NCBI RefSeq assembly: GCF_035084215.1
Contig: NW_027139559.1
Coordinates: 7,378,001 to 7,442,000 of the forward strand
Length of the DNA stretch: 64,000 nucleotides
Direction: 5' to 3'
Source: Heptranchias perlo
Lineage: Eukaryota
Shown here: positions 1-64,000 of the stretch, one piece after another
How positions within the stretch are numbered: the first letter of the stretch is position 1
How the letters are laid out: each line of letters starts with the position of its first letter
Notes under the pieces: generated by a model
What the model was told of the DNA's origin: nothing
Seen by the model: only the letters and a program-made list of their open reading frames with translations
Databases searched by the model: none
Program-made: the position numbers and the translations under genes

Positions 1-199
1 TTATTTCTCTCCCTCGCCTTAAAGTGTAACAGATAGTAACTGTAGTTCAATGCAAAGTGAAATGTTTTGAATTCACATTCAGTTATAGTGGAAGGTATGC
101 TGCCAAACGGAAGTAGGTACCTGCCGACAGATATCGAAGTCCCAGATTAACACTGATAGAGGGTAACTTACAAGTGTTGTATTGCACTGTATTTCTAGG

Positions 200-3100
200 A
201 AATTAAATGAACAGCATCATGTGGGAGTTTGTGGAGACCAGAGAGATCCCAGGCAATCACATCTATGGTAAGTGTCTACAGTTCAAGGAACTTCGGCTTG
301 GAGATGTTGAGCTGGAGTCCGAGCTGCAGACACTGCAATGTATCAGGGATGGGTGTTAACTGGACAATTTGATCCAGGAGGCACTCACACCCCTTAGATT
401 AGGTAATAGTTTAGATTCATCCAGTATTCAGGGACAGGAAGGTGTGACTGCGAGCCAGGCGGGTATGGGGACCCAGGATCTAGTGAATGACGAGCCACAG
501 CCCTTGAGCTCATCTAACAAGTACGAGGTTCTTGCAACCTGTATGGATGAGAGCAAAGACTGCAAGGAGGATGTGCAAACTGACCACATTACTGTAGTAC
601 AGGAGGAGTCGGGAGAGTAAAAGGAAATATGGTAGTGGTCGGGGATACTTTATTCAAGGGGATAGACACTGTTCTCTGCAGCCGCAACCGAGATTCCCGT
701 ACGCTGTGTTGCCTGCCCTGTGCCAAGGTTAAGGATATCTGCTCTCGGCTGGAGAAGAACTTGGGGCATGTGGGGGTGGATTCAGTAATCGGGGAACATG
801 TCGGAACCAACGACATAGGTTGAACTAAGAAGGAGGCTCTGCTGAAACAGTTTGAGGAGCTCGGGTCTCAATTAACAAGCAGAATCTCAAGGGTAATAAT
901 CCCTGCATTACTACCTGAGCCACGCGCAAATTGACATAGGGACAAACAGATCAAAGACTTAAATGCGTGGCTCAAAGATTGGTGTGGGACACAGGTGTTT
1001 CGATTCATGGGACACTGGCACCAGTACTGGGGAAAGAGTGAGATGTTCCATCTGGACGGTCTCCACTTAAACCGGGCTGGGACAAGTGTCCTGGTGAGTT
1101 CAATAACTAGGGCTTTTGATAAGGCTTTAAACTAAAAAGGAGGGGTCAGGTGAGGGGAAATTTGGAAATGTAATGAAAGTCAAGGCAACACAGCAGTGTA
1201 GTGATTTGGGTAAAGATGAACAGAGTGTGGAAGGAAAGGACAGAGAGTTTAACGCTAATAGTGCATCAGCAAATAAGGTCAAAGCAGAGAAAATGATAAA
1301 TGGAGATAAATGGCTTTGACCTAATTGCCATTAGAGAGGCATCGTTGCAAGGTGACTAAGATTGGCAATTAAATATCCCAGGGAACTTGACGTTCCAAAA
1401 AGACAGGCAGCGTTGAAAATGAAGGGATGCAGCCCTGATGATAAAGGATGCCATAAGGACACTGGAGAGAAAGGATCGTGGCTCAGAAGAACAGGAAATA
1501 GAATCAGTCCGGGTAGAAATAAGAACGAACAACGAGCTGAAAACACTGATGAGAGTAGTTTGTAGGCCTCCTAATAGTAGCTATACCGTTGGACAAAGTA
1601 TTTTTAAAGATATAATACGTGCTTGTCGCAACGATAATGCAATAATCTTGGGGGACTTTAATCTAAATATAAACTCGACAAATCAAATTGGCAAATGTAG
1701 TCTGGAGGACGAGTTCATGGAATGCATTCGAGAGAGTTTCCTAGAACAATCCGTCTTGGAACCAACCAGGTAACAGGCTATTTTCGACCTTATACTGTGT
1801 AATGAGACAGGATTAATTAGTAATCTCACAGCAAAGGATCCCCAGATGATGAGTGATGAAAATATGCAAGAATTTCACATTGAGTTCAGATTGACGTACT
1901 TTAGTCAGAAACTAGAGTATTAAACTTAAATAAAGCCAATTACATGGCTATGGGGGCGAGTTGGCAAAGGTCGACTGGGAAATTAGATTAAAGGGAATGA
2001 CGGTAGATAAACAATGGCAAACATTGAAAGAAGTATTTAAACATTATCAACGAATGTACTTTCCACTGAGAAATCAAAACTCCACGGGAAAAGTGATTTA
2101 TCTGTGGCTAACTAAAGAAGATCAGGATAGTATTAAATTAAAATAATAGACCGTTAATAGTGCCAAGAAGAGGAGTAAGCCTGAGGATTGGGAAAGTTTC
2201 AGAAACCAAATAAATGATATAAAGGGAGAAAATAGGATATGAAATTAAAGTAGCAAAAAATATGAAAGCTTCTACAAGTGTCTAAAATGATAGAGAGTTG
2301 CAAAAGTAAACATTGGTCCCATTAGAGGCTGAGACAGAAAAAAATATATAATTGGGAATAAGGAAATGGCAGAGGCGATAAACAAATATTTTCTATCTGC
2401 CTTCACAATAGAAGACACACAACATACCAAGAATAGTGGGGAACCAAGTGTCTAATGAGAATGAGGAACTTAAGGTAATTAACATCAGTGGAGAAAATGT
2501 ACCGGAGAAACGAATGGGATCAAAAGCCAATAAATTCCCTCGACCTGATGGCGTCCATTCCAGCGTTCTACAAGAGGTAGCTTCAGAGATAGTGGGTGCA
2601 TTGGTTGCCATCTTCAAAAAGTCCCCAGATTCTAGAACGATCCCAACGGATTGGAAGGCTGCAAATGTATCCCCGCTATTCAAGAAAGGAGGGAGAGAGA
2701 AAACAAGGAACTTCAGACCAGTGAGCCTGACATCAATCGTCGGGAAAATGCTGGATTCCATTATTAAGGAAGTGGCAACAGGGCACTTCGAAAGTCATAA
2801 TATTATTAGGCAGAGTCAATACGGTTTTATGAAAGTGAAATTGTATTTGAAAAAAAATATTTGAGTTTTTTTCAGGATGTAACTAGCAGGGCAGATAGAG
2901 GGCGAACAATGGAAGTAGTATATTTGGATTTTCAAAAGGCATTCGATAAGGTTCCATCTCAAAAGTTCTTACACAAGATAAGGGCTCATGGGTTGGGGGT
3001 AATATATTAGCATGGAGAGAGGATTGGTTAACAGACAGAAAGCAGAGAGTAGGGATAAACGGGTCATTTTCAGGTTGGCAGTCTGTAACTAGCGGGGTGC

Positions 3101-4050
3101 TGCAAGGATCTGTGCTTGGGCCTCAGCTGTTTACAATCTATATTAGTAACTTAGAAGAAGGGAACGAGCGTAATGTATCCAAGTTTGCTGATCATGCAAA
3201 ACTAGGTCGGAAAGTAAGCTGTGAGGAGGACTCAAAGAGTCTGCAAAGGGATATATGCAGGTTTAGTAAGTGGGCCAAAAGGTGGCAGATGGAGTATAAT
3301 GACGGAAAATGTGAAGTTACTTACTTTGCTAACATAGAATAGTTTTTAAATGATGAGAATTTATTAAATGTTGGTATTCAGAGAGATTTGTGTGTCCTCG
3401 TACATGAAACGCAAAAAAGTTAGCATGTTGGTACAGCAAGCAATTTGGAAGGAAAATTGCATGTTGGCCTTTAATGCAAGGTGGTTGGAGTAAAAGGCGA
3501 AGGAAGTCTTACTACAATTGTACAGGGCTTTAGTGAGACCTCAACTGCAGCAATGTGTACAGTTTTGGTCTCCTTATCGAAGGAAGGAAACACTTGCCTT
3601 AGAGGCGGTGCCAAAAAGGTTCACTAGATTGATTCCTGGGATGAGAGGGCTGTCCTCTTAGGAGAGATTGGGTTGAATGCTGATCTAATTGAAACAGATA
3701 AGATTCTCAGGGCGCTTGACAGGGTAGATGCTTGGAGGTTGTTTCCCCTCGCTGGAGAGCCGAGAACTATGGGGCATTGTCTTAAATATAATTTAGGACA
3801 GAGTTGGGGAGGAATTTCTTCACTCAGAGGGTTGTGAATCTTTGGAATTCTCTACCCCAGTGGGCTGTGGAAGCTGCCTCGTGGAATATATTCAAGGCTG
3901 AGATCGATAGATTTCTGGATTCCCGGGGAATCAAAGGATATGGGGATGGGGCAGGAAAGTGGAGTTTAGGTCGAAGATTAGCCATGATCTTATTGAATAG
4001 TGGAGCAGGCTCAAGGGGTTGCAAGGCCTACTCGTGCGCCTATTTCTTAC
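200..4050 (+). mobile_element. Near full-length degenerate CR1-clade LINE (ORF1 zinc-finger/coiled-coil plus SGNH esterase; ORF2 APE endonuclease plus reverse transcriptase; 3' UTR)
   Basis: ORF fragments VVVGDTLFKGIDTVLC...VGTNDIG (esterase), RPPNS...ILGDFN (APE), DWKAANVSPLFKKGGREKTRNFRPVSLTSIVGK and [10 protein letters not shown]...KFAD (RT), FFTQRVVNLWNSLP (C-terminus). Many stops and frameshifts; ends in cttatgttct. Confidence 0.93.
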
Positions 4051-4289
4051 GTTCTTATGTTCTAACTTTGTAGTAGGTAGGTCGCTGTTAACACGATTGG
4101 TTCTCAAGGATTTGGTGAAACCAGTGTGGTGATGTAATATATTCCGAGCTGCATTCGTGCACAAAAAACAGTTATGGCCTATGGCCGCAAATGATTATAA
4201 TTGTGCAGTCAGTTATAAAACACATTAAAACGTTAATATTCGGGACATTGGACCAGCAGTGAACCGTGAGACACTTAGCCAATTTCGTA

Positions 4290-4600
4290 TCTACCACCCT
4301 TTGAACCCCGTGGTCTTCCATTTTGTTAAGAAGTCTATTATGTAATACTTTATTCAACAACTTTTGAAATTCCAAACACAACATCAACCGCACGACCTTC
4401 ATCACCCCTCTCCGTTACTTAATCAAAGAACTCAACCAAGTTAGTAAAACACGATTTTTATTGAACAAATCCGTGCCGGCTGTCATTTATTAACCCCTAT
4501 TTTCCTTGTGCCAATCATTCTTTCCCCGAATTATTGTTTCTTAAATTCTCCCCACCGACGTTAGCCTGACTGGGCTGCAGTTGTTGGATTTATCCCTGGT
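4290..4600 (-). mobile_element. CR1 RT fragment
   Basis: Minus-strand ORF FQKLLNKVLHNRLLNKMEDHG resembles the CR1 DFQKAFDKVPHNRLL motif. Confidence 0.7.
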
Positions 4601-4999
4601 TTACTAAATCATTAAAAACTGCTCAAGTTGTTAAGTGGAGAGGACTCAGTTAGGGTGCACTGAATCTTTCATCCACATCAATCAATCTTTGCACCTCAGG
4701 CAATCCAGGTGGTCATTTGTGTACACATGAAATGTTATGGAGTGCTCGCACTCAGACCTGGGACAATCCATTCCGTTTAATATGCCACCGAAAGTTCAAC
4801 AACTGCAACTCTGTAATTGTGCACATTATAAAGCCATCTTGGTTGGATTGAGTTAGGGTTTCACCTTGTCCACCGCACGAACGTTCTGAGAGTTAATTGG
4901 CTTGGTGATCCGTTCGCTACTCTTCCATCAGGTGACGCTATCCTACCGACAATCCGCTCAAAGAACTTGGAGGTTGAGCAGAGAAGGCTCTTCGGCCGT

Positions 5000-5500
5000 A
5001 AACGCGCTGCAACATTATGGCACATGGAGTTTAATGTGGTCAAGAGTGAGGATATCCACTTTAGACCTAAGAAAGATAAATCGAAGGAGATTCTGAATGG
5101 TGAGCAAAGAGGAAATGTGGAGACGAGCAATTAGATTCGGGAGATCAAGTACACAGATCTTTGAAAGCGAGTGGACAGGTGAAAAAACAATCAAGAAGGC
5201 TAATGGATTGTTCGTCTTCATCTCAAGCGGGCTGGATTACAAAGGGTGGGGGGAAGTATGTGTTCAGTTTTGGGCACTCTTCCTCAGGAATGATATAATG
5301 GACTTGGAGGGGAAACAACGTATATTCACTGGAATGACTCCGGGGCTTAGAGATTTAAATTTCGAGGACAGGTTGCATAAACTTGGCCTGTGTTCCCTTC
5401 AATATAGAAGATTGAGTGTGATCCGCTTGAGGCATTTAGCATGTTAAAATAATTCGACAGGGTAGTTACAGAAAAAAAATATTTCTTCTGTTGGGGGAAT
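5000..5500 (+). mobile_element. CR1 ORF2 3' fragment
   Basis: CVQFWALFLRNDIMDLEGKQRIFTGMTPGLRDLNFEDRLHKLGL. Confidence 0.8.
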
Positions 5501-6329
5501 CAACACGACACATTATGGTCTCAATCAATTTGAGGTAAGTTGAAATCTCCACTTACTATAGTTGGCCCCTCACCAGTTGCCATCCTTATCTCATCCCATA
5601 GTTTTGGATCATGGCTTTCACCCCGATATGGTGCTCTGTGGTATGACCCCAGTAATAGTTTATCTATGTGACCATCTATTAAATCTACCCAAAGTGAGTC
5701 TGTGTCCGCCCTTTCCTTTTATATATCCTCTCTGACTTGTGCTTCAATCCTGGAGTTTATATATATTGCAACACCTTCTCACTCTCTCCTGACACGGTCT
5801 ACTCTAAACAGTTTATAACCTACCAGTTATGTATTCCATTGATTGGAATCTTTCCATCCTGTCTCTGCAATGCTATTCATGTCCAATCTACCAACCGCAG
5901 CAATACCTTTCAGGTCACACATCTTATTTATCAGAGTTCTTCCATCAACACAAGCTCAGCTTTTTTAGCTTTTTCTATATTTTTAGCTTTCCCGTTAGTT
6001 TATCAACAGTTTAACTGTGTTTACCTCCGACTACTGGAATTGGTCATTGAACTTTGATTTGTGTTTTCACTGGTAAACCTAGAAGTTTGCTCCAATCGGG
6101 AGGGATATTTTCTTTCAATTACTGCAAACACTCCCGCATCTAGTTTGAACCTTACCCCATCATTCCAGCTCTCTTACCTCCAGCCCCAACCACCCCCCAA
6201 CCCCGTTGAACAGGTGGAGGCCATACGATTTGTAAAAGCTCCCCCTGTTGCAAAAGGAGTACCACTGTTTGAGGAACCGAAATCCTGAATCGCTGCATCA
6301 GAGCCCTCGCCACGCGTTGGTGCCTAATT

Positions 6330-6580
6330 ATCCTCAGTCTCTCTTCACTAGCAAGTGGCTCATATTTGCCGAAGTGCTCAGTCACTCTGTCCCTAATAAC
6401 AGAGTCCAGTAATTTTCCCACAACGGACTTTAGACCGACAGGCATTTTGCTACATGATTTCTCTCTCCTGCCCTTATTAAATAATGGAGAGTTTATTGTA
6501 ATTTTCCAATCCAACGACACAATTCCAGAATCATGAGATTTTAGAAGACTATTTATTAACGCAGCTGCAATTTCCTCAAC
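6330..6580 (-). mobile_element. CR1 RT fragment
   Basis: DWKITINSPLFNKGRREK...PVGLKSVVGKLLDSVIRDRV. Confidence 0.8.
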
Positions 6581-6707
6581 TAGGCCATGGAGACAAATTC
6601 TTCATAACGCTCATTTGTCGGAGTGATGTTACAGATGCATTCAAATCAGTATGACGTTCCCAGCGAGGCTTTCTGAAGCTGAATCTCGGCAGGTACTTTG
6701 TTTCCCT

Positions 6708-6885
6708 TGGTTGAACTGCAGCCTCTATTATCTCTTGCACTGGTCTATGCTGCGATCTGATGGTCCGAGTGAACTGCAGTCTCCATATTCACTTGCACTG
6801 GTCTATACTGTGATCCGGGGACCAGCGGGTTGAACTGCAGTCTCTATTTTCACTTGCTCTGGTCTATTCTGCGATCTCGGGATCG
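6708..6885. repeat. ~60-bp tandem repeat, 3 copies
   Basis: tgaactgcag...ttgcactggtctat...gatc recurs at about 6712, 6770 and 6831. Confidence 0.8.
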
Positions 6886-7832
6886 CTGCCATCACCTCCA
6901 CCTGAGGGCGGGATTGTGCCCCTTGTTGCATCCTGTAATTTGGAAGGTACATTTGATTTTTGGGACAATAGAGCAAGATAAAGTTGTCTGTTGCTGCTCA
7001 TTTCTCACCTTTTGCCCCTTGTGGTCATTGTTGGAGTTTCCCCAGATGGTGTTGGCCTGTTGAAGTTGCCTTTGAGAAGACATGGGTTTTGCAGTGAGGG
7101 AAAGTCTGTTGACCATGTGACCGGTTCACCTGGGGGTTTGAAAAACGAAAGTGCCGCATCTTGGTCGAGTTCAAACTTAACAAGTCCCCTTGTATGGTGG
7201 TGTTTGACAGCAGAATTATGCTGCAATTTTTTTCACAACCTTTGAGAATAAAATCTGACAACTCCGACCATTTCCTATCACCACCTGGTCCACTCACTCC
7301 TCCTGCTCACGGATCCAAACCCAGACAGTTGAGCTCACCCTTAATGGTCCCCATTTTGTATTGACCTCATTTCGGGCTGGCTTCATTTTCATTGCTCCGC
7401 ACTGATCAATTATCTCCCAATTTATAGTTCACTATTTATTACTTATCAGCAAAATATATGTTTACGTTTTCTTTCCATTATGTGATTTGATCTTCCGAAT
7501 TACTGCTCATTGTAATCATTAATAACATATGACCTCGCTTTGTTTTTGCTGATTTTAATCAATGGCCATAAACTTCCTGGGTGCTGCGCTGGCTTTACAT
7601 TGCTCCTCTGGCGAAGTTACGGCGTCAGAGCGGGAGCAGTTCCGAGTAAATTCTCAGAGAATGTCTTTGACTCATTTCTTCCTCTTTACTCGGAATATTT
7701 ATTTGTCATTATTTAATCAGCAATCTCACATACTCTCATAAGCTGTATGTTTCACACAAAATACTGTGGAACTCACTCCTTTGCTGTAACCTGATGCGTG
7801 ATTCACTGTTTTTGTTTCTTTCCCTTTTACAG

Positions 7833-8764
7833 CTAACGTGATGACGATTGTAATCCTGTCTCGGGGAAAGTGCGGTCTCTCGAAATGTGTCACTCGCTAC
7901 CTGGTGGCCATGGCAGCGGCGGATCTATTGGTCATTATCAATGACGTGGTACTGTTTCGGATCAAGGAGTTATATTTCCCGACTAGCTTCCTGTTCCTCA
8001 CCCCAGTATGCTCTTACCAAATTACCCTTAACCATGCTGTCTCAGACATCTCTGTCTGGTTAACAGTCGCTTTCACTTTTGATCGTTTTATAACCATTTG
8101 TTGCCAGAAGCTGAGGACTAAATATTGCACGGAGAAAACTGCAGCCGCGGTTATAGGAACGTTGTGTCCGCTGTTCTGTTTAAAAAACATCCCCTGGTAC
8201 TTTGCATTTGAACCCTCCATTACATTGGACAACGTAGCTTGGGGCTATCGTGTAAAACCAGACTGTTATACTTCAGCTGCATGGGTAGCATTTACATGGA
8301 TTCACCGCTGTTTGACTCCACTGCTCCCAATATTCCTGATATTGCTGCTCAATTCTGTTACTGTCGGAAACATTTTGGCGGCCAGTAGAGTCCGCAGGAG
8401 GCTTCGGGCCAGCAAGAGTGATGCGAATCACAATGATCCGGAGATGGAGAACCGAAGAAAATCCATCATCTTACTGTTTGCGATATCCGGCAATTTCATA
8501 CTGCTATGGATGACGTATATTTTATTTTTCCTATCAGTGCGAATTACAAACCGTTATTATTCCACAGGTTTCAATGACACGATGTTTATCGCAGATCAAA
8601 CCAGCTACATGCTCCTGCTGTTGAGCTGCTGCACAAACACGTGTATTTATGCAGCGACCCAGTATAAATTCAGAGAGGAGCTGAAGAATGGGGTGAAATA
8701 TCCTCTCAAATTAATATTTAAATTAGTTAAACGAGGACAAGAGCGGCAGAATTCCCAGCATTAG
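7833..8764 (+). CDS. Main coding exon of a class A orphan GPCR, GPR139/GPR142-like family; N-terminal exon not found in window
   Basis: Open frame of ~310 codons after a strong acceptor (tttcccttttacAG, 7831-7832; phase 1, giving ...A-N-V-M-T). Motifs AMAAADLLVII (TM2), TPVC, SVWLTVAFTFDRF (TM3/DRF), LTPLLPIFLILLLN (TM5), DPEMENRRKSIILL (ICL3/TM6), SCCTNTCIY (TM7), KFREELK (helix 8). Confidence 0.9.
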
Positions 8765-8894
8765 AACTGTATTCCGTCTCATATCCCATCCTGTGCTCCT
8801 CGATTGGTTTAGCGGATCCCAACAGGCGGGCTCTGATTCCCGACGTTTCCCAAACACAACACTGGGAAATATGTGACAAAGACCGCATGTTCTA

Positions 8895-9270
8895 TACATA
8901 GGAACATAGGAACAGGAGGAGGTCATTCAGTCCCTCCAGCCTGTTCCGGCATTCAATGAGATCAGGGCTGATCTGTATCCTAACTCCATTTACCCGCCTT
9001 GGCTCTATAACCCTTAATATCCTTTGTGGCTAAAATCTATCGATCTCAGGTTTAAAGTTATTAATTAAGCGAAAAACTATTGATTTTAGTGCGAGATATT
9101 TCCACACTTGGACCACCCCTTTCCTAACTGCTCTACTGAATGACCTGACTCTGATTCTAAGGTTATGCCCCCTTGTCATAGATTCCTACAGCAGCGAAAA
9201 ATGTTTCTCTCGATCTACTGCATGAATTCCTTTCAAAATCCGAAAACAAAACAATCAAATCACCACTTAA
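8895..9270 (-). mobile_element. CR1 3' end
   Basis: Plus strand reads acataggaacataggaacaggaggaggtcattcag..., the reverse complement of a CR1 3' tail with its terminal microsatellite (compare 14950-14975). Confidence 0.85.
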
Positions 9271-9395
9271 CCTTCTGCGCCTGCGTGAGAGCTCAAAGAG
9301 GATCTGCCAACATATCGCCTGTGCGAGAGTCCCAGTTCCCCCTCCCTATATAAACGCTCTGATGTTGCTTTACTCTGTATGCACAACCTCCCTTA

Positions 9396-10559
9396 GACTC
9401 ATTATCGTTTTATTTCTTAAATGCTCCTAACAACGCTTGCTGCGTTCCTTGAAGTTGATCACATATTTTTGTCTCCAACCAAACCTTTTGAATTATGTTC
9501 TTTTGATAACTCGCATTTTGTTCCTTTTTGTTACCCAGTAACATTGATAACGTATCCGCTTTTTAACATGTTATTAGCTCAGACCTCTCTGTTTATTCAT
9601 GGATCTCTTGGTTTGCAAAACCCAATTGTTTCATATTGGGAGAATGTTTAAGTTGCACCTCACTCATGTCTTATTGAACCTTTACCAATCTGTGTTCACA
9701 TTTATCTCCTGAAAATGCCACCGCAGAGTTTATAACCATTTATTTAATCTTATTTTGTCACAACCTCCCTGATTATTCCTGGAATCTCTGTCAGTGATGT
9801 GAACCATTCAGCCTTTAACCTGTTCTTTATCCATTTGGTATTTAGCCGGACCCACAGCTGGACCCGTTCAATTTGCTTTCATTCCAGCCGATGAAAAGGG
9901 GCCAGTTCCACTATCAAGCGGGTCATTTCCTGTTAAGCATCATTATCTTCAAAACCCCCTTTCTTTGCAAAGAATGATGGGATCATTGGGTGTTACAGGA
10001 TAATTTAACCAGCCAATCTCCGCCGGTGTGTTTCCCGCTTGATAGTGGAACTGGCCCCATTTAATCGGCTGGAATGAAAGCAAATTGAACGGGTCCAGCT
10101 GTGTGGCCGGCTAAATACCGGATTGATAAAGAACAGGGTAAAGGCTGAATGAGTCACATCACTGACAGAGATTCCAGGGATAATCAGGGAGGTTGTAACA
10201 AAATAAGATTAAATAAATGGTTATAAACTCTGCGGTGGCATTTTCAGGAGATAAATGTGAACACAGATTGGTATAGGTTCAATAAGACATGAGTGAGGTT
10301 CAACTTAAACATTCTCCCAATAGGAAACAATTGAGTTTTGCAAACCAAGAGATGCGTGAATAAACAGAGAGGTCTGAGCTAATAACATGTTAAAAAGGGG
10401 ATACTTAATCAATGTTACTGGGTGACAAAATGGAACAAAATGCGAGTGATGAAAAGAACAGAATTCAAAAGGTTTGGTTGGAGAAAAAATATGTGATCAA
10501 CTTAAAGGAACGCAGCAAGCGTTGTTAGGAGCATTTAAGAAATAAAACGATAATGAGTC
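9396..10559. repeat. Long inverted repeat (foldback): arms 9396-9922 and 10034-10559, 111-bp spacer
   Basis: gactcattatcgttttatttcttaaatgctcc... is the reverse complement of ...ggagcatttaagaaataaaacgataatgagtc. Inner ends ...ttccactatcaagcggg / cccgcttgatagtggaa... Only scattered mismatches. Confidence 0.97.
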
Positions 10560-10617
10560 CGCTGTCTATTGTCGTCCTGTTCTCCCGTTCGCTCCTTTTA
10601 ACATTTATTCCATTAAA

Positions 10618-10733
10618 TTGTCAGCCTTGGCTCAGCGGTTGAATTCTCGATTCTGAGCCAGACGGTTATTGTGTCAAACCGCAATCCAGAGATTCGAGCA
10701 GATAATCGAGGCTGATACTTCAGTGCAGTACTG
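10618..10733 (+). mobile_element. tRNA-derived SINE head fragment
   Basis: A-box-like TGGCTCAGCGG and B-box-like GTGTCAAACC, followed by ...gctgatacttcagtgcagtactg; similar to the head of the SINE at 44885-45330. Confidence 0.65.
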
Positions 10734-10734
10734 C

Positions 10735-12420
10735 CTACAATGCTGCCTATCTTTTCGCCATCGGCAAATTTGGATATGTGGCTCTGTATCCCGTCATTTA
10801 AATCCTTAACAAATGATCCCTGTGGGACACCATTAACCATATCGTGCCAATTTGAGCACCTGCATATTATCCTTACTCTCTGTCTGCTGCCGCTCACCCA
10901 ATTTTGTAACCAGGTCAATAAATTGCGCTCAATTTCATGAGCTCCAACTTTAGCTAACAGTCTCTTATAATGGACTTTATCCAATGCCTTCTGGAAGTTC
11001 ATATTAACAACATCCATAGACAGTCAACTGTCCATCACTTTAGTCACCTCTTGAAAAAAATCAGATTTGTCAGGCGTGACTTACCCGTTACTAATCGATA
11101 CTGTGTCTCTCTGATCAGCTGAAATGTTTTAACGTGTTCAGTTGCTCTATCCTTAAATATAGAGTATTGTAATTTCACGACAAGAAACATTAGGCTAACT
11201 GGTGTATAATTCCCCGGTTTCCATCTCTCACCTTCCATAAATAGCGGAATAACATGTGCGATTTTCCAATCAAGAACTTCGGAAGATTATAGTTAGGGCA
11301 TCTGCAATGTTCTCACCGACTTCATTTAAACCCTCAGATGGAAATCTTTTGGTCCTGGCGATTTTTCACTCTTTCGTGTCATTATTTTCTTCATTGCTGT
11401 TAATTTGCTCGTCCCCGTCCCTGATGCAAAATTAATTTCCTTGGGGTGCTCTCCTCTTCCTCCACTGTAAATGGTGACGCAAAGTAATGGTTTAACATCA
11501 CGTCATTTCTTTATTTTCAATTACAATGTATCAGTTTTTAAGGGGCCCACATTGCTCTTGTTCACCCTCGTTTTCCTATTATAATTGTAAACATTTTGGC
11601 TGTTGATTTAGATATCCCTTGCAAGATTCTTTTCATGGACCCTTCTTGTGGCTCTTACTATCTGTTTTGTCATCCTCTGCTCTTCTTTGTATCTGTCACA
11701 TTCGCCAGGATCCGTGCTATTTTTTGCTTTTTTGTCTGCTTTTTCTTTTATTTTCATGTTGTCCCTTACCTCTTTTGTCGCCCATGTTTTTTTTGGCAAG
11801 TTGAACTCTCGCCCCTTAAGAGTATAAATTGGTTCAGTATCACGTTAGATGCTTTTTTTTTACACCTCCCACTGATCATCTTTATCTTTACCCATTAACA
11901 GATTTGCTCAGTTTAATTTGGACATTGTCTGTCTCATCTCGTTGAGTTCGGCCTGACCTAGACTTAGAATCTTAGCAGCTGTTACGGGTTTCTCCCTTTC
12001 AAACGCAACGTTGAACTCGATCATATTATGATTGGTATTAGATAAATATTCACGTACGTTTCGGCTGTTAACTAAGTCTGGCTCTTTAATAATTATTACA
12101 GCTGATATGTCCTGTCCCCTTGTTGGTTCCAGGAAATATTAGTAAAGAAAGCTGTTTTGAACACACTGAAGACATTCGCTGCTTTCTGACACGAGCTCGT
12201 CTGCTTATCCCAATCTATATGAAAGTTAAAATCCCCCAATTAAACCAATCTGTCTTTGCAACATGCTTGTCCAATATCCGCATTTTTACATCCATAAATT
12301 CTGCACTGCCTACTCACATCCAGCTATTTAATTGCTTTGATGCTTTGATATGGCGTTGTTAACCTGCATCGATACTTTTAGTGATTTGTGTATCTGTACC
12401 CCCATATCCCTGTGTCACTT
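10735..12420 (-). mobile_element. CR1 ORF2 fragment (APE through RT)
   Basis: DVVNMNFQKALDKVHYKRLLAK...GVPQGS; KPGNYTPVSL; WATKEVRDNMKIKEKA. Confidence 0.9.
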
Positions 12421-12494
12421 CACTGCTGCTATCTGCAGGCCTATAGATCGCTTCAAATACAGTCTTAGCCTCTCTCATTCCTCAGATATAACGG

Positions 12495-14975
12495 CATAAT
12501 GGACTTAATGGGGGACTTTAACCTTCACATAGATTGGGAAAATAGACTAGCAACTATCGGAAAGGTAGTGAATTTCTTGATTGTGTCCTGGATAGTTTTC
12601 TACAGCAGTATGTCCGAAAGGCAACAAGGGGTCAAGCCATGCTAGATTTAGTAATGAATAATAAAGTGGATTTAATAACGGCTTAACTGTACGCGAACAT
12701 CTATCCAACAGCGACCATAACATGATCGAGTTCAATGTAATGTTTGAAAGGGAAAAAGTTGAGTCGGCTGATAAGATTCTAGACTTGGGTAAGGCTGACT
12801 TCAATGGGATGAAACAGAGACTGTCCACAGTAAACTGCGCTAATCTGTTAATGGGTAAAACGACTGATGATCAGTGAAAAATGTTTAAAGAAACATTTAA
12901 CGAGATAAAGAACGGGTGTATACCTCTGAGGGGCAAGAACTCTACTTGCCAAAAAAAACAGTCATGGACAACTAAAGAGGTACGTGACAGTATAAGATGT
13001 AAGGAAAGGGCATACAATAGGCAAAAAATGGCACAGTTCCTGGAGAATGGGAAAGATACAAAGATCAACAAAGGGTCACAAAACAGATAGTAAGAGCTAC
13101 AAAAAGAGAGTTGAAAAGAAACTTGCAAGGGATATCAAAACCAATACAAATAACTTTTATGGTTATATTAGGAAAAAGAGGGTGGACAGGAGCAGTGTTG
13201 ACCCCTTAAAAACTGAAAGTGAGGATATTGTCAATGACAATGTGGAAATGGCGGACTTTGCGTCAGTATTTACAGTAGAAAAAGAGGATATGATGCCGCA
13301 TATCGCAAGTAAACTAATATTGAATCGGGGACAGGGACTCGATAAAATTAACATAAGTAAAACAACAGCAATGAAGAAAATAACACCACTAAAGGGTGAG
13401 AAATTCCCAGGACCAGATGGTTTCCATCCCAGGGTTTTAAAGGAAGTAAATGAGCACATTGCGGATGCTCTAACTATAATCTTTCAAAGTTCTCCAGATT
13501 CAGGAACTGTCCCTCTGGATTGGAAAATTGTACATATCACTCCGCTTTTTAAGAAAGGAGAGAGAGGGAAACCGGGGAATTATAGACCAGTTAGCCTAGC
13601 ATCTGTTGTGCGGAAATTGCTGTAGTCTATAATTAATGATAGCGTGACTGAACACCTCGAGAATTTCAGTTAATCATGGAGAGCCAGCATGGATTTATGA
13701 AAGGTGTGTCGTGCCTGACAAACCTGATTGAATTTTTTGAAGAGGTGACTAAAGTAGTGGAACGGGGAATGTCAATGGATGTTATTTATATGGACTTCCA
13801 GAAGGCATTTAATAAGGTCCCACATAAGAGACTGTTAGCTAAGTTAGAAGCCCATGGAATCGAGGGAAAAGTACGGGCTTGGTTCAGAAATTGGCTGAGC
13901 GAAAGGCGACAGAGAGTAGGGATAATGGATAAGTAATCACATTGGCAGGATGTGACTAGTGGAGTCCCGCAGGGATCTGTCTTGGGGCCTCAATTATTCA
14001 CAATATTTATTAACGACTTAGATGAAGGTTTAGAACGTCTCATATCTACGTTTGCCAAAGTACACAAAGATTGGTGGCATTGTAAGCAGTGTAGATGAAA
14101 ACATAACATAACAAAGCGATATTGATAGATTTGCTGAATGTGCAAAACTGTGGCAAATGAAATTCAATGTCGACAAATGTGAGGTCATCCACTTTGGATC
14201 AAAAAAATGAGAGAACAGGGTACTTTCTAAATGGTAAAAAAATTTAAAACAGTGGATGTCCAAGGGGACTTAGCGGTTCAGGTGCATCGATCATTGAAGT
14301 GTCATGAACAGGTGCAGAAAGTAATCAAGAAGGCTAATAGAATGCTGGCCTTTGTATCAAGAGAACTGGAGTACAAGGGGGCAGAAGTTATGCTGCAGCG
14401 ATACAAGACCCTGGTTAGACCGCACCTGGAGTATTGTGAGCAGTTCTGGGCACCGCACCTTCGGAAGGACATATTGGCCTTGGAGGGATTGCAGCGTAGG
14501 TTTACTGGAATGATACCCGGACTTCAAGGGTTAAGTTACGAGGAGAGATTACACAAATTGGGGATGTATTCCCTACAGTTTAGAAGGTTAAGGCGTGATC
14601 TGATCGACTTTTATTGGATGTTAAGGGGAACGGATATGGGGGATGTCGATAAACTATTTCCGCTGGTTGGGGATTCTCGGAGGAGGGCGGCACAGTCTAA
14701 AAATTAGAGCCAGACCTTTTCGGAGTGAGATTACAAAACATTTCTACAAACAAAGGGTGCTAGAACTTTGGAACTCTCTTCTGCAAAACGGCAATTGGTA
14801 CCAACTCAATTGGTAAATTTAAAATTGAGCTTTTTGGCAACCAACGGTATTAAGGGATATGGGCCAAAGGCAGGTATATGGAGCTCGATCACAGATCAGC
14901 CATGATCTTATCAAATGGCGGAGCAGGCACGTGGGGCTGAATGATCTACTTATGTTCCTGTGTTCCTATGTTCCT
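12495..14975 (+). mobile_element. 5'-truncated CR1 (APE through RT to 3' end)
   Basis: GPDGFHPRVLKE...DWKIVHITPLFKKGERGKPGNYRPVSL; QHGFMKGVSCLTNLIEFFEEV; LVRPHLEYCEQFWAPH; ends (tgttccta)n. Confidence 0.95.
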
Positions 14976-14979
14976 AAAA

Positions 14980-15880
14980 AATAGAGCCTGGATTTCAGGA
15001 TTGAAGTTCGGAAACACTTCCTCACGTAAAGGGTTGTTAAATTTTGGAACTTTCACAAACGGGAGTTAATGCTTGTTCGATTGTTCATTTTAAATCTGAG
15101 AGTGAGAGAATTTTTTTTAACCAAAGGTTATAACGGATATGGGATTAAGGCGGGCATATCGAGATGGTTCACAGAACAGCCATGATCTCATTGAATGGCG
15201 GAACAGGCCCGAGTGGTTAAATGGCCGAATCCTATTCCTTTCTTCCTATGTTCCTGTGTTCATTTCTAAAAGGATAGAATTGTAAATCAAGGAAGTTGTT
15301 TTAAACTTGAATAAAACCTTTGTTAGACCACGCTTGTAGTACTGTGAACAGTTCTTGTCTGCATATTATAAAATGGATATCGAGGCAATGGTGAAGTTGC
15401 AAAAAATATTTACTTGGATGATACCGGAACTGAGAGTTTATACCTATTCAGAAAGACTGAACAGGCTGAGGCTCTCTTATCTTCAAAGGACAAGACTGAA
15501 TGTGACCGAAAGTAGTCTTTATGATCATGAAAGTGCTTGGTAGGGTCGACGAACAGAAGATGTTTCCCCTTGCGGGGGAGACCTGAAATCGGGGCCATCA
15601 ACATAAGATAGTCACCAATAAACCCAGTAGGGAATTCCGGGGAAACATCTTTACCCTGGGAGTGGTTAGAATGTGGAACTCGCTTCCACAAGGAACAATT
15701 GAGTCGAGTAGCAAATACGTATTTAAGGCGAAGCTGGATAAACACACGATGGAGAAAGGAATATAAGGATATGTTGATGGGGTCAGATGAAGAAGGGTCG
15801 AGCTCGTGTGGATCATAAACACAGGTTTGGACATGTTGGGCCGAATGTTCTGTTTCTGCACTGTAAATCCTGTCTAATTA
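14980..15880 (+). mobile_element. Two further CR1 3'-end fragments in tandem
   Basis: Repeat of the aaacacttc...aagggt...ggaact 3' block (14985-15260), then a different CR1 subfamily tail (15270-15870). Confidence 0.8.
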
Positions 15881-16231
15881 CATGTAATTCAGCGACTAGA
15901 GAGGCTTGTAACAAAAGCAGAGATGTTTTACTGGGAGACTTTCATTTTCTTTTAGATTGGGAAGAGCCGAGTAGATCAAGTCAGACAGGAAGTGAATTTC
16001 TTGAGTGCATTCAAGATAACTTTCTATAGCCAAATGTTATCGCACCAACAATAGGCCAGGTCAGACTAGATTAATAATGAATAAAGCGCCAGACAGACTT
16101 GAAAATCCAACAGTAAGTGAACATTTTCTGTCAGTGGTCATAATATGATCGAATTCAATGTTAGGATTGAAACGGAGAAACGTAACAGTTACTAAGATTT
16201 TAAATTATGGTAAGGTAACTTTAATTAAATG

Positions 16232-16430
16232 AAGGAATCTTACAACACCAGGTTATAGTCCAACAAATTTATTTTAAAATCACAAGCTTTCGGAGATTAT
16301 CCCCTTCGTCAGATGAAGGGGATAATCTCCGAAAGCTTGTGATTTTAAAATAAATTTGTTGGACTATAACCTGGTGTTGTAAGATTCCTTACATTTGTCC
16401 ACCCCAGTCCATCACCGGCATCTCCACATC
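16232..16430 (+). mobile_element. Short palindromic non-autonomous element (Penelope-like pseudo-LTR derivative) with 11-12 bp target-site duplication
   Basis: Perfect 76-bp arms at 16232-16307 and 16315-16390, a tail ...ccagtccatcaccggcatctccacatc, and TSD TTAATTAAATGA at 16221-16232 and 16431-16442. A related copy lies at 54573-54748. Confidence 0.85.
16280..16316 (-). ncRNA. Minimal type I hammerhead ribozyme motif
   Basis: Minus strand: UCAU-CUGACGA-AGGGG-AUAAU-CUCC-GAAA-GC-UU-GUGA. Both catalytic boxes are intact, stems I and II can pair, and stem III is reduced to the palindrome AAGCUU. Confidence 0.7.
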
Positions 16431-16487
16431 TTAATTAAATGAGACAGGGACTGACGACAGCAAACTGGTCAAAAGTGTTATCGGGTA

Positions 16488-16958
16488 GGTCCTATCTCTC
16501 TATTGAGATCCGATCTCTCTATTGAGATCCTATCACTCTATGGAGATCCTATCTCTGTCGAGATCATAGCATTCTATTTAGATCCTAAAACTCTATTGAG
16601 ATCCTATCTCTCTAACGAGATCCTATCTCTCTATTGAGATCGTATCACTCCATTGAGATCCTATCACTCTATGGAGATCTTATCTCTCCGTCGAGATCGT
16701 ATCATTCTATTTTGATCCTTTCAGTCTATTGAAACCCGATCACCCTATTGAGGTCCTACCGCTCCACTTGAGATTCTGTCACTCTATTGAGATCCTTTCG
16801 CTCTATTGTGATACTATCACTCTATTGAGATCCTATGAATCAACTGAGATCCTATCACTATTGAGATCCTATCAATCTTTTGAGATCCTATCACTTTATT
16901 GAGATCTTATTGCTCTATTGAGATCCTATCAATCCATTGAGAACCTATTGCTCTATTT
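16488..16958. repeat. 19-bp minisatellite (~24 copies)
   Basis: Unit approximately ctattgagatcctatcact. Confidence 0.92.
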
Positions 16959-17339
16959 AAAGGAGAGAAAGTGATTGAGCTCTGTGCCAGCTATCATTCT
17001 CCCTCGACTAACGCCACCGCGATCATATTAACAGACCATTCACTGATGGGTGTGATCAAACAGCATTCTGTATCTAAAGCAAAAAAAATACACATTGGTT
17101 ATGAAGTGCGCAGAGGGCGTAGCAAATTGTTATTTAGACACAAACATCCTTCTTTCCTTTCATTAAAGTCGGGTTTCTGGGCCATAACAATCGCCTTTGA
17201 ATTGTGCCCTCAATTTGTTAATATTGAATAAGCTGGAAATCATTGAATTATTTGTTTTATTAATCCTCCTTTTATAATCTACTGTCACTGAAGGCATCTG
17301 TTGAAACTCTCAGTTATGTTTGTGGACAGCCATCTTACA

Positions 17340-17790
17340 TCAAAATTAAACAGGCCGTGGCTATTTTCTCTCGAAAAGAGAAGGGTGACCTGACAGAGGT
17401 CTTTAAAATTAGGGAGTGGTTCTATAGGGCAGATGTAGAAAATAGGTTTCCACTTGTGGTGGAGTCCAAAACTGTTCAAATTATGGGCCATATAAAAAAA
17501 GATAGTCACCAATAAATCCAACAGGGAATTCAGGAGAATCAACTTTAGCCAGATCATAGTCAGAATATGGAACTCGCAACCACATGGAATGGTTGAGGCG
17601 AATAGTACAGATGCATTTAAGTGGAAGCTAGATAAATACATGAGGGAGAAAGAAATAGAAGGATATGATGATAGGATGAGATGAAATAATTTGGAGGATG
17701 CCCGTGTGGAACGGAAACAACGACATAGGCCTATCGGGCCAAATGGCCGGTTTCTGTGCTGTAAATCCTATGTAATACTCTGTAATATCG
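17340..17790 (+). mobile_element. CR1 3' end
   Basis: aagggtgacctgacagaggtctttaaaatt...agaatatggaactcgc...atttaagtggaagctagataaatacatg; same family as 15270-15870. Confidence 0.85.
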
Positions 17791-18319
17791 CTTGCTCCTA
17801 TCAAACGCCGCCTTCACTTTCATCCTCCTTCGGCTGAAGGTAACAGGCCTCGCTGGGTTCCGTTTCCTCAAACACTGACAGGTTCCAGGTCATAACGAAG
17901 TGCCTATTCTTCATGTCTGATTGGAGGGATAAGGGTGAATAACCTTTTCATCCGCTAGGGGCGCTTCAATCTGTTTTTTAACTGGAGTCGCAGGGTCGCA
18001 GAGACAGCAGGAAGCAAAGAGCGGGTTGTGCTCCGCAGGCAAAAAGCTCAGAGGCCAATTGGAACGGTTCCCCTGTCACTCCAACCAAGGCAGCACAGGC
18101 CGGGCAGCCGTGAATGATAAGTGAATACAGTCCCGGGAAATATAGAATGCGGTAAGAAACTTTCATACATGTTCGTGCGCTGAATAAGTGATCACAACGT
18201 TACCGCACGGAATTGTGAAATGTGATTCTGTAAAGTTTCAAATCTCATCACATCGCCCGTGGAGCGACGGTCACCGTTTGGCTGCAGGCTTTGCCGTCTT
18301 GTGGCCTGGTGTTGTGCAG

Positions 18320-18572
18320 CAATAATAGTAAACAAAGTAATAGTAATAACAATAATAATAACATTAATGTTAATTATAGTATTAACAGTAATGATAAAAA
18401 TAATGATAATAATATTAATAACAGTAATAGTAACAGTAATGATAATAATAGTAATAACAATAATGATAATAATAGTAATAACAATAATGATAATAATAGT
18501 AAGGACAGTTATAATAACAATAACAGTATTAATACTAATAACTATAATAAGAATTAATAATCAATATAATAG
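18320..18572. repeat. Degenerate (AAT)n microsatellite
   Basis: aataatagtaataacaataat... It explains the spurious poly-Asn and poly-Ile ORFs. Confidence 0.95.
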
Positions 18573-18574
18573 AA

Positions 18575-19030
18575 GTTTCATTGATCCGAATGGGAGGCAA
18601 TTATCCAGATTGTTAAAACACAAACGATTAAGTACACTTCCAGGTTCAGGCCGTGTTTCGATCTCCTGCCGTCTGGTTTACATTGAATATTATGTTTAAA
18701 CTATAATCTTGGACAGTTCTGTCTTTGTGCATTCACTAATATATGGTACAGGGTGGTGAATGTGTTGAAAAACGTAGCAGTCCTTGTGACAATGGAGGAC
18801 AGAACGAATGTGTTGGGCAATGCAGTGACCTGATGTGCGTTTGGTCTCCTCAGTGTGGAGCACACCGCGGGCTGAGTAAAAGCAGTGACCTGATGTTCGT
18901 ATGGTCTCCGCAGTGTGGAGCACACCCCGGGCTGAGAAAAAGCAGTGACCTGATGTGCGTTTGGTCTCCCCAGTGTAGAGCACACCCCGGGCTGAGTAAA
19001 AGCAGTGAACTCGACAGGGGAGTAATGTTT
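18575..19030 (-). mobile_element. Decayed Penelope-like element 3' ORF remnant (GIY-YIG endonuclease region)
   Basis: Minus-strand VLYTGETKRTSGHCIAQHIRSV...VFQHIHH resembles the PLE endonuclease pattern LYIGETKRxLxxRFxEHxRSV...VAxHFN; an LPFG-INE-like C-terminal remnant lies near 18575-18600. Confidence 0.65.
18822..19008. repeat. 60-bp tandem triplication inside the GIY-YIG remnant
   Basis: gcagtgacctgatgtgcgtttggtctcc.cagtgtggagcacacc.cgggctgagtaaaa x3. Confidence 0.95.
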
Positions 19031-19584
19031 CAAGAAAGGAAAATCCCGACAGTGCGGGTTGCAGCAATGGAATTTATTGGGGATAGCGGGACTCAATCGG
19101 GATAGATATAGTACAAATCTTTTTTGAAAAAATATGTAGTTAAATTGACATCGTCCACAATTCTGAGAAGCGATTTTATGATTTTTTTTCTGAACCACTG
19201 TTATCGTACACATTGTGGCAGTTAAATGTCAGCGATTTGATGAGAAAGATTAATCGCTCCCTTTTTTGTTACTGAGACTTCTTGATCAAGCAGCGGAAGC
19301 AGCTCAGGAAAACGAAATGCTGATGATAACGTTGGTGAACGATTTCCATGGCGACACAGAGTCCAACAAAACAGGAAACTTACTGAGAAACCATCAATTA
19401 TTGTCGACGTGTACCGACACACGGCGCTGCCCAGAGATGTTATTTCTGTTATTCTCCACAGTGAAAAGCATTTATACATTCAATTTTTAAAAAAGCGACT
19501 TGCCTTTCAATTCTTTTGCACTTAATCGGTATCATTGACCGGTAACAGAAATTTTGCTTCCATTACCGACAGACACAAAGAAAC

Positions 19585-22500
19585 TGCGTCGGCCCACTCT
19601 CTCCCCATATTCCTGCAACAATCTGAAACTAATCCCACTGGTCCACTGTCTCCCCATATTCCAGCATCAATCCCAAACTAGCCCCACTGGCCCGCTGTCT
19701 CCCCATAGTCCAGCATCAATCCCAAAATAATCCCACGGGCCCACTGTCTCCCCATATTCCAGCATCAATCCCAAACTAGCCCCACTGGCCCGCTGTCTCC
19801 CCATAGTCCTGCATCAATCCCAAAATAATCCCACTGGTCCACTGTCTCCCCATAGTCCTGCATCAATCCCAAAATAATCCCACTGGTCCACTGTCTCCCC
19901 ATAGTCCAGCATCAATCCCAAACTAATCTCACTGGCCCTCTGTCTCTCCATAGTCCTGCATCCATCCCAAACTAACCCCGGTGGCCCGCTGTCTCCCCAC
20001 AGTCCTGCATCAATCCCAAAGTAAACACACTGGCCCGCTGTCTCCCCATATTCCTACATCAATCCCAAACTCATCCCATTCGCCCACTGTCACCCCATAG
20101 ACCTGCATCCATCCCAAACTAATCTCACTGCGTCGCCCTATTCCCATAGTCCTGAATCAAACTCAAATTAATCCAACTGCCCCGCTCTCTCCCTGTAGTC
20201 CTGCAAAAAGTCCAAACTAATCCCAATGCCCCACTGTCTGCCCATAGTCCTGCAACAATAGCAGACTAATCCCACTGACCCCCTCTCTACTCATCGTCGT
20301 GAATCAATCACAGACTAATCAGAATGACCCCCACTCTCCTCATCGTCCTGAATCAATCCCGGACTAATCCCACTGACCCCCTCTCTCCACAAAGTCCTGA
20401 ATCAATCACAGACTGTCCCAGTGAGCCCCTCTCTCCTCATAGTCCTGCATCAATCCCAGAGTAATCCCACTGACACCCACTCTCCCAACAGTCCTGCATC
20501 AATCCCAGAATAATCCCACTGACCCCCTCTGTCCTCATAGTCCTGAATCAATCCTAGACTAAACCCACTGACCACCTCTCTACTCAGAGTCCTGAATCAA
20601 TGCTAGATAATCACACTGACCCACTCTCTCCTCATAGTCATGAATCAATCCCAGACTAATTCCACTGAGCCCGCTCTCCTCATAGTTCTGAATCAATCCT
20701 AGATTAATCCCACTGATCTCCTCTATCCCCTAATCCTGAATGAATCCTAGACTAATCCCATTGACCCCCTATCTATTCATAGTCCTGATTCAATCCGAGA
20801 CTAAACCGACTGAAACTTTCTCTCCCCATGGTCCTGAATCAATCCTAGACTAATCACAGTGACACCCGCTCTCCTCATATTCCTGAATCAATCCCAGACT
20901 AATCCCATTGACCCCCTCTCACCTCATAGTCCTGAATCAATCCCAGACTAATCCCACTGATCCCCTCTTGCCACAGAGTCCTGAATCAATCTAAGACTAA
21001 TCCCACTGACCCCTTCTCTCCTCATAGACCTGAATCAATCCCAGAAGAATCACACTGACCCGCTCCCTTCTAATATTCTTGAATCAAACCCAGACTAATC
21101 ACACTGACCCCGTATTTCCACATACTCCTCTTCAATCCCAGAAAAATCCACTGTCCCCTCTCTCCCCATAGTCCTTAATCTATCCGAGACTAATCCCACT
21201 GACCCACTCTCTCCCCATATCCGAAATCAATCCCAGACAAATCCCACTGACCCCCTCTCTCCTCATTGTCCTGAATCAATCCAAGATTAATCACACTGTC
21301 ACCCTCTCTCCTCATAGTCCTGAATCAATCCTAGATACTCCCACTCACCCCCTCTCTCCTCATAGTCCTGAATCAATCCCAGACTAATCCTACTGACCCC
21401 ACCCCCCCCTCTCCTCATAGTCCTGAATCAATCCTAGATAATCCCACTCACCCCCTCTCTCCTCATAGTCCTGAATCAATCACAGACTAATTCCACCGAC
21501 CCCCGCTCTCTTCATAGTCCTGAATCAATCGTTGACTGATCCCACTGACCCGTTCTCTCCCCAAATACGAAATCAATCCCAGGCAAATCCCACTGACCCC
21601 CTCTCTCCTCATTGTCCTGAATCAATCCAAGATTAATCACACTGTTACCCTCTCTCCTCATGGTCCTGAATCAATCCTAGACTAATCCCACTGACCACCT
21701 CTCTCCTCATAGTCCTGAATCAATCCGAGATAATCCCACTCACCCCCTCTCTCCTCATAGTCCTGAATCAACACCAGACTAATCCCACTGACCCAACCCC
21801 CTCTCCTCATAGTCCTGAATCAATCCTTGACGAATCCCATTGAACCCCTCTCTCCTCATAGTCCTGAATCAATCCCAGACTAATTCCACTGACGCCCGCT
21901 CTCCTCATAGTCCTAAATCAATCCCAGACTAATCCCACTGATCTCCTCACTCCCCCTAATCCTGAATGAATCCTAGACTAATCCCATTGACCCCCTATCT
22001 CTTCATAGTCCTGATTCAATCCGAGACTAAACCCACTGAAACTTTCTCTCCCCATGGTCCTGAATCAATCCTAGACTAATCCCACTGACACGCTCTCTCC
22101 TCATATTCCTGAATTAATCCCAGACTAATGCCACTGACCACTTCTCCCCTCATATTCCTGAATTAATCCCAGACAAATCCCACTTACCACTTCTCTCCTC
22201 ATTGTCCTGAATCAATCCCAGACTAATCCCACTGATCCCCTCTCTCCTCAAAGTCCTGAATCAATACCAGACTAATCCCATTGACCTCCTCTCTCCTCAT
22301 AGTCCTGAATCAATCCCAGACGAATCCCACTGACCCCCTCTCCCCTCATAGACCTGAATCAATCCCAGAAGAATCACACTGACCCGCTGGCTTCTAATAT
22401 TCTTGAATCAATCACAGACTAATTACACTGACCCCTATTTCCACATACTCCTCTTCAATCCCAGAAAAATCCCACTGTCCCCTCTCTCCCCATAGTCCTT

Positions 22501-24665
22501 AATCAATCGGAGACTAATCCCACTGACTCTCTCTCTCCCCATATCCTAAATCAATCCCAGACAAATCCCACTGACCCCCTCTCTCCTTATTGTCCTTAAT
22601 CAATCCAAGATTTATCACACTGTCACCCTCTCTCCTCCCAGTCCTGAATCAATCCTGCACTAATCCCACTGACCCCTTCTCTCCTCATTGTCCTGAATCG
22701 ATCCCACACTAATCCCACTGACCATCTCTGTCCTCATTGTCCTGCATTAATTCCAGACTAATCCCACTGACCCCCTCTCTCTTTATAGTCCTGATTCAAT
22801 CCAAGACTAATCCCACTGACCGCCTCTCTCCTAATAGTCCTGCATCAATCCCAGAATAATCCAACTGACCCCCTCTATCCTCATAGTCTTGAATCACTCC
22901 CAGACTAATCGCACTGATTCTCTCTCCTCATAATCCTGAGTCAATCCCAGACTAATCCCAGTGAGCCCCTCTCTCCCCATAGTCCCGCATCAATCCCAGA
23001 CTAATCCCACTAACCCCCTCTCTTCGCATAGTCTTGAATCAATCCCAGACTAATCCCACTGACCCCCTCTTTCCACATCGTCCTGCTTCAATCCTAGACT
23101 AATCCCGGTGTCCACCTCTCGCCCCTTGGTCCTGAATCAATCCGAGGCTGAACGCACTGAACCGCTTTCTCCCCATATCCTAATTACATCCCAGATTAAT
23201 CCCACTGACCCCCTCTCTCCTTATTGTCCTGAAACAATCCTCGACTATTCCCATTGAACTACTCTCTCCCCATCGTCCTGAATCAATCCCAGACTAATCC
23301 CACTGACCCTCTCTCTCCACATGGGCCTGAGTCATTCCCAAACGAATCCAACTGACCCCCTCTCTCCTCATAGTCCTGAATCAATGCGAGACAAATCAGA
23401 ATGACCCCCTCTCTCCTCATAGTCCTGAATCAATCCTGGACGCATCCCACTTACCTCCTCTCTCATCATTGTCGTGAATCAATCCCAGACTAATCCCACT
23501 GACCCGCTCTCTCCTCATAGTCCTTAATCAATCCCAGTCTAATCACACTGAACCGTTCTCTCCTCATAATCCTGCTTCAATCCCAGACTAATCCCACTGA
23601 CACCCTCTCTCCTCGTAGCTCTGAATCAATCGCAGAATAATCCCTCTGAACCCCTTTGTGCTCATTGTCCTGAATCAATCCTAGACTAGTCCCACTGACC
23701 CCCTCTCTCCTCATTGTCCTGAATCAATTCTAGACTAATCACACTGACCCCCTCTCTCCTCAGAGTCCTGAATCAATCCGAGACTAATCCAAATGACCCC
23801 CTCTCTCATTGTCCTGAATCAATCCCAGATTAATCACAATGACCCCCCTTTCTCCTGATAGTCCTGAATCAAACCTAGACTAATCCCACTGACGCCCTCT
23901 CTCCTCATAGTCATGAATCAATCCTAGATTAATCACACTAGCCCCCTCTCTCCTCATATTCCTGAATCAATCATAGACTAATCCCACTGGCGCCCTCCCT
24001 CCTCATAGTTCTGAATCAATCCTAGACAAATCCCACTGGCCCCTCTCTCCTCATAGTCCTGCTTCAATCCCAGACTAATCACACTCTCCGCGTGCTCCCC
24101 ATTGTCATTTTTCAATTCCAATCTAATCCCAATGCCCTATTCTTTCATATGGCCACGTATCAAACTCAAATAATCCCACTGCCCTTCTCTCTGCCCCGAA
24201 ATGTGTATCAATCCAAGACTAATCCAACTGTCCCACTTTCAAGCCATGGCCTTGTACCAAACTAAAACTTACCACACTCTTCCCATAACCCTGTATCAAT
24301 CACAGGACCATAGAAGCAAAAAACGACACAGCACAGAATGAGGCCATTCGGCCGATCGTGCTTGTGCTGCTTCCTTTGAAAAAGCTATCCAATTAAGCCA
24401 CATTATCTTCCCATAACTCTATTTCAAGCCTATACTAACCCCACTGACACCCTCTCTCCCCGTAGCACTGTACCAATCCAAGATTAATCCCACTGACCTG
24501 CTCTCTCCCCATTGCCCTGTATTAATCCCAAACTAATCCCACTATCTCGCTATCTGCCCAAAGCCCTGTATCAATCGAAAACTAATCTCAATGCCCCTCT
24601 CTTTCCACATAGCCCTGTATCAATCCCAAACGAATCCAACTTTCGCTCTCTCTTTTTGTAGCCCT
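19585..24665. repeat. ~5 kb satellite, 49-bp unit (~100 copies), strongly C-rich on the plus strand
   Basis: Unit tcctgaatcaatcccagactaatcccactgaccccctctctcctcatag; period 49 (e.g. 21861 to 21910). Confidence 0.97.
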
Positions 24666-24764
24666 GTTATTTTTTCTCCTTCTTATAATTATTTAGTTTT
24701 CCACTAACACTCTCCTGTTCTTTGCCACAACCATTGACCGTGTTGCGGCTCAAACAACCCTCCA

Positions 24765-24982
24765 ATGCAAGAGCAGTGGATGTATTTTGAGAATATGTAA
24801 GGACACATGGTAAGAGCAGTGGATGTGTGTAGCGGATATGTAAGGACACGTGGTAAAAGCAGTGGATGTATACAGAGGATATGTCAGGACACATGGTAAG
24901 AGCAGTGGATGAATACAGAGGGTGTGTTAGGACACGTGGTAAGAGCAGTGGATGAACACAGAGGATATGTAAGGAAACATGA
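24765..24982. repeat. 43-bp minisatellite, short block
   Basis: About five aagagcagtggatg...aggacacatggt units. Confidence 0.9.
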
Positions 24983-25524
24983 TTTCTCAAAGCCGGTCTC
25001 CTGACTCTCTTAATTACAATTTTAAATTGATCACTCTTCATCATTGACTCCCCAATCAAAAGAAATAGATTTACCTATCCATCCAATTAAAATCCTCCAT
25101 AATTCTGAAAAGCTCAATGGATCTCTTCTTCGGCTTTTCGGATCAACTCGAAAAATCCCATCAATTTTAATGATCTAACTTCCATTCCTGGCATCCCCTC
25201 GTGAATCTACTTGGTACGTGGTCTGTGACATTTATATTCTTTCTTTAATGGAGCGCCTAAAACTGCACATGGCAGTTAAACCGTTGAGTAGCCATTGCCT
25301 TCGTGAAATTCATCATTACTTCTTAGACCGTGGTATATATGACAGTAAAGAATGTGATTTTTATTTCATATTGGGTTAACAGAGCAAAGGAAACAAGTGT
25401 ACAATGAAGAAACTGAAAATGGCAACTTTGGTCAAAGACTCGGGAGTGAGGATAGAAACGTCACCATTAATTTTGAGAATGTGTGAGGAAAGATTTTTAA
25501 AACAAATACGTTGTTCAGACACAT

Positions 25525-26790
25525 CGCAAGACCAGTGGATGTGAACAAAGGTTTTGTTGATTTCATCGCAAGAGCAGTGGATGAATACAGAATGTGTCTT
25601 AGAACACATGGCAAGAGCAGTGGATGTGTACAGAAGATATGTTAGGACACACGGTAAGAGCAGTGGATGTATTTCGAGGATATGTAAGGACACGTGGTAA
25701 AAGCAGTGGATGTATACAGAGGATATGTAAGGACATATGGTAAGAGCAGTGGATGAATACAGAGGGTGTGTTAGGACACGTGGTGGTAAGAGCAGTGGAT
25801 GTGTAAAGAGTGTGTGTTAGGACACATGGTAAGAGCAGTGGATGAATACAGAGGGTGTGTTAGGACACGTGGTGGTAAGAGCAGTGGATGAATACAGAGT
25901 GTGTGTTAGGACACATGGTAAGAGCAGTGGATGTATATAGAGGATATGTAAGGACACGTGGTAAAAGCAGTGGATGTATACAGAGGATATGTAAGGACAC
26001 ATGGTAAGAGCAGTGGATGAATACAGAGGGTGTGTTAGGACACGTGGTGGTAAGAGCAGTGGATGTGTACAGAGTGTGTGTTAGGACACATGGATGAATA
26101 CAGAGGGTGTGTTAGGACACGTGGTGGTAAGAGCAGTGGATGTGTAAAGAGTGTGTGTTAGGACACATGGTAAGAGCAGTGGATGAATACAGAGGGTGTG
26201 TTAGGACACATGGTGGTAAGAGCAGTGGATGAATACAGAGTGTGTGTTAGGACACATGGTAAGAGCAGTGGATGTATATAGAGGATATGTAAGGACACGT
26301 GGTAAAAGCAGTGGATGTATACAGAGGATATGTAAGGACACATGGTAAGAGCAGTGGATGTGTACAGAGTGTGTGTTAGGACACATGGTAAGAGCAGTGG
26401 ATGAATACAGAGGGTGTGTTAGGACACGTGGTGGTAAGAGCAGTGGATGAATACAGAGTGTGTGTTAGGACACATGGTAAGAGCAGTGGATGTATATAGA
26501 GGATATGTAAGGACACATGGTAAGAGCAGTGGATGAATACAGAGGGTGTGTTAGGACACGTGGTAAGAGCAGTGGATGTATACAGAGGGTGTATTAGGAC
26601 ACATAGCAAGAGCAGTGTATCTATACAGATGTATGTTAGGACATATATTAGGGATGTGCAATAAATGCTGGCCTTGCCAGCGACGCCCACATCCTATGAA
26701 CGAATAAAAATCACATTGCAAGAGCAGTTGATATATACATCGGGTATGTTGGGACACATCGCAAGAGCAGTAGATGTATACAGAGGATTG
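25525..26790. repeat. 43/46-bp minisatellite, main block
   Basis: Unit aagagcagtggatgaatacagagggtgtgttaggacacatggt with variants; it explains the repeated MCPYISSVYIHC ORFs. Confidence 0.95.
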
Positions 26791-26849
26791 ACTTAGGCTT
26801 AGAATGAGTTTCTCAGAACAATATAGGTTTGCACATATTTTTGGTAACT

Positions 26850-27330
26850 ACGTTTCACAAAAGATTTACTTTCATGGACGTATTGATGCCCCTCAAGCTC
26901 AGAAACTCTGAGCTCGAGCTCGAACAGTTGGCAGCACTTCCTGCACATGTGGTTTTCCGGGACACACGAAGTCTTCTGGAGTTCCCACATGGAACAGGAT
27001 GTACATGTTACGGGCCCCAGATGTCCTGCCAAGTTAGCTAACAGTAACTTAAACTGTTTGTTTCGCTTTAAGGCACTTTACTGTTTATCTGTCACTGAAA
27101 CACAAACCACTAAAAAACACAAACCAATGAATTCAATACTTACAGACTTACCCTCTGCTCTCCTGCTTGCTTTGTTTTGATTCCTTGTGTGTCTCCCTTT
27201 TATGCTTCGGTCAGTTTTAGTCTATAGTGTTTTGGTTAAAATAACTTCGCACCTTCTTCCCCCTCTGCACCTAATTCCCACCCTCACCAAATTCCCAGTT
27301 GAAAGTCCTCACTCTGTTTGCGCTTCACTC
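26850..27330 (-). mobile_element. CR1 5' end (ORF1 N-terminus and probable 5' UTR)
   Basis: MAGHLGPVTCTSCSMWE...HMCRKCCQLFELELRVSELE (zinc finger plus coiled coil of CR1 ORF1). Confidence 0.8.
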
Positions 27331-28184
27331 CGTCAGACGTTCACTCCCTGTCTTTCCCAACCTCTGTTCTCAAGCTCTCATCAAATGACTTCAGGGTAAC
27401 TAAAGATCTACATTAAAGATCATAAATATATTTCGTGTAAAGTAAATCTAAAACATGCAATCGGGTCTTAAAATGACGGTGTGGAACAATTGCGTATCGA
27501 TGTTTCGCAAAATTCGTCTGAAATCGCTGCCTCCAATACTGTCTCAGAGGAATTAATCGATTACTGATCACAATCATGGTGGACGAAGGATGATCACACT
27601 TGAATGATGTCCCTCTCTCCAATATTTCAAAGAAGGGAAAGATCAAAATAAATGTAATATAGCCTCCGTTAAAGATGAGGAGGGCAGGCTACCACAGGAA
27701 CACGCTTATCATTCCTCTGCTGTTATCACATCAATAATTTCAGTAATTTGAAAATTATGTCCTCTGCGTTAGCAGGCGGAGGAATTTCACGGGGGCACTT
27801 TAAGTCTTGATGTGCAATTATCCCACTTTATAATTGCAAGGCCTATCAAAATACCTTGGGTTATATGTTATTCTGTACTGCGGAGGCGGGAGTTTGCACA
27901 GGGAGGAAAATCAGGCGGGAGCAAAACCGGCCTGATTTTCCTTCCATTAATTCAAATGAAAGGTAAATCGGACGGGATCCGTCATGGATGTTCGATCTTC
28001 CAAGCCTAATTTTCCATTCGGCGCAATGTCCAGGGGATGATTTGTGCCCAGGAGGTACAGACGGAAATCTACTCATTGATTCAAATGTGTAATAATCTGT
28101 CTGCAAGGTAGTAGAGTGAAAGACACTGAAGACATTTAAAGTGCAGCCAAAGGCTATGCTGGATGACATGAATAAAGGAACCTC

Positions 28185-29715
28185 GGAATATAGGGACAGG
28201 AATAGGCCATTTCGCCCCCCCGGGCCTGCACTGTCATTCAATGAGATCATGGTTGACCTGTGACCTAACTCCATATACCAGCCTTGGCCTCATCTCCTTC
28301 AATAGCTTTGGTTGACAAAAATCTATCAATCTCAGATTTAATATTAACAATTGAGCTCGTATCCTCTGACAATTGCAGACGAGAGTTCAAAACTTTTAGC
28401 ACCCTTTGCGTGTAGAAGTGTTTCCTAACTTCATTCCTGAAAGTCCTGGCTCTAATTTTTAGGCTATGTCCGCCAAGTGCGAGACTCTCCAACCAGCGGA
28501 AACAGTTTCCCTCTATCAGTTCCCCTTAATATCGTGAACACTTCGATCAAATCACCCCTTAGTCTTCTAAATTCCAGGGAATACAACCCTAGTTTGGGTA
28601 ATCACTCCTCGTAATTTAACCCTTGGAGTACGGTATCATCACAGTAAATACACGTTGCACTTCATCCAAGGCCAATATATCCGCCCTAAGGTGTGGTGCC
28701 CAGAACTGAACACAGTACTCCAGGTTTGATCAAAACAGTGATTTGTAGAGCTGTAGCATAACTTCCACCCCCATGTATTCTTGTACTCCAGATATAAAGG
28801 CCAACGTCCCATTCGTGTTTTTGATTATTCTCTGCACCTGTCCATGACATCTTAATGATCTATGTACATGGACATTTAAGTCTCTTTGAACCGCCACTGT
28901 TTCTAACTTTTCACCATTTAGAAAGTATTCTGATCGATCATTTTTGTTCCAAAGTTGATGACCTCACACTTACCAACATCGAAATTCATTTGCCACAGCT
29001 TTGCCCATTCCCTAAATTTATTAATATCGCTCTGGAATGTAATGCTTCGATACTGATTACAATACTGCCTTTCTTCGTATCTCCAGAAAACTTGGATATG
29101 TGGCTCCCTATTCCATCACCTAAGACGTTTGTAAATACTTTGAATGGTTGACGCCCCAACAGAGGTCCTTGTACGACGCCGCTCGATACAACCTGAAAAA
29201 TTGAGTATCTGCCCAATATCCAGACATTTCCCCCATGCCCCTCAGCCAATTTCCTGAACAGGTAAATTATATCCCCTAAATTCCATGAGCTTCAATTTTA
29301 GCTAACAGTCTCTTATGAGTGACTATATCGAATGCCTTCTGGAAGTCGATAGAAATAACAGCCATAGACATTCCCTGTTCTACTACTTTAGTCAACTCTT
29401 CCAAAAATTCAATCAGGTTGGTCAGGCATGTCCTTGCTGCCACTCTCTGATCAGCTGAAAATTTTCAAGGTGTTCAATAACCCTATCCTTAATTATAGGG
29501 TCTAGTAATTTCGTGAAAACAGATGTTTGGCTAACTGGTCGATAATGCCCTGGTTTCGTCTCTCACCTTTCTTGAACAGCGGAGTGACATGTGCAATTTC
29601 CAATCTGAAGGGACGGTTTCAGAATCGAGTGAACTTTGGAAGATTATAGTTAGGGCTTCTGCAATGTTTGCACTTACTTCCTTTAAAAGCGTGTGATGGG
29701 GATTTGTCACTCTTT
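28185..29715 (-). mobile_element. CR1 ORF2 fragment and 3' end
   Basis: FRNEVRKHFYTQRVLKVLNSRL; SGVVQGPLLG...SKFSGDTK. Confidence 0.9.
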
Positions 29716-30544
29716 ATTGCCATATATACAACAGCCAGGAGCTGTGAAGGGCCGAATGACCTTTGCTTGCTCTTGACGTCCTTGTTCTTGCATAAAGCAA
29801 CAGGGGTAGCGCGGGGAACAGCCGTGGCTGCAGAAATAGCTCCGTGGTGACCTGTCTCTTTAAACAAGAGAAGCAATCAGGAAACGGATACAAACGTAAG
29901 CTCGAACACAGTACTTGCACGCCCCTACATTCGCATACCGAGTGTGCTGAGGAAGCTCGCTCTACGAGCTGGTGAGTAAGATTTCTTAGTTTAAAAATAA
30001 GGTAGGAAGCTTGAAGCTGGAGAATCTTGTCATTTATTGCACTATTGTTTTGCTTGGCAGTGAAGCAATGTCACTTTATATCAGTCCTTAAAGCTGCCTT
30101 CGCAGTGGAATCCATGGGCCATTCCGTGGAGTATGTAAAGTATCCAATGCCATGTTCTGTTATCAGGTTCAGGCATTTAAGTTTACGGGAAGTTGGGCCA
30201 TAGTCGGGGGAGCAGGGAGCATGTTGGGAATTTAATGGGCATTTATTGAACATACTGACCAATCATTTTCGAAATCCCGATGAAGGTGAAGAAGGACGAA
30301 TAAGGAAAACTGCAATCAAAGTGAAAGAGGGAACGATAGAGCGCGGGAGAGACGGAGACAGGACTTGTGAGAAGACCCGAAAACACCCAAATATAGAAAA
30401 ACATTGAAAGACCAAGGTAAGAACTATTTTTATTGTTGAAAGAGGAAGGAATACACGCGGCAGGGGTAAGCGCTGGCGCGCCATCGCGTGGCCAGGCCTG
30501 GGATAACAATATATGTTGCGGCTTCATTATTTTATTAACTAATT

Positions 30545-31430
30545 CATGCCCCAGTTAGGAGGCACAGTAAGTATTGTAGACGGGAGCAGGAACTTGCAAA
30601 GGGACAATAACAGATTAAGTGAGTCGGAAAAAAAACGATGGCACATGTAGTGCAATGTGAGCAAGCGTGAGGTCATCAATTGTGGGTTGGAGAAAGGAAA
30701 ATCCGTTAACTTTCCTAAAACCGAACGTCAGGAACTGTAGAACATCAAAAAGATCTGGTGTCCATGTAGACAAATCAATAATAGCTATAGGACAGTTTAA
30801 AAAAGTAATAGAAAAGGCTATATGAATGATGCCCTTTATCCCAGTGGGGCTGAAATAGAAAGGGGAGGAAGAAATGCTTCCGTTATACAGAGCTCTGGTC
30901 AGACCCCATCTGGATTACTGCATTCAGTTTTGGGCACCGCACCTCAGGAAGGCTATATACCGTGCAGATTTACCACAATTATACCAGAGCTTAAATGGCG
31001 AAATTACAAGGACAGTTTGCACAGTTGTATTCCCTTGAGTTTAGACACTTGAGGTGTGATCTGATCGAGGTGCTTGAAATGATGAAGGCATTCGATAGGG
31101 TAGATACAGAGAAATTGTTTGCTCTGGTGGATTCCAGAACAAGACGGTACCATCATGAAATTAGAATTCGGTCATTAAGGGGTGAAATCAGGAAGCACTT
31201 TCCCACACGAAGGGTAGTGGAAATCTGAAACTCTCTCCCCCAAAAGGCTGTGGATGCTGTGGTTCAATTGAAATTTTCAAGACTGTGATTGATGGATCTT
31301 TGTTCGGTAAGGGTGTCAGGATATGTGAAGCTAAAGCGGGTAAATGGAGTTGGGGTACATATCAGCCATGTACTGATTGAATATCGAAACAGGCTCTTGG
31401 GGCTGAATGGCCCACTCCTCTTATGTTCCG
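30545..31430 (+). mobile_element. CR1 3' portion
   Basis: [27 protein letters not shown]...KHFPTRRVVEI. Confidence 0.88.
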
Positions 31431-32212
31431 ATAATGCTGTAATAGCAGAAATTAGTCACTAGGTGGTGTGTAATTCCTTCACACAAAATGAAGTTTCTTG
31501 ACACGAACACATCAATAACCAAGGATGCACAAATTGAGTTCAGGTGACAGAACAACACCTCCATTTCCACTGGGAATTCAGTTCGTTTCCATTAAGTTCG
31601 TAACTTTTTAAAAAAATGCTTGTGTTAAAATTGTGTTGTCGTATAACAGCTTAAGATGTTCGCCTCAATTCCCTTTCCATATTAATTTATTGTTGTGTTA
31701 ATCCTTTCATTCGATACAGGTACTTTAAACCCATTCCAAATGGCGCAGGAACTACTCTGTGTGAATTGCCAGTGCGTTATGTCAGATTAGCGAAGGCCCA
31801 GGTTGGTGAAACCGGGCACAGGTCAATGTGTTCCGATGATAACATCAATCGGCAGCATGTTTCAGTGGATTCTGTTTTCCTGTTCCTTGAATTGAATTAC
31901 ATTCCCTTCACGCTATCAGACTTAATTTTACACGTTTGTTCAGTTTCCTGGGCCTTGATTTATTCTGCAGGACAATAACTTCCCGGTGATTTCTCAGTGG
32001 GTTTGAAATTCCAATTTTAGATCACATGTTAACTTATTTATTTTTAATAGGGCAGTGTCTCCGTCAACATTGCGCCCACGCATGTCTCATCCAAAATGGT
32101 GAAGACACTGCGCAGGAAATTTCCGTGGTTCCGCCAAAGTTACGCTGGTGAAGCGGGAGAAACTCTGAGGAAATTCCAATTTCGGTGAGGTAATGATTGA
32201 AATTTTAGCCAC

Positions 32213-32355
32213 AATCTACTGTACAGTATATCCTAAAAATGCATAATATGTTTAAATAAATCTATTGTATAGTATATCCTAAAAATGCATAATATGTTTA
32301 AATAAATCTACGGTACAGTATATCCTAAAAATGGATAATATGATTGTATAAATCT
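32213..32355. repeat. 46-bp tandem repeat, 3 copies
   Basis: tcta..gtacagtatatcctaaaaatgcataatatgtttaaataaa at 32215, 32261 and 32307. Confidence 0.9.
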
Positions 32356-34517
32356 GTTAACGCCTGCCTTCAAAGAGGGGAAAAGGAGCATAATGGGAAG
32401 GTAAGAACCATCAGTCCATGAATACCGAGTAATGTTTTAGATGTTTTGTCCTTCTTTTTATTTTAACGAAGTGTAAGTGGAAATTGCCGATTGTGATATT
32501 AGTGCAGTTTTACTTTGGTGAGACATCCTTTGAATATTGTTTCAATGGAGGCATAACTGGTGTAAATTACACAGCTTAGAGTTTCAATTAATAAAAGAAG
32601 AGAGCAACAGAAAGGCGGAATATGGCTCGTGGAATATCGCGAACAGCAATTTCCAGCCTTCAGTTCCCCACAGTTTGCCACAGAACCGATTCATTCAATT
32701 TAGCTGCATGAATTGAAAGCGTCACTTCAGTTAATTCATTGTTGGATTTCTGTGCTATGAAAGAATGAATCAATTTATAAACATAATTACTAGAACTTGG
32801 TGCTGAGACTGAATACTCTTTCCTTAGAATATATGAATCTTATTGTAACAATTATTATACCGCTTAATAATTGGATTGGACTGACTGTCCGGGTTATTTC
32901 CCATGTTTCAGGAACACACCCTCCAGTTGCTCCGATCCATTAAATATCTGTCGTAAATTAATGGAATCGGAAACACACGTCGCTCGACTGAATTTAATCC
33001 CGAGATTATTTTAGTTGTTCAAGATATAACTTGTATGATGCTTATGGATGAGTTTTACTAACTCACTCATTGGAACAAGCTGAAAGGTGAATAAAAATGT
33101 GTATAAATGTATACAAGAAATAAGTGTTAGATTTAAACCCACAACTTTCATTAAAAAATACCTTCAATAACAGCATGGAGCAGATGGTATTTATTTTATT
33201 CCAAACCTTTGTTTTGACAGAATCTGAAAGTAACATCCTGAAAGTAGTTAAACAGCAATCACATTTCAAACAAAGCTGAGCACAAAATCTTTTGATGAGA
33301 ACATTTCGTTTCCAGACGATTAGGAGTTGGACAGAATTCCCTGTTTTTTTCTGAGGCTTTATTTAGGCAAATCACTGCAAACACAGTCATGTCAGGTAAA
33401 GGGTATTAGGGATATGGAGCAAAGAAGGGAATATGCAGTTGAGGTACAGGTCAACCATGATTTTCGGAGCAAGCGCGAGGGGTTGGATGGCCTGTTCCTG
33501 ATCATAATATCCATGTATCATATCAAAAACAAAATTGATCCTAATATCACAGTGTCACTCATTTTAGAATTTAATTGATGATAACGTCTATATCCAGGGT
33601 TTGTTGCTGCAATTAGATACAAGGGGGGAATCCATCGTCTAGCTATAGGAAGTGACGCTGTACAGGCTCTGATGTAAGTTATTTCTCCTCAGTATTTCTT
33701 GGCAAATGGTTAACGGGCACTTTGAAAATATGTTAACGAATTTGCCAGAAATAGGGCCTCAGAGAAATTGATTTGAAACCACCCATGATCTCACTGCAAC
33801 GAATTTCTACGGGAATTCTTACCCGTGGGTTGAGACAAGGCGTCTGATTTCCAACAGTTTTCTGGATATAAGTGTCGATAATCAGCATTCATTAATTTTC
33901 AATGGATTTCTTCAAGGTGTCAAGCCCTCAGACTGGGTCATATATCAATTCGTGCCTTAACCGCAGTATATTGGTAAAGAAAGATACACCTATGTGCTCC
34001 TATGGGCGTTATAGGTCATGCTTAATAAGTCTGAAGGTCACCTGGTTCTGTGCTATTGAAAATTAGGCGAGGGCGCCACTCATTAATGCCATAAAAATTG
34101 AGCCTCTATTCAAGGTGCAGCATTTGAATGCAATATTACATTGATTCATGCAATATTCATTCAGTTGCAGTAAATTCCAACCTGTCCCTCCTGGATATTC
34201 AATTATTTCTCCTCAGCTTATTGTAATTGATTCTGCCCAATTTTCCCAGTTCACTGGCTTACTACAGTTATGCGGAATTCTATTGAACGCTGGCACTTTA
34301 ATAAAACAAGAATAAAAAATGAGCTTACGAAAGAAAATCAGGCAAATAGTTATTGTGGTTTGGTTGAGTCTATCCCTGAATACGAGATGAAGTGGTGCAG
34401 TGCACCAGTCGATAACGGTGAGTGAGGCAATCCAGTCCCGTCTGTGGTCAGCAACCGATGGACGTTCCCAAACAAGCCTGGAATATAAATCGGAAGTACC
34501 TTCTGGCCAACTGGCCG

Positions 34518-34526
34518 TTAGTTCAC
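34518..34526 (-). CDS. IgNAR TM2 exon, coding part (V-N-stop); cytoplasmic tail K-V-N
   Basis: Minus strand tactatttcttttcactgcAG|GTG AAC TAA: strong polypyrimidine acceptor in phase 0, matching the TM1 donor, and the short K-V-x tail typical of membrane Ig. Confidence 0.7.
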   Translation of the reverse strand: MN

Positions 34527-36804
34527 CTGCAGTGAAAAGAAATAGTATGAAACCCAGTGAATAACAGAGTGAGGAAGTGACGTGTGACCACACTGAATAG
34601 TCAAAAGCGTAGGACAAAAAGCAGAATTATTGACGAATTGTCATGGAATGCGAGGGGGTTTCTGGGATTCGAGTGTTATTGTCCACAAATGAATGTCCAT
34701 AATCCTAACTCTCGAAAACACCCCTCGTCGCGTGTCTCCGTGAGTCTATAAATGATAAGAGAATCATTTGTAATCCAATATTATTTATACGGCCATAATT
34801 ATATGATTTCTGGAAAAATGTGACGATCCATGTGAATTGTCGCTAGGCTCCAGCAAACCTAGTATAGCCTCTTGTAAGTTTCCAATGAACTGAACATGAT
34901 ATTCCAAATGATTGGCGGTTTCTCTAGCTTGCTGTTATATTCTAGACTGCTTGAGCTGAAACCCAGCATCCCATTAGTACTTTTGAACGCCCGCTAGATT
35001 TCAGTGACACACGGATATGAACAACGGCATTTCGTGTTCGTGTACATCTCCTCAGAACTTCGCCATTTCCATATTATTCCCATCTACCATTCTTAGACGT
35101 CAAATGGACAACGTCATTTGTTGTTTCAGTGAACTGGACCTGTCAACCATCTGCCCACACGCTTAATGCAGCTATCTTCTTTTGTAATTTTCTGGTCCGT
35201 TCACAGTTCATTGTACTTCGTTGATTAGTATTAGCAGTAATCTTGTATATATACCCCTCTGCTCCTGAGCCATTGGTGAAGTGTTTGAGGTATAAATCTG
35301 ACATGGTTAGGAACTGTATTCATTCCCCATTTTAATGTAATGCAACGTGTCCCAGGTTCCAGATAATACGCTGATTTTACGTTGTTTCTCTTAAAGCTAA
35401 ACAGCAAAATTTACATCACTGTCAGAAGCAGAAAAGTGCAGTAGGTTGGAGTATAGAACTTTCGCTGTAATTCAATCAGAAGAGATGGGAGACGCGAGAT
35501 CGCACTTCAGCGCTATTACTGGTTGGGATGTGTCATTGAAGTGTGATAAGTGTCGATTGACAAATACTTGCAAATGTGGTGATCGGAATTTATAATGTAA
35601 TTAGAAAAATAAGGTAGAATGTATGACTTTGGAATGTGAAGAGAATTAAACCTGCACACCTGTTCAATTATCCTCAGCTCTCTATCACTGAGGCAGAACT
35701 TGCTCTCGACCGTCCCAGTGCAATGCCAAGGGAATTCCATGTGTGTGCATGAGAGCAATAGACTTAGATAGATAGCGAGATAGATAGATTTCTTGAAAGG
35801 CCGACAGACAGACAGAAAGACAGACAGACAGGAATGGAGAGCGAGAGAAACTGCAAGGTTTCATTCACTTTCAAGGTGTAATTGGTTACAATTTGATGGC
35901 TAGCAGCTTTTTAATTTCAGACACATTCGATGCCTCTATCTCTCGGTATACAGTAATCGCTCTGCGATGACATTGCATAAAGGAAGCTAAAACCAAATGT
36001 AATCTACGGGTTAAGCCTTTATTCATGAGGACGAGGATAATGGGGAAAAGCGCACAAATATATTTTATTTTCCATTTTAAAGTCATGTAGTCGGCCCTTG
36101 TATTTATATAATACTTTGATTTTATGTTACTGTTAATAGTTCAATCGAAAATAAACTAAACAATTTAGGAAGCAGAGACCTAGCGTTGGTTGGAGTTTAT
36201 CTGCAGTACAGGTTGAGTATCCGGGAGAGGCAATGCTGAGCTGCTTTCGATCCAACGATAACTGGAGGATGTCATTATAGCGTATCAAGTTTACATATGC
36301 TGTTGCAATTATTCATGTGGGCATAGATATTTATATTTTTAAAATAGTTCACACAGGAATGGCTTACAATCAAAAGGTTTCAATATATTAAATATTAAAC
36401 AGTAAAAACCGTCTGCCCACACTGGAATGCTGGTGGTCGGATTCCAGCAGATTCCCCGCAGATGGCACTCGTCACATTCCACCAATCTGGAAATTGGTTT
36501 GATTTCTAGGAGTAAGAAATGTCCTTATTTATCCCAGATTACGAACTCCAACAAATAAAACCATTTTCCTATCCATCACATGAGGTTCTTTTCGGTTTCA
36601 CTTGCCTTAATCTTTTCAGTAATCTCTGTATGAAATATAAATTATTTTCCAGTGAAAATCCATATTTAGGACATTTACCAAGCTGACTCTATCGGCTACA
36701 GGAGTGGCTACAAAATCAAACTCTGTAAGGTTGGTTATATCAAACATTAGTGATTCCTTAATCAGTTTATTCTTTCCAAGTGTTCAAATCCCTTAATAAA
36801 AAAA

Positions 36805-38180
36805 AAATCAAAGGGAAGAGGGATAATCCCGGCAACTGTCGGCCAGTCAGCCTAACGTCGGTGATGGGGAAACTTTTAGAGACAATAATCCGGGATAAAA
36901 TTAAGTTGGACTTGGAAAAGTAAAGGCTAATAAATGAAAGTCAACTCGGATCTGTTAAAGGAAAATCGTGTTTGACTAACTTGACTGAGTTAATTGATGC
37001 AGAAACGTGAAATGTTGATGAGGGAAGTGCGTTTGACGTTGTCTTTATGGACTTTCAAAGGGCATTTGATAAAGTACCACATAATAGACTTGTTAGTAAA
37101 ATTCAAGCCCATGTGATTAAAGGGACAGTGGTAGTGTGGATATGATATTTGCAAAGTAACAAATGGTAGAGAGCAGCGGTGAACGGTTGTTTTTCAGACA
37201 GGAGGGAAGTATACACTGGTGTTCCCCAGGGGTCAGTCTTAGAGCCACGGCTTTTTTTGATATATATTAATGACCTGGACTTGGGTATAGAGGGTATAAT
37301 TACTAAATTTGCAGCAGAAACGAAACTGAAAAAAATGTAGTAAACAATGTGGAGGATAGTAACAGACTTCAGAAGGATATGGACAGACTGGTGAAATGGG
37401 TAGACACAAAACAGATGAAATTTAACAGAGAAAAGTGTGAATGGATACATTTTGGTAGGAAAAATGAGGAGAGGCAAAATAAACTAAATGTGCACAGACA
37501 CAAATCTTTGAAGGTGGCAGTACAAGTTGAGAAGGCTATTAAAAAAACATGTGGGAGATCCTTGGCTTTATTAATCGAGGCAGAGAGTACAAAAACAAGG
37601 AAGTTATACTAAACCTTTATAAAACACTGGTTGGGCCTCAGCTGGATAGTGTGTTCAATTCTGGGCGCCACACTTTAGGAAGGATGTCAAGGCCTTAGAG
37701 AGGGTGCAGGAGAGATTTACGAGAATGGTTCCAGGGATGAGGGACTTCAGTTATGTGTGGAAATTGGAGGAACTGCGGTATTTCTCGTTAGAACAGAGAC
37801 AGTTAAGTGGAGATTTAATAGAGGTGTTCAAAATCATGAACGGTTTTGATAGAGTAAATAAGGAGAAACTGTTTCCAGTAGGAGGAGGGTCGGCAACCAG
37901 AGGACACAGATTTAAGGTGATTGGCAAAAATGCCAGAGGCAAAATGAGGGAACATTTTTTTACTCAGCGAGTTGATATGATCTGAAATGCACTGCCTGAA
38001 AGGGTGATGGAAGCAGATTCAATGGTAACTTTATGAAGGGAATTAGTTAAATACTTGAAGGGAAAAATGCAGGGCTATGGGGAAAGAACAGGAGAATGGG
38101 ACTTATTGGATAGATCCTTTAGTCACGATGGGCCAAATGGCCTGCTGCTATGCTGTACCTATTATAATACTATGATATGA
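36805..38180 (+). mobile_element. CR1 RT to 3' end
   Basis: gactttcaaagggcatttgataaagtaccacat; QERFTRMVPGMRDFSY...GDLIEVFKIMNGFDRV. Confidence 0.92.
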
Positions 38181-38639
38181 AATTTTGCACTGCTGCAGTT
38201 AAGCTAACAGGCCCTTCGTTACTTTGCATTACCCCTTTTACTCATTGTGTAAAGTTTACTGTCTCTCTCTTCCATGTCATGACATCTGAATCCAGCGAGC
38301 CTTTGCAGGTTGTAATTAATGTATAGCTAGTTGACTTATCTATTTTATAAATCCTTTCAGATGAAATCCGACTTGTCTGGAAATTTTGAATAGTTTCCAT
38401 TCCAGTAGTTTGTCCTTTGTTATGTTTTTTTTGACATTGAAAACCAATTTCTTTGAATACCATCCTTTCCAACCTATAGTGTTCCAGGTAGCTTTAGATA
38501 TCGTTTGGTCCATTTAAATTGCGAAGATTGCTTCAAAATATTAATTTATTTGTTGTTTTTTCGTTTTCCGTATCCTCCACTGTTATCACCCCTCAATCTC
38601 TTTTGAAAGGAAATGAGAGCTCGTGGAATTGGAGAGAAC

Positions 38640-41445
38640 CTATTGACACGGAGAGGGAACTGGTTAGGAGGCAGGAGACACATCACAGGATATGACTCGT
38701 CGAGTCCCCCGGAGATGTGTTCTCGGTTCTCAGCTTTTCACTCCTTTTATAAATGACTTAGATGAAGGAATAAAGAGGCGCATGTCCAAGTTTGTTGACG
38801 ACCCCGTTAAGTGGCAGAGTAAATAATGAATTAAGGAGCAGAACGTTGCAAAGTGACCTTCATGTGCTAAACTGTGGCCGATGGAGTTCAACATGGGGAA
38901 GTGAGAGGTTATCCACTTTGGACCAAAGGAAGATAGATCAGAATAATTTCTAAATGGTAAGAAGCTAGGAGCCGAGGAGGAGCAGGGAGATTTAGAGATC
39001 CAAGTACAGAAATCACTACAAGCTGGCGGATTGGTACACAGTATAATTAAAAAGGCCTTTGGAATGTTAACTTTTATCTCAAAGGAGCTGGAATACAATG
39101 GGATGTAAGTTATGCTACAGTAATATAAAGCTCTGGTTAGACCGCACTTGGAGTATTGCGCTCAGTTCAAGGCACCGCAATTCAGGATGGATATATTGGC
39201 CTTGGAGGTGGTGCAGCGCAGATTCACCAGAATGAATCCGGGGCTAAAATGGACAATTCATGAGGGCAGGGTGCATGGACAAAGCTTGTACAGAAGATTC
39301 AAGGGACATTTAATTCATGGTATGATAGCATCGTAGTATAGTACAGCACGGAAGTAGGGCATTAGGCCCATCGTGACTATGCCGGCTCTTTAAAAAAGAC
39401 CGATCCAATAGGTCCCATTTCGCTGCTCTTTCCTCATAGTCCTGTATAATTTTTCCATTCAAGTATTTATCCAATGGAGTTGAGATACACATCGTCCATG
39501 ATCTAATTCAATGGCATTCAGTTCTGGGCACCGCATCTCAGGAAGGCTATTTTGGCCCTGGAAACGGTGCAGCGCAGATTCACCAAAATGATACCGGGGG
39601 CTGAAGGGGGCAATTCATTAGGACAGCTTGCATTTACTAGACTTGTATAGAAGATTAAGGGGTCATCGAATTCATGGTATCGAAGTATCATATCACAGTA
39701 CAGCACGGGAGGAGGCCTTTCGGCCCGTCGTTCCTCAGGCGCTATACAAATAGTCCCACCGACCTGCTCTTTGCCCATAGCCCGGTACATTTTTTTTCCT
39801 TCAAGTATTTATCCAATTCCCTTTGAAAGTTACCACTGAATCTGTTTCCTCCACCCTTCCATCAGTGCATTCCAGATCATTAAAACTCGCTGCATAAAAA
39901 AGTGTTTCTTCATGTCACGTGTGGCTCCTTTGCTGATCATCGTAAATCTGTGTCCTCTGGTTACCAACAATTCTGGTAACAGTTACCTTTATTTACTCTA
40001 CCAAAACCGATCATGATTTTGAACACCTCTATCAAATCTCCTCTATACCTTCTTTGTTCTAAAGGGAACAACCCCATCTTTTCCATTTGCTCCAAATAAC
40101 TGAAGTCCATCATCCCTGGTACCATTCTGGTAAATCTCTTCTGCACCTCCTCTAAGGCCTCGACGTGATCCTAAGGTGTGATGTCCAGAATTCCACACAA
40201 TACTCCAGCTGAAGCCTAACATGCGTTTTATGAACGTTTAGCATAATGCCTTTACTTTCGTACTACATTTCCGAGTTTCGTGTCATCTGCAATCTTTGAA
40301 ATTGTACCCTATATACCCAGTTCCAGGTCATTAATATATATCGAAAAGAGCAGTGGTCCTAATACTGACCCCTGGGGAACACCACTCTGTCTGAAAAACG
40401 ACCATTTACCACTACTCTCTGTTTTCTGTCCCTGAGCCAATTTTTACGTCCACGCTGCCACTGCCCCTTCAAACCCATGGGATTTAATTTTGCCAACACG
40501 TCTATTGTGCGGTACTTTATCAAATGGCATTTGAAAGTCCATATACACAACGTCAACCGCACTAACCTCATAAACCCTCTCCGCTACTTCAGGAAAGAAC
40601 TCAACCAAATTAGTCAAACACGATTTGCCTTTAATAAACGCCTGCTGACTTTCATTTATTAGCCCAAACTTTTCCAAATGCCATGGTTATTGTCTCTGAA
40701 ATTATCCGCACGACCGACGTTTGTCTGACCAGCGTGTAATCGCCGGGTTTTTCTTTTTCCATTTTTTTGTACAGGGGTTAACATTTGTAATCCTTGAGCC
40801 CTCTGGCACCGTCTCCATATCTTGGGAGGATTGGAAGATTGTGGTCAGAACCTCCGCAATTTCCACTCTTACTTCCCTCACTAATCTTGGATGGATCCCA
40901 TCTTGTTCGGGTGACTGTTCTACTTTGAGGACTGCCAATCTTTTAAGTACCTCCTCTTTATCTATTTTTATCCTATCCAATATCGCTACTACCTCCTCCT
41001 TTAACGCTGCAATGGCAGCATCCTCTTCTCTAATGAAGACGGATGCGAAGTAATCCTTTCGTACCTCTAGCGTTTTAGTGTTTAAGATGATTAAAGGATT
41101 GGAAAGCGTAGATAGAGAGAAACTACTTCCTCTGATGGGGGAGTCCAGAACAAGGGGGCATGGTCTTCAAATTTGAGCTAATCCGTATATAGGTGATGTC
41201 AGGAAGCACTTCTTCACACAAAGGGCAGTGGAAATCTGGAACACTCTCCCCCAAAAAGGTACTGAGGCTAACAAAATTGAAAATATCAAAACTGAGATTG
41301 ATAGATTGTTGTTAGGTAAGGGTATTAAGGGATATGGAACCAAGGCGGGTAAATAGAGTTGAGATACAGTTCGTCCATGATCTCAGTGAATGGTGGAACT
41401 GGCTGGAGGGGCTGAATTGCCTACTCCTGTTCCTCTGTTCCTATG
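38640..41445. mobile_element. Nested CR1 cluster: plus-strand copy (38640-39310, resuming 41075-41445) interrupted by a minus-strand copy (~39680-41070), with a duplicated junction
   Basis: EYCAQFKAPQFRMDILALEVVQRRF (+); KSCLTNLVEFF...DVVYMDFQMPFDKVPH and DGIHPRLVREV (-). Confidence 0.85.
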
Positions 41446-42324
41446 TAAGAACCACATCTGCACTTCTATCATTCTATTTCTTTTGATGCAACGATAAAAA
41501 TATTTGATATTCTCCTTAATATCCCTTGGAATTGTTGTCTATCTGATGGTGCATTTCATAATTTCATGATATCCTTTTATTTTTGATAATAGTTCTGGCT
41601 GTCAAACTTTCCATTGTCTTCGCCTTGACATAACCTTTCCCCTTTTGTTTAATTCTGGCTCTAACTATTTAATTTCACCATAATTACATCATCCATTTAC
41701 AATTTCCATTTCTGGGATTGTATTTTCTTTTGCTCGCTGATCACCTTCTTGAATCAATTGCACTAATTGTCCATCGATTTACCGACTGAAATTTATCCCA
41801 TCCTTCCGCCGTCATTACTTTCCTTATATCTTCATAGTGAGGCAGGTTTAAGTGCTAAATCACTGTTTGCTGATCTCCTTTCTCCCTCGCAAATTTGATG
41901 GTGACTTTAAGCACGTCACGCTAAGTCGTCCCAGGATGCTTCCTTATCAAGATATTGCTAACTATTTTTGGATTATCACTCAGAAACATTCGATAAATCT
42001 CTTTCCTTTTTAGTGTGCTTCTAACCTTCCCCAATCTAGATATAAAGTAATACTTCCCATTATTGGTATTTTCTTCTGCTGAAATGTCTCAATAATTGTC
42101 GTACACTTGCGTTCCTCTGTTGTTATCATATTCAGGAGGATTTATAAATGTGCTAGTTAATCACTTGGGAACGAGTAATGAAGTCCAATCTAATACTGTT
42201 ATGTTCATTGTGCTTGTATTAGAATATTTTGTTCATCATTTGTACCCAGGTTATGTCTAAGGTATGAACTCAGCTTTCTACTGAATTTACACAATGTCAC
42301 TGTGCTATTGAAAGATGATATTAC

Positions 42325-42482
42325 CTTAAGTACGGTTACAAATGTACTGTACAGCATACTGAGAATAAACAGAATCACGAAAGCGATCACTGTTGATGCC
42401 GTGCTGCCATCCTCATATAAGTTTTCTAATCCTTCTTCCTCTACCTCGGGGTCTTCTGGATCGTCCTTTAATTGAGGGGTTT
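42325..42482 (-). CDS. IgNAR transmembrane exon TM1
   Basis: Acceptor ttctAG (42484-42483), donor AAG|GTAAT. Encodes (E)TPQLKDDPEDPEVEEEGLENLYEDGSTASTVIAFVILFILSMLYSTFVTVLK: acidic spacer plus the conserved antigen-receptor TM (CART) motif F..LF.LS..YST.VT..K. Confidence 0.93.
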
Positions 42483-43944
42483 CTAGAACCAATAGATTGA
42501 TATTGTTAGAAAGGTGGTCATGTTGAGAACAGAATAGATACAAAGGCGCTGCAATAGAATGAAACCGGCAATCGTGAGGGATACGGCGTATTCGAATTTG
42601 AACTAACGGAACATAAAAATATAGTTAACACATTAACCAGCCCGATATCGATTACGGTGATTTTCAGAATATTGGGGGTTCGCTTATAGTGATAGTAGAG
42701 TTCAGATATTGTATATAAACGGAGGATTGATTTTACTCGGCAAATATATCCGTCCATTTTACGTTTCAGCGAATAAAAAGCTTTACGATGCTGATAAGTG
42801 CTTTCCATTAAAATTAATTTCGCATTTGAAAGCTGATAACAACAAAATGAACGAAATTATATCTAAAAGAATGAAACTCGATGCCATTCTGAACAGAAGG
42901 TGATCTGATTATCGGACCAAATCTCTTGCGGCTCACATAGAATGACATAAGAGATCGGCAGTAAAGCGGGGGCAGGGAAACACTGCGGGCTAAAGATTCA
43001 ACTTTGACTGATCAGCGCACTTTATGTTCGACTGTCGAAACCTTTTGACATTTTATATCAAATGTTGCTTGCAGATACAGACACATTCTGAAATAGGACT
43101 ATATATAAACTATTTTACATTGTCATCTATACAGTGGCGTTAGACCTGCATCATTGTCATTAGATTTAGTTGTGATTTACGGTGATGACGCTGACATTCT
43201 GTTCGGTTTCGTATTCCTGACGTGATATATTTCTTTAGTAATTTTTTGTTTTTTCTATTATTATTATCTCGTGGAATCTATAACACACCGCAGCGTATAT
43301 TCCTGGATGGTGCCACTAATATTCCGTGATATAAACACGTTATGTACGTTTACCCCGTACGTTTTGGCCATGAGAGTCAGAATTGAAAATGAAGTTAATA
43401 ATTCATTTAAACTTCGGAATGTGTCACCACTGACAAATCTCGGGTCATGTAGACTCTCAGGTTATGATAATCCTGGCCGATATTTCGGGAGGTGGGGTGA
43501 GGGTAGGGCTTTGTATTTGCATTGAGTGTGGGCGATTGGATTCTGAAACTCAAAGCATCATAATCGCAGTAGTGACTGACCTGGCGCAGAGTAAACTTTG
43601 TCATATTGTTACAAATTCGTATGGTCATTTACAAATCATAAGCTTCACTCTACGAGTGTTATTCTACATTGAACTGACATGCTGCGTGATCTAAATAGCA
43701 CCAAGCTGGGCCGCAAAACCGACCCCAAAGCAAGTCCTGTCTAATCACACCGAAGCTGAATCTACGGTGAGCTATCCGAGTTCGAATGCACTTCTTTAGC
43801 ATCATCTGATTACATATTGTGGGATTCACAGATTGGCACCGTGAGAAGGACAGCACATCAATTTGCTCACTAACTCGGTGCAGCTGGGCATACGTCGAGC
43901 CACGAACTGAAGGATGTGTTATTTGCAGTGTGAGATAAGCAGCA

Positions 43945-44280
43945 CAGCGAGATATCCTCCAGCATGGAGAGATACCATAGCCCATAGAACAGCGGCTCCA
44001 TCCACTCGCGGAGATATCCTCCAGCATGGAGAGATATCCTCCAGCATGGAGGCATACCACACCCCATATAACTGCGGCTCCACCAACTCACTGAGATATC
44101 CACCGGAATGGATACTTACCTTATCCAATAGAAAGGAGGCTCCACTCGTTCATCGAGATATCCACCGGAATGGATCAATAACATACCCCTTAGAATGGCA
44201 GCTACACCCAGTCACCGAGATATCCTCCAGCATGGACAGATACCATATGTGATGGAACGGCAGCTCCTCCAGATGGAGGT
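43945..44280. repeat. Degenerate 62-bp tandem repeat with a 20-bp internal duplication
   Basis: gagatatcc(tccagc/accgga)atgga at 43949, 44011, 44031, 44093, 44155 and 44217. Confidence 0.85.
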
Positions 44281-44884
44281 ACCAAGATTCAGCAACATCT
44301 GCTTGGCTCTCCGCCAGCCAGTCATGATGGTTGCCCAATGTTGGATACGTGAGCGTATTTTCCCATACCTGACCACCAGGTGCAGCCTTCCCTGACCTGG
44401 CCGATCTCAAAACAATTGTTTAGTCTCCTGCCTTGTGACTCCCACAGGATACCAATTGTAACAGAAACTTAACAGAATGAACTGTGTTTAAGGTGATTGG
44501 TGTAATGGCTTCGTGCTGTTCTGTTTTTTGCAAGACTAGTTTTTTCCCGCCTTTCAGAAGGTGGTGAGTCTTTACGGATGGGCCTGGATGTCGCCCTGCC
44601 CACCAGTTCTCCAACCTGGACAATTTGTTCAGGCGGAGCGTCTGCGCTTATCAAGTTTCAACGGGACACTCGAAATAACGTCCTGTTTTTCTCTTGGGAA
44701 GAAAATGCAGCGCCACCGTTGGCGGCAAGGGCTCGCTGTCGGCTGGGATTCTCAAAGAATATTCTTCATCTCTGTCGCTCAGCTTTCCATTGGCCGAATC
44801 TGTGTTTCTCCCTGACCTGTGTTTTAACTGAAGTGATATCAGCCAGAATGACGACGATGATAAGAAACAATGGTTCCATTTCAT

Positions 44885-45330
44885 AGATCGCCTTTCACCC
44901 CCACAGGAGGTCTCAAAAGTTTCACAACCAAATAATTACTTTTTAAAGTGTAATCGCTGTTACTTTTATAAACAACCCCGCAGCCAATAAACCCAGAACA
45001 AAGGTCTAAGAGCATCACTGTCGTTAATGGGACGCTTAGTCTGTTTTTTTAAATAGTGTAGGTTCAGGACGGAATATAGGTCCCAGATTGCGGGAGAGTT
45101 CGCTGCTCCTTTAATCTCCCATGGGATCTTTAACACCCAGGTGAAAAGTCCGACGGGGCCCAGGAGAAGCGTCTCATCTGAAACGCCACACCTTCGACAA
45201 AGCAGCACCCCCATGATTATTGTGCTGGAGTGTTAGCCAAGATTATGGGCCGAAGTCCTGGAGAGGAGCTTGAACCCACAAGCTTCGAATTCAGAACCCA
45301 GAGAGCTGTCAATGAGCCAAGATGACACGA
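44885..45330 (-). mobile_element. tRNA-derived SINE with Deu-like central domain (SacSINE1/AmnSINE-like) and L2-type tail
   Basis: Minus strand: TGGCTCA..GGTTCAAG head, ...ttcagatgagacg...ttaaagatcccatgg... core, ...gtgaaaggcgatctat tail. Confidence 0.7.
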
Positions 45331-45409
45331 AACTGATAAGAGGATAGTTCCAAACTCAATGAAACCTTTTACAATGGCATGGATTGATAGCTCAATATAA
45401 GAACAATAT

Positions 45410-46535
45410 TACTTTCATTTATACAGCGCCTTTAACGCAGGAAAACGACTCAACGCGCTTCACAGGAGCGCAATCAGACAAAATTTGATACCGAGCCATA
45501 TAAGGAGATATTAGGACAGATGACCAAATGGTTGGGTAAAGAGGTAGGTTTATACAGGGTGTTAAAACAGAGAGAGTTGGAGAGTCGCAGAGGTTTAGGG
45601 AGAGAATCTCAGAGGTTAGAGCCAAGGCAGTTGAAGGCACGGCCGCCAATAGTGGAGAGATGAAAACCAGGGATGGACAAGAGGCCAGAACTGGAGGAAC
45701 GCAGAGATCTCGGAGGGTTGTAGGGCTGGAGGAGGTTACAGAAATAGGGAGGGGACGAGGGCTATGGAGGAATTTGGACACGAGGATGAGAATTTTAAAA
45801 CTGAGGTATTGCCAGACCGGGAGCCAATTTCGCTCACCGAACACAGGGGTGATGAATGGACTTAAATTGTTGTGAGTTAGAATACGGACAGCAGAGTCAA
45901 GTTTACGGAGGATAGAAGCTGGGAGGCTGGCCAGGATACCATTGGAATAGTCAAGTCTGGAGGTAACAAATGCATGGATGAGAGTTTCAGCAGCAGATGG
46001 GTTGAGGCAGCCGCAGAGACGGGCGACGTTATGGAGGTGGAAGTAGACGGTCATGGTGATGGAGAGTATCTGGAGTCGGAAACTCAGCTCAGGGTCAATA
46101 AGGAACTCGAGGCTGCGAACAGTGGGATTCAGCCTCAGACAGTGGGCAGGTGGAGAGATGGAGTCGGTGACTAGGGAACAGAGTTAGTGGTGGGGACCAA
46201 AGATAATGGCTTTGGTTTTCGCAATATTTAATTTGAGGAAATGTCTGCTCATCTAATACTGGATGTCGGATAAGCAGTGTGACAAATCAGAGAGAGTGGA
46301 GGGATCGAGAGTGGTGCTAGTGGGTTACAATTGGGTGTCGGCAGCATAAATGCTGAATCTGACATTTTGTTTTCAGATGACGTAGCCAACGGGCAGCACG
46401 AAGATGAGAAATAGGAGGATCCAAATATAGATCGGTGGGGGGACTCCAGAGGTAACGGTGTGGGAGCGGGAAAAGAAGTCATTGCGGGAGATGCCCAAGC
46501 AACGACTGGATGGATAAGAATCGAACCAGGCAATC
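45410..46535 (-). mobile_element. L2-clade LINE 3' portion
   Basis: AETLIHAFVTSRLDYSNGILASLP...WLPVWQYLSFKILILVSK; tail ...aaaggcgctgtataaatgaaag. Confidence 0.9.
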
Positions 46536-46827
46536 AACAGCCTTGGTCAATAATTGTCATTCGAAAGGGTGACCGGATGTTAGTCGACCTTTATTAATTC
46601 CGTTCACAGGTCGATAACTCATGGGTCAATTTAAACCAGAGAATGAATGTAATCTGATTAAAAGCATCACGAGTGTTTGTAAAAAATTGGGGAATTGAAA
46701 CGTGTTGCACAGGTGGAATATTAGACAATGGACACCATAGATTTCTGGATCAAGGTTTAAACCATCATCACCAAGATAACACGCACACAAACAACGAATC
46801 GGGAAGTCAGGAGGTTTTCATTCTGCA

Positions 46828-46833
46828 TTTATT
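46828..46833 (-). promoter_or_regulatory. Polyadenylation signal of the secretory IgNAR mRNA
   Basis: AATAAA ~285 nt after the tailpiece stop, followed by a GU-rich tract (ttgtttgtgtgcgtgtt). Confidence 0.65.
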
Positions 46834-47118
46834 GCGATTTGCGGAGCCACATACAGTCTAAAGCATCATTTCCTGTTTATCCAATAACGTCACTGAACCC
46901 TTCAAAGAATCTTCAAAAATATTGCAACTTGTATCAAGCGGTATTAAGGTTATTCACCATTATCGGATTATAACCGTAATCATCCTTCATTCACTGATAT
47001 AGTCTCATAGATTTGCGAAATATCTAAACAATCGTTAGCTGATCTGGAGGTTGACTCAGATGCCCGAACATAACAGGTCTAACACTTCTATAGAAAACAG
47101 CTATTGAACCACGGGGGG

Positions 47119-47501
47119 TTATGTACACGATTGAAAACTGTCGGTTAGAACTAGTGAAACATTAACTAAAGTAGGTTTACCGTAAGATTTATTTATACTT
47201 CTGTGTAAATTCATTGTGAGAGACGGGTGTCCCACTAAACAGGAGTAAGTGGTCCCGCCGTTCCACTCCGCTGCGGTGACTCTCAGTCTGCTGACAATGG
47301 AGCTGGAACCACTTTCCTTCTCCGTGTCCGGTTGGGTGGTGTAACCTGAATCCAAAAGGGTGTCATTGGCCATCCACGCGACGTAAATCTCGGCAGGGTA
47401 AAAGCCGGTTGCTAAACACACCAGAGTTGCCGTCTTCTCAGTGTCAATCTCGACCGCTGATGGAGGCAGGACGTAGACTTTAGGAGGATACATTCCGTCA
47501 A
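47119..47501 (-). CDS. IgNAR C5 domain plus secretory tailpiece (internal donor after 47181 for the membrane form)
   Basis: Acceptor tctttccAG. (V)DGMYPPKVYVLPPS...TLVCLATGFYPAEIYVAWMANDTLLDSGY...YSCLVGHPSL...NKSY G|GTAAA; tail GKPTLVNVSLVLTDSFQSCT*. Confidence 0.95.
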
Positions 47502-47849
47502 CTGGAAAGAGAACAATATTTGTTAAACTGAGTCTGTCTCCTGTCCGTCCTTCACTTCCCATTCCCGTCTGCTGGTAATTTGCGTCTTTGGACAATTGGA
47601 ATTGTTATCTGAGAGAGTTTACACATTTCTCTGCGGGGCCATGGATTTCTTTAATGTTCTTTCTTTTGGGAGTTTTCATTGTGGCCTGATGTTATTTTGC
47701 TAAGAGTTGGGGACAATCTCATATTTGGATAACGATGATACTGTTGTGACGCAACAGTTTCAAACCGCTTACATTTTTCTCGCTATTCTTTACCCGTGGG
47801 GTGAATGGCAGAATCCCGTACTATGTTTCACTGATTATACGAGCATTTC

Positions 47850-48552
47850 ATGATATCATAGAATTGTTACGGCCCGTCGAGTACGTGCCGTTTCTCTGCA
47901 AGAGCAATCCAGCTCGCCCCACTCCCCTGCCCGATTCCCGTATCCCTGCAAAATTATGTCCTCTGGTTCTTGACCCTTCACCCAATGGGGGCAGTCTCTC
48001 TCCATCGACACAGTTTCCACCCTTCATGATTTTGAATACCTCGATCAAATGTTCTTGTAAACTTCTCTGTTCTAAGGAAAACAGCCCCATCTTCTCCAGT
48101 CTAACCACGTACCGAAGTCCTTCATCCCTGGAACCATTCCATTAAAACTCTTCTGCACTCTCCCCAAGGCATTCACATCCTCCCAACAGCGCGGTGCCCA
48201 GAACTGGTCACAATACTCCAGTTGTAATCGAACCACTGTTTTATAAAGATTCATCATAACCACCTTGCTTTTGCACTCTCTGCCTCTATTTATAAATCCC
48301 AGGTTCCCCTAAGCTTTCTTAATCGCTTTCTCAACCTGCCCTGCCACCTTCAACGGTTTAGGCACATATACCCCCAGGTCTTTCTGTTCCTGCTCCCCTT
48401 TCAGAAATGTACCCTTTAGTTTATATTGCCTCTTCTCGTTCTTCCTTCCTAAAGGTATCAATTCACACTTTTCTGCGTTGAATTTCATCTGCCATGTGTC
48501 CGTCCATTCCACCAGCCTGTCGATATCATCTTGAAGTCTATCACTATCCTTA
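47850..48552 (-). mobile_element. CR1 3' portion filling most of the C4-C5 intron
   Basis: WQMKFNAEKCE; LEYCDQFWAP; LEKMGLFSLEQRSL. Confidence 0.9.
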
Positions 48553-48628
48553 ATGTAGAAAATGAATGATCTTTGACGACCATTGATGGAGTAGCGTCAG
48601 TCTCTGAACGAATATTATCTGTGCTTAC

Positions 48629-48949
48629 CCTTTACTTTTCTGGTGGAGATTTTCACTGGTGTTGGCAATTCAATGTCTTCCACGAAGCACAAATATTCAA
48701 CCCCACTGCCCCATTCTGTCGTGGTGACTTTTAGTTTACTAACGATTGTGGATTTACTTCCATTCCACTCAGGAGCCTGAGTCTCCACTCCTTCCGTTCT
48801 CCGACTCCCATCCACTTGCCAGGACACGCTGACGTTTTCTAAATCGCTATAAACGACTTCACAAACAATGGTCGCTGTTCGTTTGGTCCAAATCTCTTCA
48901 AAAGAAGGGTTCAGTATGATGACAGAAATGTCTGTCTCATGACATACAC
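48629..48949 (-). CDS. IgNAR C4 domain exon
   Basis: ttctttccAG...G|GTAAG; 321 nt, phase 1-1. (G)VCHETDISVIILNPSFEEIWTKRTATIVCEVVYSDLENVSVSWQVDG...EYLCFVEDIELPTPVKISTRKVK, with the extra N-terminal Cys seen in IgNAR C4. Confidence 0.95.
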
Positions 48950-49850
48950 CTGGAAAGAAGAGGGAATGGTCATTTCAAAGTGTCATGTTGAAACCACGGG
49001 TAATAACGACTGCAACATACTCAAAAAATTAAATTATACTTACTGTCGGCTGTTATGAGTTTTCTCAGCTTATTTCTGCTGAGCTATTAGGACAGAGCCC
49101 ATCTTGGCTCGTTGCTTTCTTCCCTCTGGCTTATTTGGATGATGTCCTCCACAATATATCCGACCATTCCACTATTTGAGAACTGACTGGTTTTAAATGG
49201 GGACCTCATTTTGCCCGCTCTGGTGATACAAACCTTCACCAATCAGACTGACTGATGCTGGATGTCAAACGCTGCCCTGTGGCCTGTATGTGGTGGGTTC
49301 CAATAAACCTCATGTAAAGGTCCTATATTTTCCAGTCCTAAAGCTTGGGTCTGAAATGAGATTGCCTCGGTCCGACCAATCAAATCAACGGCGAAAGCAA
49401 ACGTGCCCTCAGCACCAATCTGCAGATGTTCTGCACCATTTGGCACCGATTTTGCTCTTTCACTTAGAGAAGGTAGACAGTGTCGAGAAATACAAACTGC
49501 CAATCAGGCCGAGGAAAGAGCGCTTTTGGAAGGTTGAGCTTTAAGACGCATTGTTTGAAGAGTGTAAAGTGAGGAAGTCCATGACCTGTCGATGATATAC
49601 CTTGTCCACACTTGCTCGATATCTACACCTTGAGAGCAGGAACGGAAATACTACCAGAAAGTGGGAAAACACTCCTCCAGTTTTAAAGTGAAAGAGTCAC
49701 TCTGACCGTCGAGATCGTTACTTTATGCATGAGATACAATCTCAAAGAATCCTCCCACCGCGTTCTCGCTGAAAGCTTAATGTATTACTCTGAAAATTAT
49801 AAACTCCGCCTTCATTATATTCAACTGGGATGTGAACTCTGAACTATCCA

Positions 49851-49918
49851 ACACCCCCACAGTGGACCAAAGTGCCCATTGCCAATGGGCACGTCACTTT
49901 GGTCCACTGTGGGGGTGT
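49851..49918. repeat. Nested perfect hairpin (24-bp outer arms)
   Basis: acacccccacagtggaccaaagtg ... cactttggtccactgtgggggtgt, enclosing gtgcccattg-c-caatgggcac. Confidence 0.9.
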
Positions 49919-51669
49919 CCAATATTAAAACTTTGTTTTGTAATCTTGCACTAAAATTGCTCCGTTTCTTTCAATGATGCCAATGCTCCAGAGGGGAGTG
50001 TTATAAAACCTGTTTCCAGACTGATTGTAATCACTTCCATTCTCTCTCCTTCCAGCTTCTCAGATATGACCATATACTTGTCAACAGTGATCTCTGATTT
50101 AAACACATTAGATTATCATCCTTCCATAAAATGAGTGGGGTTTATTTCACAGTGTGTGTTCCAAGGTCACTCTTATCTGAAGGGGTTTGGCGATTTCTTC
50201 ATTTCCAAAAATGACCATCCTTTAGCAGTAAAACGACATGATAGGAGGGCAAGAAGAAAACAGATGATTGGTTATATCAAGATGAATCATCTCCACAAGT
50301 TCAAGCAGGAAACTGAGTTACAACACAGGGGTATTTGGAAGGAACGAGCAGCAGAAATTTCACCTGAAGGAAATGCTGTGATTGCAGCAATGAGATCTTT
50401 ACCTCAGTCTTCTAAAATGAAGACAATGGGCGACTTTAGTTTCGGGGAAGATTGACCTGGGATCTGTAATATACTAAGGGGAGAAAAAAGTGTGTGCTGC
50501 AAAGGAAGTCGAAGCCTTTGATTCACATTGGATGAGCAGACCCGACGGGAGAATATCGTTAATAACAACAGAAAATGCTGCAAAAATCAGTAGCTCTGCG
50601 GCATCTCTACACAGAAAGGATAGCGTGGGGCTTAGGAGGTCAGACAGTTCCAGAGACTGGGTTTGAGTTCTCAGTAAGGATCTTACAACACTATCTATCT
50701 TTACAGATTCTGACGGGCCTGCTCTGTTTTTCTCGCAATTTCTATTCTAATTTCTGATTTACAGCATGCTCAGTTTAGTTTTAATTTTAACTGTACTAAT
50801 TGGGATATATTCCTGGATTCCCAACGAACGAAGTAAGAAAGCACCCCAGACTCCTCCAGGTAGTTTAAAAGTATGTTAATGCATGGCTTGCACCTGAGGG
50901 CAGTACGATGCCACATTGGAAAATTGGAATCAAACCCAAACAGGGAGAATCATGTAACAGTTTATGGAGCAGCAGATCTGGAGGAAAAGTCTGATGTACG
51001 CTTTACAGGATATTATTAATGATCGTCTAACAATCACCGTGACAGTGGAGTGAAATTGGTACAAACTATTGTTCTGGGAAGTCCACGTTAGGTTTTATGC
51101 CACCACTGGGCTATTTGAGTAGACACCTAAATGCACTTCGATTTTCAGAAGAAACATCATTAAAAATCAACTTTCTCGGTCTGTGCAGAGCACGAATTAT
51201 CAACGACCTAATAATAAATTGGGCAACCGCTGGAAAATGGCCTTGGTACCATAGGTTAATGGTGCTGGCTTTCCTGGAGGGTAATTAGTTGTACTTCTCC
51301 ACAACATTGTAGCGTCGATCCGCTGCTGCTTCATCTAATAAATCACGGAAAAGTCAACTGACATTTTCACATTTGTCAAAGACTGTTTTTGGAGTGGTCA
51401 GAATTGAGCGACAACCAAAAGGCATAATTCAGGGGCTTAACCTTGATATCTGAGGGAGCCAAAGATTGAGTGAAAACGTACAGAAGTTCTTATAGCAGCA
51501 ACAAGTGTGGCGATTGTAGTTGTAACGATGTTCTTTTACTCTGACTCTCATTCACCTGAGTTGCTGAAATAAACCGTGTAGGTTTTGGGTGAACTTCAGT
51601 CCGCTGAACATTCTGTGGAAATCTAATGATCCGGGAATAGGACTAGAAATAACAAAACGAACAAGACTA

Positions 51670-51900
51670 TTTTCATACATACGGAAGGTGGTAAAACCTT
51701 GATTAGGTCCCAGGTCCCGCGCTGAACTTTCCTCCCTAATCCTCTCCGCCTCTCCCCCTCCTGCTCCCACTTTCAGACCCTCCTCCAAACCCAACAAGCT
51801 TTTGGTCACACCTCATAATCTCCCCTTATTTAACTTAGTTATGTTTTCCTTAAAACTCTGTGAAACGGTATGAGGCGCTTAAAGGTGGGAAATAAATGTC
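51670..51900 (+). mobile_element. CR1/L2 3'-tail fragments
   Basis: ccctaatcctctccgcctctc...aagcttttggtcacacctc...ctctgtgaaacg resembles the L2 tail at 45410-45640. Confidence 0.55.
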
Positions 51901-53324
51901 TGTGTTTTATTGCTAATCCGGTACAGGCTTCACTGAGGAAGGTCGCCTTGGGTATCTCTCAAGTTGCCATTCTTCGTGAATCAGCAGAATGAGTGCGTTT
52001 CAACAGCTTACTCTACGGTGAAAGCAGCAGAGCCCCGTCCAATCCTGCCGTCAGCAGAGGTGTGAACACCCCGACTTCAACTAGGTCTCTCCCAATTGGA
52101 GGAAGAAACAAGAACGGGTGTCTGCACAGTTACCCGGATGTGCGTAGTCCACCGTAACTTCCAAAAATCTACCAGTTGAGATCAGTTAACTCAGTGAAGA
52201 TCGGGAGGTGAAACACAGGAGGAGGAGCCCGAGTTTGAGTCTAATAACAGTGTTTGCTATTATATCCCCTCTTTTCCTCACTGGTGTATGAGAACTATAG
52301 GTTGCCCTCCGGTACCTCATCCAATGGTCTATACTTTCTGAGTCCTCCTATGCAGTATCAGCAGGCCATTGTACAGTGAGGGCATCGCAGGCAACTCCTA
52401 TCTTGTTGTTCCCAGAGTGACCACACACGCACTTATCATAGACCAGGAGCAGAACAATGCGCTATTGCCACTTCACAAATCTAGGGACACTAAGTCTGAT
52501 TATAAGGTCCCGAACGCCACCAGGTGAGATCAACAAACTCAGCAGTAATCGGGGATCCAAACAAAGATCTAGAGAAGATTAAAAGTTTCCCCACCCAGAG
52601 CACGGTGGTGCTGGGCCAGTTATTGAGCAAATGAGTCAATTTGATTGAACAAAAACAATTCGAATTGAAACAAACTAATCACACGAGCGGAGTTTACACT
52701 CATCAAAACAAAAGGTCACATCATTGGGTTCAGTCAATTAACACGTTATTTGTCTCCTCCTCTAACGTATAGCGCTGGCGGTTCAGAAGATTTGAACACT
52801 TGAAATGTACAAAGTTCCTCACATCAATTGGTTCGGTGCCCTGTGAAATGGCTGTTTTTTTTTGTCTTGAATTTCGCTGCTGGCAACCACTCAGTGTCCA
52901 GCTAAACCTAAAGCAGGAAGTGCAGAGTGAAGTAAACACCACTCAAAGTCTTCTCCCCACATAGTATGGAACACTCTGCCTGGTGAAAAGTGGATTTCGT
53001 GTCTTCAGATACTGCATATTGTTGTTTAAAGAAAGCCCACAATCACCAGGGTACCGCGCAGTGAGGTTAAATAGATCCTTATCCTGCCCCTTCTTACTAT
53101 TGGGTCCTCACATAGCTTGTGGCGGCGAACACATTCAGAGTGCTGATCATTTTATCGTCTAATTGCTGCCTGAGAATTAAAGCCGCATTAATTGATAGCC
53201 ATATATGTTGTTAAATCTGTAACCTAGAGGGATCTGATCGCGAGTGCGTGTGTGGTTCGGGTTTGGCCTTAGATTTAAGTAAAAATCATTATTGTGTGAA
53301 AGTATTTTGAAAAACGGTCCGTAC

Positions 53325-53642
53325 CTTCCAGATTGCGGATGGTCGCCTTCACGTCGGATTGTGAAGGGGGGTGTGAGGCGGTACAGGTGTATCTTGATCC
53401 TTTCTTCCATTCCTCTGAAGGCAAAATGAGGTTGCTCCTTGTGCTGAAGGTTAGGTCCTGTTCAAGAGCACTGGGGAAACTGGTAACGTTCGTGCTTAAA
53501 GCAGCTCCGTCCTTCTCCCAGGAAACGATTATGTTGTCAGGGTAGAATCCTGTTATCAGGCATGTGAGAGTCGGGGCGCTCCTACTTTGACTCTCCTCTG
53601 GTGATGGAGGAAGGAGGCGGAGCTTTGGCTTCATTGGCTCGA
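53325..53642 (-). CDS. IgNAR C3 domain exon
   Basis: ccgttacAG...G|GTACG; 318 nt. (V)EPMKPKLRLLPPSPEE...LTCLITGFYPDNIIVSWEKD...ALEQDLTFSTRS...YTCTASHPPSQS. Confidence 0.95.
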
Positions 53643-53718
53643 CTGTAACGGAAGTTCAATAAGTGTTAGTCTTCCATCCATTGCCATTCGAAGACATGTC
53701 TATAGATATTTTACCCAC

Positions 53719-54021
53719 CTCTTGTCTTTCCGGTTCGTTTTAATACCGGAGGAGATGATTGATTCTCTTGTGCAGAGCACGAGTATTCAACCCCGCTATC
53801 CCACTCTGCCACGCTGCTGGTCAAGTGGCTGATGGTCAGGTATTGGTTTCCATCCTTTTTAGCCGGTTCAATTTGAACTCCTTCATTCTTTATCTTTCCA
53901 CCCACTGTCCAAGAGATGGTAACCTCAGTGGGAACCGTAGAGACCACTTCACACACCAGGGTGGCAGTTTTATTGATCCAAACTTCGACAACGGAAGGAT
54001 CTCTGAGAAATACCGCGAGCT
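53719..54021 (-). CDS. IgNAR C2 domain exon
   Basis: ctcactgacAG...G|GTGGG; 303 nt. (E)LAVFLRDPSVVEVWINKTATLVCEVVSTV...SWTVGGKIKNEGVQIEP...QYLTISHLTSSVAEWDSGVEYSCSA. Confidence 0.95.
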
Positions 54022-54219
54022 CTGTCAGTGAGAAACGAGAGATTCAGAATCGGGGCGATGATTTAGTGTTGATGATTTCGGAAATTTAACAAGGATTTTA
54101 ATTTCATTGATAATCCATAACAGGGCAAGGTCTCTTACTGATTATTATTGAATTTTTAAAAATATTTTTGGTGTTTGCGCGTATGTTGAGTCGAATCAAA
54201 ACTATGTACAACTCAACGA

Positions 54220-54790
54220 AACTAAGAGAGAGAGAGAGAAACAAGAGACAGAGAGAGAGGGACATGGAGAGACAGAGCGTGACAGACAGATAGGGAGAGA
54301 GGCAGGGAAATAGACTGATAGAGAGAATCAGAGAGAGAAGGACAGAGAGAAAGAAAAAGGAAGAGACAGGCGAACAGTTAGAGAGAAACAGGGTGAGAGA
54401 GCAAGACAGAGAGAGACGGAGAAAGGGGGACACAGAGAGAGAGAAAGGGACACAGAGAGAGACAAATTGAGAGAGACAGATATTGAGAGACAGCAGAGCG
54501 AGAGAGAGAAACAGACAGAGAGAGAGTGAGGGACAGAGATAGAGAGGCACAGAGAGAGACAGACAGAGAGAGATGTAAGGACTTGCACAACACCAGGTGA
54601 AAGTCCAACAGTTTTATTTTCGTCACCTGACGAAGGAGGTAAGCTCCGAATGCTTGTGATTTAAAATAAAACTGGTGGACTATAACCTGATGTTGTGCAA
54701 GTCCTTACATTTGTCCAGCCGTGTCCATCACCGGCATCTCCACATCATGACAGAGAGAGAGAGAGAGGGAGAGAAAGAAAGAGAGAAAGA
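54220..54790. repeat. Purine-rich (GA)n/(GACA)n low-complexity tract
   Basis: gagagagaga/gacagaga runs; explains the Leu/Ser-rich ORFs. Confidence 0.95.
54573..54748 (+). mobile_element. Second palindromic Penelope-like short element, with a mutated hammerhead core
   Basis: 48-bp arms at 54573-54620 and 54663-54710 (4 mismatches); loop TCAC-CTGACGA-AGGAG-GTAAG-CTCC-GAAT-GC-TT-GTGA; same tail gtccatcaccggcatctccacatc; apparent TSD gacagagagaga. Confidence 0.82.
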
Positions 54791-55546
54791 TTGACTGAAT
54801 TCTACAGCTCAGAGGGCCATTCGGTTCATCGTGTCTGCTGGCTCTCTGAATGTGCTATCCACTTAGTCGTATTCCCCGGCCCTTACCCGTGTCTTTTAAA
54901 CATTTTTTTTTAAAGGAAGAACAGCTTATTGTTGCGGGTTTTGTGACCGTATCTGTAGGTTCAATCTTTATACAGCACCTCCTCTCTGTCTATCTCTCCC
55001 TCTTTCTTTCTGCTTTTCTCGTTTCTATCTCCGTCCGTCTCTCACCCGTTTCATTTTTTAGAACACATTTTTGTACTGATATCCAGTATCACACACAATA
55101 AATCCTCACAAATGTAAAAAGTAACAGAACCGCATTGTTAAAGTTTGATCCCTAGTGTGTAAAACATACATTTCTGCTCTGTTTCCTTCCTGTTTCACGT
55201 GGATTGATCTGGTGAATTAATTAAATAGGATGTATCACAATTATTTGTAAATTGCTTGCAATATCATAAAAGTGTTTGATCAATGTGTTACCCTGACCAT
55301 AGAATAATATTCATGTATTTGTCAAGATCTCATAGTCATGCCTTTTGCAACATCCGCCTGGCAGCGAGCACCTTCAGGAACCTCAGCCATTGCTGCTGAA
55401 ACATCCCCAACTATCTTTACTGTCTCACTGCACCATAAACTGGCACAGATAAATTATCACAATAACATCCCAACTAATCCAATACTGAGAAAGAAAGTCA
55501 ACATGTTTCACCTGTGCAAGCTTGTGAATTGGTTGCATTTTCTCAC

Positions 55547-55864
55547 CTGATGTTTTTCTAATGTCTTTCCGCTGGTTACTGTTGGTTGCAGAATGGGACA
55601 CTTGGCAGCTGTAAAGAGACCCGCTGTTCCATTCCTGCAGGGTGACTTTAAAGAGACTCGTGGAGCTAAAATCACCATTCGAATTTTTAACTGGGGATGT
55701 GGTTGTAAAGCCCGATTGTACAGCGTTTCCGTTCTTCTGCCAGCTCACTGCAATGCTTTCTGGCTGATATTCGCTGATGAGGCAAACCAGTTGCACAAAA
55801 CCCTTTGCTGTCAGTTCGTCACTTGCAGAGTAGAGGAGACTGATGATCGGTGGAGTAAGTTGCA
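55547..55864 (-). CDS. IgNAR C1 domain exon
   Basis: ttttctcAG...G|GTGAG; 318 nt. QLTPPIISLLYSASDELTAKGFVQLVCLISEYQPESIAVSWQKN...GFTTTSPVKNSNGDFSSTSL...YSCQVSHSATNSNQRKDIRKTS closely follows the IgNAR C1 pattern. Confidence 0.93.
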
Positions 55865-55902
55865 CTGAGAAAATTACAATGACAATTAAACCGTTTATAT
55901 CG

Positions 55903-55972
55903 AGTCCTGGCCAATACTTATTCCTCAACCAACACCTAAAAACAGATTATCTGGTCAGTATCACGTTGCTCG
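55903..55972 (+). mobile_element. Deu-type SINE core fragment just upstream of the C1 acceptor
   Basis: gtcctggccaatacttattcctcaaccaacacctaaaaacagattatctggtc. Confidence 0.55.
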
Positions 55973-56905
55973 CAGCCACGGACACCGTCAAATTAAACAC
56001 ACATGGATGCATTGAAGCTGGGTTTGAATGTGCTGATATTACAGTGGGCGTGTTGGGATAAATGAGTTCCGGTCATGAACGAACATTCAAATAATGTTCT
56101 TATCACTTCTTAATTTCGGAGTGAATAATGATCAATTTATTTTAAGAAAAATATCTATACTGTCCAGTGGTGTGTAGTTGCAGTCAGATTTTAAATGTAC
56201 ATCGATTATTGTTACCAGTAACATGCTTTAATTTTCCTGGGGATGGAGCAGTTTCATGCCGTCACTTTACCGGGAAATATTTTGCAACCGGCGTTTCTTA
56301 AGGAAGGAATTGTTTGGATTTCTGGACGATTGCAGCAGCGAGTTTGTAAATCAGAGGTCAGAGACAGCAATGGTTTTGGTAATGTTAGGCGAAGGAGTGA
56401 TAGAGTTAAAATATTTTACATTACAGAAGGATTCATTCGGCCCATCGCGCTACTACGGGCTCTGTGGAAGAGCTATCCGCTTCCCAGTGGAAACTCCGCT
56501 GGACCCGCCCATGGCTCACAGCGGGAGAGTACATGGGGAAATTGTAGATTCCCGGCCCGTGATATTATATCTATTCACCTTAAGGGAGCGATAATCAGGG
56601 CTGGATGTGCGCAGTCCGATTCTCCTCTTCTTTCCCGGTACATTCTTTCTCAATATTTGCCTTCTTCCTTTTAACCTAATTTCCAGGGCTACGGGGATGA
56701 GCAGAGGAATGGGTCTAATTGGATAGCTCTTTCAAAGACCCAGCAGAGGCACAATCGGCCGAATGTCCTCCCGTGTGCTGCACCTACTATGATACCATGA
56801 TTCTGCAAACAGCATTGTTTATGGTTGGAGGTTCCGTGTCCTGACAACCATCTCCATAATAAAAATAAATCTCCAAATATCTCCATTCATCTTTTGCTGA
56901 TGATC

Positions 56906-57210
56906 TGAAACTTATACCCACGAGTTATAGCCCACGGTAAACAGTTTCCCTCCATTTAAACTTATAACCACGAGTTCTCAACCACGGCAAATAGTTTCCC
57001 TCCATTTACACTTATAGCCACTAGTTATAGCCCACGGTAAATAGTTTCTCTCCATTTAAAATTATACCCACTAGTTATCGACCATGGCAAATAGTTTCCC
57101 TCCATTTAAACTTATACCCCCCAGTTACCGCCCACGGCAAATAGTTTCTTTCCATTTAAATTGATACCCGCTAGTTATCGACAACGGCAAATAGTTTTTT
57201 CTCCATTTGG
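56906..57210. repeat. 50-bp tandem repeat, 6 copies
   Basis: aacttatacccacgagttatagcccacggtaaacagtttccctccattta; period 50 (56951 to 57001). Confidence 0.92.
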
Positions 57211-57269
57211 CTTATCAAATACAGTTACAATTTTACTGCCGCTTCACTTTCTGGTTCTCAAGAAAATAG

Positions 57270-58240
57270 CCCACCTTTCTCTCCATTACCTTCCCACCGA
57301 CTCTATCACCCTCCCTGGCCACGATCAGGGACTGAACCAGACCGCTCTAAACCTCCACGTCCCATTTCACACTGAGCTGAGCTTCCGACCCCGTATCCAC
57401 TCCATCACCAGACCGCCTACTTCTACCTCCATCACGTCGCCAATCTCCGCCCCTGCCTCGGCCCATCTGCTGCTGAAACCTTCATCCATGTTTTTGTTAC
57501 CTCTGGACTCGACTGTTCCAATGCTCTCCTGGCCGGCCTCCCACCTTCCACTCTCCGTATACCTAAGCTCATACAGAACTCTGCTGATCGTATCCAAACT
57601 CTCTCCAACTCCCGTTCACCCATCACCCCTGTGCTCACTGACCGACATCGTCCCCCAGTCCAGCAACACCTCGAACTTAAAATGCTCATCCTTGTGGTCA
57701 AATCCCTCCATGGCCTCGCCCCTCCCTATCTCTGTAACGTTCTCCAGCCCTACAATTCTGAACCTTGTTCACAAATCACTCCATAGCCTCGCCCCTCCCG
57801 ATCTCTGTCACGTTCTCCAGCCCTACAATTCTGAACCTTGTTCACAAATCACTCCATAGCCTCGCCCCTCCCTATCTCTAACGTTCTCCAGCCCTACAAT
57901 TCTGAACCTTGTTCACAAATCACTCCATAGCCTCGCCCCTCCCTATCTCTAACGTTCTCCAGCCCTACAATTCTGAACCTTGTTCACAAATCACTCCATA
58001 GCCTCGCCTCTCTCTATCTCTGTAACCGTCTCCAGCCCTACAACACTTCGAAATATTTGCGATCCTCGAATTCTGGCCTCTTGCACATTCCCGCTTTCCA
58101 TCGCCCCACAATTGGTGGCCGTGCATTCAGCAGCCCAGGCCTTAATTTCTGGAATTGTCTCGCTAAACCTCTCCGCCTCACTCCCTCTCTCCTTTTTAAA
58201 ACGCTCATTAAAACCTTTCTCTTTGACCAGGATTTATTAG
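57270..58240 (+). mobile_element. L2-clade LINE 3' portion containing an internal tandem array
   Basis: AAETFIHVFVTSGLDCSNALLAGLP; TIGGRAFSSPGLNFWNCL...FKTLIKTFLF. Confidence 0.88.
57700..58045. repeat. 71-73-bp tandem repeat, ~4.6 copies, inside the L2
   Basis: ccatagcctcgcccctcc... at 57708, 57781, 57854, 57925 and 57996. Confidence 0.93.
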
Positions 58241-58261
58241 TGACTATCTAATATTTACGAT

Positions 58262-60700
58262 GTCTGACTTTGGACTCCCCCACAAGTGGAAACATTTTCT
58301 CTACGACTAATCTATCAAACCCTTTCATTATCTTAAAGATCTCAAGCAGGTCACCCTGAACCTTTCAATTTCCAGAAAAAAACAGCCCCAGCCTGTTCAA
58401 TCTTTCCTGACAGGTATATTCTCTCAGTTCTTGTATCATCCTTGTGAATCTTTTTTTACACCTTCTTCAATGCATATATGAGCTAAATATATTTTTTATA
58501 ATATGGAAATCATAACTGTGCACAGTACTCCAAGTGTGGTAAAAGCAAATTTCTATACAAGTTTAACAAAACGTCTCTCCTTTTCAATTCTATTCCTCTA
58601 GAAATGAACCCAGTGCTTGGTTTGCCTTTTTATGGCCTTAAAACATGCGTCACCTCTTCTACTGATTTGTATACCTGTACCCCGAGATCCCTTTGCTCCT
58701 CTACCCCATTTTAACTCCTTTTATCCATGCAGTATATGTCCTCCTTATTCTCCCAAACAAAATGCACCACTTCACAATTAAATATATTGAAATTCATTTG
58801 CCAATTACACGCCCGTTCTGCAAGTTCAATAATGTCTTCTTGCAACCTGACGTATTCTACCTTTGTATGAACAACACCCCCCGATTCCCGGTCCAAATTG
58901 TTCATATAAATTTGTCAGCAACTGTGGCCCAAGCACTGATCCCTGTGAAAAACCACTTCCCAACTTCTCCCATTCTTAGTAGCTACCCTTAAACCAATCT
59001 CTCTGTTTTCTAATTTGTAGCCAGCTTGCTTTCCATTTTGCTACCTGTTCCCTGACTCCACATGTTATGACATCAGATGAATCTACAATGCACTACAGTA
59101 TCGAATGCCTTTTGAAAATACAAACATATTCCATCTACTAAATTACCCCTTGTCTAACCTTCCTTTTACTTCTTCAAACAATTCAGTAAGGTTGGTCAAG
59201 CATGTCTTTGCTTTCTGACTATTCTTTATTATATTTTCGTTTTCTAGATGTTTTTCTATTACATCTTTGAGCAAAGATTCCATTATCTTTCCTATCACCG
59301 ACCTTAGGCTAACTGGTCTATAATTCCCTGGACTTGTTCGAATCTCCTTTTTAATATATAATTGTCACATTAGTTGTCCACCAGTCTTCTGGCACTATTC
59401 CCTTTGCTAATGAATTTTATGTACATGTAATAGTGCGTCTGCTATCTCCTCCCTAACTTCTTTTATTATGAGCAGATGAAATCCATACGGACCGGAGGTT
59501 TGATCCTCTCTATGCTTGATTAGTTGATCAATTATCTCCCCCCTTTCTATTTTAAATGTCTTAGTTTGTTTTATCTTTTCTTCTAATGTCCTGCCCACGT
59601 TTTTATTCTCCCTGGTAAATACTGAGGCAAAGTAACTGTTCAATATTTGTGCCATTTCACTGCTCATTACCTGCGAGTTTATCTTATGTTTCCCTTTGTG
59701 GCCCTAACCCTGTCCTTTCGTTATTTATCTGTCTGTAGAATACTTTACTGTTCCTTTTTTATATTCCTTGATAATTTAATTTTGTGCTTCCCCTGCAAAG
59801 TATTTGCGAATGTTGAAAAGGAACGAATTTATTTGATTAACAAACCCATTATTTGGTATCGTATCAACCGCCTGATACGGCCTAGGACTAATTTTAAGGT
59901 TATGCCTCCTTGTTCTACATTCCTCAAACAAAGGCAACAGTTTATCTCTATCCACCATATTAAATATTTTAATAATCTTAAACACATTAATTCGATCACC
60001 CACTAATCTACTTTAATCAAGGGAATGCAAGCCTAGTCCATGCAGTCTTGCCTCATATTTTAACCCTTTTAGCCTCGGTATTATTCTGGTGAATCTGCGT
60101 TACACTACCTCCAAGGCCAATCTATCCGTCCTGGTGTACAGTGTCCAAAATTGAGCCCGGAAATCTGTAGAGTTCTTCGAAGAACTGTCGAACTAAATCT
60201 GTCTGAGAGAACTTGCCGTTTACATATCCATGCTAGCTGTCTTTAATGAAACGATGTCTCTGCAAGTGAATGTTAATTTTCTCCAGTAACATGACTCTAG
60301 AAGATGATCCACCACTGACAGTAAGCCGACGGCCCCACGGTTATCCTGTGTAAACCTTTCTCCCTTCTTTGATAAAGACATTACCTCGGTCCTCTGGCAA
60401 AAGTTCCACATCCTAGGATGTTTGAATGTTTGAGGGCCGAGCATCTGCTTTTTGCTTTTTGTCTATTCTCAACATTCTAGGATAGAATGAGTTCCACCAA
60501 TTTTCTCAGCACTCCTTATTTATCTCTAGTTATTAAATCTAATTGAATCTCACCCTCCAGCTCAAACCTTCCATTCCCTTCAAAACATTATTCTGTAAAA
60601 GCCGAGACTAAGTCCTTGTTTAATATCTCTGCGATTAATTCATCTTCCTGCAGAAGATTTCCTTTTACATCTCTAATCTAATCCCATCTTTAGGTTAGTT
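58262..60700 (-). mobile_element. Minus-strand CR1 fragments (at least two)
   Basis: WQMNFNIFNCEVVHF; EMAQILNSYFASVFTRE...GPYGFHLLIIKE; INVFKIIKIFNMVDRDKLLP. Confidence 0.82.
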
Positions 60701-61134
60701 GATTCCACTTTTTAATTCTACTCTTAGTATTTCGATTTGCCCAAGGAACTTCCGAAAAATCTTCTTCACAACTTCCTAAATAACATTTCCAAAATCCCTA
60801 AATCCAAATTTCAATGGACTATAAACCAGTCGCTGCGAGAGCGCCGTTTCACGTTGGTTAGAAAGAAGCACAGCGAGATAAAGAGCACATTGTTTTCAGG
60901 GAAGATCAGAAGACTGGGGCAAATTTATTAAAATCAGGCTCCAGCCATTCGGGAATGTGCTCCTCAAAATTTGCCAATGACTGAAGTGAACAGATGATGA
61001 ATCATTCCGAAGCGTCCACCCAAATTCACAATATGTGCTGTGGGCCAGAGAGGTTTCGCGCTCTGAATGTCTGAAAGTGAGATATCCAATCAAATAGATA
61101 TACTTTAAGTATGCAAGGAACATAGCATAACACA

Positions 61135-62240
61135 ATTGAAGCCTATCGCATTAAAGGGGCAGTGGCTGCCTAGGTACGAAATTGGCTGAGGGACAGAAAG
61201 CAGAGAGTAGCGGTAAACGGTTGTCTTTCAGACTGGAGGGAAGTATACAGGGGTCGGTATGAGGAGCACTGCTCTTTTTGATATTTATTAATGACCTGGA
61301 CTTGGGGATACAAGGCATAATTTCAAAATTTGCAGATGGCACGAAGCTCGGAAATGTAGTAATCAATGTGGAGGATATTAACAGACTTTAGGAGGACATA
61401 GACAGACTGATGAAATGGTCAAACACGTGGCAAATGAAATTTAGCGCAGTGTGTTGGAAGTGATGCATTTTGGTCGGAAGAATGAGGAGAGACAACATAC
61501 ATAAAATGGTACGATGTTAACGGGGTGCAGGACCAGAGAGACCTCGGGGGAGATGTACACAAATTTTCGAAGTTATCACGCCAAGTTAAGAAGGTTGTTA
61601 AACAAGCAGATGGGATCCCGGGCTTTATTAATAGAAGCATAGAGTATAAAAGCAAGAAGTTATGCTAAACCTTCAGATATCACTGGTTAGACCCCAGTTG
61701 GAGCATTGTGTCGATTTCTGGGCACCACACTTTAAGATGGGTATCAAGGCCTTCGAGAGGGTGCAGAGGAGATTTACCAGAAACCAGGGATGCGGGATTT
61801 CTGTTACGTGGAGAAACTAGAGAAGCTCGGGTTGTTCTCCTTAGAGCAGAGAAGGTTAAGGGGAGATTTCATCGAGGTGTTGAAAATCATGAAAGGTTTC
61901 GAAAGGGTAAATAAGGAAACACCGTTTCCAGTGGCAGGGGGATCGGTAACCAGAGGACACAGATTTAAGGTCATTGGCAAAACAGCCGGAGGCGAGATGA
62001 GGAGATTTTTTTAAGCAGCTAATTGTAATGATCTGGAATTCACTGCTTGAACGGGTGGTCGAAGCAGATTCAATAATAAATTTCAAAAGGGAATTCGATC
62101 ATTAATTGCAGTGAAAGCATTTGCCGCGCTATGGGGAAAGAGTAGGGGAGTGGGACTAATTGTCCAGCTTTAAAGATCCGGCACAGGCCCGATGGGCCGA
62201 ATGGCCTCCTTTTGTGCTGTATCATTCTATGATTCTATGA
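61135..62240 (+). mobile_element. CR1 RT to 3' end
   Basis: LEKLGLFSLEQRRLRGDFIEVLKIMKGFERV; ends (attctatg)n. Confidence 0.92.
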
Positions 62241-62339
62241 TAGGCAGGGTTGGGCTGGATTCGGACAAAAGCCTTCAAAATAATGCTGCTGAAACAATGA
62301 ATTAGTCAGAGAGAAAGAGATAAATCTCAAAGGACAACT

Positions 62340-62850
62340 TCAGATGCTTTACAAAAGTGAAAAAAATGATGCAAATCTTTGAAAAAAGGAAAGATGAATT
62401 AACGAAACTACGAGGTGGAAGTGAACAAGTTATTTATCGGGACAACGACGACAGAATGCAAGTACGAAATTCGCCATCCTTGTGCAAATTGGGAGATTAT
62501 ATATAAAGATCTCCCTATGATAGTGGGAAACTGAATACCATTGACAGTGATATTAATACCATTGCTTTATTCCTTTTTTTTCACTCAGAGGAGGCAAGGA
62601 AGGATATTAACCTTAAACATCACTGTGGGCCGTCTCAGGGCACCACGATTAACGCTTGAGTTTCCTCAGTTCACTCTCCTACTACAGGGCCCGTTTTTTA
62701 ATAAACCAGTTAACATCTGGTTTAGTGCAACGGACAGACTAAGTGGATGGTCCTATGATTTCGGAAGAGAAAGGTATAAGATTTAGGATTATTTAAACTG
62801 GGGAGTAGCAGTTGTTTTGGGAGCGAATTCATGGGAGAACAATTTGCATG
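62340..62850. promoter_or_regulatory. Candidate B-cell intronic enhancer (motif cluster)
   Basis: ATGCAAAT 62369-62376, ATTTGCAT 62842-62849, CAGATG 62341-62346, CATCTG 62714-62719, GGAAGTGAA 62417-62425, in non-repetitive sequence upstream of C1. Confidence 0.35.
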
Positions 62851-63144
62851 GATTTGTGTAAAGGAACCAATCGGAGTTTCTACCCGCGCACATTCTTCTG
62901 TTCTTAGAAGGTTTTTCCTTTCGATAAGTGCGGTGTTCTATGTCTGCGATGAAACCCTTCTATTCACCACTGTTTCTAGTACAATCTGCATCGCATTGCT
63001 CCCGTTCATAAAGAGTATTCGCTAATGTTACTGACTTCCACATTTTGGGAGCTTTATGCTGGATATTTTCGAAGATTCAATGCAGGGGCCATTATGGTAA
63101 ACTGCTCTGGTATCCGGTAAGGATGGTAATCTACCTTCTCCTAC

Positions 63145-63695
63145 GGATAGAGTGTAGATCAGCTTTACCCTCTATCTAACCGAATCTGTACCTGCCCTGG
63201 GAGTATTTAGTGGGAGAGTGCAGAGGGAGTGCAACTCCGTATCTAACCCGTGCTGTAACTGCCATGGAAGTGTTTGATATGACAGTGTAGCAGGAGCCTT
63301 GCTCTGTATCTAACTCTGTACCAGCGGTGGGAGTGTTTGATGGGACAATGGAGAGGGAGGTTTACGCTGTATCTAAACCTGTGCGGTACCTGCCCTCGGA
63401 CCATTTGTTTTAACAGCGTAGAGGGAGCTTTACTGTTTATCTATCCTGTGCTGTACTTGCACTGGGAGTGTTTGGTGGGACAGTATCGAGGGAGCTGTAC
63501 CCTTTATCTGACCCCCACTGCTCCTGAACTGGGAGTGTTACATGACACAGTGGAGAGGGGGATTTACTCGATAAATTCATCGGCAATAAAGCGCTTTTCA
63601 ATAAAGATGCGTTTATAAACGCAAGTTCATTCCTCTTTTGTACCTATATTCGACCTGACCAGGGAATATTTGGTGGGATTGTGTCGATCGAGTTT
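63145..63695. repeat. ~67-bp degenerate tandem repeat
   Basis: Unit approximately actctgtatctaacccgtgctgtacctgccctgggagtgtttgatgggacagtgtagagggagcttt; tatctaac at 63173, 63240 and 63307. Confidence 0.88.
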
Positions 63696-64000
63696 AACGT
63701 TTTAGGATTTTTAAGGTAAATATTTTCTCGGATTCAGTGTCGCTTGGTATCCATGTATGCGGACCCGCCCCTCCCATCATCTGCACCGAGGCTTAACCTG
63801 TCCAATCTCCAGGCAAGCGATATCCAGAACATGGGATGGCAAAAACATCACCCTTACTCTGCACATCAGCTCTGGGATTCTCCTCTCTTCGAAATGCTGA
63901 CTGAATATCCAGTCTATCAGACCAACACTCAGGTTCCAAACAAACACATTGTTTCTTGAATTAAAATAAGTAAACTGACAGTAAAATGTATAAACAGTGA

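What the first reader, a model, noticed from the sequence alone, without database searches (positions are those of the whole stretch)
16221..16442. Young palindromic mini-element carrying an intact minimal hammerhead ribozyme
Seen: a ~200-bp insertion with perfect 76-bp inverted arms and a TTAATTAAATGA target-site duplication that splits an older CR1. The minus strand reads UCAU-CUGACGA-AGGGG-AUAAU-CUCC-GAAA-GC-UU-GUGA; the plus arm has a one-base-broken core (CAGAUGA). Established: Penelope-like elements carry minimal type I hammerheads in their pseudo-LTRs, with a palindromic stub as stem III that works through dimerisation, and often insert with an inverted partial LTR. Inference: this is a recent (arms identical), non-autonomous ribozyme-bearing retroelement family that an ORF-based annotation would miss entirely.
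Basis: partly seen in the sequence, partly recalled or inferred. Interest (0 to 1): 0.8.

Follow-up and report, generated by a model that had tools for sequence, protein, structure and literature searches.

The report
Truncated Penelope retroelement end with hammerhead
This is the short, folded-back tail end of a known kind of jumping gene (a Penelope-like retroelement) that landed fairly recently in a shark-like genome; it carries the usual tiny self-cutting RNA motif of such elements, but here that motif is buried in a long hairpin and is probably dead, so the find is ordinary.

Summary
In detail: a 198-bp insertion (16233-16430) between a perfect 12-bp duplication splits an old LINE; its arms are 78/79 complementary, and the minus strand matches the minimal type I hammerhead consensus (only strict hit in the window; 3 of 200 shuffles give any). 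An inverted, 5'-truncated copy plus a one-sided 30-40-bp tail plus a minimal hammerhead is the published signature of Penelope-like element (PLE) insertions. So this is most likely a dead, twin-primed, 5'-truncated PLE end, not a self-contained ribozyme element. The hammerhead straddles the inversion junction; any transcript reading through the palindrome must pay about 50 kcal/mol to fold it, there is no same-strand partner for dimer cleavage, and no insertion end lies at the predicted cut. No RT/GIY-YIG partner could be linked with these tools. One lead survives: both copies end at the 5' edge of the hammerhead, which could mean a short non-autonomous template or a junction hot-spot. Interest low.

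The parts
16221..16232 (+). Left target-site duplication TTAATTAAATGA (11 of 12 A/T, contains ATT); 16232 is shared with the arm
16232..16310 (-). Inverted, tail-less copy of the pLTR 3' end (starts 40 nt short of the element's 3' end)
16280..16316 (-). Minimal type I hammerhead motif: stem I 16316-16313/16283-16280, core CUGACGA 16312-16306, bulged A 16305, stem II 16304-16292, GAAA 16291-16288, AGCU stub, predicted cut 16284/16283; overlaps the inversion junction and is sequestered in the hairpin
   Evidence: consensus in PMC4209133 Fig. S3
16306..16316 (.). Inversion junction inside the quasi-palindromic 11-mer around the hammerhead core; matches the antisense of the natural 11-mer at 10/11 and its sense at 7/11
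16312..16390 (+). Sense, 5'-truncated copy of the pLTR 3' end; hammerhead lacks its 5' stem I strand and U4 (reads CAGAUGA)
16391..16430 (+). One-sided 40-bp PLE-type tail, 27 of 40 bases A or C
   Evidence: PMC8557442, PMC11167929
16431..16442 (+). Right target-site duplication
15904..16232 (+). Left part of the interrupted, degenerate LINE ORF2 (endonuclease-end region; CR1-like by recall), 67-71% identical to paralogues
16431..16489 (+). Right continuation of the same LINE, ending at a 19-bp minisatellite (16490-16957)
54574..54748 (+). Second family copy: 47-bp inverted arm 54574-54620 (4 mismatches), sense copy from about 54621 with natural stem I UCAC/GUGA, core CUGACGA 54627, GAAA changed to GAAU, 39-bp tail; candidate 12-bp TSD 54562-54573/54749-54760 inside a (GA)n tract (low complexity, weak); lies in an intron of the Ig heavy-chain gene

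Best explanation
It is the extreme 3' end of a Penelope-like retroelement pseudo-LTR, inserted once as a head-to-head inverted pair. Inferred mechanism: a PLE protein (RT + GIY-YIG, encoded elsewhere) nicked both strands of AT-rich target DNA 12 bp apart and primed two cDNAs on the element RNA at two internal start sites about 40 nt apart; both cDNAs stopped early (5' truncation) and their 3' ends annealed through the quasi-palindrome around the hammerhead core; repair fixed a near-perfect palindrome with a one-sided tail and a 12-bp TSD. The hammerhead is the normal passenger of the pLTR; in this copy it is most likely inactive. Shown: anatomy, TSD, split LINE, second copy with the same outer ends and another junction, motif match, unfavourable fold. 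Inferred: PLE parentage, two-nick twin priming, junction by micro-homology, inactivity in vivo.
For: Published PLE signature: adjacent inverted 5'-truncated copy plus a 30-40-bp tail at one end only (PMC8557442, passages); inverted pLTR overlapping the direct one, palindromes at the junction, 8-10-bp TSDs (PMC3846280, passages); in vitro a lizard PLE protein cuts and extends both strands, prefers ATT, and starts RT at two internal sites that bound the tail (PMC11167929). Here: tails 40 and 39 nt, outer ends at +115/+116 and arm starts at +75/+77 from A9 in the two copies, while inner junctions and arm lengths differ (79 vs 47 bp). The 3' end lies 92-93 nt past the predicted cut; the lizard RT start region lies about 85-92 nt past its cut (my arithmetic from the paper's +26 and +111-118; which of its two sites that is was not clear from the text). 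Motif fits all four extra features of the min-HHR consensus that can be read from one sequence or two: bulged base after A9, G10.1-C11.1, palindromic 15.2-16.2, AU-rich 3' flank; the same UCAC/GUGA stem I occurs in the lamprey Poseidon and sea-urchin PLE entries, and GCUU after GAAA in 2 of 56 entries. No end of either insertion lies at the cut (+23), in line with the finding that uncleaved RNA is the template.
Against: No RT/GIY-YIG ORF could be tied to this repeat: three word searches found nothing, the full HMMER search of the GIY-YIG-like relic gave one hit with no significant stretch, atlas and PDB searches were blank. Only 2 copies were available; no eukaryotic nucleotide collection or repeat library is on hand. 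Both copies stop at the 5' edge of stem I, which random truncation of a 3-kb RNA would not predict. Rfam finds no hammerhead family here. No two-sided covariation among 8 pairs (only two independent sequences).
Confidence: 0.8

Rival explanations
1. A short non-autonomous PLE-dependent element: an RNA of about 125 nt that begins at the 5' edge of the hammerhead is the template, is mobilised in trans, and is inserted as a twin-primed inverted pair (closest to the first reader's view).
For: In both copies the longer arm ends at or within about 3 nt of the stem I 5' strand; copy 2's junction holds a 7-nt match to the antisense of the core (54619-54625), so it may also have joined in the core and later lost about 28 nt of its left arm. 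Non-autonomous PLE derivatives are described (PMC8557442 passage; bioRxiv 10.64898/2026.07.22.740005).
Against: n = 2; only 2 of those 7 nt are not explained by the simpler reading; the quasi-palindrome is itself a micro-homology hot-spot, so longer cDNAs trimmed at annealing give the same picture; junctions differ between copies; no promoter or transcript evidence.
Confidence: 0.12
2. The palindrome itself is the mobile unit (fold-back or MITE-like DNA element, or an active ribozyme-processed retrozyme unit).
For: Near-perfect inverted arms and a TSD.
Against: The inverted repeats are not terminal (40-bp tail on one side); the second copy has other arms; no head-to-tail repeat; cut site is not an end; hammerhead cannot fold in the palindromic RNA.
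Confidence: 0.03
3. The inversion arose after insertion (fold-back duplication or arm conversion of an older solo pLTR end), or is an assembly artefact.
For: Long palindromes are prone to conversion and to assembly chimeras (general knowledge); arm identity alone cannot date it.
Against: A single TSD encloses both arms and the LINE is collinear across it; the second copy independently starts its inverted arm within 2-3 nt of the same position.
Confidence: 0.04
4. The hammerhead match is chance.
For: Rfam has no hit; no two-sided covariation; copy 2 has GAAU.
Against: 0 of 200 shuffles give a match as good; fits the published PLE min-HHR consensus and lies where PLE hammerheads lie; 24 of 24 cells paired, with a G-U/A-U swap in stem II and a different loop.
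Confidence: 0.01

Closest known systems
EN+ Penelope-like elements (Penelope/Poseidon, Neptune): 5'-truncated insertions with inverted pLTR and tail (PMC8557442, PMC3846280, PMC2377424, PMC8969392; passages)
   Same: Head-to-head inverted 5'-truncated copy, one-sided 30-40-bp tail, palindrome at the junction, TSD of about 10 bp, hammerhead near the 3' end, AT-rich or microsatellite targets.
   Different: Extremely short (no ORF left); junction falls inside the hammerhead core; clade and parent ORF not identified here.
Minimal type I hammerheads of metazoan PLEs (PMC4209133; main text parts 1-2 of 4, supplement parts 1-2 of 3)
   Same: CUGANGA-H-G...C-GAAA-N-palindrome-NUH, 4-5-bp stem I, AU-rich 3' flank; the paper also notes pairs on opposite strands 100-700 bp apart and mostly single motifs from truncated PLEs.
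   Different: No cartilaginous fish among its 56 aligned motifs; here the two opposite-strand motifs overlap, stem II is short (4-5 bp), and the motif is locked in a hairpin.
Poseidon of Anolis carolinensis, PAc (PMC11167929; parts 1-2 of 4; its sequence file could not be read)
   Same: Two end positions bounding an AC-rich tail, ATT-containing target, similar distance from hammerhead cut to 3' end, ends not at the cut.
   Different: PAc ORF starts inside the hammerhead; here no open frame runs from the hammerhead through the tail; no sequence comparison was possible.
Non-LTR retrozymes (bioRxiv 10.64898/2026.07.22.740005; parts 1-3 of 5, supplements closed)
   Same: Non-coding, pLTR-related, type I hammerhead; reported in the one chondrichthyan sampled.
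   Different: Retrozymes are head-to-tail repeats with two or more same-strand hammerheads; this is head-to-head with one.

Membership tests
Penelope-like element (EN+) | RT + GIY-YIG ORF linked to this terminal repeat | tested here: inconclusive
   None adjoining either copy; searches blank. A 5'-truncated copy is expected to lack it; the rest of the genome is not available.
Penelope-like element (EN+) | Adjacent inverted 5'-truncated copy (head-to-head) | tested here: met
   2 of 2 copies
Penelope-like element (EN+) | 30-40-bp tail at one end only | tested here: met
   40 and 39 bp
Penelope-like element (EN+) | Hammerhead motif in the terminal repeat | tested here: met
Penelope-like element (EN+) | Target-site duplication, no poly(A) tail | tested here: met
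   12 bp in copy 1; low-complexity candidate in copy 2
Penelope-like element (EN+) | Partial-tandem (direct pLTR) arrangement / match to a named Repbase or Dfam family | not testable with these tools
Minimal type I hammerhead ribozyme | Core C3-A9, G12-A15.1, U16.1-H17 with stems I and II | tested here: met
   Minus strand 16316-16280; not met on the plus arm (A at U4) or in copy 2 (GAAU)
Minimal type I hammerhead ribozyme | Palindromic 15.1-16.1 stub for dimer stem III | tested here: met
   AGCU; duplex -2.5 kcal/mol, AAGCUU -4.3
Minimal type I hammerhead ribozyme | Fold accessible in its genomic context, with a same-strand partner | tested here: not met
   +50.1 kcal/mol in read-through RNA; stem II probability about 0 with 10 nt or more upstream; single strict motif in the window
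Minimal type I hammerhead ribozyme | Compensatory changes across copies | tested here: inconclusive
   0 of 8 pairs two-sided, 3 one-sided, three rows of which two are independent
Minimal type I hammerhead ribozyme | Self-cleavage | not testable with these tools
   needs in vitro assay
Non-LTR retrozyme | Head-to-tail tandem units, two or more with a full hammerhead | tested here: not met
MITE / fold-back DNA element | Inverted repeats at both termini, constant structure between copies | tested here: not met
   One-sided tail; arms 79 vs 47 bp

The most novel reading that the evidence does not exclude
A chondrichthyan PLE family whose insertions come mostly from a very short (about 125-nt) non-autonomous RNA starting at the 5' edge of the hammerhead, with the quasi-palindromic hammerhead core itself serving as the annealing site that joins the two cDNAs. 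The ribozyme core would then have a second, non-catalytic role in integration, and thousands of such insertions would be a genomic record for testing the two-nick, two-start-site model of PLE transposition.
Probability: 0.15. Interest if true: 0.5.

Novelty: new member of a known kind. Interest (0 to 1): 0.2.

Why it matters
As it stands it matters little: PLE minimal hammerheads occur in thousands per genome in many animals (PMC4209133) and inverted truncated copies with tails are the usual PLE insertion. It extends the examples to a cartilaginous fish family that I did not find described (searches; repeat libraries could not be checked, where it may well be listed). It would matter more if junctions cluster in the hammerhead core genome-wide, because how PLEs make inverted repeats and what their hammerheads are for are both open questions (PMC8557442, PMC11167929).

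Tried and rejected
Rfam at gathering threshold on the whole window: 0 hits; at E up to 10 on 16150-16500: 22 hits, all below gathering score, none a hammerhead family, the best being miRNA-hairpin models that only see the palindrome. Protein searches with natural open frames of the repeat, to reach a PLE ORF: 44-aa frame of copy 2 (5 candidates, none scored) and 42-aa frame of copy 1 (none). A GIY-YIG-like stretch at 18696-19073 (minus; resemblance recalled, by eye): no support from Pfam, word search (46), full HMMER search (59: one 2495-aa hit without a significant stretch, not examined), atlas (62) or PDB (63); it stays unconfirmed and is not linked to this repeat. Search of prokaryotic genomes for host-contaminant copies: arm motif 0 hits; tail 24-mer 58 hits, all 58 in open frames reading DVEMPVMD on the opposite strand in receiver-domain-like context (label recalled), 4-12 of 30 upstream bases identical, no blastn hit of the arm: codon convergence, rejected. 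Plasmids: no match. Co-folding two hammerhead units gave an intermolecular stem II pairing, not a double hammerhead; not informative. Reading copy 2's inverted arm as a run-off at the ribozyme cut was considered and set aside: it needs AAA read as CG, whereas two other readings need no mismatch. A splice donor in copy 2's loop II is absent from copy 1; not pursued. Lunse et al. on PLE hammerhead dimers (PMC5785218) is not held; known only through the review PMC6765202 (passages).

Full report
Setting. The window is vertebrate genomic DNA rich in degenerate LINEs. It holds immunoglobulin C1-set exons on the minus strand at 47-56 kb (Pfam C1-set, E 1e-20 to 2e-22); the best PDB match of the 53.3-53.7 kb domain is 'Novel antigen receptor' (4q9c), which points to a cartilaginous fish (inference; that this entry is a shark protein is recalled).

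Observation. The insertion spans 16233-16430 between two copies of TTAATTAAATGA. The arms 16232-16310 and 16312-16390 are complementary at 78 of 79 positions, 76 of them in one perfect run. The left and right flanks align collinearly to 2 of 3 LINE paralogues tested, with the 12-mer position present once in each; 0 of 1000 shuffles reached the scores; the third paralogue was not significant. One of these paralogues continues into an RVT_1 frame, so the host is a LINE ORF2; 'CR1' is a recalled label. The host is only 67-71% identical to its paralogues and is frameshifted, so the insertion is much younger than its host, though it cannot be dated here and arm identity can be maintained by conversion.

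The hammerhead motif. On the minus strand 16316-16280 reads stem I (4 bp, closing U-G), CUGACGA, a bulged A, stem II (5 bp, 3-nt loop), GAAA, GC, UU, stem I. My descriptor found this as the only strict hit on either strand; 3 of 200 dinucleotide shuffles gave any loose hit and 0 of 200 one as good; of 9 places with CUGANGA followed by GAAA, only this one has the stems. It fits the consensus of metazoan PLE minimal hammerheads in Fig. S3 of PMC4209133 (56 motifs, all read; none from a cartilaginous fish; GCUU after GAAA in 2 of 56; UCAC/GUGA stem I in the lamprey and sea-urchin PLE entries). Rfam does not detect it.

(1) The plus arm carries 40 extra bases (16391-16430) with no partner. (2) A second copy lies at 54574-54748, 99 of 115 columns identical over the sense arm. 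It also has an inverted arm and a one-sided tail. The outer ends agree: inverted arms start at +75 and +77 and the 3' ends fall at +115 and +116 counted from A9; tails are 40 and 39 nt. The inner junctions do not: arms are 79 and 47 bp. Copy 2 shows the natural stem I strand (UCAC), a G-U to A-U swap and another loop in stem II, and has lost A15.1 (GAAU); its arms differ at 4 of 47 sites, so it is older. (3) The centre of copy 1's palindrome is U4 of the core. The natural 11-mer around the core is a quasi-palindrome; the observed 16306-16316 matches its antisense at 10 of 11 and its sense at 7 of 11. So CAGAUGA on the plus strand is the junction, not a mutated second ribozyme, and the minus-strand UCAU is either the natural UCAC with one change or is borrowed from the other arm.

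Mechanism. An inverted 5'-truncated copy next to a direct one, with a 30-40-bp tail at one end only, is the described structure of PLE insertions (PMC8557442, passages; PMC8969392, passages; PMC2377424, passages); overlap and palindromes at the inverted junction and 8-10-bp TSDs are described in rotifer PLEs (PMC3846280, passages). A purified lizard PLE protein nicks and extends both target strands, prefers ATT, and starts reverse transcription at two internal sites that bound the tail; hammerhead cleavage is not needed and no RNA ends map at the cut (PMC11167929, parts 1-2 of 4). Applied here (inference): two nicks 12 bp apart prime two cDNAs from sites 40 nt apart; both stop early; their 3' ends anneal in the quasi-palindrome; repair gives the palindrome, tail and TSD. 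Simple self-priming of one cDNA does not fit well, because the strand that carries the antisense core is the tail-less arm, and it could not copy a tail it does not contain. The TSD is 11/12 A+T and contains ATT; the tail is 27/40 A+C; no end of either copy lies at the predicted cut (+23).

Is the ribozyme active here? Probably not. In RNA read through the insertion on the minus strand the hairpin (-147.1 kcal/mol) beats the hammerhead-constrained fold (-97.0) by 50.1 kcal/mol; with 10 nt or more upstream of the core stem II has probability about 0, and even with 4-6 nt only about 0.23. Minimal hammerheads need a second same-strand copy and cleave weakly even then (PMC4209133; PMC6765202, passages); in a recent test 1 of 9 frog dimer elements cleaved (bioRxiv 10.64898/2026.07.22.740005). 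In copy 2 the fold is accessible (0.8 kcal/mol from the minimum) but the core is broken. CUU is an allowed NUH site (PMC12192606, passages).

Against my reading. I could not link the repeat to any RT/GIY-YIG protein, so PLE membership rests on architecture and motif, not on the enzyme. Two copies give no covariation test (0 of 8 pairs with two-sided change). The 58 prokaryotic matches to the tail are codon convergence.

Novelty. The kind is known. A paper search for hammerhead + cartilaginous fish + ribozyme + retrotransposon returned 0 papers and the listings showed no description of this family, but one chondrichthyan was already found to carry PLE-related hammerhead repeats, subscription papers and repeat libraries were not searchable, and supplements I could not see may list it. 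Verdict: real feature, new member of a known kind, interest 0.2.

Noticed in passing
window 9396-9922 / 10034-10559: Large inverted repeat, about 525-bp arms, 94-99% complementary, 111-bp spacer; not identified, no hammerhead motif found by the scan.
   Followed up: no
window 10815-12070 / 12676-13977: Two old LINE copies head-to-head, 74-84% complementary in pieces; used as paralogues of the interrupted LINE.
   Followed up: partly
window 18696-19073 (-): 60-bp tandem repeat (3.1 copies) encoding a C..YxGETKR..H motif that resembles a PLE GIY-YIG end by eye (recalled); all searches blank.
   Followed up: yes
window 42205-55946 (-): Immunoglobulin heavy-chain constant exons (at least five C1-like exons, a secretory-type tail near 47.1 kb and a transmembrane-like exon near 42.3 kb), IgW/IgNAR-like; the second repeat copy lies in an intron, hammerhead antisense to the gene.
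   Followed up: partly
window 7802-8764 (+): Uninterrupted 320-codon frame matching 7tm_1 (rhodopsin-family GPCR, E 2.7e-14).
   Followed up: no
window 16388-16407 (+): Branch-point-like CTTAC, pyrimidine tract and CAG at the start of the tail; PLEs are known to keep introns in their pLTRs, but the matching site is altered in copy 2 and no shared donor was seen.
   Followed up: no
window 16490-16957 and 19593-24085: 19-bp minisatellite (about 25 copies) truncating the host LINE 47 bp after the TSD, and a 49-bp satellite of about 92 copies.
   Followed up: no
loci L001-L058: The tail 24-mer occurs exactly in 58 prokaryotic loci because its opposite strand encodes a conserved receiver-domain-like motif; a trap for motif searches with this repeat.
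   Followed up: yes

Follow-up and report, generated by a model that had tools for sequence, protein, structure and literature searches.

The minus strand of the window, the 64,000-nucleotide (64-kb) stretch of Heptranchias perlo DNA analysed here, together with the sequence just past its end, carries an intact, germline-unrearranged IgNAR cluster arranged as leader-V-D1-D2-D3-J-C1-C2-C3-C4-C5-secretory tail-TM1-TM2. IgNAR is the light-chain-free antibody found in sharks and rays. An earlier note had recognized an IgNAR constant region with secretory and membrane ends in this stretch, and our analysis confirms it, with all eight parts on the minus strand and their frames open. We hold with considerable confidence the full reading of an intact, unrearranged cluster that likely rearranges by RAG within itself and is likely expressed as a type II-like, light-chain-free homodimer.

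Structure of the constant region

The five C exons, all on the minus strand, were compared with three named IgNARs and with their IgW counterparts. The C1 exon (55864-55547, 318 nt) shares 71-77% identity with the three named IgNAR C1 domains, with a clade support of 96/99, and its product matches PDB 4q97 over the full length (E 2e-43). It contains the two canonical cysteines only, leaving no spare Cys for a light chain. The C2 exon (54021-53719, 303 nt; clade support 98/99) is 61-75% identical to IgNAR C2 versus 41-54% to IgW C3, and the C3 exon (53642-53325, 318 nt; clade support 99/96) is 69-70% identical to IgNAR C3 versus 47-52% to IgW C4; their top PDB matches are 4q9b and 4q9c, respectively. 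The C4 exon (48949-48629, 321 nt), which begins with an extra linker Cys, shows 67-82% identity to IgNAR C4 versus 53-59% to IgW C5. Every one of the five exons has an AG ahead, a GT behind and a length divisible by three, and passes the Pfam C1-set cut-off (E 1e-22 to 5e-11). The description of five phase 1-1 C1-set exons of 318, 303, 318, 321 and 321 nt, with GT-AG sites and no stops, was thus borne out for each exon.

The C5 exon and the secretory tailpiece occupy 47501-47119, with 67-76% identity to IgNAR C5 versus 60-66% to IgW C6. C5 runs for 321 nt (47501-47181) to an internal GT donor and then reads on into the tailpiece, which contains an N-glycan sequon and a penultimate Cys and ends at a stop codon at 47121-47119. 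Numbered along the spliced constant region, the C3-C4 linker cysteine is Cys 315 and the tail cysteine is Cys 545. An AATAAA on the minus strand at 46828-46833 probably serves the secretory mRNA as its polyadenylation signal, and in run X4 one contig terminates at 46821. The TM1 exon (42482-42325, minus strand) encodes an acidic spacer and a transmembrane helix and is 46% identical to the TM end of the named Chiloscyllium IgNAR, P0003 (E 1e-6). The TM2 coding exon is only 9 nt long (34526-34518, minus strand), reads V-N-stop and is followed by the 3' UTR; the C-terminal TVLKVN is common to the window cluster and P0003. In all nine copies compared that far, the window copy included, TM1 is 99-100% conserved and TM2 is found. 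The tailpiece, TM1 and TM2 that had been proposed are thus all present. When spliced in silico, the secretory (547 codons), 5C-TM (582 codons) and 3C-TM (368 codons) forms each contain one stop only, at the end, and the exons, splice sites and RSS spacers of the window cluster showed no lesion.

Distinction from IgW and IgM

A tblastn search of the 64-kb window with three IgNAR and three IgW proteins gave 164 matches, only four of which lie outside the six exons, all near 23 kb with E values of 0.75 or worse. Where the 9.4-kb J-C1 intron lies inside the window (55865-64000, minus strand), it contains no Ig exon, and with these six queries no CH1- or VH-like exon was found between 55864 and 64000, which upholds the earlier view that there is no CH1-like exon in the 8 kb upstream. 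We considered whether the locus could be a long-form IgW gene or the remnant of one, as its C2-C5 domains are homologous to IgW C3-C6 at 41-66% identity. In the domain tree, however, C1-C3 cluster with the domains of named IgNARs, and no IgW clade includes any of the five; C4 and C5 lie outside the IgW clades without being placed in the IgNAR clades, and by identity are nearest to IgNAR. All five domains are closer to IgNAR than to IgW, and the per-domain identities and the tree favour IgNAR. The IgW long forms (Carcharhinus P0024, Ginglymostoma IgNARC P0027 and Triakis P0028) combine a conventional VH with a CH1 and six C domains. This locus has none of these features: it has five C exons and a VNAR upstream, and J joins C1 directly, without an intervening CH1, in contigs of all four sequencing runs. 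Furthermore, loci that their 60% C4 identity marks as putatively more IgW-like exist elsewhere, on contigs C1269 and C1391. Given the upstream VNAR, D and J segments, the domain identities and tree and the direct J-C1 splice, we rejected the IgW identity, whose probability we regard as negligible. The next-best genome matches to C1 (41-45%), on C1414 and C240, belong to what we take, from their VH and tail motifs, to be IgM-like clusters.

V, D and J segments beyond the window

The minus strand also carries the leader, VNAR, three D segments and J, located 1.3-3.1 kb beyond the window. In the adjoining stretch (L001), J is at 1260-1310, D3 at 1690-1701, D2 at 2082-2094, D1 at 2350-2361, the VNAR at 2626-2897 and the leader at 3039-3081; V and J each have their own RSS, and each D has its own RSSs. 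The suggestion that a VNAR lies beyond position 64000 thus proved correct, at 2.6 kb past the end, and neither a conventional VH with CH1 spliced to these exons nor a lack of V and J was found. The RSS spacers read 22 / 12-23 / 12-22 / 12-12 / 23, a set that satisfies the 12/23 rule at all four joins. Several heptamers and nonamers carry one to three mismatches, a point against the cluster being functional.

The best PDB matches of the V domain are VNARs. Its canonical cysteines are 61 residues apart, as in both named IgNARs compared, the distance being 70-72 residues in three IgW and one IgM VH. Cysteines occur in V only at 25, 32 and 86, including one in CDR1 with no CDR1 Trp beside it and none in FR2 or FR4; J is without Cys, and D3 can encode one depending on the reading frame. 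Judged by these residues, V is a type II-like VNAR with a predicted CDR1-CDR3 disulfide. Type II VNARs, as defined in PMC4622739, likewise have the extra CDR1 Cys and no extra Cys in FR2 or FR4, and their CDR3 Cys would be available here from D3 in a suitable frame.

Paralogous copies in the genome

The genome contains 11 IgNAR V copies, five of them unjoined, five germline-joined as V-D-D and one fully joined. Eight are located on one 7.8-Mb contig, spread over 6.6 Mb, and three on other contigs. The C402 and C284 copies may be either haplotigs or extra clusters; a DNA search matched at least 40 duplicated blocks.

The window copy has a twin in the cluster at 0.80 Mb, with which it shares 100% identity in the leader, V, three D segments and J and only one difference in about 2 kb of the V-J region. 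Such identity might suggest that the window cluster is a false assembly duplicate of the 0.80 Mb cluster, but their flanks, compared over more than 60 kb, diverge by 2-4%, and the private letters of the window copy occur in the runs. A false duplication is very improbable, and a V-J block that underwent gene conversion recently, or that is under purifying selection, probably explains the identity better.

Evidence from presumed RNA contigs

The four sequencing runs (X1, X2 and X4 among them) are presumed to be RNA from one sample and consist of assembled contigs, and hence mix paralogues and give no phase. The C2-C3, C3-C4, C4-C5 and TM1-TM2 splices, the last spanning 7.8 kb, occur in contigs of all four runs, as does the J-C1 splice, which mapped onto the paralogous copy on contig C572; the C3 donor also joins TM1 in contigs of two runs. 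The C5-TM1 splice, whose frame is open, is not among the 15 joints listed out of 73. These splices belong to the IgNAR family and cannot be assigned to the window copy.

Several letters bear on the window copy itself. Three V letters restricted to it and its 0.80 Mb twin, among six group-A copies compared, account for 32-43% of the summed contig depth in X1; V transcripts of the two cannot be separated because their V segments are identical. Three J-C1 intron letters unique to the window copy among 11 assembled copies occur in a single contig of X1, and X2 shows one of the three as well; an X4 contig of C4 shows no difference from the window over 319 nt. In X1, two intron stretches flanking TM1 are not covered at all, a pattern that speaks against simple carry-over of DNA. 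The window copy also has letters of its own in the C exons, for example at 53371; 53764, 53767 and 48732 serve as further diagnostic positions. It presumably yields mature mRNA or protein, and the cluster is likely in use by B cells. With stops absent, RSSs present, the V type transcribed and three copy-unique letters in intron contigs, the earlier description of the cluster as potentially functional holds.

An intact copy might nevertheless be silent or only sterilely transcribed, with the mature antibody made by paralogues. At C2 positions 53764 and 53767, all mapped contigs of the four runs have the letters of other copies, so C2 transcripts probably do not stem mainly from the window copy. 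Thirteen listed differences separate the TM2/3' UTR contigs from the window, and their pattern best fits the copies at 2.46 Mb, at 5.54 Mb and on C402. The copy-specific evidence is intronic and of low depth (about 42), and one of three nurse shark loci is described as having no detectable expression (PMC11641339). Against this stand the lesion-free exons, splice sites and RSS spacers, the three copy-specific intron letters and the perfectly matching C4 contig, and we consider a silent copy improbable.

A joined VDJ on another contig

The 36-kb contig C572 carries an in-frame VDJ with a CDR3 Cys, and its flanks change cluster type exactly at the junction. It could represent a RAG join between clusters, with N and P nucleotides, linking a V of the 5.54 Mb type and 16 kb of its upstream DNA to a J and C1 of the window type; we regard this as a doubtful explanation, and the pattern more likely comes from a mosaic allele that was left unassembled. 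Among the contigs listed from the four runs, none bridges the C572 junction. Somatic hypermutation was rejected as the source of its differences, as V is without private changes and the private sites are scattered along the whole intron. Three of these intron sites are also found in an X2 contig.

Discussion

The window cluster belongs to a known gene type and is unexceptional within it, with a textbook arrangement that agrees with described shark IgNAR biology. As described in PMC8692893, PMC5192425, PMC4279169 and PMC11641339, the nurse shark and white-spotted bamboo shark clusters share its V-D-D-D-J-C1-C5-Sec-Tm order with five C exons, a tail with a terminal Cys, 3C and 5C membrane forms (the 5C-TM form being predicted here), 22/23- and 12-nt RSS spacers, and several neighbouring clusters on a single chromosome, in some of which D segments are already joined. 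The V copy number here (eight plus three) is higher than the three loci of nurse shark and the seven of bamboo shark but within the published range of 2-20, and the clusters spread over 6.6 Mb versus 0.8 Mb in the known shark clusters. Relative to the named IgNARs of Heterodontus francisci (P0001), Triakis scyllium (P0004) and Chiloscyllium punctatum (P0003), the differences are of sequence divergence only, with 61-82% identity per domain.

B cells would likely rearrange the cluster by RAG within the cluster, with four joins and N/P additions making the CDR3, in which a Cys encoded by D3 would bond with that of CDR1. A secreted five-domain chain would result from polyadenylation downstream of the tailpiece, and a B-cell receptor from splicing to TM1-TM2, either from the C3 donor, which was seen, or from the predicted internal C5 donor. 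The product is likely a homodimer of type II-like heavy chains without light chain, made in both a secreted and a membrane form, dimerization being assumed from homology; according to PMC4622739, IgNAR chains dimerise via C1 and C3, with the C3-C4 linker disulfide-bridged.

What our results provide is not new biology but a clean annotation, in germline form, of one type II-like IgNAR cluster together with its paralogues, useful for assigning VNAR repertoires to loci, for calling somatic mutations and for VNAR (shark nanobody) libraries. According to reviews (PMC5192425, PMC4622739), IgNAR rearrangement is solely intra-cluster, the standing rule for shark Ig genes, and a join between clusters on C572 would matter more because of this rule. 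We found no description of an inter-cluster IgNAR join in the literature searched, a weak negative with most subscription journals outside the search. The copy-diagnostic letters make the question testable, and a join that is truly inter-cluster would bring combinatorial exchange between V and C to shark single-domain antibodies.

Constant-region exons and their neighbors in the window

On the minus strand of the window (from a 3.25 Gb genome), a six-frame scan picked out five open frames resembling Ig domains. The exon sizes and splice sites listed in the earlier note were exactly recovered, namely C1 (55864-55547, 318 nt), C2 (54021-53719, 303 nt), C3 (53642-53325, 318 nt), C4 (48949-48629, 321 nt), and C5 (47501-47181, 321 nt), each preceded by AG and followed by GT, and all five pass the Pfam C1-set cut-off. 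The C2-C3 intron (53643-53718) is just 76 nt long and is spliced out in all four sequencing runs. The tailpiece, TM1, and TM2 described in that note were also located: the tailpiece is continuous with C5, bears an N-glycan sequon, has Cys at its penultimate position, and is followed by AATAAA at 46833, while TM1 (42482-42325) and TM2 (34526-34518) lie on the same minus strand. In-silico splicing gave open secretory, 5C-TM, and 3C-TM forms, each with a single terminal stop.

Tail-to-tail with the IgNAR cluster stands an open rhodopsin-family GPCR exon on the plus strand (7802-8761; Pfam 7tm_1, E 3e-14); a GPCR-IgNAR fusion also occurs in a basking shark gene model (P0002). The window further contains long minisatellites at 19593-24085 (49-nt unit, 92 copies), 25570-26643 (43-nt unit, 25 copies), and 16490-16957 (19-nt unit, 25 copies). 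Broken reverse-transcriptase-like frames in the six-frame scan (2412-3339, 12996-14704, 40705-41166, 45422-46183, and 57110-57856) are probably LINE fragments.

V, D, and J segments and the identity of the locus

A VNAR had been predicted beyond position 64000, and the upstream segments are indeed present within the next 3.1 kb of contig C1392 (locus L001, own coordinates). All on the minus strand, these are a leader (3039-3081), V (2626-2897, RSS spacer 22), D1 (2350-2361, spacers 12/23), D2 (2082-2094, spacers 12/22), D3 (1690-1701, spacers 12/12), and J (1260-1310, 23-spacer RSS), with 1-3 mismatches in some heptamers and nonamers. The canonical Cys residues of V are 61 residues apart, the same as in both named IgNARs compared; the distance is 70-72 in three IgW and one IgM VH. 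The top PDB matches of V are VNARs (32 matches, best E 6e-38). V has an additional Cys in CDR1, D3 can encode a Cys, and by the type II definitions in PMC4622739 the V is, from its sequence, type II-like. The V-D-D-D-J block (L001:1170-3151) differs at one site in about 2 kb from that of the twin cluster at 0.80 Mb on C1392 (L012); the two clusters are 6.6 Mb apart, with flanks 2-4% different.

A tblastn search with six reference proteins turned up neither a CH1 exon, in line with the earlier reading, nor a VH exon from C1 to the window end; of its 164 matches just four lay off the six exons, with E no better than 0.75. C1, C2, and C3 each have a novel antigen receptor domain as their top full-length PDB match (4q97, 4q9b, and 4q9c, respectively); for C1, an IgA1 chain came first only when scores were summed over several domains. 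A tree was built from 48 domains, comprising the five window domains, those of 7 of the 41 fetched proteins (three named IgNAR, three named IgW/IgNARC, one IgW-like), and four IgM-like domains from contig C240, whose rows are the ones affected by long-branch warnings. C1 (96/99), C2 (98/99), and C3 (99/96) fall in IgNAR clades, and C4 and C5 are placed among IgNAR rows without a resolved clade, outside the supported IgW C5 and C6 clades. Every window domain is closer to IgNAR (61-82% identity); the IgW homologues of C2-C5 show 41-66%. The upstream VNAR, the clades of C1-C3, and the per-domain identity all favor IgNAR rather than IgW.

Transcripts

The IgNAR family is expressed, as seen in assembled contigs from four runs of one sample guessed to be RNA. 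Among the 15 of 73 joints listed, C2-C3, C3-C4, C4-C5, and TM1-TM2 were found in all four runs and C3-TM1 in two. In contigs aligned to C572, a 36-kb contig bearing a paralogue, the J-C1 joint appears in all four runs and leader letters are joined to V in run X1. In X1, 32-43% of the summed V contig depth carries three letters that, among six group-A copies, only the window copy and its 0.80 Mb twin have. An X1 contig also shows three intron letters that, of 11 copies, the window copy alone possesses, and a C4 contig is identical to the window copy over 319 nt. The TM2 UTR contigs carry letters of other copies (13 listed differences from the window), as do all contigs aligned at two C2 sites. 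Since contigs merge paralogues and lose rare variants, mature mRNA from the window copy itself is likely but unproven.

A joined VDJ on contig C572

Outside the window, C572 carries an in-frame, fully joined IgNAR VDJ (C572:16303-16654; L008, L059) with remnants of D1 and D3, bases that look like P and G-rich N additions, a Cys in CDR3, and zero private changes in V. At sites separating the window/0.80 Mb pair from the 5.54 Mb/C402 pair, C572 is of the 5.54 Mb type upstream of the junction (238/239 sites, leaving out bases 1-1000 and the repeat-rich 12001-15600), of the window-pair type from J to 28 kb (660/668), and again of the 5.54 Mb type from 28 to 31 kb (44/46). A V(D)J join between two clusters accounts for the first switch, which falls exactly at the junction, but requires a second event for the return at 28 kb. 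Reviews confine IgNAR rearrangement to its own cluster (PMC5192425, PMC4622739), or "almost exclusively" so (PMC4279169), and no inter-cluster counter-example was found in the literature searched, whose coverage was limited; we regard such a join as improbable. The simplest reading, and a reasonably probable one, is an unassembled mosaic allele or paralogue whose rearrangement stayed within the cluster and probably happened in a B cell, because one 11-kb tract accounts for both switches. An assembly chimera takes the remaining probability. The C572 J-C1 intron differs by 0.5-2% from both assembled window-type copies; RNA contigs are identical to it over one stretch of 1315 nt and another of 708 nt, the shorter of which spans three private sites, so this haplotype of the intron is real and is probably transcribed.

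The IgNAR cluster family

The V search gave 16 matches, 11 being IgNAR V (72-100%) and five lying on C240 (47-52%); alongside them, C1 and C4 are each found in ten copies matching at 93% or better. On C240, in the stretches 1.05-1.11 and 1.17-1.47 Mb, the five VNAR-related V exons, possibly NAR-TCR V segments, adjoin two IgM-like C-exon sets.

C1392 bears eight V: four unjoined (group A: window, 0.80, 2.46, and 5.54 Mb) and four with germline-joined V-D1-D2 (group B: 1.65, 3.07, 5.80, and 6.79 Mb), in which N bases are not evident. C402, with an unjoined V, and C284, with a joined one, may be additional clusters or else haplotigs. An in-frame TGA interrupts the 2.46 Mb V, Tyr replaces the CDR1 Cys in the C402 V, and the J donor is GTAAGA in the 5.54 Mb and C402 copies. 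The joined copies, including C284 (L019, L027, L035, L039, L047), are without the CDR1 Cys and have an altered HV4 region and a Cys in J; in three of the four with C exons, the tailpiece is without a glycan sequon and a stop precedes the terminal Cys. At 3.07 Mb, TM2 reads V-N-Q, its stop having been lost. At 6.79 Mb (C1392:6785892; L039-L042), V-DD-D-J is present, no C exon was found in the 36 kb fetched after J, and likeness to its group stops about 3.4 kb past J.

In all nine clusters that have C exons and enough contig, a GPCR copy (87% or more) sits at a distance of 58-65 kb from V, so the duplicated IgNAR unit likely includes the GPCR, whose family numbers at least 150 matches in the genome. 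The cluster copies are mosaics of one another, a pattern suggestive of gene conversion or unequal crossing-over. Published counts are 2-20 clusters (PMC4279169), seven in bamboo shark, three of them with pre-joined D (PMC8692893), and three in nurse shark (PMC11641339); the H. perlo number is thus inside the known range. Both the observation of an open IgNAR constant region and its interpretation as an IgNAR cluster hold, and the window locus is a further example of an already known IgNAR cluster type.
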